Virus record (IMG/VR): IMGVR_UViG_3300025678_000001
Strand: one strand, 5' to 3'
DNA: 64,000 nucleotides
DNA from: a virus
Lineage: Duplodnaviria; Heunggongvirae; Uroviricota; Caudoviricetes
Numbering within the stretch: the first letter of the stretch is position 1; the number at the start of each line of letters is the position of its first letter. This document shows, in pieces, positions 1 through 64,000 of this stretch. A program made the translations under genes and the position numbers. The notes below the pieces were generated by a model that was given only the letters and a program-made list of their open reading frames with translations, was not told the DNA's origin and did not search any database.

Positions 1-141
1 GAACCCGAGATTCAAGATATTCAGCCTTTTCGGCCGGTACCTGGGAGCATTAAGATCTGGTTTTTTGTACGTTCTGGCCACAAGTTCTACATTAATAATT
101 TACGTAAAATCTATGAAGTTTCCTAGCTAAACTTGTAGAGG

Positions 142-1461
142 TTAAGCGTTGTAGGTAAACTCAGAGACCTTTCCTTTATGGTAGTCATGGATCTCCATAA
201 CCGCCTGACGTTTAGCACCGGTAAACTTATTGTGGTAGTGCCAGTAGTCTGACTTAGAGAGTGAGGGAAGATGTTTGAGGGCAAAACCGTGGATCTCATT
301 GTCTGTGATGTAGTCCAGGGTCTTTTTGGAGTGAAAGTGGCCGGTGTAGCAGGTACGGTAGTCTGTACAGCCCCATTCGGTAGGAAACTCTGTAGCGTAA
401 ACCAGGGGTGTCCATTTCTTAGTGACGTCTCCGTGCTCGAAGCCAAAGAAGTTCTGACCGAAGATCCGAACCTTCCGTTCTGCGTACTCTACGTCAAAGA
501 CGATCTGAGAGCTTTGGAAGCATTTAGAGAGCGCGTGGGCTAGGTGATAGGAAGATAATCTGTCATGGTTACCCGGAAGGTAGACCACCTCTAAGACGTT
601 GCAGTACTGTTTCAGGAAGTTTACTGACCAGTAGAGAGCATCAAAAGCCTCGTTATAGGCATCCTGGGCTCTTAGGTCATTGTCTACCGGGGTCCCCTTT
701 GTTGTGGTACCATTGAAGGTATCCATGTTCAAAAGATCCCCACCAAAGACGTAGATGATCCTTTCCAGCTGGTGAGACTTATAAGCTCGCTGAACCAGGT
801 TCACTATAGCTGCCTTAAAATCTGCTGTGATCGTCGAGTTTCCTTCCTTTCCGAAGTGCAGGTCCTGTACAGAGAGTACAGCTACCGACTTTTCTTCAAA
901 GGTGTTGTTGATGTAGACGTGATCTTTGGGTATGGGATTATAAACGGGCCGAAAGTTCTCCAGGGTCTCTTTGAGATAGTCCTGGGTTTCTTTCTTGATC
1001 TTTGTGACGAAAGCAGATACCAACCAGTAGCCGGCTTGCTGTTTGTTCCAGTAGTGCGAGAGTTTCCACTTGGTTGTATCAATCTTCAGGATCCGGATGA
1101 TCTCTTCAGGACTTTTTGGTTCTTCCGAGGCCATCCCTTTAATGTTAGCGGTACCTTGTTCCAGGTCCTCTTCAAACTCAATGACCTTCTCTTTGTTCTT
1201 GGCCAAAGCTTCTGCTAACTGATTTTCTAGTTCTGAAATGTACTCACTTTTTATGGCTTCGTCGTCCATGAGATTCAGTAGACGTTTACCAGCCAGATCT
1301 ACCACACTGTTTTGTAACTCTCCTTGAACTATATCTTTGGTCTCCAGTATCTGGGCTTTAAGTTCCTGATACTTTTTTACTGGGATACCGAGCCGAAGGG
1401 CACACCACTCATCTGTTTTTTTCCATTTGAGGGAGCCGTACACTTGATTGAGTAGATTCAT
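142..1461 (-). CDS. calcineurin-like metallophosphoesterase with N-terminal coiled-coil region
   Basis: 439-aa ORF with all five metallophosphatase motifs: DxH (LSVQDLHFG), GDxxN (VFGGDLLNMD), GNHD (LPGNHDRL), H (FGFEHGD), GHxH (TGHFH). Confidence 0.85.
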   Translation of the reverse strand: MNLLNQVYGSLKWKKTDEWCALRLGIPVKKYQELKAQILETKDIVQGELQNSVVDLAGKRLLNLMDDEAIKSEYISELENQLAEALAKNKEKVIEFEEDLEQGTANIKGMASEEPKSPEEIIRILKIDTTKWKLSHYWNKQQAGYWLVSAFVTKIKKETQDYLKETLENFRPVYNPIPKDHVYINNTFEEKSVAVLSVQDLHFGKEGNSTITADFKAAIVNLVQRAYKSHQLERIIYVFGGDLLNMDTFNGTTTKGTPVDNDLRAQDAYNEAFDALYWSVNFLKQYCNVLEVVYLPGNHDRLSSYHLAHALSKCFQSSQIVFDVEYAERKVRIFGQNFFGFEHGDVTKKWTPLVYATEFPTEWGCTDYRTCYTGHFHSKKTLDYITDNEIHGFALKHLPSLSKSDYWHYHNKFTGAKRQAVMEIHDYHKGKVSEFTYNA

Positions 1462-1552
1462 ATGGGTGTTGAGGTTAGTATACGGTGTATGAAAATAGAT
1501 ACAAAATGTAGAACTTATCTACAATCTATACACCTTTTATTAACAAGTTCTA

Positions 1553-1590
1553 TAAAAAGAAACCCCCGGTATAGACATACCAGGGGGGTG
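1553..1590 (-). terminator. rho-independent terminator (minus strand)
   Basis: GC hairpin CCCCCGGTAT...ATACCAGGGGGG followed on the minus strand by TTTCTTTTTAT. Confidence 0.45.
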
Positions 1591-1633
1591 TTATGTCAGA
1601 GGAAACCAACAAAACCACTGACTTTTATATCGT

Positions 1634-2512
1634 TTAAGCTATACATCCAAAAGGTCCAAGTAAGCTTCCACCTCCGCTAAGAACAGAAGGTGTGGGGGAT
1701 CCAGGTTCAGTAGCTATGGTATCTCCATTATTGAAGGTTGCTGAAATCGGTGAAGAAGATCCACAAGGAGTGTATTCCACCAGACCTGGGCCACTAGATC
1801 CGAAGAGTGTGTAGCATGCACAAGATCCAGGAGTATTACACTCTACACAGCTTGTGTACACAGCAATAACATCATTTGTATTTGGTGTACCAGTCGGACT
1901 TACGTTGTCAAAACACTGGTAAGATCCACCACCACAGGTACTACACCAGGCTCTTACAATGTCAGCACCTGTAAGGGAAAGAGTAGTCCGGAAGGCTACT
2001 GTGATTCCTCCACCACAAAGAATACCCGTATAGTAGTTATATGCCGGCGTTCCGCATGCGGTACCACATACAACATCACTTGTAGAACCATCTAGATCCA
2101 CGTCAAAAGAACCTGGATCAGGAGTGATCAAAGCACCAAGCTTATAAGTGTAAGTACCTACTTTATAGTACAGATTACTTGAAGGTGTAAGAGGAATAGA
2201 GGATCTTACAACTATGGTATTAGTTCCACCTACCTGAGCACAACTATCAAGACAGTTGAACTTAGTTGCAGTATAGTAATAGAAGTCATAAGCTGTAGAA
2301 AAGCTTTGTGCACTGGAATAAAGACCTCCACCACATGAAGCTTCGATGGTACCCGCGTAGGCTGATTCAGTAAGGCCAGTTTCAACAAAGGGACTTCCAC
2401 TGATCATCCGTACCGTAACGCTGGAAGGATTACTTACAGGCCAGAATCTAACCCGGTAGGATCCTGGGTTTGGACTAGCTAGAGTAAAGTTTACAGTAAG
2501 TGTATAGGACAT
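1634..2512 (-). CDS. Cys/Gly-rich virion structural protein (hypothetical)
   Basis: 292-aa ORF in the minus-strand structural operon; low-complexity G/T/S/C-rich. Confidence 0.5.
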   Translation of the reverse strand: MSYTLTVNFTLASPNPGSYRVRFWPVSNPSSVTVRMISGSPFVETGLTESAYAGTIEASCGGGLYSSAQSFSTAYDFYYYTATKFNCLDSCAQVGGTNTIVVRSSIPLTPSSNLYYKVGTYTYKLGALITPDPGSFDVDLDGSTSDVVCGTACGTPAYNYYTGILCGGGITVAFRTTLSLTGADIVRAWCSTCGGGSYQCFDNVSPTGTPNTNDVIAVYTSCVECNTPGSCACYTLFGSSGPGLVEYTPCGSSSPISATFNNGDTIATEPGSPTPSVLSGGGSLLGPFGCIA

Positions 2513-2523
2513 TGAATATTATT

Positions 2524-2970
2524 TTAAGCAACGCAGAGAGCTCCTTTAGTAAACGTAAGGCCTGGGGTCATTGGAATTACAGTGTTATCAACCGCACACA
2601 CCGTCTTTTCTAGTGTAGTCATGCCTCCTGTAATCGAAATAACCACAGGTGTTGTAGTTCCACAAGGTGTATAGGTGTACATACCAACATCATTCAGAAC
2701 AAAGCTGTAGCAAGTAATAGTAGCCCCAGATACCGGTACGATAATCTCTGTACCAGCTCCACCATCACAATCTGCCTGGATAGATACCTCGATGTTATAA
2801 CAAGAAGGTACTCCGACAATATTGATGGGATTTGTAAACTGGTTCGGAAGAATAGTCCAGGTACTATCTCCAATAACCCTCCATTTAACCTTGTATCCGT
2901 TTACCGGAGCAATGGCAGGTGGGGTCAGTGTGATCTGGGCCGTTTTAAATACTGAGCAAGGATAAGACAT
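2524..2970 (-). CDS. hypothetical structural protein
   Basis: 148-aa ORF tightly packed in the minus-strand operon. Confidence 0.45.
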   Translation of the reverse strand: MSYPCSVFKTAQITLTPPAIAPVNGYKVKWRVIGDSTWTILPNQFTNPINIVGVPSCYNIEVSIQADCDGGAGTEIIVPVSGATITCYSFVLNDVGMYTYTPCGTTTPVVISITGGMTTLEKTVCAVDNTVIPMTPGLTFTKGALCVA

Positions 2971-2987
2971 GATTTAGTGTTTGGTTT

Positions 2988-3623
2988 TTACACGATAGTT
3001 CCTATTCCGGATACTTTTACAGGAGATCCTATGAATGCTTTAAAGCTCTGAGGAGTATTAGACACCACGTTAATCGTAAAGATCTGATGGTCAGATCCTG
3101 TAGCTTTTACTACAGCGTTTCCGGAAAGCGGTGTAGTTGGAGCAAGAGATACAGTGAACGTAGTAGCACTTGTGATTGCAGTTACTGTAGTTCCTGCCTG
3201 GAACTCACCAGTTCCGGATACTACTTCTACAGTCATGCCTACAGCAAGACCAGTTGTACTACCTACAGTGATTGTAACAGTGGAGTTAGTAGCCCCAGGG
3301 GTAGAAGTGTAAATTGGACCAAGTCCAAGATAGGTCACAACTAACGGTGCAGGATTACCTCCAACAGCAGTATTTGTAGCAGTATAAGTAGCAAGATCAA
3401 CCGGTGTGTTGATCAGAGGATTGACAGCTTTATGGAGCTTTGTAAGAATAGTGATAAGACGATCACCATTCAATACTCCCAGGGCCGGCAGGTTAGGACC
3501 GGTATATGCTGTACAATCGGTCTGTACCAGTTCTTCACAAGGCTCTCCATTTACACAGGGAGCCAGCGGTGTTGGAACCGGGGTAGGTGTACAATCAACA
3601 CATGGGTTACAGCCGTAGCACAT
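2988..3623 (-). CDS. hypothetical structural protein
   Basis: 211-aa ORF, Cys-rich N-terminus, T/V/G-rich. Confidence 0.45.
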   Translation of the reverse strand: MCYGCNPCVDCTPTPVPTPLAPCVNGEPCEELVQTDCTAYTGPNLPALGVLNGDRLITILTKLHKAVNPLINTPVDLATYTATNTAVGGNPAPLVVTYLGLGPIYTSTPGATNSTVTITVGSTTGLAVGMTVEVVSGTGEFQAGTTVTAITSATTFTVSLAPTTPLSGNAVVKATGSDHQIFTINVVSNTPQSFKAFIGSPVKVSGIGTIV

Positions 3624-3648
3624 ATCTATTAAGTTTTAAGTTTTGTCA

Positions 3649-4911
3649 TTAAACTCCGTCAAGTGTTATACTACTACTAGTAATTGTCGGAGGATTACAC
3701 ACAGGAGCACCACAATCAGGACTATCTGCCTGGTACAATGCACCTGTTTGAGTATGGTTGTATGTAGCTGAGCAAGGGTTTGTGTCTATTTGTTGATAAT
3801 ACTTACTTGTCCCAACACATACATAATATAAAGTGATGTCACGGTTTACCCAGTTTGGTGCAGTACTGTTATGAGCTACTGTTACTACACTGGATGTTAC
3901 TACTCCACAAGTCCCAGTTACTACCACGCGGTATTTATAACCATTTATAGAAGATCCACCTGCAATCGAGTAGGTTGAAGATGTTGCTCCACCAATCGAA
4001 CTATAGGATAACCCACCGTTTGTACTTCTCTCCCACTGATATGTCAAACCAGATCCAGTAGCTGTTACTGAGAGATTGATAGGATCAGAAGGACAGGTAG
4101 CTGACAAAGTCGGCTGAACTGTAATTGCTGTTACTGGTATAATGGATATCACTGCAGCAGCTGAAGGAGTATCATCACAGATGTTTGTGGCTACACAGAC
4201 AAAAGATCCAAGTATAGAGCCGGCATCTGTAATGGTTAAAGAGTTGGTCTCAGCTCCAGAATAAGATCCACCATCTGGTATAAGTATACCATTACGATAC
4301 CATGCATACCCGGTGATATCTCCTGAAAACGTAGCAGTCAGCGTAACGTTTGTAGGGCCCGCGTCAGCACAGATTCCAACACTGCTGGGACTAGTCAAAA
4401 GACCCGGAGCTACATCTGAGGAAACCCTGGTCACAGTAGGACAATCTGTCTTACTGTTTCCATCAGCCCGAGGTACCACTCTTATCTTATAGGTAGCACC
4501 TGAAATAGTACCGGTGAATACACCACTTACGGTAGCTGCAGCCGGCTTAGTCTGTCGGTTAACCTCAACATCAACATTATTGTAAAGAACTATATCGTAC
4601 TGATTTACATCCCCACCCAGCTCAGAAAATGAATAACCAAGACCGCTACAGCTGCTCGAGGTTGTTACAGGATCTGGACAGGTCAGATTTACCAACTCAT
4701 ATGGAAGAGACTCGGTATCTCCCTGGGCACACTTTGTTACAATCTTGAACTGGTAAATCCTGTTATCCAGTAAACCGTTTACGTTATACGACGTAACAGT
4801 TCCACCTACCGTCGCAATCTTGGAGTAGGTGCCACCGTGTTTAAGCCTCAGATAAATATCCTGACTGGTTATACCCGGGCCTACACTCCATGTAACTAAG
4901 AAGTTGGCCAT
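3649..4911 (-). CDS. structural protein with Ig-like repeats
   Basis: 420-aa ORF with beta-rich T/S/G repeat segments typical of Ig-like decoration or tail domains. Confidence 0.5.
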   Translation of the reverse strand: MANFLVTWSVGPGITSQDIYLRLKHGGTYSKIATVGGTVTSYNVNGLLDNRIYQFKIVTKCAQGDTESLPYELVNLTCPDPVTTSSSCSGLGYSFSELGGDVNQYDIVLYNNVDVEVNRQTKPAAATVSGVFTGTISGATYKIRVVPRADGNSKTDCPTVTRVSSDVAPGLLTSPSSVGICADAGPTNVTLTATFSGDITGYAWYRNGILIPDGGSYSGAETNSLTITDAGSILGSFVCVATNICDDTPSAAAVISIIPVTAITVQPTLSATCPSDPINLSVTATGSGLTYQWERSTNGGLSYSSIGGATSSTYSIAGGSSINGYKYRVVVTGTCGVVTSSVVTVAHNSTAPNWVNRDITLYYVCVGTSKYYQQIDTNPCSATYNHTQTGALYQADSPDCGAPVCNPPTITSSSITLDGV

Positions 4912-4914
4912 ACA

Positions 4915-6150
4915 TTATACAAGAGTTGCTCCGGTTACGATCACATTAGGACAAGGAACAGAAGCTTCTTTTACTACGGTTTTACTACATGTCTGTCCAC
5001 TCTTCACAACACAACCTTCTACAGTTACAGTATAGTTTAGAGCTGCGTTTAAGCTGGCTCCTGATACATTGAATGTGATTCCAAGTACATCTGTAGCGGC
5101 TGCGATCAGGTCAACATAACCAACATAAGTGTGGCCAGCAGAATCTTTGATTGTTACTTTAGAGCCAAGACCAGTACAGTTTGCGTAACCGGCTGGAATA
5201 TTTGTCATACCAGCAAAGAACAGAGTAACCTCGGTTCTAAGCTCGTTTGTGCCTACTGTGTAATCCAGGATAAACTGAGAGCAATCCACACCACCACAGC
5301 AGTTTTTCAGGTCCTGAATGGCTGCACGCATGTCACATACAGTAATCCAGAGGTTCTGGAAGGATTGAGCTAAGCTTGTAAGAGTGTTATTCCATCCAGC
5401 AATAGAGTTCATGTTTCCTACCTGGCTAAGTGCCGGCAGGGCCCCAAGGTTGTTACACTGTTGGGCAATAGATGCTGACAGCTGAGCTGCAGAGCCTACC
5501 TGAGTTCTCAGTTGGCAATATTGGTCTTCTAAAGCAACTACTACCTGGGTGATCGGAGTAGGTACCGCGGGGAGCACACATGTAGGTGTTACATTAGGGA
5601 TAGCAGCGGCCTGGAGGTTATTGATCTGTAACTGATGGGAAGTCAGTGTATTATTGATTGTATTGATCTGGGTTGTATGCTGATCAACTGTTACCTTAAG
5701 AGAACAGAATTGATTAGCTAAACGTAAAGTATACTGATTATGAATCAGTTGTGTTACAGTTTGCCCAGTTCCAGGATCAACATACTGAAGACAACTTGGC
5801 AGATTAAGCGTAGGTTCAGTGTAAGAAGTACCAGGTTGGATAGCCTCGATAGCTGCATTTAAACAGCAAACCTTTTTAACAATGAAGTCCAATACTGCTA
5901 ACAGAGTCTTCGTAGTTGGAGCTGGATTGGCTGAGTTACAAAAAGTGACCAGGCAAGAGAGATCCAGGTCTGTAAGGTCATACGCACTTTGGATAGTGCA
6001 GAGATGACTTGCTACCTTGTAGACTACGTCTGTGACCGTATCACCAGCGCAAAGGTTGATACAAGGCAGGTCGGGGCCCTGCCAGGTGACACAGTTTGAG
6101 GATACCGGGGAACAACCCTGTTCAGCAGTATTGGACTTTTTAGGTAACAT
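4915..6150 (-). CDS. putative tail/baseplate protein
   Basis: 411-aa ORF adjacent to the fibre genes; Q/N-rich coiled segments. Confidence 0.45.
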   Translation of the reverse strand: MLPKKSNTAEQGCSPVSSNCVTWQGPDLPCINLCAGDTVTDVVYKVASHLCTIQSAYDLTDLDLSCLVTFCNSANPAPTTKTLLAVLDFIVKKVCCLNAAIEAIQPGTSYTEPTLNLPSCLQYVDPGTGQTVTQLIHNQYTLRLANQFCSLKVTVDQHTTQINTINNTLTSHQLQINNLQAAAIPNVTPTCVLPAVPTPITQVVVALEDQYCQLRTQVGSAAQLSASIAQQCNNLGALPALSQVGNMNSIAGWNNTLTSLAQSFQNLWITVCDMRAAIQDLKNCCGGVDCSQFILDYTVGTNELRTEVTLFFAGMTNIPAGYANCTGLGSKVTIKDSAGHTYVGYVDLIAAATDVLGITFNVSGASLNAALNYTVTVEGCVVKSGQTCSKTVVKEASVPCPNVIVTGATLV

Positions 6151-6300
6151 AGGATACGAAATATTGGATAACCCTGAAACACAGGGTGTTTGAGTTTAGA
6201 AAGTCTACAATATAATATACGGATTTTCTACAGGAAAAACAAAAAACCACCCCTGGAAAGAGGTGGTTTGTCATGCATCCGTACCGTGTGTTGCGATGGG

Positions 6301-6762
6301 TTAGCTTTCTGTGTCTACAAGCTTGAAGAGAACATGGTAGTTTTCAGTGGTTTCTACTTTCTCAAGAGCTTTAAGACTGATCTTTTTATACTCAATCTCC
6401 TTCTCTGTCTGCAGAAGTTCGTTGAACTCTGTTTCAAATGCTTGAAAATCAGGGTTTTTGATCATCGGTAACTGGTTATCCTCAGTAGAGTTTGGATCTT
6501 CTACCAGGGCAGGAATACTGATGTCTCCAGTCATGTCGTTTGGTTTACCGTACTTTTTGATCAGTTCATTCCTGAACTCGTCAATAGCAGCTTTTTCAAC
6601 CGCAGTCTTTTTAGCCAGATCGGTCAGCCAGTATTTGGTTACCAGCGGAAGCTTCTCGTTCAAAATACCTGTCTGGAGAACCTGACCGGTAGCAAGACGA
6701 ACTCCGTTTAACTCTGCATCCAGGTTATAGATTTCGTACAGTTTAAGGGTGATTTTTTCCAT
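6301..6762 (-). CDS. hypothetical protein
   Basis: 153-aa ORF flanked by TTGTAGAAC motif regions. Confidence 0.5.
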   Translation of the reverse strand: MEKITLKLYEIYNLDAELNGVRLATGQVLQTGILNEKLPLVTKYWLTDLAKKTAVEKAAIDEFRNELIKKYGKPNDMTGDISIPALVEDPNSTEDNQLPMIKNPDFQAFETEFNELLQTEKEIEYKKISLKALEKVETTENYHVLFKLVDTES

Positions 6763-6781
6763 GGTTTTTTATAGTTTAAAC

Positions 6782-6804
6782 TTCTACAAAGTTAACTTGT
6801 AGAA
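6782..6804. promoter_or_regulatory. dyad operator TTCTACAA-N7-TTGTAGAA
   Basis: perfect 8-bp inverted half-sites separated by AGTTAAC, intergenic between minus-strand genes. Confidence 0.4.
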
Positions 6805-6832
6805 CTCACTCTTTTTAAACAACTTTATCACA

Positions 6833-8998
6833 TTAGTTTAGTTTGACCCAGGTAGATCCGTCATAGCCCCACCAGCCTTTTGTAGTAATGGCTCCGGCAC
6901 CAGCCGATGTAGCATATACCAGAAGACCTTCTGCCGGGGTGGCAATGGCTTCGGCCTGGGCTCCCGTCATGCGGGGAGGTAAGAAACCTTTTGTAGTACT
7001 ACTGATCTCCAGAATAGCAGAAGCTCCGGGGGAAGTTGTACCAATACCTATATTGTCTGTACTGGCTTTTGCGTAGAACAGGTTGCTATTGGTTTGACCT
7101 TTGATCCAGAAGTTGACGTTTGAGTTATTTCCAGGATTGACATATATGCCTCCATAAAACTCAAGATGCATGTTTACTAAACCCCCGGATCCAACCATAT
7201 CAAGATTCGAGTTTTCATGTCTCAATATGACAGGATTACCTGTTACATCAATCCCAAAAGTACCACCACCAGTAAGATTCATATACAACCTGAACTTGTT
7301 ATCCAGGGTAAAGTATCCGGTATTTGAAGCATTTGTAAAGTATACACAGTAGGCATTCTGGTCATTTGTAGCCCCGGTCACCTGAAGTCTGGCATTACCA
7401 TAGTCAGTTGTACTACCAATACTCATCTCATCAGAGAAATAAGATTTTCCGATTACCTGAAGCTTATGACCCGTATCTGAGGTACTTCCTATAATAGCAT
7501 TGACACCAGTGTCGTATATGACCGAATTACCAATAGATCCTGCTCCAGTCCACTTGGTAACATAGTTGGTAGTTCCTGAACCACTAATACCTCCGGACGC
7601 AATTGTCCAGGATCTATCTGCACTAAGGTCGAGGGTTGTTCCATTGATCGTGATTGTTCTAGTTGTAGGTACAGCTCCAATTTCTGATAAGATCTGGGCT
7701 GCTGTTCTATACTTTATTACTCCACTATCAGATACAAGGATCTTATCTGTAGTTACTGCAGCAGCAGCTATACTACTTATAGTGAGTGAACCATAGATAT
7801 TATTTGTAGTACCATCCCAACGATATTTGATAGTACCATTTCCATCAGCTAGTACAATGTTGTTAGATACGTTTCCAATCACTACTTCCTGGCCGATGAC
7901 AGTGTTATAAGAACCTGTTGTGATTCCAGTTCCGAAATTACCACCACCAATAATCGTGTTGTTATTACCTTGAGTAATGCCAGCTCCAGCATTTTGACCG
8001 AAAGCTGCATTCTTAGCTCCAGATGTAACATTAGGAAGAGTAGTATATCCAACAGCCGTATTCAGATCACCTGTTGTACGACTGGCTAATACTCCGTCTG
8101 CTCCGATAGCTACTGAGTAGTAATCTTTACCATCAGAGATTTCCATACCCATACCAACCATGATCTTGGTATCAAACTGTATAGAAAACCCATCTTGAGT
8201 GATTGTTCTATTACCAGTTAATACACCATCTGCAGTATAAAAGTTTGGAACACTCCAGGATCTATCAGTAGAAAGATCATAAGCAGTACCGTTTATTGTA
8301 AGAATACGTGCATTTGTTACCGGGGTGTATGTGAGAGCGGTAGTTACATCAGAAGCCCCCAGAGTGATTGCTCCAGTTCTTGTATTGAAAGAACTCACAC
8401 CTGCTGCAATAGTCCATGAACGATCAGCAGAAAGGTCATATGTGGTACCATTGATCGTAAGTGTACGAGAAGTTGGTACCAGGTTCAGTTGAGCTTTGGT
8501 CATGTATTTGAGCTCATACTGTGAACCGTTTAGTTGAAAGACTGCAATCTTATCAGGATCTGTTACTGCGTTATTAATAACAGTTGCAAAAAGACCACCA
8601 CCAGCTACTATATTTCCAAACGTAGAGAGAACTCCTGAAGAGTTTAATGTCATCAGATCTCCGTTGGTTGTAGAAAGTCCATCCGTGTTTATTCCCCACT
8701 TTAACTGTCCTGTACTATGTACATATATTGAGTAGGTAGAATTAGTAAGATTGGTATCTGTAATCCACATGCCAGGAGAACCCGCACGCTTTAAAAGTAC
8801 ATAACCGTTTTCTGCGATCACGTTACCTTTAAGTCGTGTGTTACCATTAACATCTAGTTTATACCCAGAGTCAATAAGTGTTCCTACCAATAGATGCCCA
8901 CTAGAAGGAATAGAAAGACTAGCTGGTAGCGTTACATTACCAGCATCGTCATAACTAACGATGTTAATAAGATTGGATGTCTTTCTTTGGGGGTTCAT
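6833..8998 (-). CDS. tail fibre protein with three internal R(T)LTINGTxYDLSxDRSW repeats
   Basis: 721-aa G/T/S/N-rich ORF; repeat TSRTLTINGTTYDLSADRSWTI occurs three times. Confidence 0.6.
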   Translation of the reverse strand: MNPQRKTSNLINIVSYDDAGNVTLPASLSIPSSGHLLVGTLIDSGYKLDVNGNTRLKGNVIAENGYVLLKRAGSPGMWITDTNLTNSTYSIYVHSTGQLKWGINTDGLSTTNGDLMTLNSSGVLSTFGNIVAGGGLFATVINNAVTDPDKIAVFQLNGSQYELKYMTKAQLNLVPTSRTLTINGTTYDLSADRSWTIAAGVSSFNTRTGAITLGASDVTTALTYTPVTNARILTINGTAYDLSTDRSWSVPNFYTADGVLTGNRTITQDGFSIQFDTKIMVGMGMEISDGKDYYSVAIGADGVLASRTTGDLNTAVGYTTLPNVTSGAKNAAFGQNAGAGITQGNNNTIIGGGNFGTGITTGSYNTVIGQEVVIGNVSNNIVLADGNGTIKYRWDGTTNNIYGSLTISSIAAAAVTTDKILVSDSGVIKYRTAAQILSEIGAVPTTRTITINGTTLDLSADRSWTIASGGISGSGTTNYVTKWTGAGSIGNSVIYDTGVNAIIGSTSDTGHKLQVIGKSYFSDEMSIGSTTDYGNARLQVTGATNDQNAYCVYFTNASNTGYFTLDNKFRLYMNLTGGGTFGIDVTGNPVILRHENSNLDMVGSGGLVNMHLEFYGGIYVNPGNNSNVNFWIKGQTNSNLFYAKASTDNIGIGTTSPGASAILEISSTTKGFLPPRMTGAQAEAIATPAEGLLVYATSAGAGAITTKGWWGYDGSTWVKLN

Positions 8999-9015
8999 TA
9001 CGGATTACTTAAAGA

Positions 9016-9294
9016 TTAAACCAGGGGAAGCAGTGTGATATTCAGCTTGTCAGCTACATACTGATAGGCTGATTCATTACTGTTATCCCAGGCTACATAG
9101 TCATTACCTTCCATCAGAACATTACCTTCTGCAATAGAGGTTTCAACAAAAGGTTCTGTAACTGCTACGTTATAGAGTTGGTAGTAAAACTTAGCATAAC
9201 TTTTAAGATCGTCATACACACTTACTACACTGATCTTGCTGATGGTCATTAACCGACCATTGTACCATACATCAAAAGGTTGGATTGTTCTCAT
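9016..9294 (-). CDS. hypothetical protein (fibre-associated)
   Basis: 92-aa ORF between the two fibre genes. Confidence 0.45.
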   Translation of the reverse strand: MRTIQPFDVWYNGRLMTISKISVVSVYDDLKSYAKFYYQLYNVAVTEPFVETSIAEGNVLMEGNDYVAWDNSNESAYQYVADKLNITLLPLV

Positions 9295-9299
9295 AGTTG

Positions 9300-12200
9300 T
9301 TAATATTCTGTTTCGATATAAATACGGTTAATACCAAGCTGGATCTGGGTAGCTACTGTTAAAGCAGCATTACTAGCCAGAACACCAGCTGTAAGTAAGG
9401 TTGTGTTTGTGGGAAGGTTGGTTGTAGCAGTACCAGAAGCCTCGGTACCAGTTGTGATATCCACAATTCTCCAAGTATATTGTGAACTGTTTGGAGCACA
9501 GTAGATAAATAGATCATATCCTTTTTTGGATGTGATTGTAAAGCCAGTTGAAGCTTTTGTAGCAGCTGTACCTCTTGTAAGGAACGAGATAGCTCCGTTA
9601 TCAGCAGCATCCACACAGAATCCTACAGTATTGTTCAAAGCTGAAGGATCTGCAGATACTACAGTGGTAGCAGAGTGCATGCCAGCAAAGAAACGACCAC
9701 CATTTGTCCATACGTCAAAACCACAACGAGTATAGAAGAAGAAACCACCTTGACCAGCAGCACCACCCCTCATAAACATGGCATCAGTATTTCTTTGACC
9801 AAGTACCTGGTTCGTTGTAGTTACCACATTTGCGTACCTACTTCTCTTTGTGGCAGTATAAACGTTGGTAGTTGTAGGAAGGGCTGACGTAAATGTACCA
9901 GAACCAGCACCAGCTGTACCAATCCACAAACCAGCTGTTGCACCAGTGGTTGTCCACAGTACAATGTTGTTCTGCCATAAAGCAGATTGTAGAGACATGG
10001 CCAGACCAGTATCCCCGAGGATTCTAGCTGTTGCTCTACCAGCAATATACTTAGAGTATTTTACTGTGTTACCAGATGCAGGAACAGAAGGTTCTGTACT
10101 CAGACCTTTGATAAGCATCTGACTATTTGTAGCCAGTAATGATAAGATACCATTTGTGTCATCCCAGGTAAAGTTAGCAGATGCTCCCAGGGTACCGGCA
10201 TTATTATATTGGATCTGGGTATTTGAACCAGCCGGTGAAGCTGTTACAGTAGCCCAAGTATTATCTCCCCTCAGATATGTTGACGCTGAAGGGGTACCTG
10301 TAGCTGAAAGGTTTGAGATACCTACAATGGAGTTAGCCAGAGTTGTAGCAATAGCTGTTGTCCCAGATCCTGTTACAGCTCCGGATAATGTGATTGTTTG
10401 GTTACCTGTGAGATAAGTGTTTGTATCCAGAGCGAACGTACCAGCAGATGTCATCTTCACAAAGGAAGTTGAGACAAAGGACAGACCTGCTAAAGAAGTC
10501 AGGTTTGTGGACAAAGGTTGAGCACCAATAGTGTTATAACTTACTGTAAGAGCACTAGCTCCATTGAAAGTACTACCAGAAGTTCCACCGGTACCACCAT
10601 TGTTGAATGTAATAGCATTTGTTGTTGTACCACCACTACCAGATGGCGCGGCCCATGTTCCATCTGCACGAAGGAAGTTAGAAGTTCCTCCACCAGAAGC
10701 AGGAACCAGACCTTTCAGAGTACTTGTAAAGACATCCAGAAGTGTGGTAGCTTGTGTACCAGTCAATGTTTCCACGTTACCAGTTCCAGCTGTCACCCTA
10801 CCATGGAATGTACCAGTAGCTACCTGGGCCAACATGGCATTGGTTACCTTATTAGCACCAATGGTTGTTGTGATTGCTGTTGTACCAGTACCGGAAATAT
10901 CTCCAGAGAGTGTGATAGATTGGTTGGCTGTCAGATAAGTAGAACTATCCAGGCTACCATCACCTTTTACAAACTGACCAGACGTACCAGAAATATAGCT
11001 TATAACACCGGCTGTGGATTTTACAATACCAGTTCCTGACAAAGGAGCCTGATAGCTAAGAGCAGGAATATCAGTAGCAACCAGTAACCTAAATCCTGGA
11101 GTACCTGCAGAACCATTAGGAGCCGCATATACAAAGTTTGCAGTTTGAGATCCAAATGTGTTGTTTAGATCTGTACCGGTAACAGCTGTGTTACCCGTTA
11201 CGCGACCCTTTGTATCCAGGGTGATCTTTACAAAGTTGGCACCAGTAGATTGAACTACAGTAGCTAAGGTAGTTGTAATAGCGGTTGACCCTGTACCAGA
11301 AACGTCACCAGAAAGAGTGATCGACTGGTTTGCAGTTAGATAGGTTGAGGTATCAAATACCCAGGTATTGGTACCTGTACCAGTGTACTTCAGTAAGCCA
11401 GCACTGGCTCCGAGAGCCGGGAGAGCTACCCCTCTAAGACCTGTAACTGTTATTGCGGGTGTCAGAGATGTAGCACCAGATCCACCAGAAGAAGATACAT
11501 CTCCTGTAGGACTGAATGAGATTGTCTGGTTAGCTGTAAGATAAGTACTCGTGTCTAGAGTCCAGGTATTCAGAGCTGTTTTCTTAGCAAAACCTGTAGT
11601 TCCAGCCAGTGCTGCTATGGCACTAAGATCACCATCAAGCGGTTGATATGTTGTGGCAGCAGTAGCTGAAGTCAGATAAGGACTCAAAGCTGAACTGGTA
11701 ATATATCCAGAGTCATTCGTAAATGAAGATACGTTTGTCGGGGCCCCTGTTAGCTTACTATAGGCCAGGGAAGTAATCCAGGTTGGATCAGCGTACGAAC
11801 CACTTGTCAGAACATCACCAACACTCCAGGAACGGTTGAGAGATAAATCCAGGGTAGTACCGTTAATAGTCAAAGTTCTGGTTGTCTGTACATATCCGGT
11901 AAGGGCTGATGAGGTTATATAACCAGCATCATTTGTAAAACTGGATACGTTTGTGGGTGCTCCAGTCAGTTTACCATAAGCTAATGAAGTGATCCATGCA
12001 GGGTTTGCATAAGATCCAGAAGTATAAACTCCATTTGTTACAGTTCCGGCATTTCCACTAATACTGATGCTCCAGGTACCAGAAGCACCTGTACCGGTCA
12101 GAGAAGGAATATCAGTACCAATAGCCAGACCAAGATTTGTTCTAGCTGCCAGAGCTGTACTTGCACCAGTACCACCATTTACAATACCAAGTTCTCCAGA

Positions 12201-14882
12201 TACAGCTGCTGACTGATTTAAAGCTACCGCATTCCATTCTACCTGTGTACCGGTAGCATTAACCAGAAGTGATTTATAAGCGGCACCAAGAGTAAGTTTA
12301 CCCCAGGTATTTAAGGCAGAACCGTATAACAGATCTCCTACTGCTACGGTACTTAAACCAGTACCACCATGAGTAGGATCTACAATTCCAGATAAAGAAA
12401 ACTCAGTTCCAATAAGTTGTAAAGGAGCCAATGCTGAGTAATCCGGAGATGCACTAAAGAGTGTAAAGTCAATATCACTAACACCAAAGATAATTGGTGT
12501 ACTGATCGTCATTACATAAGACTCACCAGCACCAGGACTACCTTCTTTCAGATAGAAGTAGTCACCCTGGCCAAGTTTTGATGTACTATTTGGTCCGTAT
12601 TTATTAGTATCAGTAGAGCGGGTAAGCACCCAGTTAGTAGAACCAGATCCTACGTTTGTTACGGTATAAATACCGTTTTTGTACATAGCAACATCTTGAT
12701 CAAGTAAAACTCGATCACCCACATTCATTGTAACACCATTGATGACAAGAGCTGCTTGTACACCAGCATTTGTAAGAGTGGCTCCAACACCGGTATTAGC
12801 TTTACCACCTAGAGTATATCCAGATCCATTTGTAAGAGTTGTAATCTCAACACCACCATAAGTGGCAGATACTAGAAATGTATTCGGTGTAGGTACATCA
12901 TGTACAAAGTAGGCAACACCAGTTGTCAGACCATAAGCTGATGTATTGAATGTCACTACATCATCTACAGATAATCCATGGTTTACAGAAGTTGTCAGTG
13001 TTGTACCGCCTGAGATTGCAGTTACTGTAAACGTAGTTCCACCATCAGCATAGGTGGCGTTAACAGGACCATGAAGTTCTACACGAACTGCAGGATGAAT
13101 ATCAATACCAGTTGAGGTAGCATTATCTACATACTCTTTTGTAGTAAGTTGTGTAGCGTAAGTAACTGGGGCTGTAGCATACATAGCACCAGTAGATGAT
13201 ACGTTTCCAGTAATTCTGGCTGAACCAACAACCTGGAGTTTGTTTACCGTATCATCAGTAATAGTATTCAGAAGCAGGTTACCTGTTGCTGCTTTCAAGG
13301 TCATTTTGATATCAGCAGAAGACAGACCACCTGCAAACAGCACAATATCACTACCAGGAGTACCAGTACCTAAGTAGAGCATAGAAGGCTGAGCTCCTGC
13401 CCCACCTCCGGTAAACACATAACCAGAGTTAGCTGGAAAGATTGAATAGGTACTAGAGCTGTAGTTAGAGCTGTTGATACCCATATCAATGAAATAAGAA
13501 TCTACATCTGATGCATCATTATAAGCTACAAAGTCAGCTGAAGCATCTGAACCAGCATGTAGGTTTTGTACATATACCAACTGATAGTTGTTGGTATTTG
13601 ATACAAAACTAGCCATGGTATTGATGTACGGGGTATTACTTGTAACACCAGTACCATATACCTGTAGAGTCTTTGCTATGATGTCAGTAGCTGTAAGATC
13701 GTGTAAACCAAGATCCAGATCAGAAGTTGCCCCACTATAAGGAACGAATCCTGATACAGCAGCTACAGAAAGTGTAAAGTTTGGATAACTACCAGTGATT
13801 GTTACTCCACCTCCATTTGTAAGTGTTACTACCTGATCAGGAGCAGAGTTAGTAATTACACCAGTAGTATTGTTATAGTTAATACCAGTACCAGAAGATA
13901 AACCAGTACGAGCTATATAGTTGTTTGGATTACTTAAAGGATAGTAAGTGGCTGCTGCTGTTACAGAAGTCAGATAACTACCAAGAGCAGAAGGTATGAC
14001 ATAGTCTACCCCAGCTGTGGCGGCACTGATAGCAGTACCATTACCTTTCAGTAAGCCATTGATTGTAGTAGATAAAGTGATGGCTGGTGTAGTTGTAGCA
14101 TTAGCTACAGTTCCTGCAAAACCGTTTGCTGAAACAATAGAAACAGTAGTTACTCCACCTGTAGATACTGATGCCCAGGAAAGAGAAGAGCCATCTGTTG
14201 TCAGGAATTTACCTCCATTACCAGTTTGATCAGGAAGAGTTACTTCCATCAGAAGATCTGAGTAGATTACAATATCTACCACATCACCACTATGAACTGG
14301 ATCAACAAATGTGATACTGTGAGAAGTATTAGAGAACGAAGAGGTATTTATACGAACACCATTGATGAATACATCAAAGTATCCTACAACGAGCGTATGA
14401 GTAGTATTAAAAAGAGTCTGACCTTCAATACCACTGAAACTTTCTGTATAACGAGTAGTTGCGGTACCGGAAATAGCAGCTGTGGATATGTTGGAGATAC
14501 GACCATACTGGTCAACAGTAATAATAGGAACAGCGTTTGTTCCTCCGTAAGTATCTGCAGTTACCCCGGTAGTTGCCAGATCCAGAGTAACATCACCTGT
14601 TCCAGGATCAACGCCAGTACTTAAGATTGAAAGATTAGGTCCAACTGATATCTTACTTACATATGCTACGTCAATAGAAGATCCACTCCAACCAGTACCA
14701 TTCCAGGTAAACAGGTTATTTAGAGTAATATCATAAACAATGAAACCCTTATCACTAAGACCAAGAGTTCCACCAAGAGTGGTTCTATCAGTAGTAGTTA
14801 AAGGGTGAACCCGGGCGTTTAACAGCTTGTTTTTGTCCAGGTCTATGTTGTGTAGATATCTTGTTGTATCTAAGGTAGACAT
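9300..14882 (-). CDS. giant tail fibre or tail-associated protein (1860 aa) with several internal repeat families
   Basis: 5.6-kb ORF; tandem ~50-aa repeats (SGSYA[DN]P[AT]WITSLAY[GS]KLTGAPTNVSSFTND[AS]GYITSSAL), four STYLTANQSITLSGD repeats, and the INGTTLDLS motif shared with the 721-aa fibre. Confidence 0.65.
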   Translation of the reverse strand: MSTLDTTRYLHNIDLDKNKLLNARVHPLTTTDRTTLGGTLGLSDKGFIVYDITLNNLFTWNGTGWSGSSIDVAYVSKISVGPNLSILSTGVDPGTGDVTLDLATTGVTADTYGGTNAVPIITVDQYGRISNISTAAISGTATTRYTESFSGIEGQTLFNTTHTLVVGYFDVFINGVRINTSSFSNTSHSITFVDPVHSGDVVDIVIYSDLLMEVTLPDQTGNGGKFLTTDGSSLSWASVSTGGVTTVSIVSANGFAGTVANATTTPAITLSTTINGLLKGNGTAISAATAGVDYVIPSALGSYLTSVTAAATYYPLSNPNNYIARTGLSSGTGINYNNTTGVITNSAPDQVVTLTNGGGVTITGSYPNFTLSVAAVSGFVPYSGATSDLDLGLHDLTATDIIAKTLQVYGTGVTSNTPYINTMASFVSNTNNYQLVYVQNLHAGSDASADFVAYNDASDVDSYFIDMGINSSNYSSSTYSIFPANSGYVFTGGGAGAQPSMLYLGTGTPGSDIVLFAGGLSSADIKMTLKAATGNLLLNTITDDTVNKLQVVGSARITGNVSSTGAMYATAPVTYATQLTTKEYVDNATSTGIDIHPAVRVELHGPVNATYADGGTTFTVTAISGGTTLTTSVNHGLSVDDVVTFNTSAYGLTTGVAYFVHDVPTPNTFLVSATYGGVEITTLTNGSGYTLGGKANTGVGATLTNAGVQAALVINGVTMNVGDRVLLDQDVAMYKNGIYTVTNVGSGSTNWVLTRSTDTNKYGPNSTSKLGQGDYFYLKEGSPGAGESYVMTISTPIIFGVSDIDFTLFSASPDYSALAPLQLIGTEFSLSGIVDPTHGGTGLSTVAVGDLLYGSALNTWGKLTLGAAYKSLLVNATGTQVEWNAVALNQSAAVSGELGIVNGGTGASTALAARTNLGLAIGTDIPSLTGTGASGTWSISISGNAGTVTNGVYTSGSYANPAWITSLAYGKLTGAPTNVSSFTNDAGYITSSALTGYVQTTRTLTINGTTLDLSLNRSWSVGDVLTSGSYADPTWITSLAYSKLTGAPTNVSSFTNDSGYITSSALSPYLTSATAATTYQPLDGDLSAIAALAGTTGFAKKTALNTWTLDTSTYLTANQTISFSPTGDVSSSGGSGATSLTPAITVTGLRGVALPALGASAGLLKYTGTGTNTWVFDTSTYLTANQSITLSGDVSGTGSTAITTTLATVVQSTGANFVKITLDTKGRVTGNTAVTGTDLNNTFGSQTANFVYAAPNGSAGTPGFRLLVATDIPALSYQAPLSGTGIVKSTAGVISYISGTSGQFVKGDGSLDSSTYLTANQSITLSGDISGTGTTAITTTIGANKVTNAMLAQVATGTFHGRVTAGTGNVETLTGTQATTLLDVFTSTLKGLVPASGGGTSNFLRADGTWAAPSGSGGTTTNAITFNNGGTGGTSGSTFNGASALTVSYNTIGAQPLSTNLTSLAGLSFVSTSFVKMTSAGTFALDTNTYLTGNQTITLSGAVTGSGTTAIATTLANSIVGISNLSATGTPSASTYLRGDNTWATVTASPAGSNTQIQYNNAGTLGASANFTWDDTNGILSLLATNSQMLIKGLSTEPSVPASGNTVKYSKYIAGRATARILGDTGLAMSLQSALWQNNIVLWTTTGATAGLWIGTAGAGSGTFTSALPTTTNVYTATKRSRYANVVTTTNQVLGQRNTDAMFMRGGAAGQGGFFFYTRCGFDVWTNGGRFFAGMHSATTVVSADPSALNNTVGFCVDAADNGAISFLTRGTAATKASTGFTITSKKGYDLFIYCAPNSSQYTWRIVDITTGTEASGTATTNLPTNTTLLTAGVLASNAALTVATQIQLGINRIYIETEY

Positions 14883-15502
14883 TAGGATAAGTATGCTTTA
14901 CCGGCAACAGCCTGGTTAAAATAGATTTTTAGTGTGTTGTTATCAACCACTTCTATGGTACCTACTATATCGTTTCCATCCTGATCTTCTGTTCTGACGT
15001 TTGGCACCATATTCATACCGTGGGTAATCACCCAAACAGTAGCAGGTGTGCTCTGTGTAAATACATAAGAGCTGTTATGATTGATGGTAACAGCCGGGTT
15101 AAGATTGATCCTTGTGATACAACCACCACTGTTTACCTCAATAATATTCTGATTACCGTTTCCATATGCAAAACCAACTCCCAAAGTTTGGGGACCTGTT
15201 GGTGAACCCGTTTTGTAATAGCCCGGGCCCCAGGCATCTTTTGTAGAATCATATTGTACAAGAGAGTCGTTCCTATAGTTAACTGGTAGGAACGTAGTAT
15301 AGTTCATATTAGTCTGACACAGTGCATCCTCGTCTTCGTTACTCTGCCAGTCTACCAGCTCTTTTCTCATAGAGATCAGATCCGGATCAGCAAAAGATGT
15401 CGTACAAGAACTGATACCATAACGCATCTGCCGAGCCAGTTTGAACACTGAGTCAGCATATTCCTTATAGTACTTATCTTTTTTAGCGAGGAGGGTTCTC
15501 AT
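14882..15502 (-). CDS. hypothetical structural protein
   Basis: 206-aa ORF directly upstream of the giant fibre gene. Confidence 0.5.
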   Translation of the reverse strand: MRTLLAKKDKYYKEYADSVFKLARQMRYGISSCTTSFADPDLISMRKELVDWQSNEDEDALCQTNMNYTTFLPVNYRNDSLVQYDSTKDAWGPGYYKTGSPTGPQTLGVGFAYGNGNQNIIEVNSGGCITRINLNPAVTINHNSSYVFTQSTPATVWVITHGMNMVPNVRTEDQDGNDIVGTIEVVDNNTLKIYFNQAVAGKAYLS

Positions 15503-15785
15503 TAGGAGTAGGATTGATTGTTGTGGATACCACTTTTACCAGGCTATTTTCGTATGGAACTATACAGTTACTGCATACTTGTTTTCCATTGGAAGCTGTT
15601 CTGATCTGGCAGCCACAGGTGATCTGGGCACCACAGTTACTACATTTTTTCATTTGTTTGGTTTTTATTGGTTCAGCATGCACACTTAGCAGTGTACTTG
15701 TTAAGTCTCTTCTGAGCGTAAACAAGCAGCTCCATGCCCTGTTCCGGGTCGTGAGCGTATTCCACCTTGGCTTTAGCTGCATCAA
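15483..15785 (-). CDS. small zinc-ribbon protein (probably starts at an internal Met near 15653)
   Basis: C-terminal CSNCGAQITCGCQ...CSNCIV Cys cluster; the N-terminal part overlaps the neighbouring ORF. Confidence 0.4.
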   Translation of the reverse strand: MMQLKPRWNTLTTRNRAWSCLFTLRRDLTSTLLSVHAEPIKTKQMKKCSNCGAQITCGCQIRTASNGKQVCSNCIVPYENSLVKVVSTTINPTPNENPPR

Positions 15786-16221
15786 TGAAGCTCTTGATCA
15801 GTCGAAGCTCGTTGAGCTGTTCCTTTACGTCGGCATCCGGCTCGCATCCACTAAGTTCCAGCTGGGCAAGCAGGTTGTAGTACTTATTGAGAGTCTGTGT
15901 TACGCGTAAGTAGTCATACTCTACGAACACATTTGAGTTGGGAGATACAGAGTAGTTGATCTTGTAGATACCATCCGGAATCACTTGAGAGTACTCTCCA
16001 CAACCGGTACTTTGAAGACCCAAAGCACAGGCATTGAGAACCAGGTTAAAGTGAGGTAAAACCTCTATAACTACAGGCATGTTGAAACCTGGGGAAGTGA
16101 TCAGCAGTTTTCCGCAGTCCACAGTCAGGCCCTCAGCATAGTAGCTGGTATCAAAAAGGCGTAAAACCTTGATATTATTGGTATCTGGCAGCTCTAAACT
16201 TAGCTGATGTTTGCTTGCCAT
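15673..16221 (-). CDS. hypothetical protein
   Basis: 182-aa ORF. Confidence 0.5.
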   Translation of the reverse strand: MASKHQLSLELPDTNNIKVLRLFDTSYYAEGLTVDCGKLLITSPGFNMPVVIEVLPHFNLVLNACALGLQSTGCGEYSQVIPDGIYKINYSVSPNSNVFVEYDYLRVTQTLNKYYNLLAQLELSGCEPDADVKEQLNELRLIKSFIDAAKAKVEYAHDPEQGMELLVYAQKRLNKYTAKCAC

Positions 16222-16354
16222 AGGGTATAAACTTTAGAGAGTTATATGTATAATGTGTACAGGTTCTCAATAATAATATACAAAATCTTAAGGACCTATC
16301 CAAAAAGAAAAGGGGAAGGTATAGACCTCCCCCTTTATAATGGATCGTGTAAGA

Positions 16355-17716
16355 TTACACAGTTTCCAGACTTACTGAGTTACCAGCAGCAGTGCAGGAT
16401 GCAGTGATGAAGGTAGTCAGGTCTGTGGTTGTTGTTCCAGTCGGAACGTGTACAACCAGCAGGTACTGATCGTTGTCGAAGGTACCGGTCGGGTTGTTGA
16501 ACCGAGGTACGTTGTGCAGGATCAGCACGCGGTCGTAGAGGGCACTACGTGTTACGGTAGCCAGAGCCGGATCGGCTTCGATCTCACGCATACGCAGGTG
16601 TTCTACGCGGCCGCTATCAGGATAAGCGTTCTGGAGATAACGACCATCCTGGATCAGTTCACGAAGAACTGTTTCGCCAACACCCTGAGCTTGAACAGGA
16701 GTCTGGATCTCGGAAACTGCAAAGCAGTTCACGTCACAAGGCTCACCGTTGTCCATGGTGAAGGAAGGATACAGGAACAGGGGCTCCAGGTCGTACTTAT
16801 CAGTTACTGTAAAGGTACAGTTACCGAAAGTAGTGTCTACATAAGCCACTGTCAGGGCCAGGTGGCTTACAACGTCAGTCCAGTTAGAAGTAACCGGAGT
16901 GTAACCTGCAGTTGTGATCGGAGCGAATACCTGAGCGTTTACATTTGTAGAGCTTGTAGCTTTTGCACTCAGAACGATGTTTGTGTTGCTACCACCGGCA
17001 GAACCAGCAGCACCAACGCTTACAACAGTAGTGTTACCAGGAAGACCTGCCGCAACTACTTTGTAACCAGCAACGAACTTAGTACGATCAGCATCAGCTA
17101 CAACGATTGTAGCACTACCAGAAGTAGGATCAATTGCTACAGAAGCTTGAGTTTGGTTCCAAACTTTAGCTTGCACAAAGTCCTTCAGCAGCGGGTAGCT
17201 GTTGATCTGGTCTGCCCACTGAAGCAGCACAACGTTCTGATCTACAGGGTTTCCAGAAGCATCACAGCAACCTGTGAAGGCATCCAGAGTACGGTAGATA
17301 TTGTGGCTCAGGAAACGCAGAGCAGGGGATCCTTTGATGTCCAGACGAAGACGGTAAGTCTTGTTACACTCGATAGTGCAGCTGGAAGGATCTACGGTAA
17401 CGATTTGGTTTACCGGGCTTTTAGCAGACACCTTGATAAGGCGGCTGATGTACTTGGGGTTGATTACTTTAGACTTTACAGACTCTTTGTAACCACCGTG
17501 AACGGGGCCAATCTTGTCTGAAGTGAAGTAAGAACCCTGAGCCAGGATAAACGGGGTAGCTTGAGCTGTAGTACCCAGAGCTGCATAAGTCTTGGCATCG
17601 AAGAAACCAAGCTTACCTGCAGTCAGGTCAGCTGTAGTACCAGCATTTGCAAGAGCGATTGCGTTGGTCTCAGGGACCGGCAGGAAGCTCTTTCTAAAGG
17701 CATGAGGGAAATACAT
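16355..17716 (-). CDS. putative major tail or structural protein
   Basis: 453-aa ORF downstream of the head genes; T/S/A-rich. Confidence 0.45.
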   Translation of the reverse strand: MYFPHAFRKSFLPVPETNAIALANAGTTADLTAGKLGFFDAKTYAALGTTAQATPFILAQGSYFTSDKIGPVHGGYKESVKSKVINPKYISRLIKVSAKSPVNQIVTVDPSSCTIECNKTYRLRLDIKGSPALRFLSHNIYRTLDAFTGCCDASGNPVDQNVVLLQWADQINSYPLLKDFVQAKVWNQTQASVAIDPTSGSATIVVADADRTKFVAGYKVVAAGLPGNTTVVSVGAAGSAGGSNTNIVLSAKATSSTNVNAQVFAPITTAGYTPVTSNWTDVVSHLALTVAYVDTTFGNCTFTVTDKYDLEPLFLYPSFTMDNGEPCDVNCFAVSEIQTPVQAQGVGETVLRELIQDGRYLQNAYPDSGRVEHLRMREIEADPALATVTRSALYDRVLILHNVPRFNNPTGTFDNDQYLLVVHVPTGTTTTDLTTFITASCTAAGNSVSLETV

Positions 17717-17752
17717 AGGGCTTTAAAGATTAGGGGTTAATAAATAAAAAAG

Positions 17753-18160
17753 TTATTTTAAGAACAGCAGTTTATACTTGATGCTGTTTATGGTTGACTT
17801 TACATTGTCCAGTTCATTCACGATCTCACTATATGGCATCTGACTTTGAAGACTAGTGATCATCTCTTTGATCTCTCTGAGGTAAGCAACAGCTTCCTGC
17901 ACTGAGTTCAGAGGTCTTGGAGCTGAATCTTGATAATCCAGAAGCTTCTCAGAAGCTCCTTGAAAACCTTCTGCCAGATCATCAGCATGACCCGGGAGAG
18001 CGTCGTACAGCTCGTTCAGAGCTTTGTGGCCGGCAAAGGATCCAACACCAGTTATCTTCAAGTGAAGCTTGTGAAAGCTGGTTCTCGCGTTCATAAGCTC
18101 AGTAACACAAGAGGCGGTCGTTGATTCCAGTGAAGAACCTGGTCTGGGTAATTTTGTCAT
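17753..18160 (-). CDS. hypothetical protein
   Basis: 135-aa ORF. Confidence 0.5.
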   Translation of the reverse strand: MTKLPRPGSSLESTTASCVTELMNARTSFHKLHLKITGVGSFAGHKALNELYDALPGHADDLAEGFQGASEKLLDYQDSAPRPLNSVQEAVAYLREIKEMITSLQSQMPYSEIVNELDNVKSTINSIKYKLLFLK

Positions 18161-18162
18161 GA

Positions 18163-18864
18163 TTAGCTATTTCTTTGTCCGTTTTGAGTTTCTCTCTGAT
18201 ACTGGTTCATGCTCTCTATGTCACCGGCAAGGATAGCAGCCGCTTCATCTATAAGGATCTCAGTCACGTCATCTTTAAACTCACAGGTCACATCTGTTTG
18301 AGATACATTACCGGTTGCAGGATCTACACAGTTTCTGAACTGCACCACACGTGGTTTTCTGTAGTAAACCAGATCAACCTGGGTAACTGAAAACTTACCG
18401 TTTGTATATACTCTCACAGTGTTTCCAACAAGAGTGCTCAGTGTTTCGGCCCAGTCAAAACTGGGTGCCTTGGTTTCAGTTGTAAGCAGGATACCTATGT
18501 TGGCTTCCTCTGCTTCATAGACCGTCATCCGTCTTGCAGGACAACAGTCATTCTTGGCCATTGCGTCTACCCGTACATAGTACAGGTAGTTATCCGGTAA
18601 ATCACTTTCTACGTAGAGATCTTTATTTCTCACAGTCATCTTCTCAGCGGTCGTCATCAGAACTCTCAGATCATCTGTCAGACCGGTCGACTGTTCTGTA
18701 CCCTCTCTACGAGTATTGAGACCGTAGATCTGTCTCCTAGTCCACTCAAGTTGGGCTTTGTTAAACGCCTCCTGAACCATCCAACATTCGATGTTATCAT
18801 AGTCCATAGAAGCCAGCTTGTTAAGCCGCTGCTTGATCTTGATCTGTAAGAGAGCGTTTGTCAT
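18163..18864 (-). CDS. hypothetical protein (head-tail joining?)
   Basis: 233-aa ORF. Confidence 0.5.
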   Translation of the reverse strand: MTNALLQIKIKQRLNKLASMDYDNIECWMVQEAFNKAQLEWTRRQIYGLNTRREGTEQSTGLTDDLRVLMTTAEKMTVRNKDLYVESDLPDNYLYYVRVDAMAKNDCCPARRMTVYEAEEANIGILLTTETKAPSFDWAETLSTLVGNTVRVYTNGKFSVTQVDLVYYRKPRVVQFRNCVDPATGNVSQTDVTCEFKDDVTEILIDEAAAILAGDIESMNQYQRETQNGQRNS

Positions 18865-18869
18865 AGTTT

Positions 18870-19883
18870 TTACTGGTTCCAGTATTTTTCGACCGCTTTA
18901 GTCAGATCAATCAGGATCTCTTCGTTCAGCGGGTTTCTTAAAAACTCAGCTACATCTGTAGGAGTTCTGCCCATCATGGTACCAGTTTTCATATGGTAGA
19001 TGAAGCCATCTGCTTTGGGAGAGATGAACTTGAAGTAGCCGGCATCTTTTACGATAGCCCGGATCTTCAGGCTCTCCATATCCAGGTTAGCTGCATCCAG
19101 GAAACGCTGGGCTGTCTTACGCTTATCTTTATCTACCAGATCACCGTTGATGAACTTATCCATGTTGTCATAGATAATATCGTTCGGTGTAGTCTTCTTA
19201 TACTGTGCACTGTTCGGGTCAAGAACTTTAGCTACATACATGAGCTTGTTCTGATTCTTGTCATAGAGCTTCTGCAGTTCGGCCAGGGCCTTGTTGCGGA
19301 TCTTCTTAACTTCTGTCTTGATAGAAGCTGTTTCTTCCAGCTTATCCAGATAGAACTTAGGAGGTACCGGCATTCTGCGGGCTTCTTCCAGGCTACGAGC
19401 AATGATTGAGAAACCACCTGCTTCGATAGCGTAGAGTCTGATCAGATCATAAGGATCTTTGTCAGGTTCCAGATAAACTGGTTCATTACCACAACGGATC
19501 TTGATCTTATCCCAGAACTCGTCATTATTAGGCTTCAGCAGTTTTACTTTGTTCCAGAACTCGGGATCATCTGCAGAGACCACATTGGCTGCAAGACTCT
19601 TCTCCAGTTCTGCCACGATTGTCCGAATCTGTTTGATCTTTGCTTCCTGGTCTTCCGGAGAAAGACTCTTAACTTCCGGAGCAAATTCGTTAAGCCCTGT
19701 TACGTATCTTTTAATACCGTTGATCTCCAGACAAGAGATCGGTTCTTCGTAAAAGGCCCCGTCAAAAAGACTCAGTCCGTATTTCTCAAGACCCATGTTG
19801 GATACCATGGGATCGAAGTAGGGACGGATAGCAATAGAGCTACGTTTGTTCTGCGGATAAGCCTCCACAATAGTTACGCTCAT
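18870..19883 (-). CDS. hypothetical protein
   Basis: 337-aa ORF. Confidence 0.5.
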   Translation of the reverse strand: MSVTIVEAYPQNKRSSIAIRPYFDPMVSNMGLEKYGLSLFDGAFYEEPISCLEINGIKRYVTGLNEFAPEVKSLSPEDQEAKIKQIRTIVAELEKSLAANVVSADDPEFWNKVKLLKPNNDEFWDKIKIRCGNEPVYLEPDKDPYDLIRLYAIEAGGFSIIARSLEEARRMPVPPKFYLDKLEETASIKTEVKKIRNKALAELQKLYDKNQNKLMYVAKVLDPNSAQYKKTTPNDIIYDNMDKFINGDLVDKDKRKTAQRFLDAANLDMESLKIRAIVKDAGYFKFISPKADGFIYHMKTGTMMGRTPTDVAEFLRNPLNEEILIDLTKAVEKYWNQ

Positions 19884-20277
19884 GATTTGGTTTTTTGGTT
19901 TTTATAATAAGCAACCTGATATCAGGTATGTCTTAATCTTGGTACCTGGGAAGAGTTACGAGCTCTTCGTGGACGCATCCCCAGGCTACTAAACAGGTTT
20001 TCCTCCTGTAAACTCCTTTCACGATCATGACTTCGTTACTCATCCCGTCATTGAGGGACCGGTAAAAACCGGGAGGGGGTACTAAATGACTCAAAGTGGT
20101 GCGGGTGTTTTCCGGTAAACCGGTGGCCATTAATCCCGTTCTGAGTACTGTTCTTTTTTAACTTAGCAGCCTTTCTTGCCGCCTTTCTTACCGCCTTTAC
20201 CTTTCATGGTGTTTGGTTTTGAGCTAACTACCCGGGGAGATTGCTCCCCCCGGGGATAGCAGGTTTATAGGATTGGA

Positions 20278-21897
20278 TTAGAAAGAACCACCAGTGATCG
20301 GGTTCCTCATCACGATCTTCAGCACTTTTGTCGGGTCTTTTACCCAGATTGCCGGCATGGTCTGAGTCATGAACACGCGGTAACCGTTGAAGTTACCAGA
20401 GCTTTGGAAGCCTTGTGTACGACCCATGTAGTCCATAGTACCGTTCTGGTAGAACCACTTCAGTTGATTGTCCCAAGACAGCTTCAGAAGGAAGATGTTG
20501 TCGTTGGTGTTATCAGTGATGTCGAAGATGATGAAGTTGTAGCTAGACAGCGGGAAACCGTCGATGATCGGGTTCTCGATGTCATTTGTGTGTACGTTGT
20601 CGAACGCAGGGTTCAGGACAAACTTCACGTTAGCTAAGAACGGAATAACGTACTGAGTGTAAGCGAAACCGAAGTTCAGGTCCATACCCTTACCAGTGAT
20701 AGCTCCGATTTCAGAAGCGTTGATCACCAGACCAGAGTTGATAGCCTCACGTTTGATGGCTTCGTTTACCAGGCGCATACCACCCATACCGGTCTGAACG
20801 ATAAGCTGACGCTTAGGATCCGGACCTTGGAACTCAACCTTACCGTTGAAGAAGTTGAAGATCTCACTCTTGAACAGATCCAGGTTGAAGGAACCTTTGT
20901 TGTAGATGCGTTTGAAGCTGTTATCCAGCTGTTTCCACAGACCCACAGAAAGGCGGATATCGTCCGGACCGTCTTGCTTAACCTTACCACCTTGACCCCA
21001 CATTAGGTAAGTCTCGATGTCGTTAGCAATCTTAGTCAGGTGAGCAGCTTCCAGGGTTGTAAGGAAGGAGCGAGACAGTTGACCAGATTGATAAGCTTTC
21101 TTCACGTAGTCCTTACCCATCTTGGCAGCCATGTCTTCCAGGTTGGTAATAGAAGGATCTACAGTCTTATCGAAGTTTCTCCACAGCTCGATTACCGGTA
21201 CAGTACCGTCGGCTTTCATACCACCTTTCAGCATCAGGTCAGCGCGACTGGAGATGCTGTAGTGTACGTGAGCTTCTGCACCACCAACGTAGTTGTAGAA
21301 CTCACGGAAACCTGCAGACACATTACCGATATCAGAGAAACGTTCACCGTACTCACCGCGGGCAGAACCCTTACGGAATACTTTGGTACCAACACGCAGG
21401 TACTTGTTATCCAGGTACTTAGCGTTGTCGTTGTTTACCAGTTGCACAGTGTAGATGAAACCATCACCAGCAGGGATGATATCATCTTGAGTGATATACA
21501 TCTCAACACCGTTGTACTTGTCGTAGGTGATGATATCACCATGACCAAAGGAACGTTTGTTGATCTTGATCTTGAAGGTCTGGCCGTCAACACCTTTTGT
21601 AGTGTTTGAAGACTCAATATCCTCCACGATGTAAGGAAGGTCCTGGGCTACAGGTACCTGCCACTTATACTCACCTCTGGAGTTATCTACAGAGATAACA
21701 TTCTTACCACCGAAAGAGGACATCTGGTACAGAGGCATTTCTACCTTTTGTGCCATAGCCCACAGGTCAACAGGTCCGAGATCAGTCGGCTCTGCTGATT
21801 TCAGCAGGTTAGAGAGGTGGTATGAGTCTACGTGTGAGCTAGTTTGATAGCTGGTATCCCGTAGAAATATACCATTGTTTAAAACAGGGGTTGCCAT
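20278..21897 (-). CDS. putative major capsid protein
   Basis: 539-aa ORF immediately downstream of the scaffold-like gene in the portal-scaffold-capsid order; followed by a long structured gap. Confidence 0.5.
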   Translation of the reverse strand: MATPVLNNGIFLRDTSYQTSSHVDSYHLSNLLKSAEPTDLGPVDLWAMAQKVEMPLYQMSSFGGKNVISVDNSRGEYKWQVPVAQDLPYIVEDIESSNTTKGVDGQTFKIKINKRSFGHGDIITYDKYNGVEMYITQDDIIPAGDGFIYTVQLVNNDNAKYLDNKYLRVGTKVFRKGSARGEYGERFSDIGNVSAGFREFYNYVGGAEAHVHYSISSRADLMLKGGMKADGTVPVIELWRNFDKTVDPSITNLEDMAAKMGKDYVKKAYQSGQLSRSFLTTLEAAHLTKIANDIETYLMWGQGGKVKQDGPDDIRLSVGLWKQLDNSFKRIYNKGSFNLDLFKSEIFNFFNGKVEFQGPDPKRQLIVQTGMGGMRLVNEAIKREAINSGLVINASEIGAITGKGMDLNFGFAYTQYVIPFLANVKFVLNPAFDNVHTNDIENPIIDGFPLSSYNFIIFDITDNTNDNIFLLKLSWDNQLKWFYQNGTMDYMGRTQGFQSSGNFNGYRVFMTQTMPAIWVKDPTKVLKIVMRNPITGGSF

Positions 21898-21928
21898 AGG
21901 GCATCGGATTTAAGGGTTATTGTAAAAG

Positions 21929-23197
21929 TTACCTTTTGAATATGTTAGTAGGTCTTGCGATCTTTCTTGAACTTGGTTCGTCATCATCCTGTTGAGAAGC
22001 AGCAGTCTTACGTGATTGTTCAGTTTTCAGAAGACGAACTGTTTGTTCTATTTTTTGGTTCCCGCCTTGTTTCTGAAGCTGACCACGGTATCCTTCAGGA
22101 TCACTCAGCAGCCACAGAGCTTCTGCGATAAGGCTGTAGTTGGGTTCTACGAACTGGTATTTCTCGAGCAGGTGACCCAGCAGGTTTGTCTGGCGTCCAC
22201 TGATAGAGGGGTAATTAGGCTGGGTTAAACCGGAGTATAGTTGAGCCTGGGTTTTCTTGTCCAGTTTCAGACCGTTGATCTCTGCCGGCCGAAGGGCTTC
22301 AAACACGTTTTGTTGGTAAGCCTGAGCAGCCTGTTTCTGTTGTTCTTTCCGGGCCTCCTGTTCAGCAAGCTGATTCTGCACGATTTCTTCCTGCATCTGG
22401 TCAAGCTTCGGCTTGAACTGTTTGGCTTTCTTTTCCAGAACACCCAGATCTTTCCAGGTAGTAAGCTCTTCTTCAATCTCTTCTGCAGTACCAAACTTGG
22501 TAGCTTGCAGGTAGTTCCGGATGATCACCTCCTGGTCATTGTCTTTGGTAGGATCCAGTTCACGAACCTCTTCTACCTGAGCCAGGGCTTTGAACAGTCC
22601 TTTGATGTCTTGTCCACCATCTGCTACATACTTTGCAGCATACTGGAGTTCTTGAGGAAGGCTATCAAAAAACTCTTGAGGTGTTTTAGCAGCCACCTCC
22701 TGCTTCATATTGTCTACGTTAGCTTGCCACAGCTCATCAATATCTTTTTCAGAAAGAGAGCCCAGATATTCGTCCAGTGTTTGTTTTGATTCATCATAGT
22801 CATCAAAGGCAAACATCTCTTTGGACTCAATCCTTTTCTTCAGGAATCCTACGAGTGCGTTCTTATCGGTCTTAGGACGACCACCTTTTTTCTGTTCACC
22901 TTCCTGGTTCTCGTCGATCTCGTCAAGAAATTCTGTAGACGTTTCACGGGAAACTGCACCTTTAGAAGTATCAGTTTTCTCCACTTTCTTTTCAGGATCG
23001 TCTTCAACCTCTTCTTCATCTTCTTTATCCAGAAAGCTCATGTCAGCTGTCTTGGTAGTAAAGATGCTCGGTTTAGCCTTGTTGGGGTCACCGGTTGGAG
23101 TAATAATACTATCAGCTCCAGGGGCAGCTCCAAAGATCTCATTCAGATCGACGTCCACTTGTTGTACAGAAGTTTGTACAGCGGGTTGGTTTTCCAT
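21929..23197 (-). CDS. putative scaffolding protein
   Basis: 422-aa highly acidic E/K-rich coiled-coil ORF between the portal-like and capsid-like genes. Confidence 0.5.
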   Translation of the reverse strand: MENQPAVQTSVQQVDVDLNEIFGAAPGADSIITPTGDPNKAKPSIFTTKTADMSFLDKEDEEEVEDDPEKKVEKTDTSKGAVSRETSTEFLDEIDENQEGEQKKGGRPKTDKNALVGFLKKRIESKEMFAFDDYDESKQTLDEYLGSLSEKDIDELWQANVDNMKQEVAAKTPQEFFDSLPQELQYAAKYVADGGQDIKGLFKALAQVEEVRELDPTKDNDQEVIIRNYLQATKFGTAEEIEEELTTWKDLGVLEKKAKQFKPKLDQMQEEIVQNQLAEQEARKEQQKQAAQAYQQNVFEALRPAEINGLKLDKKTQAQLYSGLTQPNYPSISGRQTNLLGHLLEKYQFVEPNYSLIAEALWLLSDPEGYRGQLQKQGGNQKIEQTVRLLKTEQSRKTAASQQDDDEPSSRKIARPTNIFKR

Positions 23198-23315
23198 AAC
23201 TTAACTTGGTTTTTTGTTGTATTCTTCTACAATAAAAATATACAACTTTAAACCTTATCAAGTTACTTTTTGTAGAACTTAGGGGGCTGATGTCCGTATA
23301 ATAGGGCTATAGTTC

Positions 23316-26069
23316 TTAACTCTTTTTGGATTTAGGCTTCTCTCCTACTACCGGATTCTGAAGTTTTGTCTTTTCTATCTGAAGTCTTTTATCAGCAATC
23401 TCTTTATTGGCTTGAATCTTCTCACGTTCCAGGTTCATCTTTTGCTGGTTACTCATGTTCTTGTTAACCTCCTGCTCACGCTTGAAGTTCATCTGCTCAC
23501 GATAGTTATCCTGCTCCTGGATCTTTTCCAGGGCATCCTGATAATCACTCTGAGCGTTCTGGTTAAGATCTACAGCAGCCCCGTAGCCGGCAGAACGGAT
23601 CTCAGCTACAGTGATGTCCTTCTTGATCATCTTATCGTCACGATTAGCCATAAACTCGCGTTCTGCAGCCTTATCACGTTCCTGAGAAGCAATCAGTTGC
23701 TGCTGCAGTTCTTGTTGATGCTGCTGATCAGCCAGTCTGATGGCGTTAGTCTTCTCTTCAGAAGTCTTCAGGGCATGGTTGATCTCAGCCAGAGAGTCAG
23801 CCTTGATGATGTTACCCAGATCATAGATGGAAGCACCGGCTGTATTGTTGTTCAGAGCCAGCTGTTTAAGCTGCTCCATGATGTTCCGGGAGTTTACCCT
23901 GGTAGTACAGAAGATGTTCAGATCGCGTAAAAGAAGACTTGTACCATTAATCTGGAAGTTGACCTTCTCATCGGACTGAGTAATGTACTGAAGACGGATA
24001 GAGGGCTTCTTAGAATGGTAGTACTGGGCCAGGTCGGTCCTCATCTGGTGAACCCGCGGCATTAGGTAGTCAGAGTGCTGAGTAAACAGGTGTTCTGTCT
24101 GAGCATAGGAGGCTGATTGAGCCATCTCAAGACCTTTTGCAGAATCCTGTACTCCAAGCTGCTGACCCATCCGCTGGGGGTTCAGACCAATGACCTCAAA
24201 GGCCTGGTTCTTAAAGTAGGTAGCCAGGTTAATACGGGAAAGCAGACGGTTTGTCTGTTCCAGGTTTAGTACCTGGTAGTGTTGGAAGGAAAGGGCGTTC
24301 TCAGTGTTTGTAATCGTACTGTCCAGGGGCAGCATCTGGAAGTTCTTCATAGCCACATAGGCTTTGGCCAGATTATTTTTACCCCAGTCTTCTCCCATAG
24401 AGTGACGAGGTAAAGCGTTCTGGTCCAAAAGAATAACCGTACCAAGCTCATCTACAAGGATGTCAGCTATCTGGTTATTCACTATGTTGTAGCCTATCTG
24501 GTATGGCTTCATCAGATCGACCAGTGAAATACTGCGGGTGTTACGATCACCGAATACAGCACCTTCCACTGGGAGTTTGCAGCCATAGAGAGTACTATCT
24601 CCTTTAAACTGGAAAGGAATAGGGCCCGGTTTACCACCGTTCAGTCCGAGATAGATCGGATTGATACCACCAGGGTTATTCATACCCCAGAAACTTGGCC
24701 TATTAGGACCAATCTTGATACCACCATAGGTCTCGTTAATCCAGATCCAGTCAATATGTTCACCAAAGATCAGGTTGTCCTTACTCTTCTGTTTGTATAA
24801 TGCAGTGTTATAGAGAGGTTTATCTGTAACTTTGTAGGTCTCATCTACAATATCCTGAATAAGTTCTCCTTCTTCAGTGATCTTGGTAAGGTGTCCTACC
24901 TTCCGCTGACTTTTCCAGTAAGCAGTGGTTACCCTTAAAAGGTGCTGCTTTCCGAAGTCCTGAGTATCTTCTGAGTCGGCCAGGATCCACTCTACAATGT
25001 CCCCGGTACCAAACTTAGTATCATAGAGACTCATGAACTGACGGTAAGCCAGGGAGGGCATCTGAGTATTCCACTCATGAGATCTTGTAGGATCATAGTA
25101 GGTACCATCATTCTGATATCCTTGTACAGCATAGCCGGCAGATCTTACCGGATAGATAGTCTCGATGGCTTCCAGTTGCTCCTGGGTCATCATCCAGCCA
25201 TACTTGTCAATGATATCAGCAGCACTGGCCAGGTCAATCTTACCTACCCAGGAACCCTGGGAAATATACCTGGTATCCGGTGATTTATGGTAGAAAGTCA
25301 GTAGAGGATTCCATAACTCAATTTCATAGTCATCCTCCATCATCCGGAAGTGCCAGAACTCACGGTCGGTGATCAACATGTCACGGAAACCGCGTTCTTC
25401 CAGCTCATCCATACGGAAACGTTCCTCATCAACGCGTTTTTGGTGAGCAGCCCACTCTTCGATCATACTACGATAATCCTTCTTGAAAAAACCCTCAATC
25501 TCCGGGAGCTTCTTGAGGTTATCTGGTTGCATGGCGGTTTGAGCCTCCTCACTGTCCAGTTCAAGGCCTTGGGACATCATCTGAAGCGTCATCTTACGTT
25601 GAGCGTTTTGAAGTAAAACCTGCTCGATCTGAGCACGTTTCTCTTCAAGCATCTCGTTGTAAGATAGGTCATCTACCGCCCGGAACATGATCTTTGAGGT
25701 TCTCTGGGCAAACTCGTTACACAGAACGTTGATTACGTTCGGAATGATCGGATAAAACTTGAGCTCTAACGCTGATGAGTCCTCTTTGGTAAGAGTTTCG
25801 ATTAGGTCAGCCATCTCGTTGTCTTCCTCAACTATGTAGTCAGATTTATCAATAATCCCTTTGGCCAGCTTGTAGTTCTTCATGAGTCTGCGAGCATTAC
25901 GTCTCAGCATCTTCATACCCTGCCACTCGAGCCAGTCAAGGTTCCATGCACGCCACTCATCATCCTTTTCCTTTGCAGGAAGGAACTGGATAGGTTGGGT
26001 CAGAGTACCCATCTTGTTGTACTCAACCTTCTTTCCGGCTTTTAGGTCAAGGGCGTTATATATTTGCAT
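23316..26069 (-). CDS. putative portal protein
   Basis: 917-aa ORF directly downstream of the terminase-like gene; C-terminal Q/E-rich coiled coil. Confidence 0.5.
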   Translation of the reverse strand: MQIYNALDLKAGKKVEYNKMGTLTQPIQFLPAKEKDDEWRAWNLDWLEWQGMKMLRRNARRLMKNYKLAKGIIDKSDYIVEEDNEMADLIETLTKEDSSALELKFYPIIPNVINVLCNEFAQRTSKIMFRAVDDLSYNEMLEEKRAQIEQVLLQNAQRKMTLQMMSQGLELDSEEAQTAMQPDNLKKLPEIEGFFKKDYRSMIEEWAAHQKRVDEERFRMDELEERGFRDMLITDREFWHFRMMEDDYEIELWNPLLTFYHKSPDTRYISQGSWVGKIDLASAADIIDKYGWMMTQEQLEAIETIYPVRSAGYAVQGYQNDGTYYDPTRSHEWNTQMPSLAYRQFMSLYDTKFGTGDIVEWILADSEDTQDFGKQHLLRVTTAYWKSQRKVGHLTKITEEGELIQDIVDETYKVTDKPLYNTALYKQKSKDNLIFGEHIDWIWINETYGGIKIGPNRPSFWGMNNPGGINPIYLGLNGGKPGPIPFQFKGDSTLYGCKLPVEGAVFGDRNTRSISLVDLMKPYQIGYNIVNNQIADILVDELGTVILLDQNALPRHSMGEDWGKNNLAKAYVAMKNFQMLPLDSTITNTENALSFQHYQVLNLEQTNRLLSRINLATYFKNQAFEVIGLNPQRMGQQLGVQDSAKGLEMAQSASYAQTEHLFTQHSDYLMPRVHQMRTDLAQYYHSKKPSIRLQYITQSDEKVNFQINGTSLLLRDLNIFCTTRVNSRNIMEQLKQLALNNNTAGASIYDLGNIIKADSLAEINHALKTSEEKTNAIRLADQQHQQELQQQLIASQERDKAAEREFMANRDDKMIKKDITVAEIRSAGYGAAVDLNQNAQSDYQDALEKIQEQDNYREQMNFKREQEVNKNMSNQQKMNLEREKIQANKEIADKRLQIEKTKLQNPVVGEKPKSKKS

Positions 26070-26074
26070 GGTTC

Positions 26075-26380
26075 TTAGTTATTTGTATACAGAGAGGGTG
26101 TAGGATGATCAGACCCCTGAGCTGTTAGTGAGCTTAAAGCTTGAACATTGTTACTATACAGAATACCACTATCTCTGGGCTGCCAGGGAGCAGTTGTAGG
26201 AGTATTCCACGGATGATTAGGAGCAGCCGTACCTGGTATATTGATCGGCAGAAGAGGTTTGATACCCAGTGATTCTTCTTCTTTTAACAGCAGAATAGCT
26301 TCTTCCAGAGTAAGGGAGCTTTCTTTGATCAAACGAGAAAGTATAGCTACTTTCTGGGAATGTAATGTACTGTTTTCCAT
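26075..26380 (-). CDS. hypothetical protein
   Basis: 101-aa ORF between the terminase-like and portal-like genes. Confidence 0.4.
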   Translation of the reverse strand: MENSTLHSQKVAILSRLIKESSLTLEEAILLLKEEESLGIKPLLPINIPGTAAPNHPWNTPTTAPWQPRDSGILYSNNVQALSSLTAQGSDHPTPSLYTNN

Positions 26381-28578
26381 TATCTTAGGTTTTTAAAGGG
26401 TGTTCTGGGTGGTGTCATACTTTTGGAACCCCCTTCTGATGACCCAATATGTCTAAAAGGTCTCCAATTTAATTTACTGATTTTTTGGGAGTTCTCCAAC
26501 TTTTGTTCCACTCGTTCTACACGTTTGGTGTATCCACGGTTGGCTTGTTGAACCTTGGCAAAGGCTATGAGTGCACAGAAAGATACCAGACGGTCCACGT
26601 TGAGTCCATCATAGTAAGCTTTCATCTCTTTGAGCAGCATTGGATCCGGAATACGTTCCACGCCGTAGGTTGTCCTTACAATGGTCCCGTCTTCCTTTGT
26701 TTCGTGGTCCAGTTCTTCCTTGGTAAACTCGATACCGTAGCTTAGGATGTTACCCTTGAATAGGGTCCCTACGTTTTTCCAACCATATTCCTGGAAGACG
26801 TTTCGGTTGGCTCCCAGGTCCTTCAGAAACAGAATCATGTCTTTTGGCACCAGGTACCGCTGTTTCTTTTTAGAGATCATGTACTGGATAAATAAGGCCA
26901 CGTTATTCTCCACAACTGTCCAAGCATTATACCACTCGATCATCAACTCTAGGCGTTCATGAGTTTTGTTGATGTCATCAAAACGTCCACACCAGCTAGC
27001 CACGATCTTATCCCGCTCTATGGTGTTCTCTACTTTACCATCACCATAGTCCTTAATGACTTCAACCGGGTTTTTATAGATGTAGATCGAGCATAGGGAA
27101 TCTGAGGTTGTAGTCTTACCTTCTCCTACCGGGTCGACAGACGCGTAGTACATTCCAAAAGGAGGGTCTTTAACCGGTCGTTCGTAGATACAGATGACCC
27201 CTTCTTTGTTTTCCATCTTCTTTGGTACAGGAAACTCCATGATCGGAGTCTTCCTGGAGGGAGAGTCAATGATCTTCCCTTCAGCATTTCTGGAGAGCTC
27301 TAGGTATTCAACAGGGTACTCTTTATCAGCGATCCGTCGTTCTTGTTGTGCAACTAGGTGTGCAGGGAATACGCTTACTTTACGCGTATCAAACGCTTCC
27401 TCGATGTTTCTGGGGTGCTGAGAAAGCTCTAGCTGGTAAGCTTGAGGGGTAAGATCTCGTTTGGCCTTCTCAAAGTACTTATCCAGGGCCTCTAAGGCTT
27501 TTTCTACCAGAGAGTTTCCAAATTCATCCATGTATGGAGGCATGGACCACTGTTCTGGTATAAAGAGCCCGGTTACTCTGATTGTACCATTCTTGTCTAC
27601 AAGATTGGACTCTACACCATAGAACCCGTTTTCTTCCGGATGCATAATGTATTCTTTCATGGGTTCACACTGATCCAGGTCACCCACGGAACCAGCAGCT
27701 ATGAACTGACCGGTAATGATATGACCAGACTTCAGGGCCGGCTTGATATAACCATAGGTCAGGTCCATCTTGGGTGCGATACCGCCCTCTTCATGGAAGA
27801 AATAAGTTACCGGTCCACCAACGCCATTTGTAGGATCCTTTTCAAAAGAGTAACCAGCAATGGTACTCTTAAGACCCTTATAGGTATCACGGCCATTTAT
27901 ACGTACTTTGATCTGCTGGTTCCAGGCAAATACCTTATCAGGTTCGGCCGGTCGGTACCAGGCAGTATGCTCGTTCAAGAAGTTTTTGTATTCATCCAGG
28001 AACTTCCAGGAGCCTTTCTCGTTTATATAGTCTTTCAGTGAGGCACCGATCTTACAGATACTACCGGATTCAAACCAGTAAGTATTGATCAGTTTTGCCA
28101 TATGAAAGTAAGAAGAAGCTATCTGACGCTTCTTTAGGATGATAGCATGTTTGTAGTTCAGCTCAGCCAGATGTTCATACAAGGCCATATGATACTGGGC
28201 ATCACGAACCTTGGCAAAGTCAAACTTCTTTTCTTCCTTGTCATAGATAGGAAGAAAGTTGAGCCACATGTAGTAGTCCCTGGTTATATACCAGGTCTTT
28301 GACTTGTTCTTTACAATGATGCCGTTTCTGCACTTATTCTTCTGGTCATCCCAGTAGGTCATGAAGTCTTTGCTCTTCAGTGGAGCATTGCAGTAGTAAC
28401 CCTGGGTCTGAAACTTACGAGCCTCAGCATTAAAGATCCTGGTTACTTCATCAAACTCATACTTGCCTGGTTCTTTGAATAGAAAGAACAAGAAATCCCG
28501 GAACTCCTCCCGGGTATTAAAAGTGGTTACGAACCAGTTACCGTTTTCGTAGGTAGGGACTTGTTTAAAGGGGGTCAT
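26380..28578 (-). CDS. putative terminase large subunit
   Basis: 732-aa ORF; C-terminal nuclease-like segment (YYASVDPVGEG...SLCSIYIYK...TVVENN); position upstream of the portal. Confidence 0.55.
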   Translation of the reverse strand: MTPFKQVPTYENGNWFVTTFNTREEFRDFLFFLFKEPGKYEFDEVTRIFNAEARKFQTQGYYCNAPLKSKDFMTYWDDQKNKCRNGIIVKNKSKTWYITRDYYMWLNFLPIYDKEEKKFDFAKVRDAQYHMALYEHLAELNYKHAIILKKRQIASSYFHMAKLINTYWFESGSICKIGASLKDYINEKGSWKFLDEYKNFLNEHTAWYRPAEPDKVFAWNQQIKVRINGRDTYKGLKSTIAGYSFEKDPTNGVGGPVTYFFHEEGGIAPKMDLTYGYIKPALKSGHIITGQFIAAGSVGDLDQCEPMKEYIMHPEENGFYGVESNLVDKNGTIRVTGLFIPEQWSMPPYMDEFGNSLVEKALEALDKYFEKAKRDLTPQAYQLELSQHPRNIEEAFDTRKVSVFPAHLVAQQERRIADKEYPVEYLELSRNAEGKIIDSPSRKTPIMEFPVPKKMENKEGVICIYERPVKDPPFGMYYASVDPVGEGKTTTSDSLCSIYIYKNPVEVIKDYGDGKVENTIERDKIVASWCGRFDDINKTHERLELMIEWYNAWTVVENNVALFIQYMISKKKQRYLVPKDMILFLKDLGANRNVFQEYGWKNVGTLFKGNILSYGIEFTKEELDHETKEDGTIVRTTYGVERIPDPMLLKEMKAYYDGLNVDRLVSFCALIAFAKVQQANRGYTKRVERVEQKLENSQKISKLNWRPFRHIGSSEGGSKSMTPPRTPFKNLR

Positions 28579-28580
28579 CT

Positions 28581-28802
28581 TTACTTCAGTTTGCTCAGAT
28601 AGTCAGGGTCTTTTTCAACCTTGGCTATAAGCGTCTGCAGTGTAGTGATGCTAGATGATCTAATCACGCGTGGGTGGTTAAAGTCACTCCAATACTCATT
28701 GTAACAGTCCCTGGGAATAGCTGCCCAGCTACCGGTCAAGTAGTTAAAGTGAAATACCCAATCATACAGATGCTCGTTCTGAGTTGTGGTTTCTTTTGCC
28801 AT
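28581..28802 (-). CDS. hypothetical protein
   Basis: 73-aa ORF. Confidence 0.35.
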   Translation of the reverse strand: MAKETTTQNEHLYDWVFHFNYLTGSWAAIPRDCYNEYWSDFNHPRVIRSSSITTLQTLIAKVEKDPDYLSKLK

Positions 28803-28972
28803 AGTCTTAGGTTTTTAGCTGTAAGGGGACGGGTCGAACGTCCACGCAGAGATTCAGTATTGGAACGGCATATACGCTTGCAAGCATTAGTGGTCAACCC
28901 TTACCGTATACCTATTTCTTTATCTGCACCCACGAGACGAGTGGGCGTGTCTGCCAGTTTCACCACCTTACA

Positions 28973-29485
28973 TTATTGATCGTACGCTAGGTTTTGTCCT
29001 CCGCGTACTGTGGAACTTTGTTCTTCTTTCAGATCTCGGTAAACTCCTTTGAAAGACTGACGTACCTGGTCAAATCGTTCAGCTATACGTAACAGAGCAG
29101 TAGCAGATCCATCACGGCCGGCAGTAGGTTTCTCGTTAGCCATGAAAGTGGCCATGTTATCAAGTGCTACCTTGATACCGTGATATGCCCTGTATGTAGG
29201 AGTTTCATAAAGCTTCCTGCATCTGAATAAACCTTCTTTGATAAGATCATCATCAGTAGAAAAGTCGGCATCAACCTCCTGTAAGATCATCTCTTCCTTA
29301 TCTTGTTCGGGTACATCAAAGAAGGGATTAAGATCCGGGTTAGGACAGGTCATATAGAACAAGTACGCATAGATCTTTAAGTGATCATCCGGATACTTGT
29401 CCATGATGTCTTTCAAAAACTTCAGTGTGTAACAGTGTTCGGTAGCTGTTACTTTTCCATTCTGTATATCAAATAGTCTTACCAT
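28973..29485 (-). CDS. hypothetical protein
   Basis: 170-aa ORF. Confidence 0.45.
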   Translation of the reverse strand: MVRLFDIQNGKVTATEHCYTLKFLKDIMDKYPDDHLKIYAYLFYMTCPNPDLNPFFDVPEQDKEEMILQEVDADFSTDDDLIKEGLFRCRKLYETPTYRAYHGIKVALDNMATFMANEKPTAGRDGSATALLRIAERFDQVRQSFKGVYRDLKEEQSSTVRGGQNLAYDQ

Positions 29486-29768
29486 GGGTGTTTTTACGCA
29501 TCTTCCTGCGTGTGGGTTTATTGGATCTTACTTTTTCAAAATACTTTCCTATAGCATCTTTGAAGTCGTCTAGCTTAAATTGTTTGTTATACGCCTGCTT
29601 GTTTCCTTCTTTCAACTGTTCATACAAGCCTTTATACCGGTTATCCAGCTCCTTTGCAATCATCTTTAGTCCTGTTGGACCTGTCATGATGCGTATTTGT
29701 CTTTCCATGTTTTCTTCTTCTGTTTTTCTTCTTCCTGGGTTCCGTTGTGATTCCGTTACTGACATCAA
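29469..29768 (-). CDS. small basic protein
   Basis: 99-aa K/R-rich ORF. Confidence 0.4.
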   Translation of the reverse strand: MMSVTESQRNPGRRKTEEENMERQIRIMTGPTGLKMIAKELDNRYKGLYEQLKEGNKQAYNKQFKLDDFKDAIGKYFEKVRSNKPTRRKMRKNTHGKTI

Positions 29769-29801
29769 GAAGTATAAAACTGTAACTCTCTAAAGGATCT
29801 T

Positions 29802-30740
29802 TCATGACTTAGGTTTGAGTTTATCTCTGTTATCTTCTAACCAGTGCATAAGAGAGATCACCTCTGCCTTAAGATAAGGAAGCTCATACTGGACAACATC
29901 TTTTACAATCGGATCTCCATTTGTATCCAGGGCAGTAATGGGGTTACCATACTTATCCTCTCCTACTGTATCAAAAAGTATATGGTGGATGATCAGCTTA
30001 CCTGGCTTTAACCTGGGATTATGTTTCAGGATCATATACATGTACAGAGAGAGCTGTAGATTATAATGATTCAGATTACAGTCATCCAGATGTCCTACTG
30101 GTGTCTGCATCTTTTGAGTGATACCTTCCCAGTTAGTATAGCCTTCTGTCTTGATCTCCTTATTTGTTTTGTAGTCTGTGATATGCACGACACCATTTAC
30201 CACCTCGACCAGGTCAGACTGTCCACATAGACCGGCAGACTTCAGATAAACCAAGTGTTCAGGATACACACCATCCTTAAGTTTTTGTTCCGGGGAATAT
30301 TTGATACCCTCTATCTCCACTGGTTTTATGATAGGGACTGATACACCATGGCGTTCTATTGTTTCCAGTTCACAGAGATCTCGTTCACGACAGTTATGGT
30401 ACCAGGTACCTAGTGTAGTAGCACGGTTGGCTTCAGATCTCCAGGCTTCTTTGATAGCCTCTGGAGTCATACCATACCATTTGCTTTTCTTGTTTTTGGA
30501 GCTTTTAAGAGCTATTGCATCAGCATCAAAGGGTTGTTTGAAGTTGGATATGAAACTGGTTACGGAAACCCAGTCCCGTTTATCTTCGTCCTTTATACTT
30601 GTGTACTTGTGATCTTGGGGTGTGAATCTTAGTATCATAGGTAAATCCGATTTGGTTTTTAACTGGTCGGCACTCAAGTACGTTGAGTATTTCATCGACC
30701 GAGTGGTAAGTAGCATAGAACTGGGCAGAGTATTTATCAA
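29802..30740 (-). CDS. putative PD-(D/E)XK-family nuclease
   Basis: 312-aa ORF with a GQSDLVEV...HITDYKTNK segment resembling a D...(D/E)xK catalytic core. Confidence 0.45.
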   Translation of the reverse strand: MINTLPSSMLLTTRSMKYSTYLSADQLKTKSDLPMILRFTPQDHKYTSIKDEDKRDWVSVTSFISNFKQPFDADAIALKSSKNKKSKWYGMTPEAIKEAWRSEANRATTLGTWYHNCRERDLCELETIERHGVSVPIIKPVEIEGIKYSPEQKLKDGVYPEHLVYLKSAGLCGQSDLVEVVNGVVHITDYKTNKEIKTEGYTNWEGITQKMQTPVGHLDDCNLNHYNLQLSLYMYMILKHNPRLKPGKLIIHHILFDTVGEDKYGNPITALDTNGDPIVKDVVQYELPYLKAEVISLMHWLEDNRDKLKPKS

Positions 30741-30972
30741 ATACCACCGACCTGGTTTTTGCTATCTTATGTTTAGAAGTCACATACTCCTCAATACTCA
30801 CGATCCCCTCTTTTCTTACCCACTTCTTTACCCGTAGCTGTTTAACCAGCTTTTGTTTCTTCACTGGAAAAAGATCACCCTCAGGCATTTTTTCAAACTC
30901 GATCTTTTCCTTGTAGACAGAGTGTATGACTTCTAGCTGTATGCTTTCGTTAGTGTGAACAACAGGCATCAA
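30580..30972 (-). CDS. hypothetical protein
   Basis: 130-aa basic ORF; its 3-prime end overlaps the downstream nuclease ORF, whose true start is probably an internal Met. Confidence 0.4.
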   Translation of the reverse strand: MMPVVHTNESIQLEVIHSVYKEKIEFEKMPEGDLFPVKKQKLVKQLRVKKWVRKEGIVSIEEYVTSKHKIAKTRSVVFDKYSAQFYATYHSVDEILNVLECRPVKNQIGFTYDTKIHTPRSQVHKYKGRR

Positions 30973-31352
30973 TAGCCGATTTTTTCTTTGAGTTTATCTT
31001 CTTCCTCTTCTGTAAGTTCAGCCTCCCACTTTTTTAGCGGACATGCTGATGAAAGACTTCTGGTCTTGAAATCCAGGGAGCATCCACAGCCTCCTTTTGT
31101 TGAGTCACAACAGGGATAAGTTCCCGGTACAACACAACCTTCAGAGTTATAGGTAAGAAGCTCACACTGCCGGCAGATTTGCATGCGTTCGTGAGCTATG
31201 TGTTCGACGTCTTCACGCTTGAACACGCTGTTCATTACTCCCTCAAGTATCTGACCCTTGTTCTTCCAGATCCTGATCAGGCTCTCCTTTAGTAACATAA
31301 CTGGTCTTTTTGTGTAGTTTAATAAACTCTGCTCGTTGGTTTTCTTCCTCAA
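30969..31352 (-). CDS. Cys-rich zinc-binding protein
   Basis: CRQCELLTYNSEGCVVPGTYPCCDSTKGGCGCS cluster. Confidence 0.45.
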   Translation of the reverse strand: MRKKTNEQSLLNYTKRPVMLLKESLIRIWKNKGQILEGVMNSVFKREDVEHIAHERMQICRQCELLTYNSEGCVVPGTYPCCDSTKGGCGCSLDFKTRSLSSACPLKKWEAELTEEEEDKLKEKIGY

Positions 31353-31662
31353 TGATCTTCTTAAGACTCTTCAGATCATAAAGTGTCTCTGCAGTTTTGA
31401 ACCTAGCCGTTATCTGCTGCAGACCTTTTAGTCTATTGGACTCTTCAAACTGTTCAAGCCTCATTATTTTTTCATCCAGTTTCCAGTGCTTTACTACGAA
31501 GTCACCGAGATTAGTGACATGTACGCGTGAGTGTTTCAAACCGGATAAAGCTTTCCGAACCTCCCTCCAGTAGTGATTGATGATGACCATTGCCACATCG
31601 GGTGAGATGTCTACTTCCGTAGCTACCTGGGGAACCAGGTCTTTAGCTTTGATTGGTCTCAA
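31243..31662 (-). CDS. hypothetical protein
   Basis: 139-aa ORF. Confidence 0.4.
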   Translation of the reverse strand: MRPIKAKDLVPQVATEVDISPDVAMVIINHYWREVRKALSGLKHSRVHVTNLGDFVVKHWKLDEKIMRLEQFEESNRLKGLQQITARFKTAETLYDLKSLKKIIEEENQRAEFIKLHKKTSYVTKGEPDQDLEEQGSDT

Positions 31663-32014
31663 CGCTTAGGAATTTATAGTCAAGCAGAATGTTACCTTTT
31701 GCATGGATCTTCAGTTCAGGGTTCAGATAGATCTTCTTCTTATTCTTACCCTCTTTCTTGATAAGGTTTTTCTTTTCTGCCTTTGTTAAACAGTTACGTA
31801 CAGACTGAGTGGATGAAAAGATTGCACTCTTTGAAGCATTGTTACAAAACTGGGTAAGCTCTTGCTCCCCACTTATTGCAAGCATGGTAAGACAGTTCAG
31901 ATCAGCCTCACTTACAGATATCTTGGTCAGGTAACAATGAGTCATCAGCTGGTACTTTACAATGTCCCAGAGATTCATTCTTACTCTTTTATCAACCTGG
32001 TTTACTAGTGCCAT
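31643..32014 (-). CDS. hypothetical protein
   Basis: 123-aa ORF. Confidence 0.45.
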   Translation of the reverse strand: MALVNQVDKRVRMNLWDIVKYQLMTHCYLTKISVSEADLNCLTMLAISGEQELTQFCNNASKSAIFSSTQSVRNCLTKAEKKNLIKKEGKNKKKIYLNPELKIHAKGNILLDYKFLSVETNQS

Positions 32015-32015
32015 G

Positions 32016-32447
32016 TTACAAATCCATTTTAAAAAACATGTAGTCTTCTCCTGTACCTCCCCAGTTTACATGCAGAACTACTGGTGTAGCTCCAAGGTTC
32101 TCGAAGATGTGCCAGCTCTTTCCTTTCCTGGCCTCTCCAGTTACATGCTTAAACCCAAACTCTTTAGCCCATTCCAGACCGGCTCTGACTATTTTGTAAC
32201 CAAGACCTTTTCCTTGAAAGGCCGGGAGTACAGTGAAACTGTCAATGTGAGCCACGTTATCACTCTCCCAGCTAAAAAGGATCTCAGCTACTATTTCAGA
32301 TCGGTCAACAAGCCAGATACCCTGAAACTTGTCTTCCTGGGTAAGCATGTACAACTTGTACTTATCATCCCATCGAAGCTCTTTGGGATGCTCGCGTTCA
32401 AACTTGAAAGTCTCTTTGTAGTCTTTGAGTTTGTACAGGATCTTCAT
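32016..32447 (-). CDS. GNAT-family N-acetyltransferase
   Basis: motif A FQGKGLGYKIVRAGLEWAKEFGF (Q/RxxGxG) in a 143-aa ORF. Confidence 0.7.
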   Translation of the reverse strand: MKILYKLKDYKETFKFEREHPKELRWDDKYKLYMLTQEDKFQGIWLVDRSEIVAEILFSWESDNVAHIDSFTVLPAFQGKGLGYKIVRAGLEWAKEFGFKHVTGEARKGKSWHIFENLGATPVVLHVNWGGTGEDYMFFKMDL

Positions 32448-32448
32448 A

Positions 32449-32844
32449 TTACTTTTTCAGTGTTCGTTCTTTTTTCTGCTCCTGCTCATTAGGGATGATC
32501 ACTTCCTCACCAACGGTTAATCCCATCTCAGCCAGTTCCGGATTGTTATCCAGATCTTCCTGGGTAATCTTATGAGGAGTTCCTCCCTGATAAGGATCCG
32601 GATCTGGTTTAGGGTTCGTGATCTGGGCAATAAAAGTCAACGCTTTTAGCTCCTCGGCCCTGGACACAGCTAAACGTGTGTTCAGATCCTGGAGCTCAAC
32701 CTGGACTTTTTTTACTTCGATCTGTTCTTGGAAAAACTTGAGGATTTCCTCCCTGGTAGGGGCAGTCTTTTCCTCGGTGGGAGTTACATTGTCCTTAGAC
32801 ATAGGGCGTGGGTTTTTTAGGTGTTTAGAAATTCGGGCTATCAT
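32449..32844 (-). CDS. hypothetical protein
   Basis: 131-aa ORF. Confidence 0.45.
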   Translation of the reverse strand: MIARISKHLKNPRPMSKDNVTPTEEKTAPTREEILKFFQEQIEVKKVQVELQDLNTRLAVSRAEELKALTFIAQITNPKPDPDPYQGGTPHKITQEDLDNNPELAEMGLTVGEEVIIPNEQEQKKERTLKK

Positions 32845-33118
32845 CTGACTCTACCCCATGGTAGGCCAGAAACTTATGTTCAAACTCTTCAAACGGAGTG
32901 TCAATGATCAGATGGTCGTCGTTCTTCATGAACAATGTGGTACATCCGCATGTCATCTCACCCTCATCATCTGAGGTAAGCTTAATACTTCTTACATCTT
33001 CCAAGAGAAACACAAAGTCCAGCCATTTACCTTTGTCGGTAATGTTCATGTCCTCAGCTTCTTTTGGATCCATGGAGTAGCAATGAAGCCTACACTTATG
33101 AAGCTTTAGAGTTTTCAT
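32825..33118 (-). CDS. hypothetical protein
   Basis: 97-aa ORF. Confidence 0.45.
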   Translation of the reverse strand: MKTLKLHKCRLHCYSMDPKEAEDMNITDKGKWLDFVFLLEDVRSIKLTSDDEGEMTCGCTTLFMKNDDHLIIDTPFEEFEHKFLAYHGVESDDSPNF

Positions 33119-33333
33119 TAGAGTACGGATTTGTTTTTCTTAGAAACATGGTACTGGTTATACCGCATATACTTGCTCTGGTTGGAGGCCTTGAGGATCT
33201 GGGTTGCCAGGGCACGTTCGGCTTCACCATCCCGGACATCTACTACGGGAACGTAGATCTTCTGTCCGTACTTATTTACAGTCTCTCTGAAATAGGATAA
33301 CTGGGTTTGATCGTCTAATGATTGGTTTTCCAT
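33118..33333 (-). CDS. hypothetical protein (first gene of the minus-strand operon)
   Basis: 71-aa ORF; the TTCTACAA-N7-TTGTAGAA dyad lies just upstream. Confidence 0.4.
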   Translation of the reverse strand: MENQSLDDQTQLSYFRETVNKYGQKIYVPVVDVRDGEAERALATQILKASNQSKYMRYNQYHVSKKNKSVL

Positions 33334-33381
33334 AGTGTAATAAGTTAAGGTTACAGTATAATATACTTAATAAGTTTAAAC

Positions 33382-33404
33382 TCTACAAATTTATCTTGTA
33401 GAAC
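33382..33404. promoter_or_regulatory. dyad operator TCTACAA-N7-TTGTAGA(AC) upstream of the structural operon and downstream of hxlR
   Basis: same half-sites and 7-nt spacer as the 6782 dyad. Confidence 0.45.
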
Positions 33405-33533
33405 TTATAAAAAGTACACAAACTTATACACTATGTGTGGATATGTAAGCGTTGAGGAAGTACAAAGAAAGCCGGTTACTTGGAGAGATGCAAGTACCCG
33501 GGCCCTAAATATCTTAGAGAGGTTAGGTGGTAA

Positions 33534-33920
33534 CTAGGCAGAAAGCTGTTCCTTTTCTAATAAGACAATGATGTCTTCTGGGAGATTGTGCTTCTTATGA
33601 TGCTTGTAGAAATAGTTCACCAGGGCTTTGTGGTAGACCTCCTGGGCATGCGTGAGAGGTTTGGTATCCTCATGAAGTTCATAGGTAACTTTTACCGGTA
33701 TGGTCTGGTACTGCTTTCGTACAACCAGCTCATATTCTTCCAGATCTTTTAAGGTCTCACTGAGGACTTTGACAGATATATCCGGGAGCTTGCGTTTGAG
33801 TTCAGAGAATCTCATGGGGCCCTGGCGTAGGTGCCAGATAACTACTGCTCTCCACTTTTTGCCCCACATCTCGGAGGCTAGGTTCATCAGGTAAGCTGCT
33901 AACATATGATTACAACACAA
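33534..33920 (-). CDS. HxlR-family winged-helix transcriptional regulator
   Basis: WGKKWRAVVIWHLRQGPMRFSELKRKLPDISVKVLSETLKDLEEYELVVRKQYQTIPVKVTYELHE matches the HxlR/DUF24 signature (WxxxILxxLxxGPxRFxEL...IxxKxLxxxLKxLExxGLVxR...P..VEYxLT). Confidence 0.8.
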   Translation of the reverse strand: MCCNHMLAAYLMNLASEMWGKKWRAVVIWHLRQGPMRFSELKRKLPDISVKVLSETLKDLEEYELVVRKQYQTIPVKVTYELHEDTKPLTHAQEVYHKALVNYFYKHHKKHNLPEDIIVLLEKEQLSA

Positions 33921-34048
33921 TAAACAAAACTCAGCAGTAGTAGTTGTCTTTAGAGTGGACTATTTCTCACTGAGGTAAGTAGATTACTAAGGGGTAATAC
34001 TTAGTAAAATTAATCAGTGTCAGCTTATATACAACTGATTCTTATCAG

Positions 34049-34120
34049 TTTCCTCCCCTGGGTACGATCCAGGAACTGCAGGGCCAAAACCTGCCGTGAT
34101 ACCAGTTTCACCAAAAGGAA
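34049..34120 (-). tRNA. tRNA-Gln(UUG)
   Basis: T-arm CCTGG/ATCGTAC/CCAGG, anticodon arm GCAGG-UUUUGGC-CCUGC, acceptor pairs with two GU. Confidence 0.6.
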
Positions 34121-34126
34121 ATAGTG

Positions 34127-34198
34127 GGTGTAAGGACGGTACCGACCCGTCTTCCCCAGGTCCACAACCTGGTGCATCACCTTAATGCTTCAAACACC
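34127..34198 (-). tRNA. tRNA-His(GUG)-like, encoded G-1/C73, two U-U mismatches in the acceptor stem
   Basis: anticodon arm CCAGG-UUGUGGA-CCUGG; T-arm GACGG/GTCGGTA/CCGTC; extra 5-prime G opposite C73. Confidence 0.45.
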
Positions 34199-34203
34199 AT
34201 AAG

Positions 34204-34275
34204 AGCCTTCTACCGGAACCGACCCGGTAAGTCCTGTTTACAAGACAGGCAGTTTTCCAGTTAGCTTAAGAAGGC
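34204..34275 (-). tRNA. tRNA-Thr(UGU)
   Basis: perfect 7-bp acceptor (GCCTTCT/AGAAGGC), T-arm ACCGG/GTCGGTT/CCGGT, anticodon loop CTTGTAA. Confidence 0.65.
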
Positions 34276-34280
34276 CTGTG

Positions 34281-34353
34281 TGGTACAGAGTGGTTACGAT
34301 CCACTTCCCCCGGTTTTTCAGACCGGTGCTTCTACCAAGTTAGCTTCTGCACC
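34281..34353 (-). tRNA. tRNA-Phe(GAA)
   Basis: T-arm AGTGG/ATCGTAA/CCACT, anticodon arm CCGGT-CTGAAAA-ACCGG, acceptor with one GU. Confidence 0.65.
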
Positions 34354-34428
34354 AAGTAGGACTTTGTCAAAGCCGGCCACTCCTGCACAAAGAGGAGACC
34401 AGCTTGATCAGGTGTCCTGAAACCTTTG

Positions 34429-34501
34429 AGGTGGGTGGGAAACTCGAAGCCCCGTATGACTGTTTTGCGGACAGTTGCCTTACCATCTTGGCGAACCCAC
34501 C
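34429..34501 (-). tRNA. tRNA-Cys(GCA)-like (C33, weak T-stem)
   Basis: acceptor GGTGGGT/ACCCACC, D-arm GCC-AAGATGGTAA-GGC, anticodon loop CCGCAAA, T-loop TTCGAGT. Confidence 0.4.
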
Positions 34502-34507
34502 ATGTTG

Positions 34508-34579
34508 TCTAGCTGATCTGGATCGAACAGACGTAATCTTGCTCCCAAAGCAAGTGCCTTACCGCTAGGCTACAGCTAG
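34508..34579 (-). tRNA. tRNA-Pro(UGG)
   Basis: acceptor CTAGCTG/CAGCTAG, D-arm GCC-TAGCGGTAA-GGC, anticodon arm CTTGC-TTTGGGA-GCAAG, T-loop TTCGATC. Confidence 0.7.
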
Positions 34580-34617
34580 AAAAAGAAAACCCCCAAACCG
34601 TTTTACCAGTCTGGGGG
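34578..34617 (-). terminator. rho-independent terminator (minus strand)
   Basis: CCCCCA...TGGGGG hairpin followed on the minus strand by TTTTCTTTTTCT. Confidence 0.5.
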
Positions 34618-34757
34618 TTAGTATTTTGATTTTGTACTTCTTAACTCGTTGCTATGATCACTGTACATACACCAACACAACTACCCCCGCAGACCGGACA
34701 AGGTTGCGTAAACTGGGTAAACTGTGTATGGGTAGTAATCTTCTTCATCTACAATAC

Positions 34758-34789
34758 AAAGATACTACTTTTTGTAGAACTACCAAAAT
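34758..34789 (-). promoter_or_regulatory. minus-strand promoter (-33 TTTTG, N19, -7 TATCTTTG) overlapping the TTGTAGAAC box
   Basis: reverse complement of caaagata (34758-65) and caaaa (34785-89); ~130 nt upstream of the 34578-34617 terminator. Confidence 0.45.
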
Positions 34790-34797
34790 CTTTTTGC

Positions 34798-34870
34798 ACG
34801 GGCCCAGGGAAACGATCCCTGTCCATCCGAGGTTTTGGAGACCTGGTGCATACCATTATGCTGGCCCATG
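34798..34870 (-). tRNA. tRNA-Trp(CCA)-like
   Basis: T-arm CAGGG/ATCGTTT/CCCTG; anticodon loop CTCCAAA with a 27-43 mismatch; acceptor with GU. Confidence 0.45.
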
Positions 34871-34875
34871 TATGT

Positions 34876-34959
34876 GGGAAGTGAGTGAGTCGAACACCCC
34901 GAGTCCGTAGACAGCTGGTTTACAATCAGCCCCGCTACCACTTACGGTATAACTTCCCC
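34876..34959 (-). tRNA. tRNA-Tyr(GUA), class II (long variable arm)
   Basis: acceptor GGGAAGT/ACTTCCC, anticodon loop TTGTAAA, T-arm GGGTG/TTCGACT/CACTC, 84 nt. Confidence 0.55.
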
Positions 34960-35040
34960 TATTTCGCATATCCAGTCAGTAGTCTTTCCGTCAAAAGCTA
35001 TCAACCAGAGTATGCCGTTCATATTAACGATGTACATGCA

Positions 35041-35123
35041 GAGAGCAGAGTAGTCGAAACCCACCCCGGTTAAGGAGCCCACTGTTTAGCAAACAGGTCT
35101 GACCACCTAGTCAGTTTACTCTC
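35041..35123 (-). tRNA. tRNA-Ser(GCU)-like, class II, T-arm poorly formed
   Basis: anticodon arm CCTGT-TTGCTAA-ACAGT, D-arm CTGAC-TAGGTG-GTCAG, acceptor GAGAGTA/TGCTCTC. Confidence 0.4.
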
Positions 35124-35129
35124 TAGATG

Positions 35130-35221
35130 CGGAAGGCAGAGGAACCGACCCCCATGCCCGTGTAAGGGGCAGCCTAGTTTTCAAGACTAGTCGCCACTCC
35201 AATGTAGCTGCATTACCTTCC
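35130..35221 (-). tRNA. tRNA-Ser(UGA), class II
   Basis: acceptor GGAAGGT/GCCTTCC, anticodon arm CTAGT-CTTGAAA-ACTAG, variable-arm hairpin, T-loop GTCGGTT. Confidence 0.6.
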
Positions 35222-35226
35222 ATGTA

Positions 35227-35313
35227 GTACCGGTGGAGGGGGATGATCCCACACGATCCTTTCGGATCACAAGATTTTAAGTCTTGCGTGTCTGCCTATT
35301 TCACCACACCGGC
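35227..35313 (-). tRNA. tRNA-Leu(UAA), class II
   Basis: anticodon arm CAAGA-CTTAAAA-TCTTG, variable-arm hairpin GATCC-GAAA-GGATC, acceptor GCCGGTG/CACCGGT. Confidence 0.55.
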
Positions 35314-35394
35314 AGTTGTCTGGACTCTCACCATAGCAGTCAGGGATTTCAGGTCCCCAGGTGTGCATTCAATTCGTCCCACCTTCTGACATCG

Positions 35395-35477
35395 TACCTC
35401 TGACAGGCCTCGAACCTGCACCCGTTTCCGGACTAGATCCTAAGTCTAGCGTGTCTCCCAAGTTTCACCACAGAGGT
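35395..35477 (-). tRNA. tRNA-Leu(UAG), class II
   Basis: perfect acceptor ACCTCTG/CAGAGGT, T-arm GCAGG/TTCGAGG/CCTGT, anticodon arm CTAGA-CTTAGGA-TCTAG. Confidence 0.65.
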
Positions 35478-35518
35478 ATAAAAACCAAAATCCCGACCAG
35501 GAAAACCTAATCGGGATT
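35478..35518 (-). terminator. rho-independent terminator (minus strand)
   Basis: 8-bp stem AATCCCGA/TCGGGATT followed on the minus strand by TTTGGTTTTTAT. Confidence 0.5.
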
Positions 35519-35673
35519 GGAAACTTTTTCAGTAACTACATACCTCACCCGATTGGTTTATGCAACCAATACAGACTGAGTGAGGATAGAGTAAACTGCT
35601 TCATAAAAATTTGGTGGATGGTCACCCCACTTGTTTTAATCTAAACAAGAAATCATCGGTCGGTTACGTTAAC

Positions 35674-35735
35674 TTCTCAGCTTGAACGCCTGTCGTGTGA
35701 CCTTTCAGCTTTCACGCCTGTTAAGAGGCTTTACC
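35674..35735. repeat. imperfect direct repeat CAGCTT(G/T)(A/C)ACGCCTGT x2, spaced 29 nt
   Basis: cagcttgaacgcctgt and cagctttcacgcctgt inside the short promoter-to-terminator unit. Confidence 0.35.
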
Positions 35736-35748
35736 GACCATCACAATA

Positions 35749-35780
35749 CAAATATACAACTCTTTTGGAGTTCTACAAAA
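35749..35780 (-). promoter_or_regulatory. minus-strand promoter (-33 TTTTG in TTTTGTAGAAC, N19, -7 TATATTTG)
   Basis: reverse complement of caaatata (35749-56) and caaaa (35776-80); transcribes a ~230-nt ORF-free segment ending at the 35478-35518 terminator. Confidence 0.45.
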
Positions 35781-35788
35781 TATTTTTG

Positions 35789-35864
35789 TGGAGACTCTGG
35801 AACTTGAATCCAGCTGATATCCTGCTTGCAAGGCAGGTGTCCACTCCTGGCAGACCCAGTCCCC
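35789..35864 (-). tRNA. tRNA-Ala(UGC)
   Basis: T-arm CTGGA/TTCAAGT/TCCAG, anticodon arm CCTGC-CTTGCAA-GCAGG. Confidence 0.6.
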
Positions 35865-35870
35865 ATGCTG

Positions 35871-35942
35871 TACTCTCGGGTGGTAACGATCCACCTACCT
35901 TCTCCGTATCAGGGAGCTACTCTACCATTGAGCTACGAGAGT
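35871..35942 (-). tRNA. tRNA-Ile(GAU)
   Basis: perfect acceptor ACTCTCG/CGAGAGT, T-arm GGTGG/ATCGTTA/CCACC, anticodon loop CTGATAC. Confidence 0.65.
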
Positions 35943-35947
35943 ATAAG

Positions 35948-36020
35948 TTGATCCGGGTGGGTACGATCCACCGACCTTGACGTTATGAGCGTCCTGCTAC
36001 TACCACTGAGCTACGGATCA
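35948..36020 (-). tRNA. tRNA-Met(CAU)
   Basis: perfect acceptor TGATCCG/CGGATCA, T-arm GGTGG/ATCGTAC/CCACC, anticodon loop CTCATAA. Confidence 0.6.
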
Positions 36021-36025
36021 GTATG

Positions 36026-36099
36026 CGGTCCGTACCGGGATCAAACCGGTCATCTCTGGCGTGACAAGCCAGCGTCTTCATCGTGCAGACCCACGGACC
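36026..36099 (-). tRNA. tRNA-Asp(GUC)
   Basis: perfect acceptor GGTCCGT/ACGGACC, T-arm ACCGG/TTTGATC/CCGGT, anticodon arm CTGGC-TTGTCAC-GCCAG. Confidence 0.7.
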
Positions 36100-36105
36100 A
36101 AATAG

Positions 36106-36180
36106 TACCCCCACCGGAGATCGAATCCGGTTCTTCACCGTGAAAGGGTGGCGTCCTGTACCTTCTAGACGATAGGGGCA
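36106..36180 (-). tRNA. tRNA-Glu(UUC)
   Basis: the sequence GCCCCTATCGTCTAGAAGGTACAGGACGCCACCCTTTCACGGTG...TTCGATC... closely parallels canonical bacterial tRNA-Glu. Confidence 0.65.
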
Positions 36181-36259
36181 AATTGGAGGCTTAGGACTCC
36201 ATCATCCTCCTTGAGATCCCGGCGTCCTTCTACTTTTTATAGTACGGATCTCTTTTACG

Positions 36260-36331
36260 AGCAGCATCTCGGGGTCGATCCGAGTTCTCCGGTTTGGAAG
36301 ACCGGCACATCAGCCCTAATGCTTATGCTGC
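36260..36331 (-). tRNA. tRNA-Gly(UCC)
   Basis: perfect acceptor GCAGCAT/ATGCTGC, T-arm CTCGG/ATCGACC/CCGAG, anticodon arm CCGGT-CTTCCAA-ACCGG. Confidence 0.7.
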
Positions 36332-36445
36332 ATGAAAGAACAGAGCTCCAGGGGAATCTCACCCGTCTGTCCGGAACAGACCTCACTGCCTTTTACTATG
36401 TACGGTATTTACTCGTACACAACAGCTACCTGAAGATGATCTTGG

Positions 36446-36515
36446 TTGCGGGGCCGGGATTTGAACCCGGGAAACACGGCTTATGAGACCGGTCGGCCAC
36501 CTGGCTCCCCACAAT
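36446..36515 (-). tRNA. tRNA-like gene, anticodon arm unresolved
   Basis: canonical T-arm CCGGG/TTCAAAT/CCCGG and acceptor pairing TGTGGGG/CCCCGCA, but the interior is 2 nt short of a standard cloverleaf. Confidence 0.3.
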
Positions 36516-36522
36516 AAAACTG

Positions 36523-36595
36523 CGGACTCTCCGGGGAACGATCCTGGAACCTTCACCTTAACAGGGTGCCGCTCTACCAGTTGAGCTAAGAGTCC
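36523..36595 (-). tRNA. tRNA-Asn(GUU)
   Basis: perfect acceptor GGACTCT/AGAGTCC, D-arm AGCTCAACTGGTAGAGCG, anticodon loop CTGTTAA, T-loop ATCGTTC. Confidence 0.7.
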
Positions 36596-36596
36596 G

Positions 36597-36668
36597 TATA
36601 CTTAGAAGGATTCCAACCTTCACTTTCAGTTTAGAAGACTGACGTGCTAAGCATTACACCATAAGTAC
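36597..36668 (-). tRNA. tRNA-Arg(UCU)
   Basis: T-arm GAAGG/TTGGAAT/CCTTC, anticodon arm TCAGT-CTTCTAA-ACTGA. Confidence 0.65.
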
Positions 36669-36676
36669 ATATCTGG

Positions 36677-36747
36677 AAGACCCGGAGGTAGTCGAAACCC
36701 CATCATCACGTTCGTAGCGTGATATCCTTCCATTGAACGACGGGTCC
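36677..36747 (-). tRNA. tRNA-Arg(ACG)
   Basis: acceptor GGACCCG/CGGGTCT, T-arm GGGGT/TTCGACT/ACCTC, anticodon arm TCACG-CTACGAA-CGTGA. Confidence 0.65.
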
Positions 36748-36802
36748 TTGTTAAGACCGTCTTCGGTAATATGTACTGTAGTGTGTCATGTCTTCTGTCT
36801 GG

Positions 36803-36876
36803 TAGCTCCTATCCGGGTCGAACGGATGCATTCTCGGTATGTAACACCGAAGCTCTACCACCTGAGCTAAGGAGCT
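36803..36876 (-). tRNA. tRNA-Val(UAC)
   Basis: perfect acceptor AGCTCCT/AGGAGCT, D-arm TAGCTCAGGTGGTAGAGCT, T-arm ATCCG/TTCGACC/CGGAT, anticodon loop GTTACAT. Confidence 0.7.
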
Positions 36877-36882
36877 ATTTGA

Positions 36883-36932
36883 AGCTCATTATTGAGCTTG
36901 AATGAGCTGAATATTGAGCTTAATCGGCTCAT
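36883..36932. promoter_or_regulatory. palindromic operator AGCTCA-N4-TGAGCT plus three phased TGAGCT half-sites
   Basis: AGCTCATTATTGAGCT at 36883-98; TGAGCT again at 36903, 36915; GGCTCA at 36927; lies between tRNA-Val and tRNA-Lys. Confidence 0.4.
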
Positions 36933-36940
36933 ATATCTTG

Positions 36941-37012
36941 TTCCCCCGTCCGGTAACGATCCGGACCCCACGGATTAAAAGTCCGTTGCCTACACCTGTT
37001 TGCTACGAGGGA
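36941..37012 (-). tRNA. tRNA-Lys(UUU)
   Basis: T-arm TCCGG/ATCGTTA/CCGGA, anticodon arm ACGGA-CTTTTAA-TCCGT, acceptor with one GU. Confidence 0.65.
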
Positions 37013-37050
37013 AAATAAAAAACCCCGGTAGCTGGTGCTCCGGGGTTCTT
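37011..37050. terminator. bidirectional hairpin terminator (strong T-tract on the minus strand)
   Basis: CCCCGG-N11-CCGGGG hairpin flanked by AAAATAAAAAA on one side and TTCTTGTTATCTT on the other. Confidence 0.5.
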
Positions 37051-37194
37051 GTTATCTTAAACTTACTTCTAGTTATCCTAGATCAGTACAGACAAATGAA
37101 CCCACGGAGCGTACCTTCTCATCCGCTCTGCGTTCCATAATGCCTATATTGACTGTAAGTAACATTTGCTGTGTAATAGTTTTATGTAGATCTC

Positions 37195-37235
37195 TGACCT
37201 ACAATACAAATATACGTTAGTTCTACAACATGACC
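37195..37235 (-). promoter_or_regulatory. conserved CTACAATACAAATATAC / GTTCTACAA box (candidate minus-strand promoter at the head of the tRNA array)
   Basis: -7-like TATATTTG on the minus strand (reverse complement of 37207-14) adjacent to GTTCTACAA. Confidence 0.4.
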
Positions 37236-37239
37236 AAAT

Positions 37240-37563
37240 TTATTTCATCGTTTTTCCTGAGAAAAGTTTGTCGAGTTCTCGTACAGCAATGTTGTACGCT
37301 ATCTGTTGAGCTTTCATTTGATCTGTCATTGAGTTATCCAGATCTGGTTTCAGTTCCTCTTCGTTTATAGGATCTATACCTACAATATAAGGTGGAGCTT
37401 CAGACTTATTCCGGATAGTCTTCTTTACCTGCTTACGACGGTTATAGTGTTTCCGAGGAAGTGGAATCTTCCAACTCCACTCATCTTGTAACCCGATCAC
37501 TATGCTCTTCTTACCTTTCCCAGGTCCGTCAAACGCCGGGTTGTGTTCTACTTCTATCTTCAT
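37240..37563 (-). CDS. hypothetical protein
   Basis: 107-aa ORF. Confidence 0.45.
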   Translation of the reverse strand: MKIEVEHNPAFDGPGKGKKSIVIGLQDEWSWKIPLPRKHYNRRKQVKKTIRNKSEAPPYIVGIDPINEEELKPDLDNSMTDQMKAQQIAYNIAVRELDKLFSGKTMK

Positions 37564-37738
37564 GCTTCCTCATTTTTCTGCGGGTACGTTTTTTATCTTT
37601 GATTATAGTCTTTGCCGGGCCCCACATCAGATAGGTTTCAACTGCTCTTTTCCATGCTTGTTCTCTTTCCTGTTCTTCCTCAGTCATCAAGCGTATAGCA
37701 CCGGATCTGTCTTTAAGCATGAGTACCTTGTTACTCAT
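37529..37738 (-). CDS. hypothetical small basic protein
   Basis: 69-aa ORF. Confidence 0.3.
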   Translation of the reverse strand: MSNKVLMLKDRSGAIRLMTEEEQEREQAWKRAVETYLMWGPAKTIIKDKKRTRRKMRKHEDRSRTQPGV

Positions 37739-37932
37739 TTCTGACCCTTTTTGGTATTGGAGCCCGGGTAAGCCTCGTTGAGTACTATCATCTTCTTAAG
37801 CTCATCTCTGTGTACCCACTGTACCTTACCCACCGCGGCATAGTACTTCCAGGCCATCTCATCCTGGGGGAGATCACCATTCTTATACAGCTCGACCACA
37901 CAAGCCAGGTCTGTATAGACTACTTCACTCAT
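37735..37932 (-). CDS. hypothetical small protein
   Basis: 65-aa ORF in a tightly packed array. Confidence 0.35.
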   Translation of the reverse strand: MSEVVYTDLACVVELYKNGDLPQDEMAWKYYAAVGKVQWVHRDELKKMIVLNEAYPGSNTKKGQK

Positions 37933-38326
37933 TGGGATTAAGTTTTAAAAGTCGATCCGGATCAAATCCCCTGGTGGCAAATGCCTTGAACGTCTCAGCG
38001 TACTTGGGGGTCTCAGTTCTCTGAGGCATACCGTAGGTCTCCCCAGCCTGTACACAGAGAGCTGCTATCTTTCGTAGAAACTCCATGGTATACTGGTGTG
38101 GTACCGATCCCTTATACCATGCCTCTAATGCTTTGTTCAGGTTATACTGAATTGCAGTGATGGTATCTCCAACATGCAGGTCCTGGATCATATCCGGCCT
38201 GGTCGGGTCAGCTATCATCTTTTCCTGGAAGTCACGCTCGGTGTCAATCACCTTATAGACTTCTTCTCTGGTCATAACGGTCGGTTTTTGGTAGACCGGT
38301 TCAAGATCCTGATAGGTTGTATTCAT
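37925..38326 (-). CDS. hypothetical protein
   Basis: 133-aa ORF, last minus-strand gene before the divergent control region. Confidence 0.5.
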   Translation of the reverse strand: MNTTYQDLEPVYQKPTVMTREEVYKVIDTERDFQEKMIADPTRPDMIQDLHVGDTITAIQYNLNKALEAWYKGSVPHQYTMEFLRKIAALCVQAGETYGMPQRTETPKYAETFKAFATRGFDPDRLLKLNPNE

Positions 38327-38458
38327 AACTAAGCTGTTTTAAAAGTGAGGGGGCTTTTACACCCCCTTGGGCTAAGGCAGGTCTGTCAAGTTTCATGAGT
38401 TCTCTACAAATATAAGAAACCAGACTCCAGTTCTCCAAATATTTCTACAAGTTTCCTT

Positions 38459-38529
38459 GAGCTCATTTTTGAGCCCTAGAACATAGTAATAAGGAATACA
38501 TGGTATGTTATAGAGCTCAGATTTGAGCT
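38459..38529. promoter_or_regulatory. two palindromic operators AGCTCA-N4-TGAGC(C/T) in the divergent intergenic region
   Basis: AGCTCATTTTTGAGCC at 38459-74 and AGCTCAGATTTGAGCT at 38514-29. Confidence 0.4.
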
Positions 38530-38544
38530 CAAGGAAAGTTGGAC

Positions 38545-38640
38545 CCAGTTCTCCAAGATACCCCCCGGTACTATCGTAGTTTTACGATACCCCCCCCCGG
38601 GTAGTTTTACTAACCTCGGGTACCGGTATGGTTTGTAGGA
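38545..38640. repeat. C-tract direct repeats (GATACCCCCC(C)GG(G)TA...GTAGTTTTAC x2; C6, C9, C5-6 tracts)
   Basis: seen in the divergent intergenic region between the minus- and plus-strand gene blocks. Confidence 0.4.
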
Positions 38641-38736
38641 GAGGATGGGGGTACCTCTCCCTGATCAACCCCCGCCACCCTCCAAAGAACTCCGTACCCC
38701 CCTCAAATCCAGTGTTAACTTTTAAAAAAACTCTAT

Positions 38737-38973
38737 ATGGAGAAGAATCAAACACCGCTGAACAGCATCGCGCTGACTACCTTCAAACAACTGAACGGTA
38801 TTGACAAGATTTCCGTAAACAAGGGTGACGGACGCATGTTTGCGGACACCGTTGCGGGACGCCTCTACTTCGCGGAGAAGGTGGACCTGAATAAACCCCT
38901 GTTCGTGGCCAAGGGTCAGTACGACAGTTACTGGGTATTCAACCAGAACGTGAAACAGGTGGCAGAGCTTTAA
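38737..38973 (+). CDS. hypothetical protein (first plus-strand gene)
   Basis: 78-aa ORF downstream of the divergent intergenic region. Confidence 0.4.
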   Translation: MEKNQTPLNSIALTTFKQLNGIDKISVNKGDGRMFADTVAGRLYFAEKVDLNKPLFVAKGQYDSYWVFNQNVKQVAEL

Positions 38974-40281
38974 GCTCTCCCTGTTCACGCAGTACAAAGA
39001 GAGCCGTGGCTTTACGTTACGGTTCTCTTCTACATCTCAAGTCCACCATTCTTTTCACCATTTAACGTTACTGTTCTATGAAACACGTACGAACACTCCG
39101 CTTTCAGTGTTACCAGCTCTTTGTATCCTGGTACACTAAGATCAGCCAAAGGTTTCACGACCTCAGACTCTGCAACATCAAGACACGTTGGCAGGACCAT
39201 TGTGTTGTTGTAGTGGTAACTTACTGAGTTTTCCTCTGTAAGATGCTGATTACGAACTGATTGTGGGTGTATGACTGAGTGATAGTTATACACCCACTTC
39301 TTTCCTCATACTCTTCATCCACAGTCAACCTGAATACGGTCGGGCGTGGATCAAATAGCTATAGGCACGGGTGTTCCCTGCCGTATGCAAAACACAACAA
39401 ACCCAAGTGGCACAGGGGGTAACTCTCTGCAGGGAGATATAGTAGATGTCTGTAACAAGCTCTATGGTCACACTAGGCATATTGGTAATTATTCTTGGTA
39501 AGCCGGTATATGCCACCGGCTCCAAAAAAACGCTAGAGACCAACGCCGGCACAGTGGACTGGACTACTGGAGGGGATGTGAAGAACCAGATATTAGCTGA
39601 CTCCCTGACGTGCTGGTGTTGTTATCTCTACTACACAACTACTGTCTCTTATGTATCAATGCGTCACAACCTGGTTCCCAAGGCTAGGCAGTTGTAATAG
39701 GCTCAAGACTTTTAAGTCTGTAAGTAGTGGAAACAGTTAGGTTCAAATCCTACATATTACAACTGAACGCAGAGGGATATGATACCTGATTTCTCCACCG
39801 TTCTAAAACCTACGCTATATGCCACAGGATCCTTCATTACCGTTTACTATCATTTCAATGTATCCGTCTGTTGAACACCCTGGTAAGGTGGCTGTCCTTG
39901 TACAGTACAAAGATGGTATACAGAAAGTCTTATACCTGACCGACAAGCCTGTCTATGGTATTCAGGTAGAACAATAAAACCGACCCGGATATGAAACTTG
40001 AGACAAAGAGAAAGCTGTTATTCAGGCTCACTGAAGCCTGGCAGCAGTCCTTCCCGGGACAGTATGGTTACTTCCGGGTGTTTACGCGTCCACCGATTAG
40101 GTATTCTCCACGATACAGGGGAGTAAGGGACACTAAACGCAGAGTTACCGTACAGATCGTACACAGGATGGACACAACAGATAATGCTGTGTACCAGAGC
40201 CTGAAACAATTCACCAAACCTTTTAATCAGGACTTCCCACACCTGCACTGGCAGTGGTGGTAGTCTGCAAATCAACCCGTT

Positions 40282-40503
40282 ATGAAATACTTCACTCTCA
40301 TCTACGGTATTGTGGTATTCCTTCTGGCCACTGTTCTTCTGATCATGGTACCTCAGCGTGTACCTCATATGAACGCAGGTCAGTGGACCATGCTTCTTAT
40401 GATCTGTATACTGGGATACTTCTCAGCCGGCCTGTGTTTCTGGGTGTATACCCAGACCAGGAAAGATCCGGTCATGGAAGACTATGCCAGACTGGGTCAT
40501 TGA
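40282..40503 (+). CDS. small membrane protein (hypothetical)
   Basis: 73-aa ORF with two hydrophobic helices. Confidence 0.3.
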   Translation: MKYFTLIYGIVVFLLATVLLIMVPQRVPHMNAGQWTMLLMICILGYFSAGLCFWVYTQTRKDPVMEDYARLGH

Positions 40504-41078
40504 TCGTCTTTCCCAATGCACATATTCTCATGTGGTAACATGTCGTACGGCAACGACTATAACAAGTAATAAGGAGTAAGTCACCTCAGATAACATCTCC
40601 TACGACGTGAAGCCACACTGATTAACCTGTTATAGAAACAGGCTACTGTATATGTAATGCAGTGAAATAAAGTAATCAGTCTCTTCAAGAGATGAGAAAA
40701 CAGTTGTAATAAGCTAATACAGGCTGAATAGAGTAAACGTGAAACCTTACGTTACAACTGTTTGTGCAAAGGGATCTCGGCAAGGTGGTGTTAAGCCTTG
40801 TGCGTTCAGTGTGGTATATCCATACTGAGGTCACCAGATCTTATTGTTATGTGGGTATTTAACCTTAAGAAATACCAGTTTGACCATATCGCATCTACCA
40901 TGAGAAAACATGGTCGTGGTTATGAATGGCATACTGGTGATTACACTGCTATCAAGCTTAAGATAGAAGATTGGAAAGAGTTCTTTCCACACTATCTCAA
41001 CTCCTCTGTGGGAGTATAAACCGTGTTAAGCACAGAGCGTTCACATAGTTAAAGTATACACTTTAAGGCTAAGCTGTA

Positions 41079-41324
41079 TTGTTTAAACCAGCCCAACTAT
41101 GTGGGATCACCAAATCTTTTTTTATGTATAAGCTCCTTCAATATCACATGATACCCAATCCTGAGTATCTGTTCGGACACGCAGAAATAGCTGGTATGCT
41201 GGCCAACAACGATGAAAAGGTAAACACCTGGACTAAATATGTTCTGGAGTGTCAGCGTAGGGGTATTATATACTACAGTGAGGAATGTTACAACCAGTTT
41301 ATGATCGACTGTAACCGTCTTTAA
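41079..41324 (+). CDS. hypothetical protein
   Basis: 81-aa ORF. Confidence 0.3.
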   Translation: MFKPAQLCGITKSFFMYKLLQYHMIPNPEYLFGHAEIAGMLANNDEKVNTWTKYVLECQRRGIIYYSEECYNQFMIDCNRL

Positions 41325-41531
41325 GATATCCTTCTCTTTAGTGGTACGAGAGAGGTGCTGGGAACAGCCTTAGGTATCGTATATAAATACGCGGACCGGT
41401 TTGACTGGTCTGAATAATCGTATATGGTATGGCCACACCAATGTCGGTTGGTAAATCTATATTAGGAAAACATGGGAGACTTGGTTCGACGGCTGGGTCT
41501 CCCTACTTTTTAACTCACCCAAACTCACTAT

Positions 41532-41765
41532 ATGAAAGTCTTCATCATCTTTCTTTTGTCTTGTATGCTCTTGGCATGCAAGGAACATAGTAAACGTCAA
41601 GTACTGTTTCGTGCCAAACAAGTCTGGTCAGATCACATGGGTACAAAAAGAGTGTCTCAGGATGTTTATATCGTGTGGTTTGACAGTGCATACCATGTAG
41701 GAGATACTGTGGATGCTGGTCCATGGAATACTTTCAGTTACATACTCTTGGAACGCGTCCGATAA
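41532..41765 (+). CDS. small lipoprotein
   Basis: signal peptide with lipobox MKVFIIFLLSCMLLAC. Confidence 0.45.
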   Translation: MKVFIIFLLSCMLLACKEHSKRQVLFRAKQVWSDHMGTKRVSQDVYIVWFDSAYHVGDTVDAGPWNTFSYILLERVR

Positions 41766-41831
41766 CCACGCTCCTTCTTTTTTTTCTTTTTTCCCACGTC
41801 CTAAACCTGATAACTCACCTAAAACAAGTTT

Positions 41832-42092
41832 ATGATCGACTTCCAAATCCCGGATCTTACACTGGATATGTGTAAGGCCGGCCGTGTTTCCGAACACCAG
41901 TACTATCCCAGACATGTCATCGAACTCCTGGTTGACCAGGAAGGCTACAAACACTGTGGCTGGCTTAATGATGGAATTTTTCCTCCGGCTCTTGATGACT
42001 GGATGGAGGTATACCGTAACTACACCGGCTCCTATACGATCATGGTATCCCATGGTTCTAAGATGCTCTACTGCGTAGACATGGGAGACTAA
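41832..42092 (+). CDS. hypothetical protein
   Basis: 86-aa ORF followed by a terminator hairpin. Confidence 0.35.
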   Translation: MIDFQIPDLTLDMCKAGRVSEHQYYPRHVIELLVDQEGYKHCGWLNDGIFPPALDDWMEVYRNYTGSYTIMVSHGSKMLYCVDMGD

Positions 42093-42099
42093 AATAAAT

Positions 42100-42146
42100 G
42101 GTGAGCTGGGGTCCGCGAGGGCTCTGGCTCACTTAACTTTTTTGTT
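42100..42146 (+). terminator. rho-independent terminator
   Basis: GGTGAGC...GCTCAC hairpin then TTAACTTTTTTGTT. Confidence 0.5.
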
Positions 42147-42172
42147 CACACCCTAAACCAAATAACACCAGA

Positions 42173-42607
42173 ATGAAAAAGCTTTTGCTTATGGTGTCTA
42201 TACTGTCATGTCTGGCGGTATCAGCCCAAACCACTTTAACAGTGGAGAGTTACAGGAACCTCTACTCTGTCTTTAATGAAGACGATAAAACCTGGTACAA
42301 TGTGGAAGACAACTCGGACAATATCGAGATTGTATTATCCAGTGTTACAAACACACTTGCTGTACATGCAAAGAAAGAACTTCTCTTTCATTACTACGGT
42401 GAGTCCAAAAAGATCTCCAGTCCACTGGATGATGATGCCGGCTATGACGGCATAGAACGTGGCGTATACTGGTATGCAAACGGATACAAGTTCACCGGTG
42501 ATCTTCGGGTCATTACGTACAGAAAAGACAAGGCCCACCGGATAGATATATTCTTCCGAAATGCCGCAGATATATACTCTGTATACAGTTACTGGTTCCG
42601 AATGTAA
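42173..42607 (+). CDS. secreted protein (signal peptide)
   Basis: MKKLLLMVSILSCLAVSAQ signal peptide; 144 aa. Confidence 0.5.
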   Translation: MKKLLLMVSILSCLAVSAQTTLTVESYRNLYSVFNEDDKTWYNVEDNSDNIEIVLSSVTNTLAVHAKKELLFHYYGESKKISSPLDDDAGYDGIERGVYWYANGYKFTGDLRVITYRKDKAHRIDIFFRNAADIYSVYSYWFRM

Positions 42608-42661
42608 CCTCAACTCTTTCAAACACAAGTAAATCACCTCAACCTTAAAAACGTAAACAAA

Positions 42662-43246
42662 ATGCGTAAACTTTCATTGTTCTTTGTACTGATTACAGTT
42701 ACACTGACATCGTTCTCACAGAACGTCGCCTTCAACCCTTTCTATTCTTCTCAGAAATCCAACATGCTTGGAGCTGATGTATACAATGCATCCAACTCTG
42801 GTCTGATCCTGGGAGCTGGTTTCTCTTTTGCCCTGCGTACCTATAACGGTACCAGTAAGATCTATGAAGAGAATATCCACATCCTGCAGGATTATCCCAT
42901 GAGCAGCAAAGATGTGATCTCTGAGTTCTCTTACTACACCAAACAGGTACACGGTATCGTGGGTTACCAGTTCGGTACTGTATCCGTGGCTACTGAATGG
43001 GGTATTGCCTGGAGACTGAAATACTGGGCATGTAACAGTCATCTGTCCGGTAATACAGTCATGCTCCCCAACTCCAATCCTTCGGGTGCATACTTCACCT
43101 ATACCAAGCTTCCTGAAAAGTTCCTGATGGGTGCAACCGTGGCTATTCCTGTAGTTGGAACAACCAGAGTGTACCTGGGATACAATAACGTGGAACAGTT
43201 CAAATTCGGAGTATCTCTGCCGATCACACCGATCTTCAGAATGTAA
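42662..43246 (+). CDS. secreted beta-rich protein, possibly outer membrane
   Basis: MRKLSLFFVLITVTLTSFSQ signal peptide; alternating hydrophobic beta-strand pattern. Confidence 0.5.
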   Translation: MRKLSLFFVLITVTLTSFSQNVAFNPFYSSQKSNMLGADVYNASNSGLILGAGFSFALRTYNGTSKIYEENIHILQDYPMSSKDVISEFSYYTKQVHGIVGYQFGTVSVATEWGIAWRLKYWACNSHLSGNTVMLPNSNPSGAYFTYTKLPEKFLMGATVAIPVVGTTRVYLGYNNVEQFKFGVSLPITPIFRM

Positions 43247-43272
43247 TTATCTGATTTCAAATCACCATCTGT

Positions 43273-43533
43273 ATGAGAGTCTTTAAATCTATACCGTTTT
43301 GGTCCTGGGTAAGCTTTTGCTTATGCATAAGTACATTCTGGACCTGGGTGTTCTACCGTCTGCACCCTGCATTATGGGTGCCTACAGTTATTTCTTTACT
43401 TATGACGCTGATACTTTTCAGAAAAGACAGTCTGGAAAACCAGCGTATTGATAAGAAGTATACTGATCCACCCAGAAAATGTGGACTCATCAAGGACAAA
43501 GACGATGGGATCTACTGGGACTACAAGAACTGA
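43273..43533 (+). CDS. small membrane protein
   Basis: 86-aa ORF with two TM helices. Confidence 0.4.
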   Translation: MRVFKSIPFWSWVSFCLCISTFWTWVFYRLHPALWVPTVISLLMTLILFRKDSLENQRIDKKYTDPPRKCGLIKDKDDGIYWDYKN

Positions 43534-43716
43534 CACGTTAGGTACCATGGTACTTAGTACGGTCGAATGACATATCTACAACAGGCAGCCGCATCTCCGC
43601 CTCTGGGCCGTGTACGGCTGTTTTCTATCTTCTTTTTCTGGTGAACCTGGTCTCGAAAGGGGCTGGGTTCACCTTGTTATCACTGTAAGAATCAGTGACA
43701 AAGAGGATAATATAGT

Positions 43717-43920
43717 ATGGCAGCTAAAAAAGCTCAACTCATCATCGTTGGGATGTTGAAGCCACTGGGTAACTTAAGTAACTCCTGGGTACGGTGTACA
43801 TACTGGTCAACAACTATATTTATTTTCTTGGGGCTTATATCCTTGATTATCCTTGTCTGGACAGTAAAGGCAGGTGTGTACTACTTAAAGAGATTGGTAA
43901 TCAAGGTAATTAGTGCGTAA
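43717..43920 (+). CDS. small membrane protein
   Basis: 67-aa ORF with a TM helix. Confidence 0.35.
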   Translation: MAAKKAQLIIVGMLKPLGNLSNSWVRCTYWSTTIFIFLGLISLIILVWTVKAGVYYLKRLVIKVISA

Positions 43921-43938
43921 CATTAAAAACACTACACC

Positions 43939-44262
43939 ATGAAAGGACTAACAAAAAGAGTACGCCATGTACACTATAAAAGAATGTTGGAGTACTTTGA
44001 GAAACACATTGAACAAAAAAAGAAGTCTGTGTTTGGTATCCACTGTATGGGTCTTTGCAGGCTTGTATACCTTTCACTACGTCCTCTGTACAAGTGGGAG
44101 TCGGACGTTCCTTTTCTGGAGCACTATCCAGAACTTATGGCAAAAAGACCAAAAAGGTATTATGGACCTTTTTGGTGGGATACCAGGATCAAAGATGGAG
44201 GACATCTCAAACGTATTCGTGCACTTAAAAAGTGCATAGAGGAAACCAAACGAACCTCATAA
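43939..44262 (+). CDS. hypothetical basic protein
   Basis: 107-aa ORF. Confidence 0.4.
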   Translation: MKGLTKRVRHVHYKRMLEYFEKHIEQKKKSVFGIHCMGLCRLVYLSLRPLYKWESDVPFLEHYPELMAKRPKRYYGPFWWDTRIKDGGHLKRIRALKKCIEETKRTS

Positions 44263-44324
44263 CTCACAGCTAACTGACCAGGATATCTTCCTGGTTTTTT
44301 AATACACCCACAAACCATCCAAAA

Positions 44325-44699
44325 ATGGAAAAACTTTTTATCGACCTTAACGAAGGTTACATTCATCTTACACTCGGTATCTCTGAAGAACGTGCCCGTG
44401 AGCTTGGAAAAGCTGTGGCAGAAACAGTTAAAAATGCTCGTCAAAACGGCATCATCACAGATGTTGAGAAAGACGGTCAAAAAGGCGTTAAGATCAGCGG
44501 TCCGCGTCTGTTGGAAATCCTGCTGAATGATGTGGCTCAAACTGAACCGGAACGGATCATGTTGATGTCCAAGTTTGAAAGTATGATAAAAGATCTCAGA
44601 TCTAGCATGGATGATACTTTTGAACAGCTTAAAGATCTGCTGAAACAGATGAAAGAAGCTCAATCTGCTGGTTCGGATGAGTCTACTACTCAGCTGTAA
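44325..44699 (+). CDS. hypothetical protein, paralog A of a tandem pair
   Basis: 124 aa; clear similarity to the next ORF (ISEERARELGK vs ITDERAEKLGK; LLNDVAQTEPERI vs LLNEVAQTTAEQI). Confidence 0.55.
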   Translation: MEKLFIDLNEGYIHLTLGISEERARELGKAVAETVKNARQNGIITDVEKDGQKGVKISGPRLLEILLNDVAQTEPERIMLMSKFESMIKDLRSSMDDTFEQLKDLLKQMKEAQSAGSDESTTQL

Positions 44700-44782
44700 A
44701 AACACTCACACCCTGTTACTCATGTGACAGGGTGTTTCTTAAGTACACAACTATTCCTCATACACCCTAAAACCATCCAAGT

Positions 44783-45115
44783 ATGGAAAAGATTAACATC
44801 GTCCACGGACCTGACTATCTGCATCTGAACTTCGGTATCACCGACGAACGTGCTGAAAAACTGGGCAAGATCGTCTTTGACGAGATCATAGCCAAAGCTG
44901 TCGAGAGAGGCATCATTGCCACCTACAAAGACGAGAACACAGGAGACGAAGGTCTTACTGTTATTGGTAGCAAACTGGCTGAAGCTCTGCTCAATGAGGT
45001 TGCTCAGACAACTGCTGAACAGATCTTTCTGTTCGTAAGGTTCGATGACCTCCTGAACAACCTGGGCGCGAAGATCATGGTCATGCAGCAAGAAGCTGAT
45101 GAACAGGTCGAGTAA
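44783..45115 (+). CDS. hypothetical protein, paralog B of a tandem pair
   Basis: 110 aa; paralog of 44325-44699; conserved upstream ACACCC-AAACCATCCAA-ATGGAAAA and downstream CCTGTTAC hairpin. Confidence 0.55.
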   Translation: MEKINIVHGPDYLHLNFGITDERAEKLGKIVFDEIIAKAVERGIIATYKDENTGDEGLTVIGSKLAEALLNEVAQTTAEQIFLFVRFDDLLNNLGAKIMVMQQEADEQVE

Positions 45116-45144
45116 CTCAAATCATCCTGTTACATACCTCTAAA

Positions 45145-45450
45145 GTGTGTAACAGGATCTTTAACTCACCAAAAAACATTGTTATGAACGCTAAACATCT
45201 GCAAGGTTTGCTGGTTCTGGTAGCATCAGCTACACCCAGAGAAAAACTTCTGGAAGATCTGGAAGAAGCCTGCAAAGAGGCGCGACTGCGGCCTGATAAC
45301 AAAGAAGCCCAGGCTCTTGTTGCTTTTCATGCTCAACTCATTCTGATCAACATCGGTACGGACGGTAAGTTTGAGAAAGCAGCACAAATGCTGGAACGCA
45401 TGGATCATATCGACAAGATGAGTGAACTGGTCAAACCTGCTGACAACTAA
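45145..45450 (+). CDS. hypothetical protein
   Basis: 101-aa ORF (may start at the Met at 45184). Confidence 0.4.
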   Translation: MCNRIFNSPKNIVMNAKHLQGLLVLVASATPREKLLEDLEEACKEARLRPDNKEAQALVAFHAQLILINIGTDGKFEKAAQMLERMDHIDKMSELVKPADN

Positions 45451-45625
45451 GACATTTCTTATATGGATGGTTGCCCTGGAGACAATGTTCAAAGGGGCAG
45501 CCATTCTTTCTTTACTGAACAACTAAGTTGTATGCCGTAAAGCATGCAGACCCTGAGCAGTAGTATAAACGGCCCTGATACCTGGTACTGGGGCCACTTT
45601 TTTATAGTGTAAAATCGTCCTCAAC

Positions 45626-45850
45626 ATGAAAAAACTTCTTTTACTACTTGGTTTCCATAGTACTAATGAAGTAGAGGCCCCTACTCCTCGTTCTGAAGTT
45701 GTTGAACGCCCCTTTGATGCAAAAGACTATGCATTGTGGTGTAAGCAGTTTAACGTATCCAGGATGAGTAACCGTAACGGTCAGTTCACTGTTCGGATTG
45801 GAGAAACTGAAAAGGTTGTAGAACTTGACAGCAACCTCAACATTTCTTAA
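45626..45850 (+). CDS. hypothetical protein
   Basis: 74-aa ORF. Confidence 0.4.
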   Translation: MKKLLLLLGFHSTNEVEAPTPRSEVVERPFDAKDYALWCKQFNVSRMSNRNGQFTVRIGETEKVVELDSNLNIS

Positions 45851-45870
45851 CTTTACTTTTTTGTAGAACT

Positions 45871-46434
45871 ATGGTATTCCAAAACATCAAGCTTAACCAT
45901 GAAGTAGATGACTTCAAGGAAGCACTCGGCCTTACAAAAAGTCTGATGAATGTCTGCAGGGAAAGGATCTTCTTCTCCCACTTTGCCAACAACTTGATGG
46001 CCATTGAGTTATATGACTCAAAGGATGCAGCACCTAATGACCTGACCACCATATCTGGTGACCTTCAGCGTTGTCTGAAGATGATAACAGATCCTCTGGA
46101 GTATGAAGCTACACTTCTGTTCTTTTCACACTACCACGAGATAGCAATCCATGCTTTCAAGTATTGGAAGCTTGAGCATGCAAAAGATTTGACTGTAGAA
46201 CAGAAACTCAAACTCTCCATTCTGAAGCTGACTTTAGAAGCAGCCAAGAAGAAGGTAGAGCGTGAGAACAAAGAAAACGTCCTTTTACTCAGCGACCTGG
46301 TACAACGCATAGATGTAGTAGTTAAATCTAACTATAACTTCAGTAAGTACATGAAAATCATAGGCATTCCCTATGACGATGGTACTTCCCAGGTGGACGA
46401 CATGCTGAAAGACCTCTTTAAAGATGGTGACTAA
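45871..46434 (+). CDS. hypothetical protein
   Basis: 187-aa ORF; TTGTAGAACT motif abuts its ATG (leaderless?). Confidence 0.5.
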   Translation: MVFQNIKLNHEVDDFKEALGLTKSLMNVCRERIFFSHFANNLMAIELYDSKDAAPNDLTTISGDLQRCLKMITDPLEYEATLLFFSHYHEIAIHAFKYWKLEHAKDLTVEQKLKLSILKLTLEAAKKKVERENKENVLLLSDLVQRIDVVVKSNYNFSKYMKIIGIPYDDGTSQVDDMLKDLFKDGD

Positions 46435-46453
46435 GTTACCAGTCCAAACTTTT

Positions 46454-46524
46454 TTTGTTTACACTTTGTAGAACTAAGAAAAACGTCTACATTTGTTCTA
46501 CATCTTTAAAGTTTACATGTTACA
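46454..46524 (+). promoter_or_regulatory. iteron-like cluster of GTT(C)TACA repeats with a TTGTAGAAC box upstream of the wHTH gene
   Basis: GTTTACA, TTGTAGAAC, GTCTACA, GTTCTACA, GTTTACA, GTTACA within 70 bp. Confidence 0.35.
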
Positions 46525-46808
46525 TGAAAAAGAATCCCCGGTTGTCCGGTGGGTTTGGAATGGTATCCAAGACAGTAATGTCAGATCCAGAACTCTCCAT
46601 GAGAGAGAAGGGTCTGTATGCTTACCTGGCTACATATGCTGATAGTGTAACAAACGAGCTGACAGTAAGTGTAAACAGGATGTGTGCTGAGCTTGGTATT
46701 ACCCAGGCCACCGTTAAAAGATCTTTGAGTTTACTTGAGAAGAAAGGTATCATAACCAGAGTTGACAAACGTGCATGCACTGTAAGAACTACAGTGCTTT
46801 TAAAATAA
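46524..46808 (+). CDS. winged-helix DNA-binding protein (replisome-organiser/DnaD-like N-terminal domain?)
   Basis: MKKNPRLSGG...LYAYLATYADSVTNELTVSVNRMCAELGITQATVKRSLSLLEKKGIITRV wHTH pattern; iteron-like GTTCTACA repeats upstream. Confidence 0.5.
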   Translation: MKKNPRLSGGFGMVSKTVMSDPELSMREKGLYAYLATYADSVTNELTVSVNRMCAELGITQATVKRSLSLLEKKGIITRVDKRACTVRTTVLLK

Positions 46809-47238
46809 CTAGGTACCAGGTCGAGGGAATGTTTGCTCACGTAATGGGTAAATCCTTCTATGCATAGGTTTATGCTGTTATTGGAACAGATACCCCTCGA
46901 TCCTAGTACCAAACTTTTTGTTGACTGATCACTAGAGCCATACAAACTCTGTAGAGGGCAGATCGAGCTGGTTCATGTAAAGAAGATGCTAACCTTACAC
47001 TGGCTGTAAGAAGATGCAGATTTCTTGCAGGTAGGTTGAAACACTTGCCACATGTTCAAGTGCTCTCTGTTTGCAGCAGAAGCGGTCTCCTCATAAGAGA
47101 CTTATGTCCTGGAGATAGCCCCAACAAAGCCAAGTCTGATCCTGGTGGGTGTTGCTTTGAAACATGCTCCAAGGGTACGCCGTGCTACAGAGAATGCGTA
47201 GACAACACCACCCAGGATAGACTTAAAAACAGTACAGT

Positions 47239-47970
47239 ATGAAACATTCTAAAGTCGTAGGCCAGATCTACGAAACAACCAATTATGAAATGTTCAAAAA
47301 ACGCAGTGACAACCGTCAGCTGAAAGAACACATCGTAAAAGAAAGAATGGAAAGCATCAAGCAGATTGGCCAACAAGATGCTATCAAGGTTTCTAAAGAC
47401 TTTATGGTAGACGACGGCCAACATCGGTTGGAAGCTTGCAGAAGGCTTCAAAAACCGGTAAAATATACTTTCCAGGAAGAGCCGCTCAGTACTCACGAGC
47501 TGGCCACCTTGCAGACACAATCTTCCCGGTGGAAGGTTGAAGACCACGCTCAATCTTTCCTGTCAAAAGGAATTGAAGACTACAGACTTTATAACCTGTT
47601 TGTAAAACTCTATCCTGAGTTCAACCACAGTGTTGCGTTAGTTCTTCTGACCAATACGATCAGCAGAAACCGTCACACTGAAGAACAATTCAAGATCGGA
47701 ACATTCAAAGTGAAAAGCTATACGAAAGCCGTTAAGCTGGCAGATCAGCTTAGAAAAATAGGTGAGTACTATGAAGGCTATGTTCGTAATGGATTTATCC
47801 AGGCATTTCTGACTTTGGCTGAACATCCGGACTTTGAGTTCAACCGGTTACTCCGGAAGATTCCTAAGCGTAGGAAAGAACTGATGGACTTCTCTAAAGC
47901 AGAGGATTACATCCAAACACTGGAACATATGTACAACTGGAAAGAAACCAAGAAAGTACAGTTTACATAA
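47239..47970 (+). CDS. ParB-like nuclease domain protein
   Basis: DGQHRLEA motif (ParB/Srx DGxHR) in a 243-aa ORF. Confidence 0.5.
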   Translation: MKHSKVVGQIYETTNYEMFKKRSDNRQLKEHIVKERMESIKQIGQQDAIKVSKDFMVDDGQHRLEACRRLQKPVKYTFQEEPLSTHELATLQTQSSRWKVEDHAQSFLSKGIEDYRLYNLFVKLYPEFNHSVALVLLTNTISRNRHTEEQFKIGTFKVKSYTKAVKLADQLRKIGEYYEGYVRNGFIQAFLTLAEHPDFEFNRLLRKIPKRRKELMDFSKAEDYIQTLEHMYNWKETKKVQFT

Positions 47971-48005
47971 TCCAGCTTCAACAACTTTTAAAACCTCAAT
48001 CGTCT

Positions 48006-48227
48006 ATGCGTAAACTAATCTTAGAGATCCTGGTAGCACTGGTAACACTTTGTGTGACTGTTAATGCGGTGTACTACCTGGGAGATATCCTCTCCGGAAA
48101 AATCAACTTCCTCATCATGTTTGTGGTACTGTTTGCTCTCGGAGTTTGTGTCATAGCATCAGTTTACGTTCTGATGAGAGTGGTTAAAACCTATTCTCAA
48201 ACTGTAAAAAAACAAAGTAAGTCATGA
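48006..48227 (+). CDS. small membrane protein, translationally coupled to the SPFH gene
   Basis: 73-aa two-TM ORF; its stop overlaps the next start (ATGA). Confidence 0.45.
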   Translation: MRKLILEILVALVTLCVTVNAVYYLGDILSGKINFLIMFVVLFALGVCVIASVYVLMRVVKTYSQTVKKQSKS

Positions 48228-49210
48228 TTTTCCTCATCACCCTCATCTTGTCACTCGGCCTTTTAGGTCTGATGTTCGGGATCTTCAATTTCAACAACTA
48301 CGTTAAAGTAGTCAAAAAAGAAGTAAACTACGGTAGCAGAACCCAAACTATTGAAGAAGAACAAGTCAACGTTGCTCAGATCATTAAGACAGCAGCCGTT
48401 GTTCTCTTCTGTATCATCGCATCTGCTGTAAATCCTCTTTCCCTGCAGCGTATTGACGCCGGTAATGTGGGTCTTAAGATCGACAAAGTCGGTAACATGA
48501 AAGGTATCCCTACCGCTATCCCGGTAAAGGGTTGGGTATTCTATAATGACTGGACTACAGACATCGTAGAGTATTCTATCCGCCAGGGTCACGTACAGTA
48601 TGAAGCATTCGATGTAACTACCAAAGGTGGTTTCAACATCAAGGTAAACCCGAGCTTCAACTTTGCCCTGAAACCTGAGAAAGCCGCGGACGTCTATATC
48701 AACCTGCTGAAAGGTGGAAGCTTCTCCAGTCTTACTGATAACTGGATCAAGACAGCTACCAACATCGCCATGAATAATGCTACGAATAAGTATACCATTG
48801 ACAGCATCTTCAACAACCGGGAACACTATCAACAGGATATCATCAAAGAGCTCAACAAAGAAATGAGTGCTTACTTTACTGTGTCCCAGATCAATCCTGG
48901 TGTTGTCCCGCCTCCGGAACTGGCTAACGTAATCAAGCAGAAAACTGAAACTATTCAGAAAGCACAACAGGCTGAGCTTGACCGTATTACAGCTGAGAAC
49001 GAAGCTCTTACAAAGATCGCTACGGCTCGTGGTGACTCAGCTCAGGCTGTGATCCAGGCTGCAGGTAGGGCCGAAGCTATCAAGCGTGAACAACAGACTC
49101 TTACACCCTTATACATCGAGTATATCAAAACTCAGAAGTGGAACGGTGATGTACCCAGTACTGTGTTAGGTAACTCCAACGGGTTCATGATCAACCTCAA
49201 TAACAAGTAA
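48224..49210 (+). CDS. SPFH/band-7 (prohibitin/HflK-like) domain protein
   Basis: N-terminal TM, SPFH-like core, C-terminal A/E/Q-rich coiled coil (QKAQQAELDRITAENEALTKIATARGDSAQAVIQAAGRAEAIKREQQ). Confidence 0.6.
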   Translation: MIFLITLILSLGLLGLMFGIFNFNNYVKVVKKEVNYGSRTQTIEEEQVNVAQIIKTAAVVLFCIIASAVNPLSLQRIDAGNVGLKIDKVGNMKGIPTAIPVKGWVFYNDWTTDIVEYSIRQGHVQYEAFDVTTKGGFNIKVNPSFNFALKPEKAADVYINLLKGGSFSSLTDNWIKTATNIAMNNATNKYTIDSIFNNREHYQQDIIKELNKEMSAYFTVSQINPGVVPPPELANVIKQKTETIQKAQQAELDRITAENEALTKIATARGDSAQAVIQAAGRAEAIKREQQTLTPLYIEYIKTQKWNGDVPSTVLGNSNGFMINLNNK

Positions 49211-49265
49211 CAAAGAGCCGGGTAAAACCGGCTCCCTTCATATCACCCTAAAAAATACTACTGCT

Positions 49266-49505
49266 ATGTGGTTTAACAGCAAGCCCCAAGACAGTGTCCT
49301 GGAACTCCAGGATCGTTCTAAAAACGTGGTGGACGTGTTTACAAGAACCGTTGAAGATCTGAAACAGATTAACCACGATATCCAGAATCTTTCTGAGAAG
49401 AAAGAACAAGAAAAAGCCAAGTTGGAAGGTGAACTGGCTACCCTGGATGGCCAGAAGGTTTCCAACAACAAAGTCATCGAGAAGATCAACAAGATCTTTG
49501 AGTAA
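49266..49505 (+). CDS. small coiled-coil protein
   Basis: 79-aa E/K-rich ORF. Confidence 0.4.
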   Translation: MWFNSKPQDSVLELQDRSKNVVDVFTRTVEDLKQINHDIQNLSEKKEQEKAKLEGELATLDGQKVSNNKVIEKINKIFE

Positions 49506-49519
49506 CCCAAACTAAAAGC

Positions 49520-49825
49520 ATGGAAAAAAGACGTGTAGGAGCAATCCTCTCCTCTTCAGAAAACGAAGTTCGGTTTCTGGGATATGGATGGTACGTCGGT
49601 GATCACGTACCTGAATACAAAGAAGGTGCAGGTATGAGAAACTTGATGAGTAAGATGGATATGACCAACCCCAAAATCGAATTGGACAACGGTACCGTTG
49701 TATACGGCTGTGAATGCTGGTGGGGTCCGGAAGAAAAGATCAAAGAGCATATGGAAGGTCGTAATGTAGTTGAAGTAAGCATCGAAGAACTCTTCGGTCC
49801 TGAACCTGCAGCACAACCTGAATGA
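49520..49825 (+). CDS. hypothetical protein
   Basis: 101-aa ORF. Confidence 0.45.
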   Translation: MEKRRVGAILSSSENEVRFLGYGWYVGDHVPEYKEGAGMRNLMSKMDMTNPKIELDNGTVVYGCECWWGPEEKIKEHMEGRNVVEVSIEELFGPEPAAQPE

Positions 49826-50013
49826 TCTGATACTGAGAGCTAGTAAGTAATCTATGGGGAAGTCCGTCGAACAGTTTTTCACTTAGTACCGTCCCCGTGT
49901 GATAATAGGCGTAGCCGGTCTGGGAACCGTGCATAAACCCAGTAGATCCACTCGAAGTAGTGTGAAAGCTATCCTCAGTATAGACCTTGGCTTGGAACAC
50001 TTGTGCCAGTAAA

Positions 50014-50086
50014 CAGGTGTACTCAGGGAGTAGCTCAGATAGGAGAGCATCCGGGCGACCCCCGGAAGGTCGGTGGTGCAAGTCCA
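50014..50086 (+). ncRNA. degenerate tRNA-like element
   Basis: canonical D-arm TAGCTCAGATAGGAGAGCA and T-stem GGTGG/CCACC, acceptor 6 of 7 pairs, but anticodon loop GCGACCC (C33) and T-loop TGCAAGT are non-canonical. Confidence 0.3.
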
Positions 50087-50113
50087 CCCTTCCTAACTAA
50101 ACCAAAGAAACCT

Positions 50114-50914
50114 ATGAGTTACGCCATTAAACTTTTATTCTTTTTAGGTAGTTGTATTCTTGCATTTGTAGCCGGTAGGCTTACAAGCAGTCTGTCTTAC
50201 CACTGGAGTCAAGTGGATGGGCCGAATCAGGCCGTTATAGTTTCACCCAATGACAGTACCACACAAGTCAACGGTTTGGTACAGGGTGTCTATCATTTTG
50301 AGTTAGCAGTTACCGACCCTCAAGGAGCTACAGGACGGGATACCATGATGGTTACCGTACTTCCTGGAGTTCTTCCTATCAAACTGGTTTACTTCAAAGC
50401 GTACCCGCTGGCTGATGTAAACATGATCAAGTGGAAAACATCTGAAGAGATAAACATAAAAGAGTTTATCCTGGAATCCTCTACAGACGGTGTTCATTTT
50501 TACGGTCTCTATCATACGTTTGCTATCGGAGCTACACCAACCTCTCCTTCTGAGTATGACTATGAACATAAGTTCCCAGGAAGAGAGCAGTATTACAGAC
50601 TTAAGTCTATTGAGACATCTGGTACTTATACATACAGTGATGTTGTAAAAGTAACCAGATCTATTTCGACATCTATTTGGTCAAACAACCCTGTTACATC
50701 GACTCTTAATGTTACCATAAACGTAGATAATGCTACTACAGCTAACTTCTACATTTATGATGCTACCGGAAGAAGAATGGCATTCTATACGTACAATCTA
50801 AGTCCTGGTAAGAACAGTTTCAGTTATCATACTGGTCAGTATGCTTCTGGTCTGTATATCATTAAAGTTGACGTAGGAGGTATTATCTCAACCAAAAAAT
50901 TCGTCAAACAATGA
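50114..50914 (+). CDS. secreted protein with Ig/PKD-like domain and a Type IX secretion system C-terminal sorting domain
   Basis: signal peptide MSYAIKLLFFLGSCILAFVAG; C-terminus ...NSFSYHTGQYASGLYIIKVDVGGIISTKKFVKQ matches the Por/T9SS CTD pattern; the ORF-track start at 50003 is rejected because it lies within a tRNA-like element. Confidence 0.65.
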   Translation: MSYAIKLLFFLGSCILAFVAGRLTSSLSYHWSQVDGPNQAVIVSPNDSTTQVNGLVQGVYHFELAVTDPQGATGRDTMMVTVLPGVLPIKLVYFKAYPLADVNMIKWKTSEEINIKEFILESSTDGVHFYGLYHTFAIGATPTSPSEYDYEHKFPGREQYYRLKSIETSGTYTYSDVVKVTRSISTSIWSNNPVTSTLNVTINVDNATTANFYIYDATGRRMAFYTYNLSPGKNSFSYHTGQYASGLYIIKVDVGGIISTKKFVKQ

Positions 50915-51174
50915 ACCCTCATGCTTTAATAACCTTTATCGTTTGTATAGGAGGTTTTCTTTGGCTTGTTACATCCAGTACTATCGTTGTTCTATGCAAG
51001 CCACAGCTTCCCAAGCTTTGGTGGTATAAAAACTGGTTACTTATTGTACAGGTACTCTGTGCTTTTATACTACTTCTGATGGGACTTCAGAAAGCTTCTC
51101 AAGATGTTGGATTCAAAGAAGACAAACCTCAATACGAACAAATCAATGAACCTTTATACAGATTAAAACAGTAA
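50911..51174 (+). CDS. small membrane protein
   Basis: 87-aa ORF with two TM helices. Confidence 0.4.
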   Translation: MNPHALITFIVCIGGFLWLVTSSTIVVLCKPQLPKLWWYKNWLLIVQVLCAFILLLMGLQKASQDVGFKEDKPQYEQINEPLYRLKQ

Positions 51175-51186
51175 AACGAAACACAC

Positions 51187-51585
51187 ATGAAAAAGCTCTT
51201 CTTTATCCTTTGTCTGACAGTAGGATCTCTTATGGCAAACGCCCAACACGTTACTGTTGAACCCCACGTTGTAGTGGAACCGCATGTAACCCCTGTTGAA
51301 CACGTTACTCCGGTCACAGAACATGCTGTACCGGTAGAACATTTCACGCCCAGTCATCCATATTCAGCATCCGAAGAATACCACCCGGTATATAATGGTG
51401 GTGTCTGGTTTGCCCTGATCCATAACCACCAGACCGGTAATACCGATACTGTAAAGGCATCCTCTAAGAATGAACTGGATAAGATGATCCAGGATAAAAC
51501 GGTAGATGAAGATGAAGGACGTACCGGAGCAATGCTCTTGGTACTGGTTATTCTTTTATTTGTTCTTGGTCTGTTCTTTTTATAA
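51187..51585 (+). CDS. secreted repeat protein with C-terminal membrane anchor
   Basis: signal peptide MKKLFFILCLTVGSLMANAQ, HVTVEPHVVVEPHVTPVEHVTPVTEHAVPVEH repeats, C-terminal TM. Confidence 0.5.
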   Translation: MKKLFFILCLTVGSLMANAQHVTVEPHVVVEPHVTPVEHVTPVTEHAVPVEHFTPSHPYSASEEYHPVYNGGVWFALIHNHQTGNTDTVKASSKNELDKMIQDKTVDEDEGRTGAMLLVLVILLFVLGLFFL

Positions 51586-51592
51586 CCACCAT

Positions 51593-51901
51593 ATGAAAAA
51601 ACAAATCATTGTTACGATCCCGGATAATCCGGATTATAGAGTTGTAGCCGACTTTGGTACTTTCAACAATGTGATTGAAGACGTCTGGTTCTTTGTACTT
51701 CAAAAACGAGAGTATCGGAAAAAGTGGGGGTTCTTTGGTAAACCTCAACCACGATGGATCGAAGTAGATTCCAGATGGACGTCTGACGATTTTACAACGT
51801 CTTCAAAAGTATACAAATATGCTTTTGAACTCTATGATTTACTCGTAGGGAAACGTCTCAACAGAGCCCGTAACGCACAGGAGATAGAACGTTCACTATA
51901 A
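51593..51901 (+). CDS. hypothetical protein
   Basis: in-frame Met (MKKQIIVT) of ORF 51506-51901 just after the upstream stop. Confidence 0.4.
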   Translation: MKKQIIVTIPDNPDYRVVADFGTFNNVIEDVWFFVLQKREYRKKWGFFGKPQPRWIEVDSRWTSDDFTTSSKVYKYAFELYDLLVGKRLNRARNAQEIERSL

Positions 51902-52140
51902 ACTTCTTAATACCTGCTGAAAGCAAAACAACTGAAACCAAGTATCCGCCGGTAGTAGCGGTTTAAACAGTGAGTACACTTACCTTGGTTAATTCAGAAC
52001 CCCTACCAAGAGGGAGTTGTTTGTGGACAGATACTCTGATAAGTAAAGCCTCTTGGACTCAAACTCCAACGTAACGTAAGGATAAAGTATTCACACACTT
52101 GGAGTGACAGGTATTAACTTCTAAAACCCTTAACAAGCAT

Positions 52141-52596
52141 ATGGCTACTAAAAAGAAAGCTGCTAAAAAGAAAGCAGCGTACAAACCACTGAACCCTACG
52201 TTCTTTAAACAGGTTACAGTATCGGAGCTTGACTGGTCAAAAGTTCCTGTTGGTACAAAAGTGACAGCAAAAGTAGACCGAACAATCATTACTGGAAGGA
52301 TCTACAAAGAAGATAAAGAGATTTTGATCTGTCACAATAACAGAAACAAAGACTGCTATACAGAAGGTTTATTAGGATATAAATACTCTGTTAACATTGG
52401 AACCGGTTCTCCTGTTGATCTTAAACACAACGAAGTTCAGATCCTGGAACTTGAACGTGATCCTAACTGGGTAGCACCAGTTCAGATCTTTATTGACGGG
52501 GATGCTATCATCTTCGGAAAAGGTAAGATCAGAGTGGGATGTACCACCGTTAAAAACGAAGTTGTCAGAGAGATAGCAAAGAATCTCGTTGACTAA
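52141..52596 (+). CDS. hypothetical protein with Lys/Ala-rich N-terminus
   Basis: 151-aa ORF starting MATKKKAAKKKAAYK. Confidence 0.5.
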   Translation: MATKKKAAKKKAAYKPLNPTFFKQVTVSELDWSKVPVGTKVTAKVDRTIITGRIYKEDKEILICHNNRNKDCYTEGLLGYKYSVNIGTGSPVDLKHNEVQILELERDPNWVAPVQIFIDGDAIIFGKGKIRVGCTTVKNEVVREIAKNLVD

Positions 52597-53290
52597 TAAG
52601 CTTGTAAAGTATGTAGTCTTCCAGTGACATGAGGACGGTAAGATGTATCGGTTAATAACCAGAGTCTTACGAGTAAGTCACCTTTACATGATCAGGCTAA
52701 ACATTGAAGCCTTTGTACGCTGCTCGACGACATTTGTAACGTGAGTCAGACTGCATAAAGATAACAACCCTGAATGAACAGGGTGTAGATAACCTTAAAG
52801 CAATAAGAGGTGAGAAAAGTACCTTGAGGGTCTAAGAACGATGGACACTTTTATAGTGCACCAGTTTCCCGCCAGAGTAAGGACGGAGGGACTAAGACTA
52901 TATCTTTCAAAATCTATGGAGTAATCCTGTACGTGTTGTTCCCTTGAGAAAGGAAGGGTTACGTGGATGAGCGTGGTTAAGAGCCTACCCCCAACAACAC
53001 GAATGAGTTTTCAGCAAGTAGTTATGAGGAGGAGATTAAGATTCTCTATCAGGTACAGAAGCCAAAGCGGAGTGCTCTGTTAGGTAAATGGGATGCTTGA
53101 GTAAGCCGTTATATTAAAGCATCGGTAATAACTACACGACCCTACTCTTATAGAAGACTGAGGCTTGATAAGAGCCCATCCTCACTGAAATATGACCAGA
53201 CCTCTTTTACATGACCAAGTTTGTAGAAGAAGGGTACTGTAAGGAGTCATTACTATAAGACAAGAGGGTGCTAGTGATTTACAAGGAACA

Positions 53291-53956
53291 ATGACGCATT
53301 ACGGCCTGGGTCTTTACCCGGGCCTCTTTTTCTTAATCCAAAAAACCAGAAACATGAGTCAAAAGGAAGACTTGAGTATAGCCGGATCAGGTAGTCCAAT
53401 CTCACTTAAAAAGTTCTTACTAAAACATCCTGATGCCAAACCTCTGACTGTCTTGGTTGACGGTACAGGGTTAGGTATAGCTAAGGATGATTCAGGTACA
53501 ATATACATCACTCGTGAAGATTGTGCCCAACAAGCCCTGTACTACTGTAAAGAAGTATTTGATGGAGTAAGAGTTCCTGCTTACCTATTCAGGTACCTGA
53601 ACTACATGATGTTTGATGACGAGCGTTGGAATGACGATAAACAAGTAGCCCAGGCTTTCATTGACGGTACAGTAAACGATCAGTCAGAAGAGTACCTCCG
53701 GGTCAAAAACTTCTTGACCTATGCAGAACACAATCCAGAAGGATTACAGGTCATAGGTCTTATTCAGCTTATTGGAGGTAGTCTGAACATGGCTCGTAAA
53801 CGTAACTCAGGTATCCGGATCTATCTTGAACACCCTGAGACAGCCTTGCATCCAAAAAGACAATCACGTTTTATAAGCTTGTTTTACAAGCTTCAAAAAG
53901 ATTATGGTTATGAGGAGGTTCAACCAGCGCATGACGTGGATGGTGACCAAGACTAG
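53291..53956 (+). CDS. hypothetical protein (may start at 53354, MSQKEDL)
   Basis: 221-aa ORF after a 0.7-kb ORF-free region. Confidence 0.45.
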   Translation: MTHYGLGLYPGLFFLIQKTRNMSQKEDLSIAGSGSPISLKKFLLKHPDAKPLTVLVDGTGLGIAKDDSGTIYITREDCAQQALYYCKEVFDGVRVPAYLFRYLNYMMFDDERWNDDKQVAQAFIDGTVNDQSEEYLRVKNFLTYAEHNPEGLQVIGLIQLIGGSLNMARKRNSGIRIYLEHPETALHPKRQSRFISLFYKLQKDYGYEEVQPAHDVDGDQD

Positions 53957-54000
53957 TAACCATAGTCTTTTTTAACAAATCTAAAACCCCTTTACATACA

Positions 54001-54336
54001 ATGAAAAAGATCATCTTTTCAATCTTAACAGCAGTAGTACTGCTGAGTGCATGTGAAACATCTGAAGGTATCAAAGCTGGTACCTTACAGAAAGTAAGTC
54101 ATAAGACCTTCCCCTGCTCCTACTATGTAGCGGAGTTTGCATTTGAAGGTGGCCGGGCATCTGGTTCTAACGACTCAAAAGCTTACGCGAACACCCAGGA
54201 AGTGGAAATCACTAAAGAAGCTTTTGACAGCCTCCAGAACCTGGTAGGAAGCCGTGTACGGTTCTCCTACAAAGACGAAGGTTTCAAGGCGTGTGCTCCG
54301 AATAAAAAACTGGAGACACTGGCTGTCATTAAATGA
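54001..54336 (+). CDS. lipoprotein
   Basis: MKKIIFSILTAVVLLSAC lipobox signal peptide. Confidence 0.5.
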   Translation: MKKIIFSILTAVVLLSACETSEGIKAGTLQKVSHKTFPCSYYVAEFAFEGGRASGSNDSKAYANTQEVEITKEAFDSLQNLVGSRVRFSYKDEGFKACAPNKKLETLAVIK

Positions 54337-54689
54337 TCAAACCGGTTGGGTAGCACAAACACAGAAACTGTCCAAATGTTGTACAACTCTGTATGAACAT
54401 CTGAGCCAAGTAGTGCGTCGGTGTCCAAAGCCGAAGATGATGGGGTAGGTCCATCCCTGGCCACACGTTCCGAAACATGACAACGGATAGTACCATCCTG
54501 TATGATGAGAAGCAGAGTGATGTCTGTATGGATAAGTGACAACTTCTTTGAAAGTTGTGGGCCGACAGCCTGAGATCTGTGATCTTAAAAGTCTAGTCCT
54601 AACTCACCTAGAAAAAACAGCAGGGAGGGGATAACCCTCTGTGAGGACAGCCACGGTACTTGCAAGCTGGATAAATTAGAGTACCACAC

Positions 54690-54810
54690 GGGCTTATTAG
54701 TTCAGTGGCAGAACACCGGGTCCGATGAGGCGGCTTTTATTAAGGTTATTGCAACCCCAAAAGAAAACCGAAACCCCGGGAGGTCACCAGTTCAAATCTG
54801 GTATAAGCCC
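54690..54810 (+). tRNA. tRNA-like gene with a ~47-nt structured insertion replacing the anticodon loop
   Basis: G(-1)+GGCTTAT acceptor pairing with ATAAGCC+C73, D-arm TA-GTTC-AGTGGCA-GAAC, T-arm ACCAG-TTCAAAT-CTGGT, anticodon stem CCGGG/CCCGG flanking 54 nt containing its own hairpin. Confidence 0.45.
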
Positions 54811-54844
54811 CTATAAACAAACACTTTAAATTAGTCTAAAGCTT

Positions 54845-55084
54845 ATGAAAGTCTTATTCGGAAAGATGCCCAGTAAGTTGATCGTACGTTTGAAGATAGC
54901 ACTGGGTATCTTTACTATCTGTACGATCTTTGGGATTATAGGGTACTTTGTACCTTCTTCAAAGCCTCCCTTACTTAGAACATTTGCTGCGTTCATCCTA
55001 CCACTTGCTTGTCTAACAGCAGTTCTGATCTTGTTTAAGATCATGGAATTTATCCTGTGGTGTTTTGATTGTAAGCCCAGGTAA
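54845..55084 (+). CDS. small membrane protein (hypothetical)
   Basis: 79-aa ORF with two TM helices, downstream of the tRNA-like gene. Confidence 0.3.
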   Translation: MKVLFGKMPSKLIVRLKIALGIFTICTIFGIIGYFVPSSKPPLLRTFAAFILPLACLTAVLILFKIMEFILWCFDCKPR

Positions 55085-55498
55085 AAATATAGTACAGAGG
55101 AGGTAGGCTTGGAAGTAGCCATAAGGTAGAACCTTACTCTTGGGTTGAGGCTGGCTGAGATCAGATATACATCTAAGAGTCCTTTAAAGAGTTGCAAGTA
55201 GGACCCGTAACTGATTATGTGACGACTAAAAGTGGTAAAACTACAGGAGATATAGTCCTGATGAAAAGAAGTAAGCGTCAATAGGACTGAGTAGCTGGAT
55301 TATTATACACTCCTTAGAGCATTTGGTGTAACAACACACTCTGTACTTTTTTCTTAGCTCCGGGGATCACACCATCCGTCAATCTGGTTGTGTTATGTTT
55401 AAGCAAGCTTAAAAGAGCAGCTCCATTGGTCTGTTTACTGTCTGGTGAGCTCAGACTTTAAAAAGTAGAATGGGTCAACTGGAAAAGCTGCAGAAATA

Positions 55499-55530
55499 TT
55501 TGTAGAACTCCTAAAAAAGTTCTATATTTG
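55499..55530 (+). promoter_or_regulatory. Bacteroidetes-type promoter (-33 TTTG within TTTGTAGAAC, N20, -7 TATATTTG) driving the tmRNA-like gene
   Basis: TTTG at 55499-55502, TATATTTG at 55523-55530, RNA 5-prime GGGCCCG at 55540. Confidence 0.5.
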
Positions 55531-55539
55531 TTCTACACT

Positions 55540-56195
55540 GGGCCCGTCTGGTTTAGACAGCAGAGTGAGTGGTAACTACACATGTGGACAAAGTAAGAAC
55601 GTCCTAAAATACTTACAAAACAATAAACGCTATGACTAAGTCTGAGCGTGTAGCAGAAGGTGAAGCTATCCTGGCTTCTATCTTCGTTGATGAGGCTGTA
55701 GCAGCCTGATCCTACGGGGGATCTATCCCTGGCAACAGAAAATAGAACTGAAGTCTTATATGAGCATACAGAACTAAACGGGACATATGCCGTAAAGTAA
55801 TCCGTGTATAAGACGTAGAGTGGCTCCCTTAATAGTCTAGGCTGACCTAGAGCATTCTAACTGAAGCATGGTATACAGGGGGTGAAGCCGTGCAACCCAG
55901 CTATGGGTTACCAGAATGATACAGTTACAGATGAGCGTAGTATGTGAAAACATTCAAATAAGTATCTGTTATAAAAAGTATAGTGACTGAATGTTTGGTA
56001 GTAATAGCATGTTTTCCTGGTTATGTCAAAACTAGGTGGTGGAGTAGGCGGTCTTGATTGGACGCCCCCAAACTACGGTGCAGATGAAGTGACGCAGTCT
56101 TTTAGACTTGATCCAAAGTAATCAGTACTAAACATGTAATACGTTGTAGTTATTGACTTCTTTGTTGGACACGAGTTCGATTCTCGTCGGGTCCA
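55540..56195 (+). ncRNA. ssrA: candidate phage-encoded tmRNA (ssrA-like), unusually long (~650 nt)
   Basis: 5-prime GGGCCCG-UCUGGUUUAGAC parallels E. coli tmRNA 5-prime GGGGCUG-AUUCUGGAUUCGAC; 3-prime GGAC-ACGAG-UUCGAUU-CUCGU-CGGGUCC-A parallels GGAC-GCGGG-UUCAACU-CCCGC-CAGCUCC-A; the 5-prime and 3-prime 7-mers pair (one GU); internal frame ...ASIFVDEAVAA followed by UGA at 55707; consensus promoter upstream and rho-independent terminator downstream; no ORF of 60 aa or more. Confidence 0.45.
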
Positions 56196-56221
56196 CTCTC
56201 TCAAAGCTAAGCAATCGTTAG

Positions 56222-56257
56222 ACCCCCGGTGGTTTCTACTACTGGGGTTTTCTTTTT
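56222..56257 (+). terminator. rho-independent terminator after the tmRNA-like gene
   Basis: 7-bp stem CCCCGGT/ACTGGGG (one GU) with a 10-nt loop, then TTTTCTTTTT. Confidence 0.6.
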
Positions 56258-56590
56258 AAACAAGTTACTCAACATATTTTCTTAGAGATGTTCTCTTTGA
56301 AAATCTGGATACGTCTTTATCCAAGTCCCGTGGGGAAGGTCATTGAGACCATAGACTGTCACAAGAGGAAAAAACTGGAAGATTCTTACGGCAGTTAAGA
56401 TATCCTGACTTCAATGTCGAAGTAACACTTGTCGTAGACGGGTTTAAAAAAGAGTAGTACAATTCTAGATATGTACGTTGATCCTGAGTATTTATACAAT
56501 ATACCCGCTGATACAGAAGTATCAGAGACGTAAACTCCTGTCTGACGACCAGTACGTTAAACTGGTCTTTTTACATCCTTAACCAAGCAT

Positions 56591-56899
56591 ATGGAAGAAT
56601 ACCTGATTATCAACAAGAAGAATGATGAAATAGAGTACATCATCTCTGTGATTACAGACAGTATCGGAACCAGTTACATGATGCGTAGGTCTAAAGCTAG
56701 TTCCTGGTCAGAAGACGTACGTGATAAACGTGTTCTGACAATTACAGACACCGGTGACAACATGATCGTAGATCCTAAGCTCGGTAAGAAGCTTGAGTAC
56801 GACGTATATGCAGAACTTTTAATCCTAATGAACTTCATCAAGAGTAAAGACAAAAACCTCACTGAAGAATACATGGTTGCAAACTATTCAAAGCCATAA
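56591..56899 (+). CDS. hypothetical protein
   Basis: 102-aa ORF. Confidence 0.45.
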   Translation: MEEYLIINKKNDEIEYIISVITDSIGTSYMMRRSKASSWSEDVRDKRVLTITDTGDNMIVDPKLGKKLEYDVYAELLILMNFIKSKDKNLTEEYMVANYSKP

Positions 56900-57158
56900 T
56901 ATGAGCAGAATCACTCGTCGTAACTGGACCGAAGATAAATTCGGCATAGTATCAAAAGGTAGCCTACCAGATCTTTTTGACAACACTGTTAAAAGTGTTT
57001 ACAGAATCACAGATCAGGAGTATGATCTGTTGGCAGAGAAAATGACAGAGACAGAGATGAACTTGTTTATTACGGAAAATCCAACGTATGCTGAAAAGCG
57101 TGTTATGATTCAACTGTTGAACAAGTACATCGACTACTCAGTATTGCAAGATCAGTAA
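56877..57158 (+). CDS. hypothetical protein
   Basis: 93-aa ORF. Confidence 0.4.
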   Translation: MQTIQSHNMSRITRRNWTEDKFGIVSKGSLPDLFDNTVKSVYRITDQEYDLLAEKMTETEMNLFITENPTYAEKRVMIQLLNKYIDYSVLQDQ

Positions 57159-57200
57159 CCTGTATTCACAGGCATTTTAAACAAGACAAAAACATACAGC

Positions 57201-58241
57201 ATGAACAATGTATGGTCACAACGTGGGAGCAGTTTTATCCCCGAAGAAATCACCCACCAGGTACAGAAGTTACCGGTTGGGATTTATAAAGTTCAAGAGC
57301 ATCCGGCTCTGAAGTTCCTGTACTTGGATCGTGTTCAGGACAGTTTCCCTTTCCCGTATAAAGTATACGGTATTGAAAGGCCGTTCATCGACCGCGTGAA
57401 AAAGTCTTATGAAAACACCACAGGAAACTTTGGTGTACTGCTTAACGGTATGAAAGGTACCGGTAAGACTGTCACAGCTGAAATCATCTGTAACGAGATG
57501 AACCTACCGGTTATCATCATCCCCAGGCACTATGACAGTATAGTGTCCTTCTTAAATAACATACAGCAGGATGTTATTGTTTTTATCGACGAGTTTGAGA
57601 AAATCTATGATCGGTACCAGAACAGTCTTCTGACGATCATGGATGGAGCCATGAAGACCAAACACCGTATTTTCTTCCTGCTGACTACCAATGAAACCAG
57701 GATTGATTCAAACTTGTTACAACGTCCGAGCCGTATCCGGTACGTAAAAATGTTCAGTGACATGAAACTGGAAGTCATCATGGAAGTAGTAGATGATCTC
57801 TTAAAGCACAAACACCACAGAGAGTCTGCTATCAAGATGATCTCCGAGATGCCGATCATCACCATGGACCTGGTAAAAGCTGTGATCAACGAGATCAACA
57901 TCCACGATGAAGATCCTTACGAGTTCCGTGAGATCTTCAACGTACACGCAGATCGTTCTGAACTGTACAACATTTTTGAGATCAAAGATGGAGAACGTCT
58001 GGAGATCAAAACGTTTGCTACGATCAGTCCAAGCTGGCTCAGTGAGTACAGTGTAGGTGAAGACTTCGAGATCAATGGAAGACCCATTGGTTACATCAAA
58101 TCCGTTCTGTCTAGCCGCCAGCTCCTGGTTGCTGAAAGAGAGGACGAAGATGATGCATCCACAGAAGTAGCCCGTCTGATCCTGCTGGAACCGGCTGTAA
58201 AAACACATAAAGCTTTTGCCGGAAGCTCTCTGGCATTTTAA
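57201..58241 (+). CDS. AAA+ ATPase
   Basis: Walker A GMKGTGKT, Walker B VIVFIDEFEK, sensor/arginine region LLTTNETRID...RPSRIRY. Confidence 0.75.
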   Translation: MNNVWSQRGSSFIPEEITHQVQKLPVGIYKVQEHPALKFLYLDRVQDSFPFPYKVYGIERPFIDRVKKSYENTTGNFGVLLNGMKGTGKTVTAEIICNEMNLPVIIIPRHYDSIVSFLNNIQQDVIVFIDEFEKIYDRYQNSLLTIMDGAMKTKHRIFFLLTTNETRIDSNLLQRPSRIRYVKMFSDMKLEVIMEVVDDLLKHKHHRESAIKMISEMPIITMDLVKAVINEINIHDEDPYEFREIFNVHADRSELYNIFEIKDGERLEIKTFATISPSWLSEYSVGEDFEINGRPIGYIKSVLSSRQLLVAEREDEDDASTEVARLILLEPAVKTHKAFAGSSLAF

Positions 58242-58244
58242 GCC

Positions 58245-58811
58245 ATGTTGACAAAAGAAGAATATAAAGAACTTAAAGATTCCTTCTTCAACTTTATGAA
58301 GAAGCTTCTGGTCGAACAAGGTGACCTGAATCCCTGTATTGTACTAATGGGAAAGAAGCTTGCTAATGCCTTGGGAGAAGAAGAAGAATCAAACGCAGTA
58401 GTTTACGTTCCCATTCCTGGTAAGTACATGAAGACAGAGAAGACCAAGGAAGAATTTGTAACAGAAGTAATACCAAAAATGGGAACAGAAATACGTCAAT
58501 ACTTTTCTATCTACGCAGTAGCATGGGTAGCAGAAGCCTGGGTACGTGAAGTTCATCAAGGTGAAGTTCCTGTTAACTGGAAAGATCTTCCTATTCAAAA
58601 AGAAGTTTTGATCATTACGATTGAAACCAAGGATGCCACAGAAGGTATTACATTTGAGATCAAACGAAACGGGAAAGAAGTAAACGCAGAAGGTGAGCTG
58701 ATTGACCACATCGAACTGATCGAAGATATACGAGCCAATGGGTTTATTCCTTCAGGAGGACGTTTCAGTGGTTTGTACAAACAATTCACAGAATCTGGGA
58801 CAAGCTCTTAA
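58245..58811 (+). CDS. hypothetical protein
   Basis: 188-aa ORF directly after the AAA+ gene. Confidence 0.5.
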   Translation: MLTKEEYKELKDSFFNFMKKLLVEQGDLNPCIVLMGKKLANALGEEEESNAVVYVPIPGKYMKTEKTKEEFVTEVIPKMGTEIRQYFSIYAVAWVAEAWVREVHQGEVPVNWKDLPIQKEVLIITIETKDATEGITFEIKRNGKEVNAEGELIDHIELIEDIRANGFIPSGGRFSGLYKQFTESGTSS

Positions 58812-59130
58812 ACTTGTTCCAGATTTTTATATAGTACCCCCTTTTTTTCATTAATACAAAGCTTATGAATTGGTTAAAAAAACTATTCACTAAAGATGAT
58901 TGTGAACAAGCTAAAAAAGAGCTGGAGCAAAAAGTCGTCATCTTAGAGGCTGAACTGGAGAAAAGGCAGGAAGCCATTAACCGGACCAATGCCTACTGGA
59001 AAAAACGCTTCTACAACAGACGAAGAAATCCTTCCAGTTCCTGATTATAGCTCTATTATCCACACTTCCAAACTCCGGATTTTGTATAACTAGTTGTAGA
59101 CCTTATCTTTATAAGATAAGTAAACACCCT

Positions 59131-59391
59131 ATGTTGTACCAACTGCCAAACGGTAAGGTCATTGAGATCTCCACTGAGCAGTATCTGGAACTATCTGATG
59201 AAGAACTGGAATACCTCGTTGCTTACAATTACGGAGAAACCGTGGAAAACCCATGGTTTGGATCCGTTTTAAGCAGACGTGAATCAGCTTCCATCACTGA
59301 AGATCCAGAAACAGCTGAAGATCTGACTGAGATTCCGGAAGAAGATAAGCTATCTGCACTTGATATGGACTTTGAGCCTGAGGAAGAATAA
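59131..59391 (+). CDS. small acidic protein
   Basis: 86-aa E/D-rich ORF. Confidence 0.4.
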   Translation: MLYQLPNGKVIEISTEQYLELSDEELEYLVAYNYGETVENPWFGSVLSRRESASITEDPETAEDLTEIPEEDKLSALDMDFEPEEE

Positions 59392-59478
59392 TCCCCAAGC
59401 CTGAGTTTCTCAATAACGTAATAACCCTGGTTACCTGAGGTAGCTGGGGTTTTTTATTCATTCCCTAAACAGTTCGTT

Positions 59479-59952
59479 ATGTACGGAAAAGTAAAGGTGA
59501 CTGCTGATGAAAACGGAAACATCATCGGTCGGTCCCAAAACAACCCCGAGTTCGGCTATATCCGTGTAGAACAACAGGTTACGCAAATCAACCAGGAAGG
59601 TTGGCTCAGGCGTGCCACTCGTTCTGCTCTGATCAAAGGCCGTGTAGATGATTTGGTAGCAGCGTCGTTCACTGCTGGCCAGGAACTCCCCGGAAAGATC
59701 GTAGTACGGGAGTCTTTTGAACCCTTCAATCCGCAGAATCCGGATCGTGATCTGAAAATGGCGGGAACCACCGGCGTTATCTGCCGCGTAGGTGATCAGC
59801 CGATCTATCGTCAAAGCTTCTATGTCACTGATGATACAGCTTCTGATGAGCTGATCATGCACGACAACAGAGAAGAGATCCGCCAGGTCCAAGCTGTCTT
59901 ACGTCTGACAGAAAAGGACACCTTTAAAGAAACACCTGTAGCTACTCTCTAA
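59479..59952 (+). CDS. hypothetical protein
   Basis: 157-aa ORF. Confidence 0.5.
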   Translation: MYGKVKVTADENGNIIGRSQNNPEFGYIRVEQQVTQINQEGWLRRATRSALIKGRVDDLVAASFTAGQELPGKIVVRESFEPFNPQNPDRDLKMAGTTGVICRVGDQPIYRQSFYVTDDTASDELIMHDNREEIRQVQAVLRLTEKDTFKETPVATL

Positions 59953-60071
59953 GTAGCTCTATAAGAGTAGGAGTGCCTGGTAACCTAGTTACTGGGCACT
60001 CTTTTTATATGTAGACTATTCTTTGGAGAACTGTCACAAGTTCTCTAACTTCACCATTTAAACTGTAGATC

Positions 60072-60593
60072 ATGCGTTACAATCCTCACAAGACCGTATC
60101 CGCTAACTCTAAAGGCATCATTATCTCCTTCAGAGATGTAAACAAACATAAGTTTCAACCTTATGAAGCTCTTCACATAGAAGAAATTCAGACCAAGGGC
60201 CGGAAACGGTACCAGGAACTGGAAAAGCCGGCTTTCAACAAAGTTCAGCAACAGCTCTATGCCGAAGCTGTCTATGGTTTAAGCCATTACTCTGAGGATG
60301 ATGTCAACAAGATGTCCAAGTCTAAGAAATTACGCGTACTTGCTAAGTACGCAAAAGCCCAACGGATCCTTAACCGGTGGAAACAAGAGATTATAAACGA
60401 GAGGGTGGATAGCTTTCTTATGGCTTTCTTCCCTAACTCACCGATCACTAAAGCCCTGGTTGAGACCAAAGGTCATGACCGATCCATCCATGAAAGTCAT
60501 TCTTTCAAAGAACTGGGACTCTCCCAACAAGACGTAGCCTCTAAACTCATGGAGGTCAACATTTTACCCAAAAACTTTTATCAACTAGTATGA
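60072..60593 (+). CDS. hypothetical protein
   Basis: 173-aa ORF. Confidence 0.5.
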   Translation: MRYNPHKTVSANSKGIIISFRDVNKHKFQPYEALHIEEIQTKGRKRYQELEKPAFNKVQQQLYAEAVYGLSHYSEDDVNKMSKSKKLRVLAKYAKAQRILNRWKQEIINERVDSFLMAFFPNSPITKALVETKGHDRSIHESHSFKELGLSQQDVASKLMEVNILPKNFYQLV

Positions 60594-60874
60594 AAAAGAT
60601 CTATAAGTATCCAATCAATCCTGGGTTCAACGGAGTTTGGATAGTAGACATCCCCCAAGAAGCAACCTTTTTATATGCAGGACTGGACCCTACTGGTCAA
60701 CTCTGTATGTGGTGGGAGATAGACCCTGATGAAGAAGCCACACCCTGTACATTCTGTATTGTAGGTACAGGGCAAGAGTATGATCCAAACGAGTGGGTAT
60801 ACCTGCAAACAGTTCAAGATGGCCGCTTCATGTGGCATCTTTTTTCATCGAGCAAAGACATCAAAGAAGTATGA
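60590..60874 (+). CDS. hypothetical protein
   Basis: 94-aa ORF overlapping by 4 nt. Confidence 0.45.
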   Translation: MKKIYKYPINPGFNGVWIVDIPQEATFLYAGLDPTGQLCMWWEIDPDEEATPCTFCIVGTGQEYDPNEWVYLQTVQDGRFMWHLFSSSKDIKEV

Positions 60875-61275
60875 TCCAAACCAAGTTAAAACCGTGTGCC
60901 GGCTGTAAACAGCTGAAGCATATATGGAAGTCCCATGGAAAGGAAAAGTACTGTAAAGAGTGCTGGTACTCTATGGAAAAACCCAAACCCATCCCGCCTA
61001 TCTCTAAGAAAAGGAAGACGGAGATGTCCGAGTATGATAAACGCAGAAGTCTGTTCTTGATAGCGAATCCTAAGTGTCAGGCCAATCTCGTGGGGTGTAC
61101 GTTGGTAGCAACCGATGTACACCACACGGAGGGCCGTATAGGAGAGAACTATCTGAACATGTCTAAGTGGAAAGCTCTCTGCAGAAACTGTCATACCTGG
61201 ATAGAAACACATCCCGAAGAGGCTAAAGAGCTTGGCCTTTCTTCATCACGTTTAAACGAACCTAAAAATGAATAA
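60871..61275 (+). CDS. HNH endonuclease
   Basis: CAGC...CKEC zinc knuckle, DVHHTEGR...N...CRNCH (HNH His-Asn-His with flanking Cys pairs). Confidence 0.6.
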   Translation: MIQTKLKPCAGCKQLKHIWKSHGKEKYCKECWYSMEKPKPIPPISKKRKTEMSEYDKRRSLFLIANPKCQANLVGCTLVATDVHHTEGRIGENYLNMSKWKALCRNCHTWIETHPEEAKELGLSSSRLNEPKNE

Positions 61276-61546
61276 GTATTCCCTGTTACTGAACATCGGT
61301 ATCATAGTTATCTGTGCGTTGTTCTTGGCTCAGATCTCTATCCAGTTCAAACCGTTCAAAATCGAACTGAAGAACTGGTTACAAGCCGTGGGATACCTGG
61401 TACTGTTTGCCGGTATCGGTATTCTGATCGTAGACACACACTCAAAAGCTTATGCAAAGGGTGTTCATGATGGTGGTGAGGTCTATGAGAAAGCCTTGAT
61501 AGAAAAAATCAATGAGTTCAAGATGAACCACCCGACCAAAGAATAA
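61268..61546 (+). CDS. small membrane protein
   Basis: 92-aa ORF with two TM helices. Confidence 0.4.
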   Translation: MNKYSLLLNIGIIVICALFLAQISIQFKPFKIELKNWLQAVGYLVLFAGIGILIVDTHSKAYAKGVHDGGEVYEKALIEKINEFKMNHPTKE

Positions 61547-61568
61547 TTCTAACACCAAAAACATAGTT

Positions 61569-62303
61569 ATGCATCTCTATAGTAAGTATGCATCAGAAGC
61601 TGCTGCGTATTGCAGACAAAAAATCAAAGAGTTCAAAGAGGATCAGGACCGTGATCCTAACAAAGTATTCAGTGTCCACTATAACGCAAGACATCGGGAT
61701 CAGGTGTGGATACCATGGGTATATTGGAAATGGAGGAGTACAGATATGGAACCTGGTTGTCACATACTCAAAGGCTTTGTGGCCAACACTCTTGAACAAG
61801 TAGACCTGGGGGACAACAGAAGGGTCACCAGTGGATCTTTCAAGTATAATCGTACTAAGAATGCCCTGGTAGGTACTATTAACACAAGTAAACACTACGA
61901 GTCTCTCTTAAAGCATTCAATCCGGTTCAAAGAAGAGATCAACGCTGATAAAGCTACTTTGTTTATACAGATCCATGGCAGAACAAAAGTGTATGTAACA
62001 CTCTCTATTGAACTGAAGAACGGGTTTGTTGATAATACACTTGTAGCTCAAGTAGAAAAAAGGATCGAAAACGGGATCAAAGTCTCACTTGAAAAAGCTC
62101 TGAAAAACTGCAAAGGAAAACTGAGCAGAATTGATGAACGGATAGCATTGAATAACGGGTTAGCTAAGACAAAAGTAGATATTGAGCTTAGTCTGAATAC
62201 ATATGAGTCTATCCCGAACATTCCCTACACCATTTCTTTCAAAAAATCTGTAAACCATGATGAAGCTAAAAATAGACACGAGCAAGCTAACCTCGACGCA
62301 TAG
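61569..62303 (+). CDS. hypothetical protein
   Basis: 244-aa ORF. Confidence 0.5.
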   Translation: MHLYSKYASEAAAYCRQKIKEFKEDQDRDPNKVFSVHYNARHRDQVWIPWVYWKWRSTDMEPGCHILKGFVANTLEQVDLGDNRRVTSGSFKYNRTKNALVGTINTSKHYESLLKHSIRFKEEINADKATLFIQIHGRTKVYVTLSIELKNGFVDNTLVAQVEKRIENGIKVSLEKALKNCKGKLSRIDERIALNNGLAKTKVDIELSLNTYESIPNIPYTISFKKSVNHDEAKNRHEQANLDA

Positions 62304-63036
62304 ATATGAGATGTTCGAGTATGTAGTATGTGGGCTACCTCAACTTGGTCTGACAGAGGCCCTGCGTCTTTGGAGAACAAAGTATGATGACTTCAAAGAC
62401 TTCAACAAAGAAGTTATTGAAGGAAAACCAGGCATGAAAGACTTCGGTGAGTTCGTATACGAGATGTGGGACAAAATCCAAAAAGTAACCGTCACAGAAG
62501 CCCTGGCTTTGGAGAATGCGGAAAAACGCAGAGTATACTTTGACTGCATTGGTGTTGAGACCATCTTTAAACAGATGGAACCAACCCTCAGAGATCGTCA
62601 GGTCATCAAGAAAAAACGCATGCGTTGGGACACTAACAATGACCCGTACGATTACGAGTTTGAGGATGTCTACGAACTCTATGAGATCGAAGGAGAAAAA
62701 CTCTTTGGTAAAGACAGATGGAACCGGATGTTAAACCCGGTTTACGCAGTAAGATGCTGGTGTACTACCACAAACCGTGAGTACTGGCTCTATGTATCAC
62801 CAGAAGCTGTAGAAGAAGGTCCGGTTGCAAGATGGGGCAGAAGACAACAAGAAGAGATAAAGTATGATGCTATCAGTGCCATAGCATGGACTATCAGGAT
62901 AGACATCAGTCATCCTGAACGTATCTACCGGCAAGGAGATATCATCGTAGCCAAAATGAGTGATCAAAGTGAGACTGTAAGCCGTTACCATCTTACCAAA
63001 GAAAACTATCTCGAGCTGATGTATTCTGAAACCTGA
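62257..63036 (+). CDS. hypothetical protein
   Basis: 259-aa ORF (likely a later start codon; 47-nt overlap with the previous ORF). Confidence 0.5.
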   Translation: MMKLKIDTSKLTSTHRYEMFEYVVCGLPQLGLTEALRLWRTKYDDFKDFNKEVIEGKPGMKDFGEFVYEMWDKIQKVTVTEALALENAEKRRVYFDCIGVETIFKQMEPTLRDRQVIKKKRMRWDTNNDPYDYEFEDVYELYEIEGEKLFGKDRWNRMLNPVYAVRCWCTTTNREYWLYVSPEAVEEGPVARWGRRQQEEIKYDAISAIAWTIRIDISHPERIYRQGDIIVAKMSDQSETVSRYHLTKENYLELMYSET

Positions 63037-63075
63037 TACCAGGTTTCCTTTTATAACCGTTTTAAAAACAGAACC

Positions 63076-63327
63076 ATGGCAGTAAAGAAAGCTAAGCGGA
63101 TCGTGCTTGGAGAAGGAGAGATCTTCGGACACAAGCATATCCTGGAATGCAACAAAGACATGAGTGTTGAAGAGACAAATAACTCTATCACATTCATGCT
63201 GCACGAAATGGGTATCCTTACTCATGACGAGCATGATCGTATGGTGTTTGAGCCCGGTAAATACCGATCTTATAACCAGGTCGAGTACAATCCATTCGAC
63301 GGATCTGTATCTCGTGTATATGACTAA
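63076..63327 (+). CDS. hypothetical protein
   Basis: 83-aa ORF. Confidence 0.4.
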   Translation: MAVKKAKRIVLGEGEIFGHKHILECNKDMSVEETNNSITFMLHEMGILTHDEHDRMVFEPGKYRSYNQVEYNPFDGSVSRVYD

Positions 63328-63338
63328 ACCCGTAACAC

Positions 63339-63626
63339 ATGAATCAGGACAACTATAAAAAGCCCGCATACCCGGAACCAACTAGTGAAGACGGTTGGCC
63401 AACCACAACTAATACGGGCTTTACAAAGCTTGAAGCTGCAAGCATACAGATAGCTACTGGTCTATTAAATCTAGATCCTAGTTGGGAAACAATGTTTTCT
63501 ACGCCTTTGGATGAGCCAAAAAAAGGAAGCAAGTTCTCACAAGCTAAACTAGCTCGTAATGCTGTAGCCATAGCTAAGGCTGTTCTTGATGAGTGTGCAA
63601 AAGAACAACAAGATGAGCAAACGTAA
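63339..63626 (+). CDS. hypothetical protein
   Basis: 95-aa ORF. Confidence 0.4.
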   Translation: MNQDNYKKPAYPEPTSEDGWPTTTNTGFTKLEAASIQIATGLLNLDPSWETMFSTPLDEPKKGSKFSQAKLARNAVAIAKAVLDECAKEQQDEQT

Positions 63627-64000
63627 CGAAGTCCAGAAAGAAGCTCTCGAAATGGCTGTAAAACATAAACACTGTGGACTGGGCATTAGTATGGGCGTCG
63701 GTAAAACTCTCATCGGTTTACGGTATGTAGATCATTTCCAGAAGGAAAAAGATGGGAATCTTAAAGTGCTGGTAGCAGCACCTAAGGTTTCCATCTTTGA
63801 AACCTGGAAAGCTGAAGGAAAGAAGCATGGTATATCAACTGACAACATAGAGTTTACAACCTATTTGTCACTGAACAAGCTTACTCCTTCTCACTATGAT
63901 ATCGTAATCTTAGATGAGTGTCACAGTTTACTCTACAGTCATGAGATCTTTCTTTCTCAGTTCACAGGGCGTATACTTGGCTTGAGCGGAACTCCGCCCA
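63613..64000 (+). CDS. superfamily-2 DEAD/DEAH-like helicase (N-terminal part, truncated by the window end)
   Basis: Walker A GVGKTL, Walker B DECH, motif III SGTP; no stop before the window end. Confidence 0.6.
   Translation, partial: MSKRNEVQKEALEMAVKHKHCGLGISMGVGKTLIGLRYVDHFQKEKDGNLKVLVAAPKVSIFETWKAEGKKHGISTDNIEFTTYLSLNKLTPSHYDIVILDECHSLLYSHEIFLSQFTGRILGLSGTPP

Follow-up and report, generated by a model that had tools for sequence, protein, structure and literature searches.

Organization of the tRNA array

The 64,000-nucleotide viral stretch analysed here (IMGVR_UViG_3300025678_000001, hereafter the window) carries on its minus strand an array of tRNA genes arranged in three blocks, which jointly serve all 20 amino acids. 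Each block is preceded by a unit composed of a predicted promoter, a short ATG ORF, a spacer of 21-26 nt and a predicted intrinsic terminator, directly followed by the first tRNA (Table 1). The same architecture is found three times each in L205 and L229, two other crAss-like phages, and once each in L214 and L208; as the total of 11 units comes from only five related uncultured phages, the units are not independent.

Table 1. Coordinates of the features of the three units and of the tRNA blocks that follow them in the window
Unit	Feature	Coordinates	Strand	Description
1	Promoter P1	37207..37238	-	Predicted; Bacteroidota sigma-A type (TTTG, 20 nt, TATATTTG); pattern enriched over shuffles
1	Leader ORF 1	37073..37165	-	30 codons; MLLTVNIGIMERRADEKVRSVGSFVCTDLG, then stop
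1	Regulatory run 1	37109..37153	-	15 codons, V N I G I M E R R A D E K V R (VNIGIMERRADEKVR)
1	Segment 2	37098..37111	-	CGCUCCGUGGGUUC; predicted to pair with segment 1 (37135-37124) or with the terminator 5' arm (37047-37037; antiterminator)
1	Terminator T1	37013..37050	-	Predicted; hairpin 37050-37018, T-run to 37013, abuts tRNA-Lys
1	tRNA block 1	35788..37012	-	12 tRNAs: Lys-UUU, Val-UAC, Arg-ACG, Arg-UCU, Asn-GUU, CAU (36513-36443), Gly-UCC, Glu-UUC, Asp-GUC, CAU (36020-35947), Ile-GAU, Ala-UGC
2	Promoter P2	35749..35779	-	Predicted; motif scan
2	5' UTR	35605..35742	-	Direct repeat 35721-35705 and 35693-35677; small hairpin and U-run 35630-35605
2	Leader ORF 2	35545..35604	-	19 codons; MKQFTLSSLSLYWLHKPIG, then stop
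2	Regulatory run 2	35563..35589	-	LSSLSLYWL
2	Segment 2	35547..35557	-	ACCAAUCGGGU; predicted to pair with segment 1 (35577-35565, run codons) or with the terminator 5' arm (35518-35506)
2	Terminator T2	35478..35520	-	Predicted; hairpin 35518-35489 by scan, abuts tRNA-Leu
2	tRNA block 2	34796..35477	-	6 tRNAs: Leu-UAG, Leu-UAA, Ser-UGA (35221-35128), Ser-GCU (35124-35038), Tyr-GUA (34959-34875), Trp-CCA
3	Promoter P3	34757..34787	-	Predicted; motif scan
3	Leader ORF 3	34641..34748	-	35 codons; MKKITTHTQFTQFTQPCPVCGGSCVGVCTVIIATS, then stop
3	Regulatory run 3	34695..34736	-	TTHTQFTQFTQPCP
3	Segment 2	34684..34697	-	CCGGUCUGCGGGGG; predicted to pair with the terminator 5' arm (34619-34607)
3	Terminator T3	34580..34619	-	Predicted; hairpin 34619-34588 by scan, abuts tRNA-Pro
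3	tRNA block 3	34048..34579	-	6 tRNAs: Pro-UGG, Cys-GCA, Phe-GAA, Thr-UGU, His-GUG, Gln-UUG

Two genes of block 1 have a CAU anticodon: the first is listed as Met/CAU and the second is probably an AUA-reading Ile2, its positional equivalent in L229 being Ile-UAU. The Tyr-GUA gene of block 2 is assigned by homology, a Tyr tRNA being called in L205 and L229.

The Bacteroidota sigma-A consensus is composed of a -33 TTTG and a -7 TAnnTTTG motif, and both are present, at a spacing of 19-21 nt, in the predicted promoters. Those of the array follow the pattern TTTG-N19-20-TAnnTTTG, six sites of which are found in the window vs 0.85 expected, a number reached in none of 100 shuffles, and GTAT(A/C)TTTGTATTGT is exactly common to all three; the extended form of the promoter occurs in at least 119 IMG/VR stretches. 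The three consensus minus-strand promoters proposed by a first-pass annotation of this DNA are thus confirmed at the level of motif enrichment. P1 is kept in L205 and L229. At P3, the ATG of the leader lies 9 nt past the -7 box, so that the mRNA is predicted to be essentially leaderless, and the layout is the same in L214 and L208.

The strong minus-strand intrinsic terminators of the same annotation are also recovered, 138-231 nt from their promoters and between the leader ORF and the tRNAs. Their predicted hairpins (-21 to -23 kcal/mol) are followed by T-runs that stop 1 nt short of tRNA-Lys (37012), tRNA-Leu (35477) and tRNA-Pro (34579); the T1 hairpin, at -21.1 kcal/mol by folding, was missed by the terminator scan because of its one bulge. 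Scans with sigma-70 and Bacteroidota motifs give no further site in the tRNA array and none between terminator and tRNA. As the T-run abuts the first tRNA and no promoter lies between them, the tRNA blocks depend on read-through. Terminators adjoining a tRNA block are also observed in the unrelated loci L158 and L159.

Conserved leader ORFs and their match to the downstream tRNAs

The transcribed segments had initially been described as devoid of any ORF. This does not hold, as each of them contains one short ATG ORF, located 3-139 nt from the predicted transcription start and conserved in relatives. The homologs of leader ORF 1, MRTLVNIGIMAERRADREIKRSVVPMSMCDQS in L205 and MRTLVNIGMINDRRAVIREVKRSVGSCAYTDVM in L229, show 3-nt indels, and this ORF is called by a gene caller in L081/L082; those of leader ORF 2 are MRKFTTTSSLSLYWLYKPIG in L205 and MKQFISLSSLSYWLHKSIG in L229, and leader ORF 3 has homologs in L205, L229, L214 and L208. 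Across phages, the start codon and the core peptide are kept, whereas the 5' UTRs and the C-terminal tails are variable, and the indels in the conserved 5' part of the ORFs are multiples of 3. We infer that these ORFs are translated. In unit 2, the whole 5' UTR, including the direct repeat (ACAGGCGTNNAAGCTGA) that had rightly been noticed in this middle unit, is swapped for unrelated sequence in L205 and L229.

The composition of the leader peptides matches the set of tRNAs encoded downstream. Run VNIGIMERRADEKVR lies upstream of Lys Val Arg Arg Asn Met/CAU Gly Glu Asp CAU Ile Ala and is built from the 10 amino acids that block 1 serves, each of them being present and no other; LSSLSLYWL lies upstream of Leu Leu Ser Ser Tyr Trp, and TTHTQFTQFTQPCP upstream of Pro Cys Phe Thr His Gln. 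The longest runs of own-block residues are 15, 9 and 14 residues long and cover 10/10, 4/4 and 6/6 of the block amino acids, with chances, given the phage's own amino-acid composition, of ~1e-3, 2e-5 and <3e-8. When scored against the other two blocks, the runs do not exceed 4 residues. In seven other phage tRNA arrays, small ORFs upstream of ~60 blocks give own-block runs of at most 5 residues, and crAss001 has no leaders of this kind.

Own-block runs reach 17, 9 and 13 residues in L205, and 18 and 9 in units 1 and 2 of L229. In L214, the run TCTTTFFCFW lies upstream of Trp Cys Phe Thr; W is present in this leader and Q and P are absent, while the block has a tRNA-Trp and neither tRNA-Gln nor tRNA-Pro. 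An Ile tRNA with a CAU or UAU anticodon likewise corresponds to the AUA codon of the leader. Both cases suggest that leader and block change together. All in all, the composition match is found in 9 of the 11 units and is partial in L229 unit 3 and in L208, whose leaders keep T/Q/H (or T/F/P/H) codons although the block lacks the corresponding tRNA genes. The phage tRNA could read certain leader codons (GUC, GGC, UCC, CUC, ACC) only with expanded U34 wobble.

Alternative RNA pairings

In every unit, the best in-ORF partner of the terminator 5' arm is located directly 3' of the run. Pairing of this segment 2 with the arm would form an antiterminator incompatible with the terminator hairpin, with duplexes of -10 to -19.5 kcal/mol across units. 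The partner beats dinucleotide shuffles at P<=0.015 in 8 of the 11 units, the complementarity being marginal in the unit 2 copies of L205 and L229 (P ~0.08) and absent in L208 (P 0.30). In the window, the duplex reaches -18.6 kcal/mol in unit 1 (P<0.0005; 2000 shuffles) and -19.5 kcal/mol in unit 3 (P<0.0005), and P is 0.015 in unit 2. The sequence of segment 2 varies between phages but its complementarity to the arm is kept; in particular, covariation between segment 2 and the arm is seen for unit 3 in L205, L229 and L214.

When the ribosome footprint is masked during folding, the pairing between arm and segment 2 is predicted for A-site positions up to the end of the run and for none beyond it; in unit 2, the antiterminator is restricted to codons 6-13 in the A site (L S S L S L Y W). 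The competing 1:2 hairpin is clear in unit 2, where segment 1 consists of run codons, present in unit 1, and weak and spread out in unit 3. The unit 2 hairpin shows perfect nucleotide conservation, without synonymous changes, and the UGA stop codon (35547-35545) is at the 3' edge of segment 2, nt 35547 being common to both. In units 1 and 3, the ORF extends 8-13 codons past segment 2, and the 'ribosome at stop' state is for this reason not as sharply defined as in unit 2. Leader 1 has one Lys codon only, so near segment 2 that a ribosome stalled there would partly cover the segment.

All these features, read from the sequence itself, make it likely in our view that the three units are ribosome-mediated (leader-peptide) transcription attenuators, each for its following tRNA block. 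Attenuation of read-through into the tRNA blocks was one of three options of the first-pass annotation, and it is this option that the conserved ORFs, the composition match and the pairings favour; what had been missed is that the sensing element would be a translated leader peptide and not RNA alone.

Other explanations

The conservation of the ORFs could also mean that they encode micro-proteins with a function of their own, such as a Cys-rich zinc-binding peptide in unit 3, and are small genes placed between the tRNA blocks with their own promoter and terminator. Small genes are lodged among the tRNA blocks of the T5 and T4 tRNA regions, small ORFs occur in phage tRNA regions such as that of crAss001 (gp5-gp8), and leader 3 has a CPxC...C..C pattern. 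However, conservation is limited to the run and the RNA pairing segments, the C-terminal tails varying in length and frame, and a peptide function would account neither for the exact composition match in 9/11 units, nor for the in-ORF complement of the terminator arm, nor for a unit 2 hairpin free of synonymous changes. We thus hold this explanation to be improbable.

Promoters and terminators could alternatively be passive punctuation, the terminators closing the transcription units upstream and the promoters being strong but leaky, with the tRNAs resulting, without any sensing, from constitutive partial read-through or from a phage RNA polymerase that ignores the hairpins. It is true that strong terminators are seldom 100% efficient, that crAss-like phages encode their own RNA polymerases, and that terminators abut tRNA blocks in L158 and L159 too. 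But each terminator is placed downstream, not upstream, of its promoter, which is senseless for an insulator, and the conserved ORFs, the composition match and the antiterminator pairing would be left unexplained, so that we give this possibility little credit.

Finally, the units had been thought to be possible small RNAs. They are discrete promoter-to-terminator spans of ~170-265 nt, and they fold stabler than shuffles (z-scores of -3.5 to -4.8). An Rfam 15 covariance scan of positions 33000-38500 nevertheless returns, at E<0.1, tRNA-clan matches only and nothing credible in the three units, the sub-threshold matches (Plastid-ycf2, E=0.11; CRISPR-DR21, E=0.91) being far under gathering scores, and the three unit bodies, compared with each other, have no common sequence or structure. 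Three independent small non-coding RNA genes, trans-acting or stable like the species 1 and 2 RNAs of the T4 tRNA cluster, each from its own promoter to its own terminator, are very improbable, as what is conserved between phages is the ATG ORF with its in-frame indels and the pairing segments, and not the rest of the unit body (which in the 5' part of unit 2 has given way entirely to other sequence), as the correspondence between peptide composition and downstream tRNA set would have no explanation, and as the tRNA blocks would be left without promoter. The small RNA idea stands solely for terminated leader transcripts, which are expected at ~170-265 nt and would accumulate. The units are probably not small RNA genes but attenuators in the style of the trp operon.

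A model for attenuation of the tRNA blocks

In the attenuation model, host RNA polymerase would start at the strong Bacteroidota-type promoter and a ribosome would immediately translate the 19-35-codon leader, whose core would work as a 'codon sampler', a continuous run in which each amino acid of the downstream block has one to four codons. With fast decoding, the ribosome would cover segment 2 or reach the stop codon, the terminator hairpin would form, and the transcript would end one nucleotide short of the first tRNA. Scarcity of any cognate charged tRNA would stall the ribosome in the run, and the stall would open the segment 1:2 hairpin; the freed segment 2 could then pair with the terminator 5' arm as an antiterminator, letting the polymerase enter the tRNA block, from which RNase P would release the tRNAs. 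These new tRNAs would relieve the stall and exert a negative feedback on tRNA supply, so that a tRNA block would be made only when ribosomes run short of its tRNAs. This direction of regulation is a proposal, and the true signal might be either tRNA abundance or tRNA charging. We conclude, from the sequence features described above, that the units would sense the decoding of cognate codons and gate the matching tRNA block.

Comparison with known attenuators

The classical leader-peptide attenuators are trpL, hisL, leuL, pheL, thrL and ilvL/ivbL of Enterobacteria, some of which are multivalent, as those of thr (Thr and Ile) and ilvGMEDA (Ile, Val, Leu), and a leader-peptide attenuator with the pheM leader also controls the aminoacyl-tRNA synthetase genes pheST. 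The phage units resemble the classical attenuators by their promoter-proximal short ORF with regulatory codons, by the predicted alternative pairings 2:3 (antiterminator) and 3:4 (intrinsic terminator), with a 1:2 pairing that is clear in unit 2 but weak in unit 3, and, in unit 2, by a stop codon near or in segment 2. They differ from them in several respects: (i) their targets are 12, 6 and 6 tRNA genes, and not biosynthesis, transport or aminoacyl-tRNA synthetase genes, (ii) their leaders sample 4, 6 or 10 amino acids, mostly 1-3 times each and in most cases no more than twice per run, where the classical leaders have one to three amino acids in tandem repeats, (iii) they are three in series in one array, covering jointly all 20 amino acids, and (iv) they are phage-encoded, in a Bacteroidota context. 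By their predicted working, they would belong to the attenuator family, and their novelty would lie in a new target class, tRNA genes. The classical attenuators of amino-acid operons are treated elsewhere (PMC2965389; PMC3082878).

A leader-peptide attenuator also controls hisS (PMC2965389). In pheST and hisS, as in the phage units, leader-peptide attenuation bears on a translation component serving the sensed codon; the target is there a synthetase protein gene for one amino acid, whose product restores charging, whereas the phage units would restore the tRNA itself. T-box riboswitches likewise sense a specific tRNA state through a terminator/antiterminator switch upstream of translation-related genes, but they bind uncharged tRNA directly via a specifier codon, without ribosome or ORF, and the Rfam scan gives no T-box match in the phage units. 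Mycobacterial leaderless polycysteine short ORFs are attenuators that control downstream operon expression (bioRxiv 10.1101/834739). Unit 3 and the L214 and L208 units, being effectively leaderless, are similar to them in that the mRNA begins with the start codon (AUG) of a short regulatory ORF containing Cys; the mycobacterial ORFs, unlike the phage units, respond to a single amino acid and regulate protein genes related to cysteine. Finally, rnTrpL of Sinorhizobium meliloti is an attenuator-derived sRNA (PMC7968998), and the prematurely terminated phage leaders would also be discrete small RNAs, as the first-pass annotation expected, albeit without sign of a trans-acting role.

Our search found no published precedent for leader-peptide attenuation of tRNA blocks. 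If true, this would be the first leader-peptide attenuation of tRNA genes, and the first case of a leader that simultaneously polls as many as ten amino acids (12 tRNA species). It seems fairly likely to us that the array is a phage-encoded homeostat of tRNA supply, in which three serial leaders would poll decoding and open a block by antitermination only on failure. Such a homeostat could let the phage adapt to differing host tRNA pools or to tRNA-depleting defences.

The phage and its tRNA array

The portal, large terminase and major head proteins of the window match PHROGs annotated with these same three functions, families typical of crAss-like phages, and region 33001-38500 is identical to JGI metagenome contig 3300025597 Ga0208825_1000036 (133 kb) and also to a Logan contig. 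The array comprises 24 tRNA genes, identified by ARAGORN (17 at default settings), Rfam and homology, and all 20 amino acids are partitioned among its three blocks, of 12, 6 and 6 genes. Many of these tRNAs have an unusual T-loop, GGAUCGU(U/A)(A/C)CC, with A/U at positions 54/58 where T54/A58 is usual. Non-tRNA gaps of 63-111 nt lie inside the blocks; some may be decayed tRNAs, since the first one occupies the position of an extra tRNA-Lys(CUU) in the related phages L205 and L229. In L229, a 131-aa ORF is also inserted after tRNA-Val.

Coordinates of the features (positions in the window unless another sequence is named)
Feature	Position	Strand	Remark
tRNA array	37012 to 34048	minus	24 tRNAs
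Promoter P1	37238-37207	minus	TTTG-N19-20-TAnnTTTG match
Promoter P2	35779-35749	minus	TTTG-N19-20-TAnnTTTG match
Promoter P3	34787-34757	minus	TTTG-N19-20-TAnnTTTG match
Terminator, unit 1	37050-37018	minus	one bulge; -21 kcal/mol
Terminator, unit 2	35518-35489	minus	among strongest two minus-strand scan matches
Terminator, unit 3	34619-34588	minus	among strongest two minus-strand scan matches
5' UTR, unit 2	35605-35742	minus	138 nt
CAU tRNA	36513-36443	minus	added by Rfam and relaxed ARAGORN
tRNA-Glu	36179-36105	minus	added by Rfam and relaxed ARAGORN
tRNA-Ser-GCU	35124-35038	minus	added by Rfam and relaxed ARAGORN
tRNA-Cys	34501-34428	minus	added by Rfam and relaxed ARAGORN
tRNA-His	34197-34126	minus	added by Rfam and relaxed ARAGORN
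tRNA-Ser-UGA	35221-35128	minus	by eye and homology to tRNAs called in relatives
tRNA-Tyr-GUA	34959-34875	minus	by eye and homology to tRNAs called in relatives
tRNA-Lys	37012-36940	minus	example of unusual T-loop
Second CAU tRNA	36020-35947	minus	example of unusual T-loop; called Met
tRNA-Ile	35942-35870	minus	example of unusual T-loop
tRNA-Phe	34353-34280	minus	example of unusual T-loop
tRNA-Gln	34120-34048	minus	example of unusual T-loop
Intra-block gaps	36939-36877, 36442-36332, 36258-36180, 35393-35314, 35037-34960, 34427-34354
HxlR-like gene	33920-33534		directly downstream of array
Other promoters	46465-46495, 55499-55530	plus	Bacteroidota type
Other promoter	38439-38407	minus	Bacteroidota type
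tRNA-like element	28815-28970	minus	~155 nt
tRNA-like element, L010	9340-9498
tRNA-like element, L220	12330-12475
Conserved island	33351-33393	minus	43 nt
ORF and terminator, L158	8560-8800	reverse	jumbo phage
ORF and terminator, L159	5222-5450		jumbo phage

Each block is preceded by a promoter, a short ORF and an intrinsic terminator, together called a unit. The three minus-strand promoters of the first-pass annotation are present as sites, but they do not follow the sigma-70 consensus; they match instead the Bacteroidota motif TTTG-N19-20-TAnnTTTG, of which the window holds six sites against 0.85 expected, a number reached by none of the shuffles. The three array promoters have GTAT(A/C)TTTGTATTGT in common. 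The extended promoter pattern was rejected as diagnostic because it is generic in Bacteroidota phages (at least 119 matches). The other three promoters have TTTGTAGAACT at -33 in common, and two of them carry an inverted copy, GTTCTAC, at the transcription start; the GTAGAAC motif of these promoters recurs in P1-P3, which suggests a site for a common phage or host regulator.

The three strong terminators announced by the same annotation are borne out. In all three units the first tRNA of the next block begins one base after the end of the T-run, which leaves the blocks without a promoter of their own. The imperfect direct repeat of the middle unit is likewise found, as a tandem ACAGGCGTNNAAGCTGA in its 5' UTR, enclosed in a GGUCGGU...ACCGACC stem, with a small hairpin and a U-run directly 5' of the leader ATG; this 5' UTR is absent from L205 and L229, where unrelated sequence takes its place. 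The transcribed segments had, by contrast, been wrongly described as devoid of ORFs: each contains a short ATG ORF. When the three units are compared for a common RNA, alignment is limited to promoter and terminator, and none has a credible Rfam match.

Relatives carrying the units

More than 590 environmental IMG/VR contigs encode a related terminase, and in the best 80 (71-85% amino-acid identity) synteny is kept to ~33431, with no array at the equivalent site. By chance, a promoter-pattern scan returned fragment L199, on which the 3' half of unit 2 has a homolog, and the full array of that phage, L205, was recovered from a metagenome collection with a tRNA-Gly pattern. Three more phages were reached via the HxlR-like gene: L214 and L208, each with a single unit, and L229, a 127.6-kb ENA contig (via a protein collection) with a full three-unit array. 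The units are found in these five related phages only. Among cultured phages, blastn with the array returns isolated tRNA matches only, and tblastn with leaders 1 and 3 finds no match in INPHARED; the 107-aa and 65-aa proteins flanking the array have no homologs in the protein collection. Exact-pattern scans (unit 2 hairpin, tRNA-Ile, tRNA-Gly, L214-type leader) return the same contigs only, and none match in GTDB genomes.

An array with such units is absent from nine further HxlR-gene neighbourhoods, several of which have a tmRNA and a few tRNAs. ARAGORN finds a tmRNA gene, with tags ending in ...AA, in related crAss-like contigs L206, L231, L233, L234, L236 and L239. In the last four it lies just downstream of the HxlR-like gene and the tags share GEELSEM...; a few tRNAs follow it in these four and in L231, and in L206 it lies far upstream with no tRNAs nearby. 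In crAss001, the array is driven directly by a promoter without leader or terminator.

Leader peptides match the tRNAs of the block that follows

Promoters, short ORF, the segment just after it and terminator are all kept between the window and L205. Indels within the ORF cores are multiples of three, and the C-terminal tails vary in length and frame. L229 behaves likewise in all of this.

Leader peptides and predicted in-ORF antiterminators (P from 2000 dinucleotide shuffles of the ORF; L214 and L208 have a unit 3-type leader only)
Unit	Phage	Leader peptide	Antiterminator
1	window	MLLTVNIGIMERRADEKVRSVGSFVCTDLG	-18.6 kcal/mol, P<0.0005
1	L205	MRTLVNIGIMAERRADREIKRSVVPMSMCDQS	P=0.0015
1	L229	MRTLVNIGMINDRRAVIREVKRSVGSCAYTDVM	P=0.0005
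2	window	MKQFTLSSLSLYWLHKPIG	-12.1 kcal/mol, P=0.015
2	L205	MRKFTTTSSLSLYWLYKPIG	P=0.085
2	L229	MKQFISLSSLSYWLHKSIG	P=0.079
3	window	MKKITTHTQFTQFTQPCPVCGGSCVGVCTVIIATS	-19.5 kcal/mol, P<0.0005
3	L205	MKKFQHTQFTQFPTCPECEGSVCLCPKD	P=0.002
3	L229	MKKFTQHTQFTQFPTCPECEGSVCLCTRE	P=0.004
3 type	L214	MRHTCTTTFFCFWHRSAGEGVS	P=0.006
3 type	L208	MKHTSTTCPIFTCWCPAGGCMCCTE	P=0.30

The conserved core of each window leader contains only amino acids served by the tRNAs of the following block, and all of them. Scored against the other two blocks, the same leaders give runs (unbroken stretches of served amino acids) of at most 4 residues, and small ORFs upstream of ~60 tRNA blocks in seven unrelated phage arrays, taken as a control, give own-block runs of at most 5.

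Longest runs of the window leaders against their own blocks
Block	Amino acids served	Run (residues)	Share of phage proteins drawn from set	Chance
1	K V R N M G E D I A	VNIGIMERRADEKVR (15)	56%	~1e-3
2	L S Y W	LSSLSLYWL (9)	21%	~2e-5
3	P C F T H Q	TTHTQFTQFTQPCP (14)	23%	<3e-8

The correspondence extends to codons in leader 1, where adjacent CGC and AGA match Arg tRNAs ACG and UCU, and AUA, AUU and AUG match a CAU tRNA, Ile-GAU and Met-CAU. In L229, Ile-UAU occupies the position of the second CAU tRNA of the window, which suggests that the window copy reads AUA; with the AUA codon of leader 1, this predicts that it is an Ile2 (lysidine) species. Three points speak against the model at this level: most amino acids have only one or two codons per run, the sole Lys codon of leader 1 is near segment 2 (the in-ORF stretch predicted to pair with the terminator), and some leader codons need expanded U34 wobble. 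Codon choice in the leaders is also constrained by RNA pairing, and no special relation to long-ORF codon usage was found in the window phage.

The composition match recurs in all three units of L205 and in units 1 and 2 of L229. In L214, the run TCTTTFFCFW precedes a Trp Cys Phe Thr block; its leader contains W but neither Q nor P, just as its block includes tRNA-Trp but neither tRNA-Gln nor tRNA-Pro. As read from these sequences, leader and block change together. Two of the 11 units match in part: the unit 3 leader of L229 retains T, Q and H codons before a block of Pro, Cys and Phe only, and that of L208 retains T, F, P and H codons before Trp and Cys only. Both look like the result of a recent loss of distal tRNA genes.

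A predicted antiterminator within the ORFs

In every unit, the best in-ORF partner of the terminator 5' arm lies directly 3' of the run. The pairs vary in sequence between phages while retaining complementarity, as in the unit 3 family (CUGCGGGGG:CCCCCAG, UGCGAGGG:CCCUCA and AGCCGGGG:CCCCGGC). When the nascent RNA is folded with the ribosome footprint masked, segment 2 is open to pairing with the terminator arm only as long as the A site has not passed the run, and this partner is lost once the ribosome advances. In unit 2, the antiterminator interval coincides exactly with codons 6-13 (L S S L S L Y W). The run codons of this unit pair with segment 2 as the 5' strand of a hairpin, the UGA stop lies at the 3' edge of segment 2, and with the ribosome at the stop codon the terminator is the sole remaining option. 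The folding models thereby follow the 1:2 / 2:3 / 3:4 logic of the trp attenuator, most clearly in unit 2.

Two unrelated jumbo phages, L158 and L159, have a conserved ~52-aa ORF (MKTL.LHTI...) whose 3' part (GUUAAGGG or GUUAGGG) is complementary to the 5' arm of a terminator, both co-varying, and this terminator adjoins a tRNA-Asn-led block. It is possibly an analogous attenuator, left out of the count because its peptide-to-tRNA composition match is not significant.

Other elements of the window

A conserved tRNA-like element, also found in sequences L010 and L220, precedes a small ORF upstream of the terminase gene. Its acceptor stem is normal, its D arm is class-II-like and a T arm is present, with 50-72 extra nt in place of the anticodon arm; the anticodons assigned by ARAGORN in intron mode are inconsistent (Gly, His, Phe), and no Rfam family matches. 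Directly after the terminator that follows the HxlR-like gene, a short island has 88-92% identity across many relatives against ~66% in its flanks. Its sequence corresponds to a promoter (TTTGTAGAG, 20 nt, TATATTAT) with the arms of the inverted repeat GTTCTAC...GTAGAG on either side, and it is probably a conserved promoter and operator.

Probable leader-peptide attenuation of tRNA genes

We read the units as most likely being leader-peptide attenuators, each gating its tRNA block by the decoding speed of the block's own codons, and we consider with good confidence that the mechanism belongs to the class of ribosome-mediated attenuation. Slow decoding of these codons would open the tRNA block, providing feedback control of tRNA supply. 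Besides the codon-level points above, the restriction of the units to five related phages and the two partial matches among the 11 units weaken this reading. Promoters and terminators could alternatively be passive punctuation of the array, or the ORFs could be unrelated micro-protein genes; each is improbable to a similar degree, as neither accounts for the composition match or the in-ORF antiterminator. Least probable are independent small-RNA genes, which do not account for these two observations either; small RNAs were one option of the first-pass annotation, attenuators of read-through another, and the former stands only insofar as terminated leaders would appear as short RNAs, with predicted ends at 37013, 35478 and 34580.

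Known ribosome-mediated attenuators target biosynthetic and aminoacyl-tRNA synthetase (aaRS) genes, whereas the targets here would be tRNA genes. In the full-text literature searched, leader peptides are described only before biosynthetic and aaRS genes, and no account of tRNA genes attenuated in this way was found, although coverage is incomplete and this is absence of evidence only. As far as can be told, four aspects would be new: tRNA genes as the target of attenuation, one leader polling 4-10 amino acids, three attenuators in series covering all 20 amino acids, and a phage and Bacteroidota setting for leader-peptide attenuation.

Why phages carry large tRNA arrays and how these are controlled is still debated, the proposed reasons including that the tRNAs compensate for codon usage, replace a degraded host tRNA pool or allow escape from anticodon nucleases. 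Annotators are warned that ORFs of 20-35 codons within tRNA arrays may be regulatory. The correspondence between peptide and tRNAs can be rewired, which offers a simple test of the model, and the design could become a compact synthetic sensor of tRNA availability. If the model is true, trp-type attenuation would be extended to RNA genes, to the polling of many amino acids by one leader and to crAss-like phages of Bacteroidota, and a sensor of slow decoding for each block would provide direct evidence of arrays responding to a shortage in tRNA supply.

Follow-up and report, generated by a model that had tools for sequence, protein, structure and literature searches.

The window analysed here, a stretch of 64,000 nucleotides, belongs to an uncultured freshwater crAss-like phage of 133 kb that contains crAss-type ring proteins and for which megablast returned no close cultured relative. 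A divergent intergenic region of 410 bp (38327-38736) precedes the first early gene on the plus strand, which encodes 78 aa (38737-38973). A sequence-only reading of this DNA had drawn attention to three palindromes, the sequences and coordinates of which proved accurate. Two of them are indeed located inside the divergent region: site 1, AGCTCATTTTTGAGCC (38460-38475; AGCTCA-TTTT-TGAGCC; extended form GAGCTCATTTTTGAGCCC, 38459-38476), and site 2, AGCTCAGATTTGAGCT (38514-38529; AGCTCA-GATT-TGAGCT; extended form GAGCTCAGATTTGAGCTC, 38513-38530), which starts 54 bp beyond the start of site 1. The third, AGCTCATTATTGAGCT (36883-36898), lies inside the tRNA array, in the spacer between tRNA-Val (36800-36876, minus strand) and tRNA-Lys (36940-37012, minus strand). 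A fourth palindrome, AGCTGAATATTGAGCT (36905-36920), had not been listed as such. With up to one mismatch allowed, AGCTCA-N4-TGAGCT occurs four times in the window (36883, 36905, 38460 and 38514) against 0.18 expected, a number reached by none of 100 shuffles, and the looser core GNTCANNNNTGANC has six matches against 1.08 expected. With counts this far above expectation, a chance origin of the palindromes was ruled out.

A larger inverted repeat, overlooked by the sequence-only reading, surrounds both intergenic palindromes. The whole dyad spans ~94 bp (38448-38541) and is composed of two arms of 38 nt each (38448-38485 and 38504-38541), which are 84% complementary, and an 18-nt centre; the sequence between the two palindromes is ~70% A+T. 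As single-stranded DNA, the dyad folds into one hairpin of -26.2 kcal/mol (z = -8.8), and Rfam matches consisted of tRNAs only, plus weak microRNA-like matches that merely reflect this hairpin. A -10-like hexamer, TATGTT, is found on the plus strand at 38504-38509, 7 nt before the TCA of site 2, and faces rightward to the early genes; its mirror image is located on the minus strand at 38480-38485, 7 nt before the TCA of site 1, and faces leftward. Read from the centre outwards, each half-element consists of TATGTT, 6-7 nt and a 16-18-bp pseudo-palindrome, RGNTCA-N4-TGANCY. In the 64 kb, a generic regular expression describing the dyad element matches once.

Other predicted control sequences flank the dyad. 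On its left, a putative host-type (Bacteroidota sigma-A-like) promoter occupies 38407-38439 on the minus strand, with its -33 TTTG at 38439-38436 and its -7 element TATATTTG at 38414-38407; site 1 is ~20 bp upstream of this -33, and TCTACAAAnnTA is kept in relatives. The host-type motif, TTTG(TAGAACT)-N-TAnnTTTG, is repeated in the phage, including copies within the tRNA array; six host-type promoters were found against 1.3 expected, every one in gene orientation, and none was found on the plus strand from the element to 46465. The hexamer TATGWT differs from TAnnTTTG, the Bacteroidota -7 box of the phage's other promoters. A Bacteroidota -7 box of the form CAnnTTTG inside the palindrome was also considered and rejected, as it is present in many lineages, not all, and has no matching -33. 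On the right, the non-coding stretch that immediately precedes the first early gene (38636-38736, plus strand) is highly conserved, also in relatives without the dyad at that place, and conserved RNA structure in the leader (38630-38739) was not supported. The first early gene and its leader recur in two relatives, L004 and L026, with no dyad upstream, so the dyad is not the sole way to express that gene.

A further cluster between tRNA genes

The 63-nt spacer between tRNA-Lys and tRNA-Val holds a second cluster (36883-36931), made up of AGCTCA-TTAT-TGAGCT (36883-36898), AGCTGA-ATAT-TGAGCT (36905-36920), which begins 22 bp after the first, and TGAGCT-N5-GGCTCA (36915-36931). TGAGCT half-sites are located at 36893, 36903 and 36915. 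The latter two had been reported before, together with one at 36927; this last is in fact GGCTCA at 36926-36931, an imperfect half-site in the opposite orientation. The TATGWT hexamer is not present in the cluster, and the RNA of the spacer folds better than shuffles (z = -2.9). The cluster is real, and its sequence identity with the dyad sites is what suggests a function for it. The proposal of two control regions is therefore right only in part: the intergenic one could be compared and is conserved in relatives, while the tRNA-array cluster, seen in the window alone, is a candidate.

Conservation and variation of the sites

A search for the motif in related phages recovered the element in 14 related lineages from independent metagenomes, with one copy per locus, instead of the absence that chance occurrence would predict. 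In wider pattern scans of viral contigs, the matches listed were mostly chance, with at least one new relative (L159) among them; one contig from the DNA-pattern search, L043, turned out to be a coding tandem repeat and was discarded. The element is absent from the 12-kb locus of L004. In four close pairs, identity in the element exceeds that in the rest of the intergenic region (0.87 vs 0.61, 0.87 vs 0.65, 0.95 vs 0.80 and 0.91 vs 0.46). Site 1 is identical in L027, L028, L035 and L046, and its invariant columns in alignment A2 are G.G.TCA....TG...C; ACATA, which belongs to the minus-strand hexamer, is invariant in the same alignment. The spacing between sites ranges from 54 to 63 bp among elements, and the centre flanked by the two sites is 36-46 bp long with 70-78% A+T, compared with ~56% for the genome. 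Always on the inner side of the site, a hexamer of the form TAT(G/T/A)WT keeps a distance of 6-7 nt from the TCA; the exceptions among the lineages are L042/L052, which have other hexamers and give no match to the element expression.

Within the sites, TCA-N4-TG is invariant and G at -7 is found in 56 of 60 half-sites, while the outer bases vary by lineage (AGCTCA, GGATCA as in L001, GGGTCA, GGTGCA) and are sometimes asymmetric. Half-site centres are 10 bp apart, as is usual for an HTH dimer. Of 30 sites, only 9 are fully symmetric; five or six of the six positions are symmetric in 22, and the remaining eight have three or four of six pairs. Some sites are hybrids, such as AGCTCA....TGCACC, and those in L032, L046 and L049 keep the half-site consensus and lose pairing. 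The division into specificity classes, as in lambdoid immunity regions, was abandoned because these hybrids reveal a continuum of half-sites. An invariant core combined with variable, asymmetric outer bases fits dimeric half-site recognition better than hairpin formation. The N4 spacer, read on the early-gene strand, is T-rich in 20 sites and A-rich in 3, and in all 15 elements the two sites match no less well in direct-repeat than in inverted-repeat orientation; this strand polarity and direct-repeat likeness fit transcription. Five lineages (L048-L052) have the full dyad between co-directional genes, at a distance of 1-5 kb from the strand switch, which means that divergent promoters, the context assumed by the sequence-only reading, are not a conserved one.

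A winged-helix protein downstream of the element

Both regulators called earlier in the window hold up by Pfam. One is an HxlR-family protein (33534-33920, minus strand; E = 1.5e-21), the probable ATG of which is the sixth codon of the listed ORF. The other, encoded by ORF 46455/46524-46808 on the plus strand, is a 94-aa winged-helix (wHTH) protein (46524-46808) that matches HTH_36 (E = 1.1e-10) and has its own predicted, conserved host-type promoter at 46465-46495. HTH_36 homologues are located 1.5-8 kb downstream of the element, on the same strand, in 10 of 10 lineages in which the region is readable, and both the distance and the intervening genes change between lineages. They are also present in L042 and L044, contigs found through the DNA pattern alone, and a 79%-identical homologue is encoded on a contig from the same source as L028; none was found in the contig of L004. 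This co-occurrence is confounded by shared ancestry. Among PHROGs and cultured phages, HTH_36 is best matched by the N-terminal wHTH domains found in replication initiators and in DnaD-like helicase loaders, and its identity to origin-binding domains is 33-39%. The homologues collected for HTH_36 number 65. Covariation of recognition-helix position X (S/D/A vs K/R) with site type looked promising on 10 lineages and two sister-pair contrasts, and is contradicted by P0018, a probable L028-type HTH_36 protein that has K at this position together with AGCTCA/GGCTCA sites. The suggestion that this wHTH protein could bind the palindromes is strengthened by its presence in every element-bearing genome with a readable region, and it appears to be a better candidate binder than HxlR because it accompanies the element wherever the region can be read.

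Discussion

The reading that we favour, with a probability of roughly 0.4, is that a dimeric DNA-binding protein of the phage, most likely HTH_36, recognizes the palindromes, which would lie over back-to-back early promoters. The dyad as such is most likely a single-copy ~90-bp control element heading the early genes, which would be an ordinary kind of regulatory site. The dimeric HTH switch postulated by the sequence-only reading survives in part: the conservation of the element, purifying selection relative to the flanks, the invariant core with its 10-bp half-site spacing and the tolerance of asymmetry argue for dimeric-protein sites in a control region, while the assignment to HxlR is not supported.

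The sequences establish the element itself, how it is built, how far it is conserved, how its half-sites vary and that it occurs together with HTH_36. Which protein binds it, whether it acts as a promoter and in which direction it regulates are inferred in the following scheme. As a pair of back-to-back early promoters, the dyad would stand at the start of a block of small early ORFs. Rightward transcription would lead into the 78-aa gene and eventually HTH_36, which would also be made from its own host-type promoter, and leftward transcription would run in tandem with the host-type promoter beside site 1. HTH_36 would bind both sites and shut the early promoters off, a negative feedback that would bring about an early-to-middle switch. 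Because each half-element has the order hexamer, 6-7 nt, pseudo-palindrome, a bound dimer would cover the predicted transcription start of the outward-facing promoter, at about 38516 on the plus strand and about 38473 on the minus strand. Through the two to three extra sites with 22-bp spacing in the tRNA-Lys/tRNA-Val spacer, the same protein may control the entry of transcription into the main tRNA block. The early operon of crAss001 likewise encodes a transcriptional regulator (PMC8375218). The unlikeness of TATGWT to the phage's own -7 box weighs against a promoter pair, and the kinship of HTH_36 with replication initiator domains weighs against operators. In L048-L052, moreover, the leftward half of the dyad would fire antisense; that the full dyad is nevertheless kept between co-directional genes would suit an origin, cooperative binding or another function dependent on the dyad in its entirety.

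The closest familiar arrangement is tetR/tetA of Tn10, in which two 19-bp palindromic operators lie over overlapping divergent promoters. The phage element shares with it two similar 16-18-bp pseudo-palindromic sites in one short intergenic region, an outward-facing -10-like hexamer beside each site, HTH-dimer geometry and a candidate regulator encoded within one of the putatively controlled units. Unlike the tet operators, which are adjacent, the phage sites lie 54-63 bp apart; the region as a whole has dyad symmetry, co-directional genes can flank the element as well, and the hexamer departs from the -7 box that the host normally uses. The candidate regulator, moreover, is an HTH_36-type wHTH instead of TetR, and the phage system is known from sequence alone.

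The main rival is a replication origin, in which inverted initiator sites would surround an AT-rich unwinding region, HTH_36 would be a stand-alone origin-binding domain and the tRNA-spacer cluster would add an accessory, iteron-like array phased at 22 bp. We consider this unlikely, though a serious possibility. Two inverted protein sites around an AT-rich centre (~70-78% vs ~56% for the genome) in one copy per genome recall HSV-1 oriS, which is organized as box I / AT / box II. Similarly, phage origins are bound by replisome organisers (lambda O, SPP1 G38P, DnaD-like loaders) through their N-terminal wHTH, and HTH_36 is homologous to origin-binding domains. The 22-bp-phased array, the ParB-like gene adjoining HTH_36 and the preservation of the whole dyad even between co-directional genes point the same way, as does the position of the element at the strand and GC-skew switch of the window, although the skew is confounded here with coding strand. 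However, HTH_36 has only 94 aa and neither a loader nor a helicase domain, and no helicase-loader domain was found in the 187-aa ORF adjoining it. The element is neither within nor beside the initiator gene: it lies 1.5-8 kb from HTH_36, separated by a changing set of genes, whereas the matched Firmicutes phages have tight origin-initiator modules. An origin alone would also not predict -10-like hexamers at a fixed distance, which set the element apart from oriS and phage origins as far as a comparison by sequence can tell, or the strand polarity of the N4 spacer. The origin and operator readings are not mutually exclusive.

It is improbable that the element acts through DNA or RNA structure, that is, as a hairpin or cruciform promoter for an N4-like virion polymerase or as 5' stem-loops of the early transcripts, with a processing hairpin in the tRNA spacer. 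The very stable single-stranded fold of the dyad, the better-than-shuffled fold of the tRNA-spacer RNA and several lineage differences that keep the halves complementary (AGCTCA/TGAGCT vs GGATCA/TGATCC) would suit such a role. The early promoters of coliphage N4 are hairpins with 5-7-bp stems, 3-nt loops and a conserved sequence, all facing one direction; in the phage studied here, short inverted repeats likewise stand at the start of the early gene block. Single-stranded DNA is a good template and double-stranded DNA a poor one for the virion RNA polymerase of the crAss-like phage phi14:2, and no motif was found at the early promoters of that phage (bioRxiv 10.1101/2020.03.07.982082). The phage of the window has crAss-type ring proteins and is related to phages that inject such an RNA polymerase. 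Unlike those of N4, many of the sites pair poorly and keep half-site identity instead: 21 of 30 are imperfectly symmetric, eight of them with three or four of six pairs, the hybrids in L032, L046 and L049 have lost pairing, and base pairs are not maintained by compensatory changes across all elements. The direct-repeat likeness of the two sites, which equals or exceeds their inverted-repeat likeness in every element, also argues against structure, the loops are not stable tetraloops, and the readable giant ORFs, which cover part of the genome, yielded neither a virion RNA polymerase signature (DFDxD) nor a PDB match.

A more specific version, that the dyad is an early promoter or entry site of a crAss-like virion polymerase with HTH_36 as specificity or shut-off factor, or else a transcription-activated origin uniting both roles, is likewise doubtful. 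The polymerase would use a supercoil-extruded cruciform or a locally melted AT-rich centre, with TATGWT and the pseudo-palindromes on either side. The middle promoters of phi14:2 depend on the host RNA polymerase and are often upstream of tRNA genes (bioRxiv 10.1101/2020.03.07.982082); the phage analysed here resembles phi14:2 in its repeated host-type motif, also found in the tRNA array, and differs in that the palindromes are distinct from this motif and those in the tRNA spacer do not carry it.

It is as improbable that the binder is another factor, be it the ParB-like protein (47239-47970), the universal neighbour of 65 aa (37735-37932) or a protein of the host. The ParB-like gene matches phrog_12305 (E = 2.7e-33), and ParB-family proteins bind 16-bp palindromes, but no ParB-like gene was found at the loci of L048, L049 and L052, and the versions in the window and in L028 share just 28% identity although the two have the same sites. 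All junction-type relatives have the 65-aa gene beside the element. Both it and the 78-aa gene were nevertheless rejected as regulators, since they persist in the element-less L004 locus and neither protein has a detectable DNA-binding domain. The 133-aa gene adjoining the element was set aside as well, being window-specific with a homologue in no relative.

It is similarly doubtful that the palindromes are operators of the HxlR regulator acting as a stress-sensing repressor or activator of divergent promoters, the assignment first suggested for them. The gene is a clear family member, homologues are located 0.4-3.6 kb leftward of the element in L001, L029, L046, L047, L050 and L051, and an invariant recognition helix could match the invariant TCA-N4-TGA core. 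The protein is nevertheless a poor candidate, because it is missing beside the element in at least seven lineages and its recognition helix hardly varies between phages that differ in site type. The absences (L028/L031, L032, L035, L048, L049, L052 and L159) refer to the syntenic stretch or fetched neighbourhood of the element, and a copy may lie elsewhere in the genome; some of the lineages with no neighbouring HxlR carry sites identical to those of the window. A telomere-resolution or recombination site was dismissed because the dyad centre is not palindromic in the window.

The crAss-like phages are among the most abundant known, and their early gene switching and start of replication are poorly understood. 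For a freshwater clade of them, the analysis provides a compact, single-copy 90-bp conserved element with a short list of candidate binders, and binding and reporter assays could draw on its natural variants (AGCTCA, GGATCA, GGGTCA and hybrids) as an existing set of mutants. If the favoured reading is right, an attractive but wrong assignment of the HxlR gene to these sites would be corrected. If the virion-polymerase reading were true, the clade would supply a conserved early promoter motif for crAss-like phages. Should the operator reading be true, the element would define the early control point of the clade.

A conserved inverted repeat in the divergent early intergenic region

Three AGCTCA-N4-TGAGCT palindromes had been noted in the sequence-only reading, and all three are present where it placed them. 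The motif is strongly enriched: with one mismatch allowed, four matches (36883, 36905, 38460 and 38514) were found against 0.18 expected, and no shuffle reached four. A further half-site, placed at 36927, proved to be GGCTCA in reverse orientation rather than TGAGCT. Each intergenic palindrome (site 1, 38460-38475; site 2, 38514-38529) forms the core of one 38-nt arm (38448-38485 or 38504-38541) of a larger inverted repeat. From the centre outward, each arm contains TATGTT, 7 nt, TCA-N4-TGA with GC-rich outer bases, and then (A/C)AGGAAAGTTG; the A+T content between the palindromes is about 70%. Folded as single-stranded DNA, the dyad forms one hairpin (-26.2 kcal/mol, z = -8.8).

The structural genes form a minus-strand block (1-33 kb of the window) that includes the major head protein (20278-21897), portal (23316-26069) and large terminase (26380-28578), all on the minus strand. 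The minus-strand tRNA array (34048-37012) comprises 17 tRNAs called by ARAGORN, or 23 including extra Rfam tRNA-type matches, two of which score under their family threshold. Past the array lie four small minus-strand ORFs; a divergent gap of 410 bp (38327-38736) separates them from a long run of small plus-strand ORFs. Terminases of crAss-like phages (Bacteroides, Flavobacterium and Cellulophaga phages) share about 25% identity with the one encoded here, and the CrAss_Ring_1 and CrAss_Ring_2 proteins are encoded in the same genome, directly left of the window. Contigs of 133 kb from several metagenomes match the window at 100% identity over the stretches compared (7.2 and 4.4 kb), and the relatives of this phage originate from freshwater samples. 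Three giant ORFs (1860, 1816 and >1208 aa) are located near the ring protein genes (13892-21320 of L315, the part of the genome left of the window, and 9300-14882 of the window). They had no PDB sequence matches; the DFDxD motif that marks crAss virion RNA polymerases is absent from their read parts, and a virion RNA polymerase gene was unconfirmed in the parts of the genome read. ACTTTTAAAA (37943-37952 and 38337-38346, minus strand; 38718-38727, plus strand) precedes several start codons by 10-17 nt with no Shine-Dalgarno sequence visible, a pattern that fits the expectation for a Bacteroidota host.

Relatives were gathered by four routes: homologues of the 78-aa first early protein (38737-38973, plus strand), the double-site DNA pattern, homologues of the 94-aa winged-helix (wHTH) protein HTH_36 (46524-46808, plus strand) and a relaxed pattern scan. 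The element was found in at least 14 further distinct lineages, represented by the related phage loci L027, L028/L031, L035, L032/L033, L001/L036, L029/L030, L047, L046, L049, L050, L051, L044/L048, L042/L052 and L159. Searched with a generic regular expression, the 64-kb window and each relative locus yielded a single match to the element, except that L042/L052, whose hexamers differ from those of the other lineages, gave none; L004, L026 and L315 likewise had zero matches. In four close pairs, identities in the element versus the remaining intergenic sequence were 0.87/0.61, 0.87/0.65, 0.95/0.80 and 0.91/0.46, the element being better conserved even though the comparator includes a strongly conserved leader. 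One double-site match (L043, 5350-6400) was rejected as coincidental: the contig is an unrelated viral one that carries there a long, coding tandem repeat in which GAGCTCACACCTGAGCT units abound. The dyad centre of L031 (7797-7896, ENA contig) is stored as a run of N.

Several other features surround the dyad. An exact 12-nt direct repeat, CCAGTTCTCCAA, flanks it (38427-38438 and 38545-38556); the left copy constitutes the -33 region (TTGGAGAACTGG, minus strand) of a leftward host-type promoter, and the right copy has no -7 box downstream. The interval between dyad and leader (38556-38625 and equivalent stretches in relatives) carries 2-4 copies of CCCCC(C)GG(G)T(A), a C-run motif after which TTTTAC often comes. 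One JGI contig of this genome, 133 kb long, stops within the C9 run at 38597, probably an assembly break. The leader itself is a non-coding block of about 100 nt (38636-38736; GTAGnAGAGGATGnnGGTACCTCTCC ... GAGCTCCGCACCCCCCTnAAATCCAGTGTTAACTT) just 5' of the 78-aa gene. It is kept in all relatives, even those without the dyad at that place (alignment A4), and RNAalifold detected no convincing structure in it.

The sites resemble targets of a dimeric protein

Across 30 sites, numbered by half-sites of RGNTCA-N4-TGANCY, TCA at -5 to -3 is nearly invariant, G occupies -7 in 56 of 60 half-sites, -8 holds a purine (A or G), and -6 can be any base (C 39, A 9, G 8, T 4). In all lineages but L042/L052, the inner hexamer is TATGTT, TATGAT, TATGTA, TATATT, TATTAT or TATTAA, constantly 6-7 nt from TCA. 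Lineage changes that are complementary in both halves do exist (AGCTCA/TGAGCT versus GGATCA/TGATCC). Perfect symmetry is nevertheless found in only 9 of 30 sites, and 8 retain just 3-4 of six pairs; moreover, several sites are hybrids that combine two different half-site variants (GGATCA....TGCACC in L032, GTATCA....TGAGCC in L046, AGCTCA....TGCACC in L049). The two sites of an element are at least as alike as direct repeats as they are as inverted repeats (15 of 15 elements), and of the N4 spacers, read on the strand toward the early genes, 20 are T-rich, 3 A-rich and 7 palindromic. Each half-site is thus maintained as sequence, not as a pairing partner, and the element is polar. These two properties favour a dimeric protein that recognises half-sites spaced 10 bp apart and weaken hairpin and cruciform models; by the same pairing test, the element differs from an N4-type hairpin promoter.

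HTH_36 is the better candidate binder

The sequence-only reading had interpreted the palindromes as dyad protein sites bound by either an HxlR-family regulator (33534-33920, minus strand; Pfam E = 1.5e-21) or the wHTH protein; the reading as protein sites is supported and the latter is the better candidate, but the former is not supported. HxlR adjoins the element in L001, L029, L046, L047, L050 and L051, and is absent from the syntenic stretch or fetched element neighbourhood in L028/L031, L032, L035, L048, L049, L052 and L159, several of which carry sites identical to those of the window. In addition, its recognition helix ISVKVLSExLKxLE is unchanged whatever the site type.

HTH_36, by comparison, lies downstream of the element at a distance of 1.5-8 kb, on the same strand, in all lineages with that stretch available, among them L042 and L044, which came to light through the DNA pattern, without reference to the protein. 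A scan of the collection with two peptide patterns, which could miss a divergent copy, gave no HTH_36 match in the L004 contig, whose 12-kb locus is without the element. Across ten lineages, with two sister-pair contrasts, the residue three positions after the conserved helix Arg is S, D or A where AGCTCA/GGCTCA half-sites alone occur and K or R elsewhere. Running counter to this covariation, a 79% identical homologue, P0018 (Logan contig; probably L028-type), has K, although L028 sites are AGCTCA/GGCTCA only. The ParB-like protein 3' of HTH_36 (47239-47970; phrog_12305, E = 2.7e-33) is an unlikely binder, being not universal near the element and very divergent between genomes sharing the same sites. 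The 65-aa and 78-aa neighbours were rejected, as both persist where the element is missing nearby. No further DNA-binding domains were detected among 30 ORFs neighbouring the element. A conserved 187-aa protein of unknown function (45871-46434), just 5' of HTH_36, accompanies it in 9 of 10 lineages.

Host-type promoters and a second cluster in the tRNA array

The window contains six promoters of the Bacteroidota type where 1.3 would be expected, all oriented with the genes (34787, 35779, 37238 and 38439, minus; 46465 and 55499, plus). The one at 38439-38407 (TTTG-N21-TATATTTG) starts about 20 bp left of site 1, and that at 46465-46495 belongs to HTH_36; none was found on the plus strand from the element to 46465.

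A second cluster occupies the 63-nt spacer between tRNA-Lys and tRNA-Val, with two palindromes whose starts are 22 bp apart and a third pair arranged the other way round (TGAGCT-N5-GGCTCA, 36915-36931). It lies just past a strong terminator (37050-37013) and tRNA-Lys, and downstream are 16 tRNA-type genes without their own promoter. Three occurrences of one arrangement divide the array (34580-37245, minus strand) into units; in each, a host-type promoter precedes a non-coding leader of 150-260 nt and, after it, a strong intrinsic terminator. The promoters at 37238, 35779 and 34787 share a near-identical extended -7 region (GTATATTTGTATTGTAG), and the terminator T-runs abut the next tRNA (37050-37013/tRNA-Lys, ~35525-35480/tRNA-Leu and ~34625-34580/tRNA-Pro). 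Each such unit could be a small RNA gene set among the tRNAs, or a leader of the attenuator type. ARAGORN also called a tmRNA-like gene in the related phage contig L004 (8821-9248).

Promoter pair or replication origin

The inner hexamer (T1, A2 and T3 invariant, T6 usual) resembles a -10 element; taken as such, it would make the palindrome cover an outward promoter from roughly -2 to +14, where repressors classically sit. Rightward lie about 8 kb of small early ORFs without a host-type promoter, then HTH_36, and the leftward unit stands in tandem with the promoter at 38439. From the hexamer, operator position and flanking units, we infer that the element is a back-to-back early promoter pair carrying two operators. 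HTH_36, made also from its own host-type promoter, would shut this pair off. The tRNA-spacer sites would be extra operators and, since they lie past a terminator and tRNA-Lys and ahead of promoterless genes, may gate transcription into the 16-gene block.

Three observations count against a promoter pair: in L048-L052 the full dyad is kept between co-directional genes, the hexamer differs from the host -7 box, and L004 and L026 lack an upstream dyad despite sharing the first gene and the leader. Among cultured relatives, HTH_36 is closest to the N-terminal, origin-binding domains of replication initiators and DnaD-like helicase loaders (33-39% identity). Together these points make a replication origin a serious rival: a pair of inverted initiator sites would flank the AT-rich centre, as in known origins with such a spacer, and the 22-bp array nearby would be iteron-like. 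Both readings could hold at once.

As a promoter pair, the element would work like paired dyad operators over divergent promoters. We found no description of such an element in crAss-like phages in the literature. Early promoters of phi14:2 have no common motif, and its virion polymerase prefers single-stranded DNA (bioRxiv 10.1101/2020.03.07.982082); the early operon of crAss001 encodes a transcriptional regulator (PMC8375218). The element would represent a known kind of regulatory site in a phage group whose early control is poorly understood.

Follow-up and report, generated by a model that had tools for sequence, protein, structure and literature searches.

A small two-helix membrane protein paired with an SPFH gene in a large phage of Bacteroidota and in Bacteroidota chromosomes

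[quoted passage not shown] To our knowledge, most bacterial SPFH members have no known function, and NfeD is the only recognized dedicated SPFH partner, restricted to the cytoplasm-facing stomatin and flotillin types. NfeD partners were assigned to cytoplasm-facing stomatin/flotillin-type SPFH proteins by Hinderhofer et al. (2009, PMC2636767), and were never found for the prohibitin-like groups SPFH4 and SPFH6-12; SPFH4 was predicted to be oriented toward the periplasm and was proposed as an HflK/C replacement (PMC2636767). The QmcA-YbbJ cage consists of 26 SPFH-partner heterodimers (PMC13086221), and in the Bacillus subtilis system YdjG/YdjH-YdjI (SamGHI) with PspA, small membrane proteins from the same operon are needed to place the SPFH protein at the membrane (PMC8581546; bioRxiv 10.64898/2026.02.06.704340). 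Phage SPFH genes are themselves known and widespread, and our literature search found no function reported for any phage SPFH protein.

The window analyzed here, a 64,000-nucleotide stretch of IMG/VR record IMGVR_UViG_3300025678_000001, belongs to a large phage of Bacteroidota, with matches to tailed-phage major head, portal, and large terminase proteins and 17 tRNA genes. Its nonstructural + strand arm, rich in small membrane proteins, contains a gene for a 73-aa protein with two predicted transmembrane (TM) helices (48006..48227, +) followed by a gene for a 328-aa SPFH/Band-7 protein (48224..49210, +), both as placed by the initial annotation. The window has this single SPFH gene, with a ParB-like gene, the hairpin gene, and a 79-aa coiled-coil open reading frame (ORF) as its neighbors. 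Stop codon and start codon share a 4-nt ATGA overlap (48224-48227, +), and this arrangement, together with the two helices given by hydropathy, agrees with the earlier proposal that the SPFH gene is translationally coupled to a small two-TM protein. Such coupling, as read from the overlap, would favor roughly equal coexpression of the two genes.

The transcription context offers a likely boundary. A GC-rich stem-loop (7-bp stem, 6-nt loop; 49215..49234, +) begins 5 nt past the SPFH stop codon and folds at -15 kcal/mol (z = -4.1), a stability that none of 200 shuffled sequences equaled. It lacks a T-run on the + strand and was scored as terminator-like on the - strand, and it likely marks the end of the transcription unit or serves as an RNA-stabilizing element. 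A sigma-70 promoter scan returned sites no more numerous than in shuffled sequence, Bacteroidota promoters being outside the coverage of the tool. An antisense 234-aa ORF within the SPFH gene (48263-48967) had no support and was treated as a shadow ORF.

The second gene encodes a bona fide SPFH/Band-7 protein with an N-terminal anchor and a helical tail. An SPFH assignment had been proposed from the DNA alone, and an HMM hit was indeed obtained: residues 76-254 matched Pfam Band_7/SPFH (PF01145) at E = 2.4e-17 and 64 bits (gathering cutoff, 23.6), host-chromosome relatives scoring 73 to 74 bits, and residues 28-327 matched positions 71-361 of the 379 in PHROG 200 (E = 1.4e-46; 160 bits). A set of 5.8 billion proteins held 1,534 homologues at E < 1e-5, while a pattern scan of IMG/VR with the single protein found no relatives. 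Alignment and hydropathy define a membrane-anchor region (48227..48433, +) made up of TM1 (residues 2-22), a variable basic loop (23-52), TM2 (53-70), and an invariant Pro71. Since profile matches to shorter homologues begin at about position 48, TM2 corresponds to their single anchor or lipoprotein signal. The SPFH domain itself (residues 76-254; 48449..48985, +), delimited by the Pfam envelope, coincides with an alpha/beta domain in an AF2 model of the protein (pLDDT 76), which continues into an Ala-rich region of long helices (residues 231-304; 48914..49135, +) comprising helices 231-269, 273-292, and 295-304. These helices agree with the coiled-coil tail described in the initial annotation, and a prohibitin-1 profile match extends over them; on the model, the region would be the counterpart of the coiled-coil wall in SPFH cages. 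The family alignment further delimits a C-terminal motif, LTPLYIEYIKTQKWNGDVPSTVLG (residues 293-316; 49100..49171, +), in which Y297, P311, T313, and G316 are invariant and a "KW(D/N)G.(V/L)P" signature is common to crAss, Bacillus-phage, and fused SPFH homologues.

The proposed resemblance to HflK/C and prohibitin was recovered at the level of structure. Foldseek returned full-length matches to cage subunits of prohibitin, HflK/C, stomatin, erlin, QmcA, and flotillin (E = 6e-11 to 1e-7), prohibitin being the top match (6e-11), followed closely by HflK/C and stomatin. In a profile search of the PDB, prohibitin 1 ranked first at E = 0.005, a marginal sequence similarity, and HflK followed at 0.008. 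PGAP names the phage homologues "prohibitin family protein," and we tentatively place the window protein in the prohibitin-like subgroup. The protein did not reach the curated cutoff of the HflK or HflC equivalog models; the HflK model TIGR01933 gave 25.3 bits, far below its cutoff of 159.4 (host relatives, 12 to 13 bits).

Its partner is best described as a mini-hairpin. Hydropathy places an N-terminal MRK before TM1 (about residues 4-22; nt 48015-48071, +), a short loop, YYLGDILSGKI (nt 48072-48104, +), TM2 (about residues 34-56; nt 48105-48173, +), and a basic tail, MRVVKTYSQTVKKQSKS (nt 48174-48224, +), that contains five K/R residues. By alignment it belongs to a partner family that we call type A, which is marked by two near-invariant His residues. 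The window's copy has T14 and V55 at these positions, and the loss of both His residues raises the possibility that the role of the partner is relaxed or altered there. The protein evolves very fast, with 26 to 33% identity between the window and its close relatives L002 and L003 versus 77 to 80% for the SPFH protein. A word-based search with the single 73-aa sequence returned only itself, and the family was found first through synteny and afterwards through a profile.

This search result, along with the fact that the small ORF is short, hydrophobic, and unannotated in some GenBank records (it is missing from the cr128_1 record and "hypothetical" elsewhere), might suggest that it arose by chance and that the SPFH gene alone is real. 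We regard this as barely conceivable. Directly next to the SPFH gene, 90 of 116 surveyed loci have a two-TM ORF of 48 to 74 aa whose end lies -14 to +32 nt from the start of SPFH, so that position, length, and two-TM pattern are all kept; the identical ATGA (-4) overlap occurs in 41 of these 90 loci. It is also seen in L002 and L003, whose SPFH proteins (75 to 77% identical to that of the window) follow ORFs of 69 to 71 aa. The pairing is thus far beyond chance. Median dN/dS for the small ORF was 0.19, with values below 1 in 29 of 29 pairs, arguing that it is a real gene under purifying selection. The accidental reading is contradicted by this conservation and selection and also by profile homology between partner types and by in-frame fusions, as follows.

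Profile-profile comparison by hhalign linked type A to the chromosomal partner of Chitinophagaceae (93%; E = 3e-7) and also to the hairpins that occur in fusion with SPFH proteins (90.5%; E = 1.4e-6), and linked the fused hairpins to the crAss/type-B partners (92.8%); reversed and shuffled controls reached at most 3%. A homology link between the "YFEYCxNRP" partner type of other Bacteroidia and the remaining types was not found. At least 10 cluster representatives carry hairpin, lipobox, and SPFH domain within one ORF. Two of these fusions were confirmed on DNA, one (L121) in a clearly phage context and the other (L120) in a phage- or plasmid-like one, and an AF2 model of a natural fusion gave the expected helices alone. 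By these profile matches, the in-frame N-terminal hairpin of lipoprotein-type SPFH proteins is judged homologous to the separate partner.

The initial annotation had likened the pair to bacterial NfeD-SPFH operons, and the likeness holds for gene position and order and fails for the domain itself. A true NfeD-SPFH operon with a degenerate NfeD would share the features seen here: many nfeD-SPFH operons likewise have an upstream, codirectional, membrane-embedded partner whose gene is coupled in translation to the SPFH gene. Yet neither the window partner nor six relatives covering all partner types matched PF01957 or any other NfeD/OB-fold HMM, with E limits of 1 for Pfam and 0.1 for PHROGs and NCBIfam, and neither the partner nor these relatives matched a curated family in the three collections. 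Two TM helices in 73 aa leave no space for the OB-fold domain that defines NfeD; about 17 residues, no more, lie outside the membrane. Moreover, the SPFH proteins that accompany NfeD face the cytoplasm, whereas that of the window is predicted to be periplasmic. Homology to NfeD is contradicted at the domain level, and we hold a degenerate NfeD to be extremely unlikely.

The periplasmic orientation was predicted as follows. Across the partner family, mean charges of +0.85 at the N terminus and +2.6/-0.17 in the C-terminal tail, with a net negative loop, indicate an N-in/C-in topology. In the SPFH family, the TM1-TM2 loop averages +4.4/-1.9 versus +3.0/-3.7 over the 25 residues past TM2, a bias that predicts a cytoplasmic loop; the window protein by itself is net about +2 on either side of TM2, where the bias is not decisive. 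In fused proteins, the lipobox comes after an N-in/C-in hairpin. Family charge statistics, lipoprotein homologues, and fusions together argue strongly for a periplasmic SPFH domain, as in HflK/C.

A membrane protein of this shape also invites comparison with class II holins, which the partner resembles in its small size (about 70 aa), two TM helices, predicted N-in/C-in topology, and highly basic C-terminal tail; it also gave a weak, subthreshold match to Pfam Phage_holin_3_6 (E = 0.013). In such a scheme, the partner would act as a holin or antiholin in lysis timing, its triggering regulated by the SPFH protein. The genomic context speaks against this, since no endolysin or other lysis gene adjoins the pair in the window or its relatives, dozens of Chitinophagaceae genomes, and many Bacteroidota, carry a homologous operon on the chromosome between housekeeping genes, and the hairpin also exists fused to SPFH. 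The holin/antiholin reading was rejected on the chromosomal operon and the missing adjacent endolysin, and we consider it very unlikely.

The pair is a conserved module of both Bacteroidota and their phages and is host in origin. Of 78 bacterial loci in which the SPFH ORF is complete, about 70 have the partner; most are from Chitinophagaceae, many on megabase contigs, and Lacibacter luteus and Flavihumibacter petaseus are among the hosts with the operon. The flanks hold carotenoid, ABC-transporter, permease, and cyanophycinase genes and differ from genus to genus, so that the chromosomal pair is an autonomous operon, and a prophage origin of these copies is ruled out. Among phages, the pair was found in IMG/VR contigs, in the crAss-like cr85_1 and cr128_1, and in Lak-C1. 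Phage SPFH genes had been called uncommon, which is accurate for their share of records (162 of 50,697, or 0.3%, by tblastn) but not for their breadth, as they form an established PHROG and span many groups: Herelleviridae, AR9/PBS1, Lak megaphages, crAss-like phages (including PhiCrAssBcn3), P1-like phages, phiP27/Stx2a, and phages of Klebsiella, Stenotrophomonas, and Agrobacterium. The hairpin is absent from the SPFH clades of Flavobacterium phage FL-1 and "ERVDSGKVAILV" and is thus not obligatory. Recent horizontal capture by the window's phage was rejected, because the pair resembles core genes in GC, GC3, and codon usage and because an NJ tree places the window's copy in a phage-only clade; both features suggest that the module has long been resident in phages.

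Taken together, we consider it probable that the locus is a phage-resident copy of a conserved Bacteroidota two-gene membrane module in which a prohibitin-like SPFH ring facing the periplasm has the hairpin as its dedicated membrane subunit. The first product would be a helical hairpin of 65 to 75 aa, N-in/C-in, with a short periplasmic loop and a basic cytoplasmic tail, and the second an SPFH protein of the prohibitin/HflK kind, with both its SPFH domain and its long helical tail on the periplasmic side. Judging by analogy from all SPFH families whose structures have been solved, copies of this protein would join through the helical tail and the C-terminal motif to form a closed ring or cage at the periplasmic surface of the inner membrane. 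Coupling, co-occurrence, and fusion suggest that hairpin and SPFH protein are in physical contact, so that the hairpin, as a membrane-embedded subunit, may stand where NfeD stands in operons of the stomatin type, the two not being homologues. In this way the phage would set up a fenced microdomain of its own in the inner membrane of the infected cell. Its most likely use would be shielding or organizing membrane proteins, possibly via the host quality control protease FtsH, as HflK/C and prohibitins do; what the module does downstream in infection, whether FtsH modulation, membrane protection, or exclusion, can be suggested only tentatively.

In a more specific version of the FtsH connection, the phage SPFH ring would act as an HflK/C-type modulator that cages host FtsH and alters the turnover of phage and host membrane and regulatory proteins, with the hairpin as an adaptor or as a decoy substrate of FtsH. 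The predicted periplasmic orientation and the Foldseek matches to HflK/C-FtsH structures are consistent with such a role, as is the proposal of SPFH4 as an HflK/C replacement (PMC2636767), and the same idea has been put forward speculatively in phage papers (PMC8540360, PMC4936722). Against it stand the low TIGR01933 score (25 bits versus 159), the presence of one SPFH gene instead of an HflK/HflC pair, and the occurrence of the family mostly in virulent large phages, for which a lysogeny switch would be irrelevant. Such a modulator is possible, though we would not expect it.

Alternatively, ring and hairpin could alter the inner membrane so as to block DNA entry by competing phages, in the manner of superinfection exclusion or another antiphage function. 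Homologues are accessory genes of temperate phages (P1-like, phiP27, and Stx2a phages), the gene lies among small membrane proteins in the nonstructural arm, and the fast evolution of the partner would suit an arms race. However, neither protein of the pair was matched by PADLOC, host chromosomes and strictly virulent large phages conserve the module equally well, and dN/dS values well below 1 give no sign of diversifying selection. We therefore regard exclusion as unlikely.

If the module is what we propose, a conserved, selected, and sometimes fused hairpin for the periplasm-facing, prohibitin-like type would provide a concrete two-component system to reconstitute, together with a directly testable topology prediction. 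The hairpin partner appears to be undescribed so far, neither named nor studied; no description of it was found in our literature search, and annotators have overlooked half of the module. Its presence in abundant gut phages (crAss-like and Lak) and in Chitinophagaceae of soil and freshwater makes it a tractable entry to the role of phage SPFH proteins in infection. Should the hairpin prove dispensable, the finding would shrink to one more, ordinary phage SPFH gene. More speculatively, and in our estimation doubtful in its full extent, the mini-hairpin could be the founding member of an unrecognized, widespread class of SPFH-cage subunits that replaces NfeD for periplasm-facing SPFH proteins, either as a separate protein or fused. 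Large Bacteroidota phages (crAss-like, Lak, and the window lineage) and phages with the fused form would then deploy the cage for host takeover, fencing a patch of inner membrane in which, for example, FtsH would be sequestered or phage membrane proteins kept safe from quality control.

Among described systems, E. coli QmcA-YbbJ (PDB 8z5g) is alike in its SPFH fold (Foldseek E = 2.7e-8) and in its cotranscribed small membrane partner, QmcA and YbbJ coassembling stoichiometrically. It differs in that YbbJ carries an NfeD OB-fold and the cage faces the cytoplasm, whereas here a bare hairpin accompanies an SPFH domain predicted on the periplasmic side. HflK/HflC-FtsH (PDB 7vhq, 7wi3, and 9cz2; Foldseek E of about 1e-9) shares the N-terminal anchor, the long wall of helices, the cap segment at the C terminus, and, by prediction in our case, a periplasm-facing SPFH domain; that system is a pair of paralogues, while the window has one SPFH gene with an extra TM1 and a separate hairpin as predicted subunit. 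The B. subtilis YdjI protein differs in being a soluble, cytoplasmic, PspA-linked SPFH protein of other topology with no detected homology.

Prohibitins and SPFH4 resemble the window protein in three respects: human PHB1/PHB2 are its best profile and Foldseek matches, an NfeD partner is absent, and the predicted orientation is periplasmic (intermembrane-space-like). The likeness is marginal in sequence (E = 0.005), and no hairpin partner has been described for SPFH4. The phage proteins of PHROG 200, variously named "lipoprotein," "prohibitin family protein," "band-7-like membrane protein," and sometimes, wrongly, "serine protease," have the SPFH core and the C-terminal "KW(D/N)G.(V/L)P" motif in common with the window protein; its subfamily is set apart from them by two N-terminal TM helices where other members carry a lipobox or a single anchor.

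The pair consists of two plus-strand open reading frames (ORFs), a 73-amino-acid (aa) ORF with two transmembrane (TM) helices (48006–48227) and a 328-aa SPFH/Band-7 gene (48224–49210), joined by an ATGA start/stop overlap exactly where the initial annotation had placed them. A stable GC-rich hairpin (49215–49234; −15 kcal/mol, z = −4.1) follows the SPFH stop codon. The SPFH identity claimed for the larger product was borne out by HMM search (Pfam Band_7, 64 bits against a gathering cutoff of 23.6), and the protein matches PHROG 200 (E = 1.4e-46); an SPFH gene as such is ordinary in large phages (PHROG 200; 162 phage records). An AF2 model built with 36 relatives as input (pLDDT 76) places long helices (residues 231–304) after an SPFH alpha/beta domain, in keeping with the coiled-coil tail read from the sequence. 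Full-length Foldseek comparison retrieved prohibitin (6e-11), HflK/C, stomatin, erlin, QmcA-YbbJ, and flotillin, all subunits of solved SPFH cages. Because the profile match to prohibitin 1 and HflK is marginal (E = 0.005–0.008) and the protein fails the HflK equivalog model (25 bits versus 159), it is prohibitin/HflK-like by architecture yet belongs to neither family.

An alignment of subfamily proteins revealed a fixed layout. TM1 and TM2, separated by a variable basic loop, precede an invariant Pro and R-I/V-D-x-G; the SPFH domain then leads into an Ala-rich helix, and the C-terminal motif is LTP..Y/I..KW.G..P.T.LG. SPFH identity is accompanied by every architectural element of the cage formers. 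The C-terminal motif also occurs in crAss-like and Bacillus phage homologues. Across the family, the length of the TM1–TM2 loop varies between roughly 15 and 45 residues; that of the window's protein (48290–48379, residues 23–52) is predicted by AF2 to form a beta-hairpin with strands 27–36 and 39–48 (pLDDT ~70–80).

The partner is a different matter from what had been proposed. NfeD proteins are defined by an OB-fold. The 73-aa protein has no significant match in Pfam, PHROGs, NCBIfam, or PADLOC, and six relatives representing all partner types likewise have none in Pfam or NCBIfam. Two TM helices in 73 residues leave no room for an OB-fold, and the small protein is not NfeD. Thus, the observation of a coupled pair stands, as does the SPFH half of its interpretation, whereas the likeness to NfeD-SPFH pairs extends only to gene order.

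A single-sequence search of 5.8 billion sequences with the 73-aa protein returned only itself, and conservation was therefore assessed by synteny. The two closest SPFH relatives (L002 and L003; 75 to 77% identity) each carry a two-TM ORF of 69 to 71 aa that overlaps the SPFH start by the same ATGA. The survey covered the window and 115 further loci (31 IMG/VR contigs, 80 bacterial genome contigs, and the rest reference-phage or metagenome loci). A two-TM ORF of 48 to 74 aa ending −14 to +32 nt from the SPFH start was present at 90 of these 116 loci, 41 of the 90 having a −4 (ATGA-type) overlap. Among crAss-like phages, cr85_1 has a 65-aa partner overlapping the SPFH gene by 11 nt, and cr128_1 (MT774392.1; locus L117, 1242–1445) has a 67-aa two-TM partner ORF, also with an 11-nt overlap, that is missing from the GenBank annotation. 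The cr85_1 SPFH gene is annotated as a serine protease, for which its sequence gives no support. Lak-C1 has an 86-aa partner 25 nt upstream of its SPFH gene, and the SPFH proteins of all three phages are lipoproteins. In Bacillus phage BigBertha and Staphylococcus phage SA1, the partner position is taken by a small single-TM ORF; the hairpin is absent from the SPFH loci of Flavobacterium phage FL-1 and one IMG/VR clade.

The small ORF is a genuine gene and belongs to a family that evolves fast. Each of the 29 informative pairs gave a dN/dS below 1 for it (median, 0.19, versus 0.04 for the SPFH gene). Host pairs with SPFH proteins 80 to 90% identical have partners ~42% identical, and the window compares with L002/L003 at 77 to 80% for SPFH and 26 to 33% for the partner. 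The gene pair is coupled, conserved, and under selection. Profile-profile comparison links the window's partner type to that of Chitinophagaceae chromosomes (93%, E = 3e-7) and an "LPNTIANIFG" type to the crAss-type partner (84%); a "YFEYCxNRP" type from other Bacteroidia showed no homology link to the remaining types. A profile combining the window and Chitinophagaceae types retrieved 64 proteins, mostly 65 to 69 aa (range, 63 to 121), none with a Pfam domain and all named "hypothetical" or by spurious automatic names. Two near-invariant His residues, one per helix, are present in at least 90% of the family. In the window's partner they are replaced by T14 and V55, and L002 retains the second His alone; their loss suggests relaxed or altered partner function in the window lineage.

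Evidence that the two components act together comes from natural fusions. When 1.84 billion representatives were searched exhaustively with a profile, 3,033 matched at E < 1e-3, of which 953 reached E < 1e-10 and 98 reached E < 1e-30, and among the best 150 at least 10 have a 60- to 90-aa N-terminal extension (proteins P0211, P0332, P0216, P0235, P0245, P0297, P0298, P0328, P0277, and P0327). In each, a two-TM hairpin with an "EPSD...G"-type loop is followed by a basic stretch and then by a hydrophobic signal segment, at whose end lies a lipobox Cys; the SPFH domain comes last. Two were checked at the DNA level and are uninterrupted ORFs: P0211 (contig L120, 4001–5038), in a phage- or plasmid-like context with Rep3 and RNase H genes, and P0332 (contig L121, 4001–5092), whose surroundings, with Pam3-like tail and baseplate genes as well as ParB and Prim-Pol, are those of a phage. 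By profile comparison, the fused hairpins are homologous to the separate partners, both crAss-like/type B (92.8%, E = 3.9e-7) and the window's type (90.5%, E = 1.4e-6, 63 columns), with reversed or column-shuffled controls at ≤3% probability throughout, which constitutes Rosetta-stone evidence that hairpin and SPFH protein function jointly. If signal peptidase II cut the internal lipobox, the hairpin would be freed from the lipidated SPFH protein, an unusual maturation route.

Bacterial loci came nearly all from Chitinophagaceae (Lacibacter, Ferruginibacter, Flavisolibacter, Flavihumibacter, Segetibacter, and Terrimonas), plus other Bacteroidia, many on megabase contigs. Their flanks vary and are of housekeeping type (carotenoid genes, ABC ATPase, permease, and cyanophycinase), which rules out a prophage remnant as the source of the chromosomal copies and marks the pair as an autonomous host operon. 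A role in lysis control, which we rank last among the candidate functions, is contradicted by this chromosomal operon. In a neighbor-joining SPFH tree built without bootstrap support, the window, L002–L005, and L025 form one clade known from phage/metagenome contigs only, and the Chitinophagaceae host clade has a further IMG/VR clade as its sister. The window's pair has the same GC, GC3, and codon usage as the phage core genes. Given this tree pattern and core-like composition, the module has passed more than once between host and phage genomes and is long-standing in the window lineage. Two partner types, "LPNTIANIFG" and "YYIGD", alternate inside a single SPFH clade of that tree (loci L004, L009–L014, and L017 versus L006–L008, L011, L015, L016, and L018). 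Their direct comparison is weak (47%), and they are connected via the fused hairpins, indicating either cassette-like swapping or extreme partner divergence.

The window is a portion of a large tailed phage. Its structural arm encodes the major head protein, portal, and large terminase on the minus strand; a 1,860-aa ORF within it (9300–14882, minus strand) is a strong compositional outlier, with a GC3 of 0.257 versus 0.51 to 0.57 in those three genes. A cluster of 17 tRNA genes (34048–37012, minus strand) separates this arm from the plus-strand accessory arm, which from ~42 kb onward is rich in small, mostly unannotatable genes. Adjacent 124- and 110-aa ORFs (44325–44699 and 44783–45115, plus strand) form a tandem paralogous pair that shares 40% identity over 98 residues (E = 4e-21). 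Four more plus-strand ORFs of 73 to 92 aa with two predicted TM helices (40282–40503, 50911–51174, 54845–55084, and 61268–61546) are dispersed over the accessory arm and do not adjoin an SPFH gene. The module is directly preceded by a small HTH_36 protein that resembles the N terminus of replication initiators (46524–46808, plus strand) and by a plus-strand ParB-like gene (47239–47970; phrog_12305, E = 2.7e-33) that ends 35 nt before the pair. The ParB-like gene and the module may share a transcript, since a scan, which does not cover Bacteroidota promoters, found no sigma-70-like promoter between them. Downstream by 900 nt, a 266-aa protein (50114–50914, plus strand) carries a T9SS type A sorting domain at its C terminus (TIGR04183, 43 bits; cutoff, 23) and a hydrophobic segment at its N terminus, and it looks like a cargo protein that the phage encodes for the type IX secretion system of its host. 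It is a strong pointer to the host, which is almost certainly a member of the Bacteroidota.

Membrane topology was predicted from charge at the family level. The hairpin reads as N-in/C-in because its N terminus (+0.85) and tail (+2.6) are positive and its loop is net negative. For the SPFH family, an N-tail of 1 to 2 uncharged residues, a TM1–TM2 loop of +4.4/−1.9, and +3.0/−3.7 in the 25 residues past TM2 predict a cytoplasmic loop and a periplasmic SPFH domain; the charge bias of the window's own protein is not decisive, and its predicted topology is taken from the family. The lipoprotein homologues independently back a periplasmic SPFH domain, as do the fusions, in which a lipobox after an N-in/C-in hairpin is sensible only with the SPFH domain outside. 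The literature on phage SPFH proteins holds only speculation about an HflK/C-FtsH link, and strictly lytic phages carry such genes (PMC8540360; PMC4936722). Modulation of FtsH or protection of membrane proteins ranks first among possible roles, ahead of superinfection exclusion. As far as the searched literature and sequence libraries show, the hairpin partner, its fused form, and the distribution over hosts and phages are undescribed. Specialists thereby gain a defined two-component system with candidate functions and a predicted topology that can be tested.

Analogy with every solved SPFH assembly suggests that the SPFH protein would build a ring or cage at the inner membrane, on its periplasmic side. 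The hairpin may serve as a stoichiometric membrane subunit of this assembly, a part that NfeD/YbbJ plays for QmcA in a complex of 26 heterodimers (PMC13086221); in lipoprotein-type variants, the hairpin would provide the complex's sole TM segments. The orientation predicted for the SPFH domain is shared with HflK/C and the prohibitins, and SPFH4 has been predicted in that same orientation by Hinderhofer et al. (PMC2636767).
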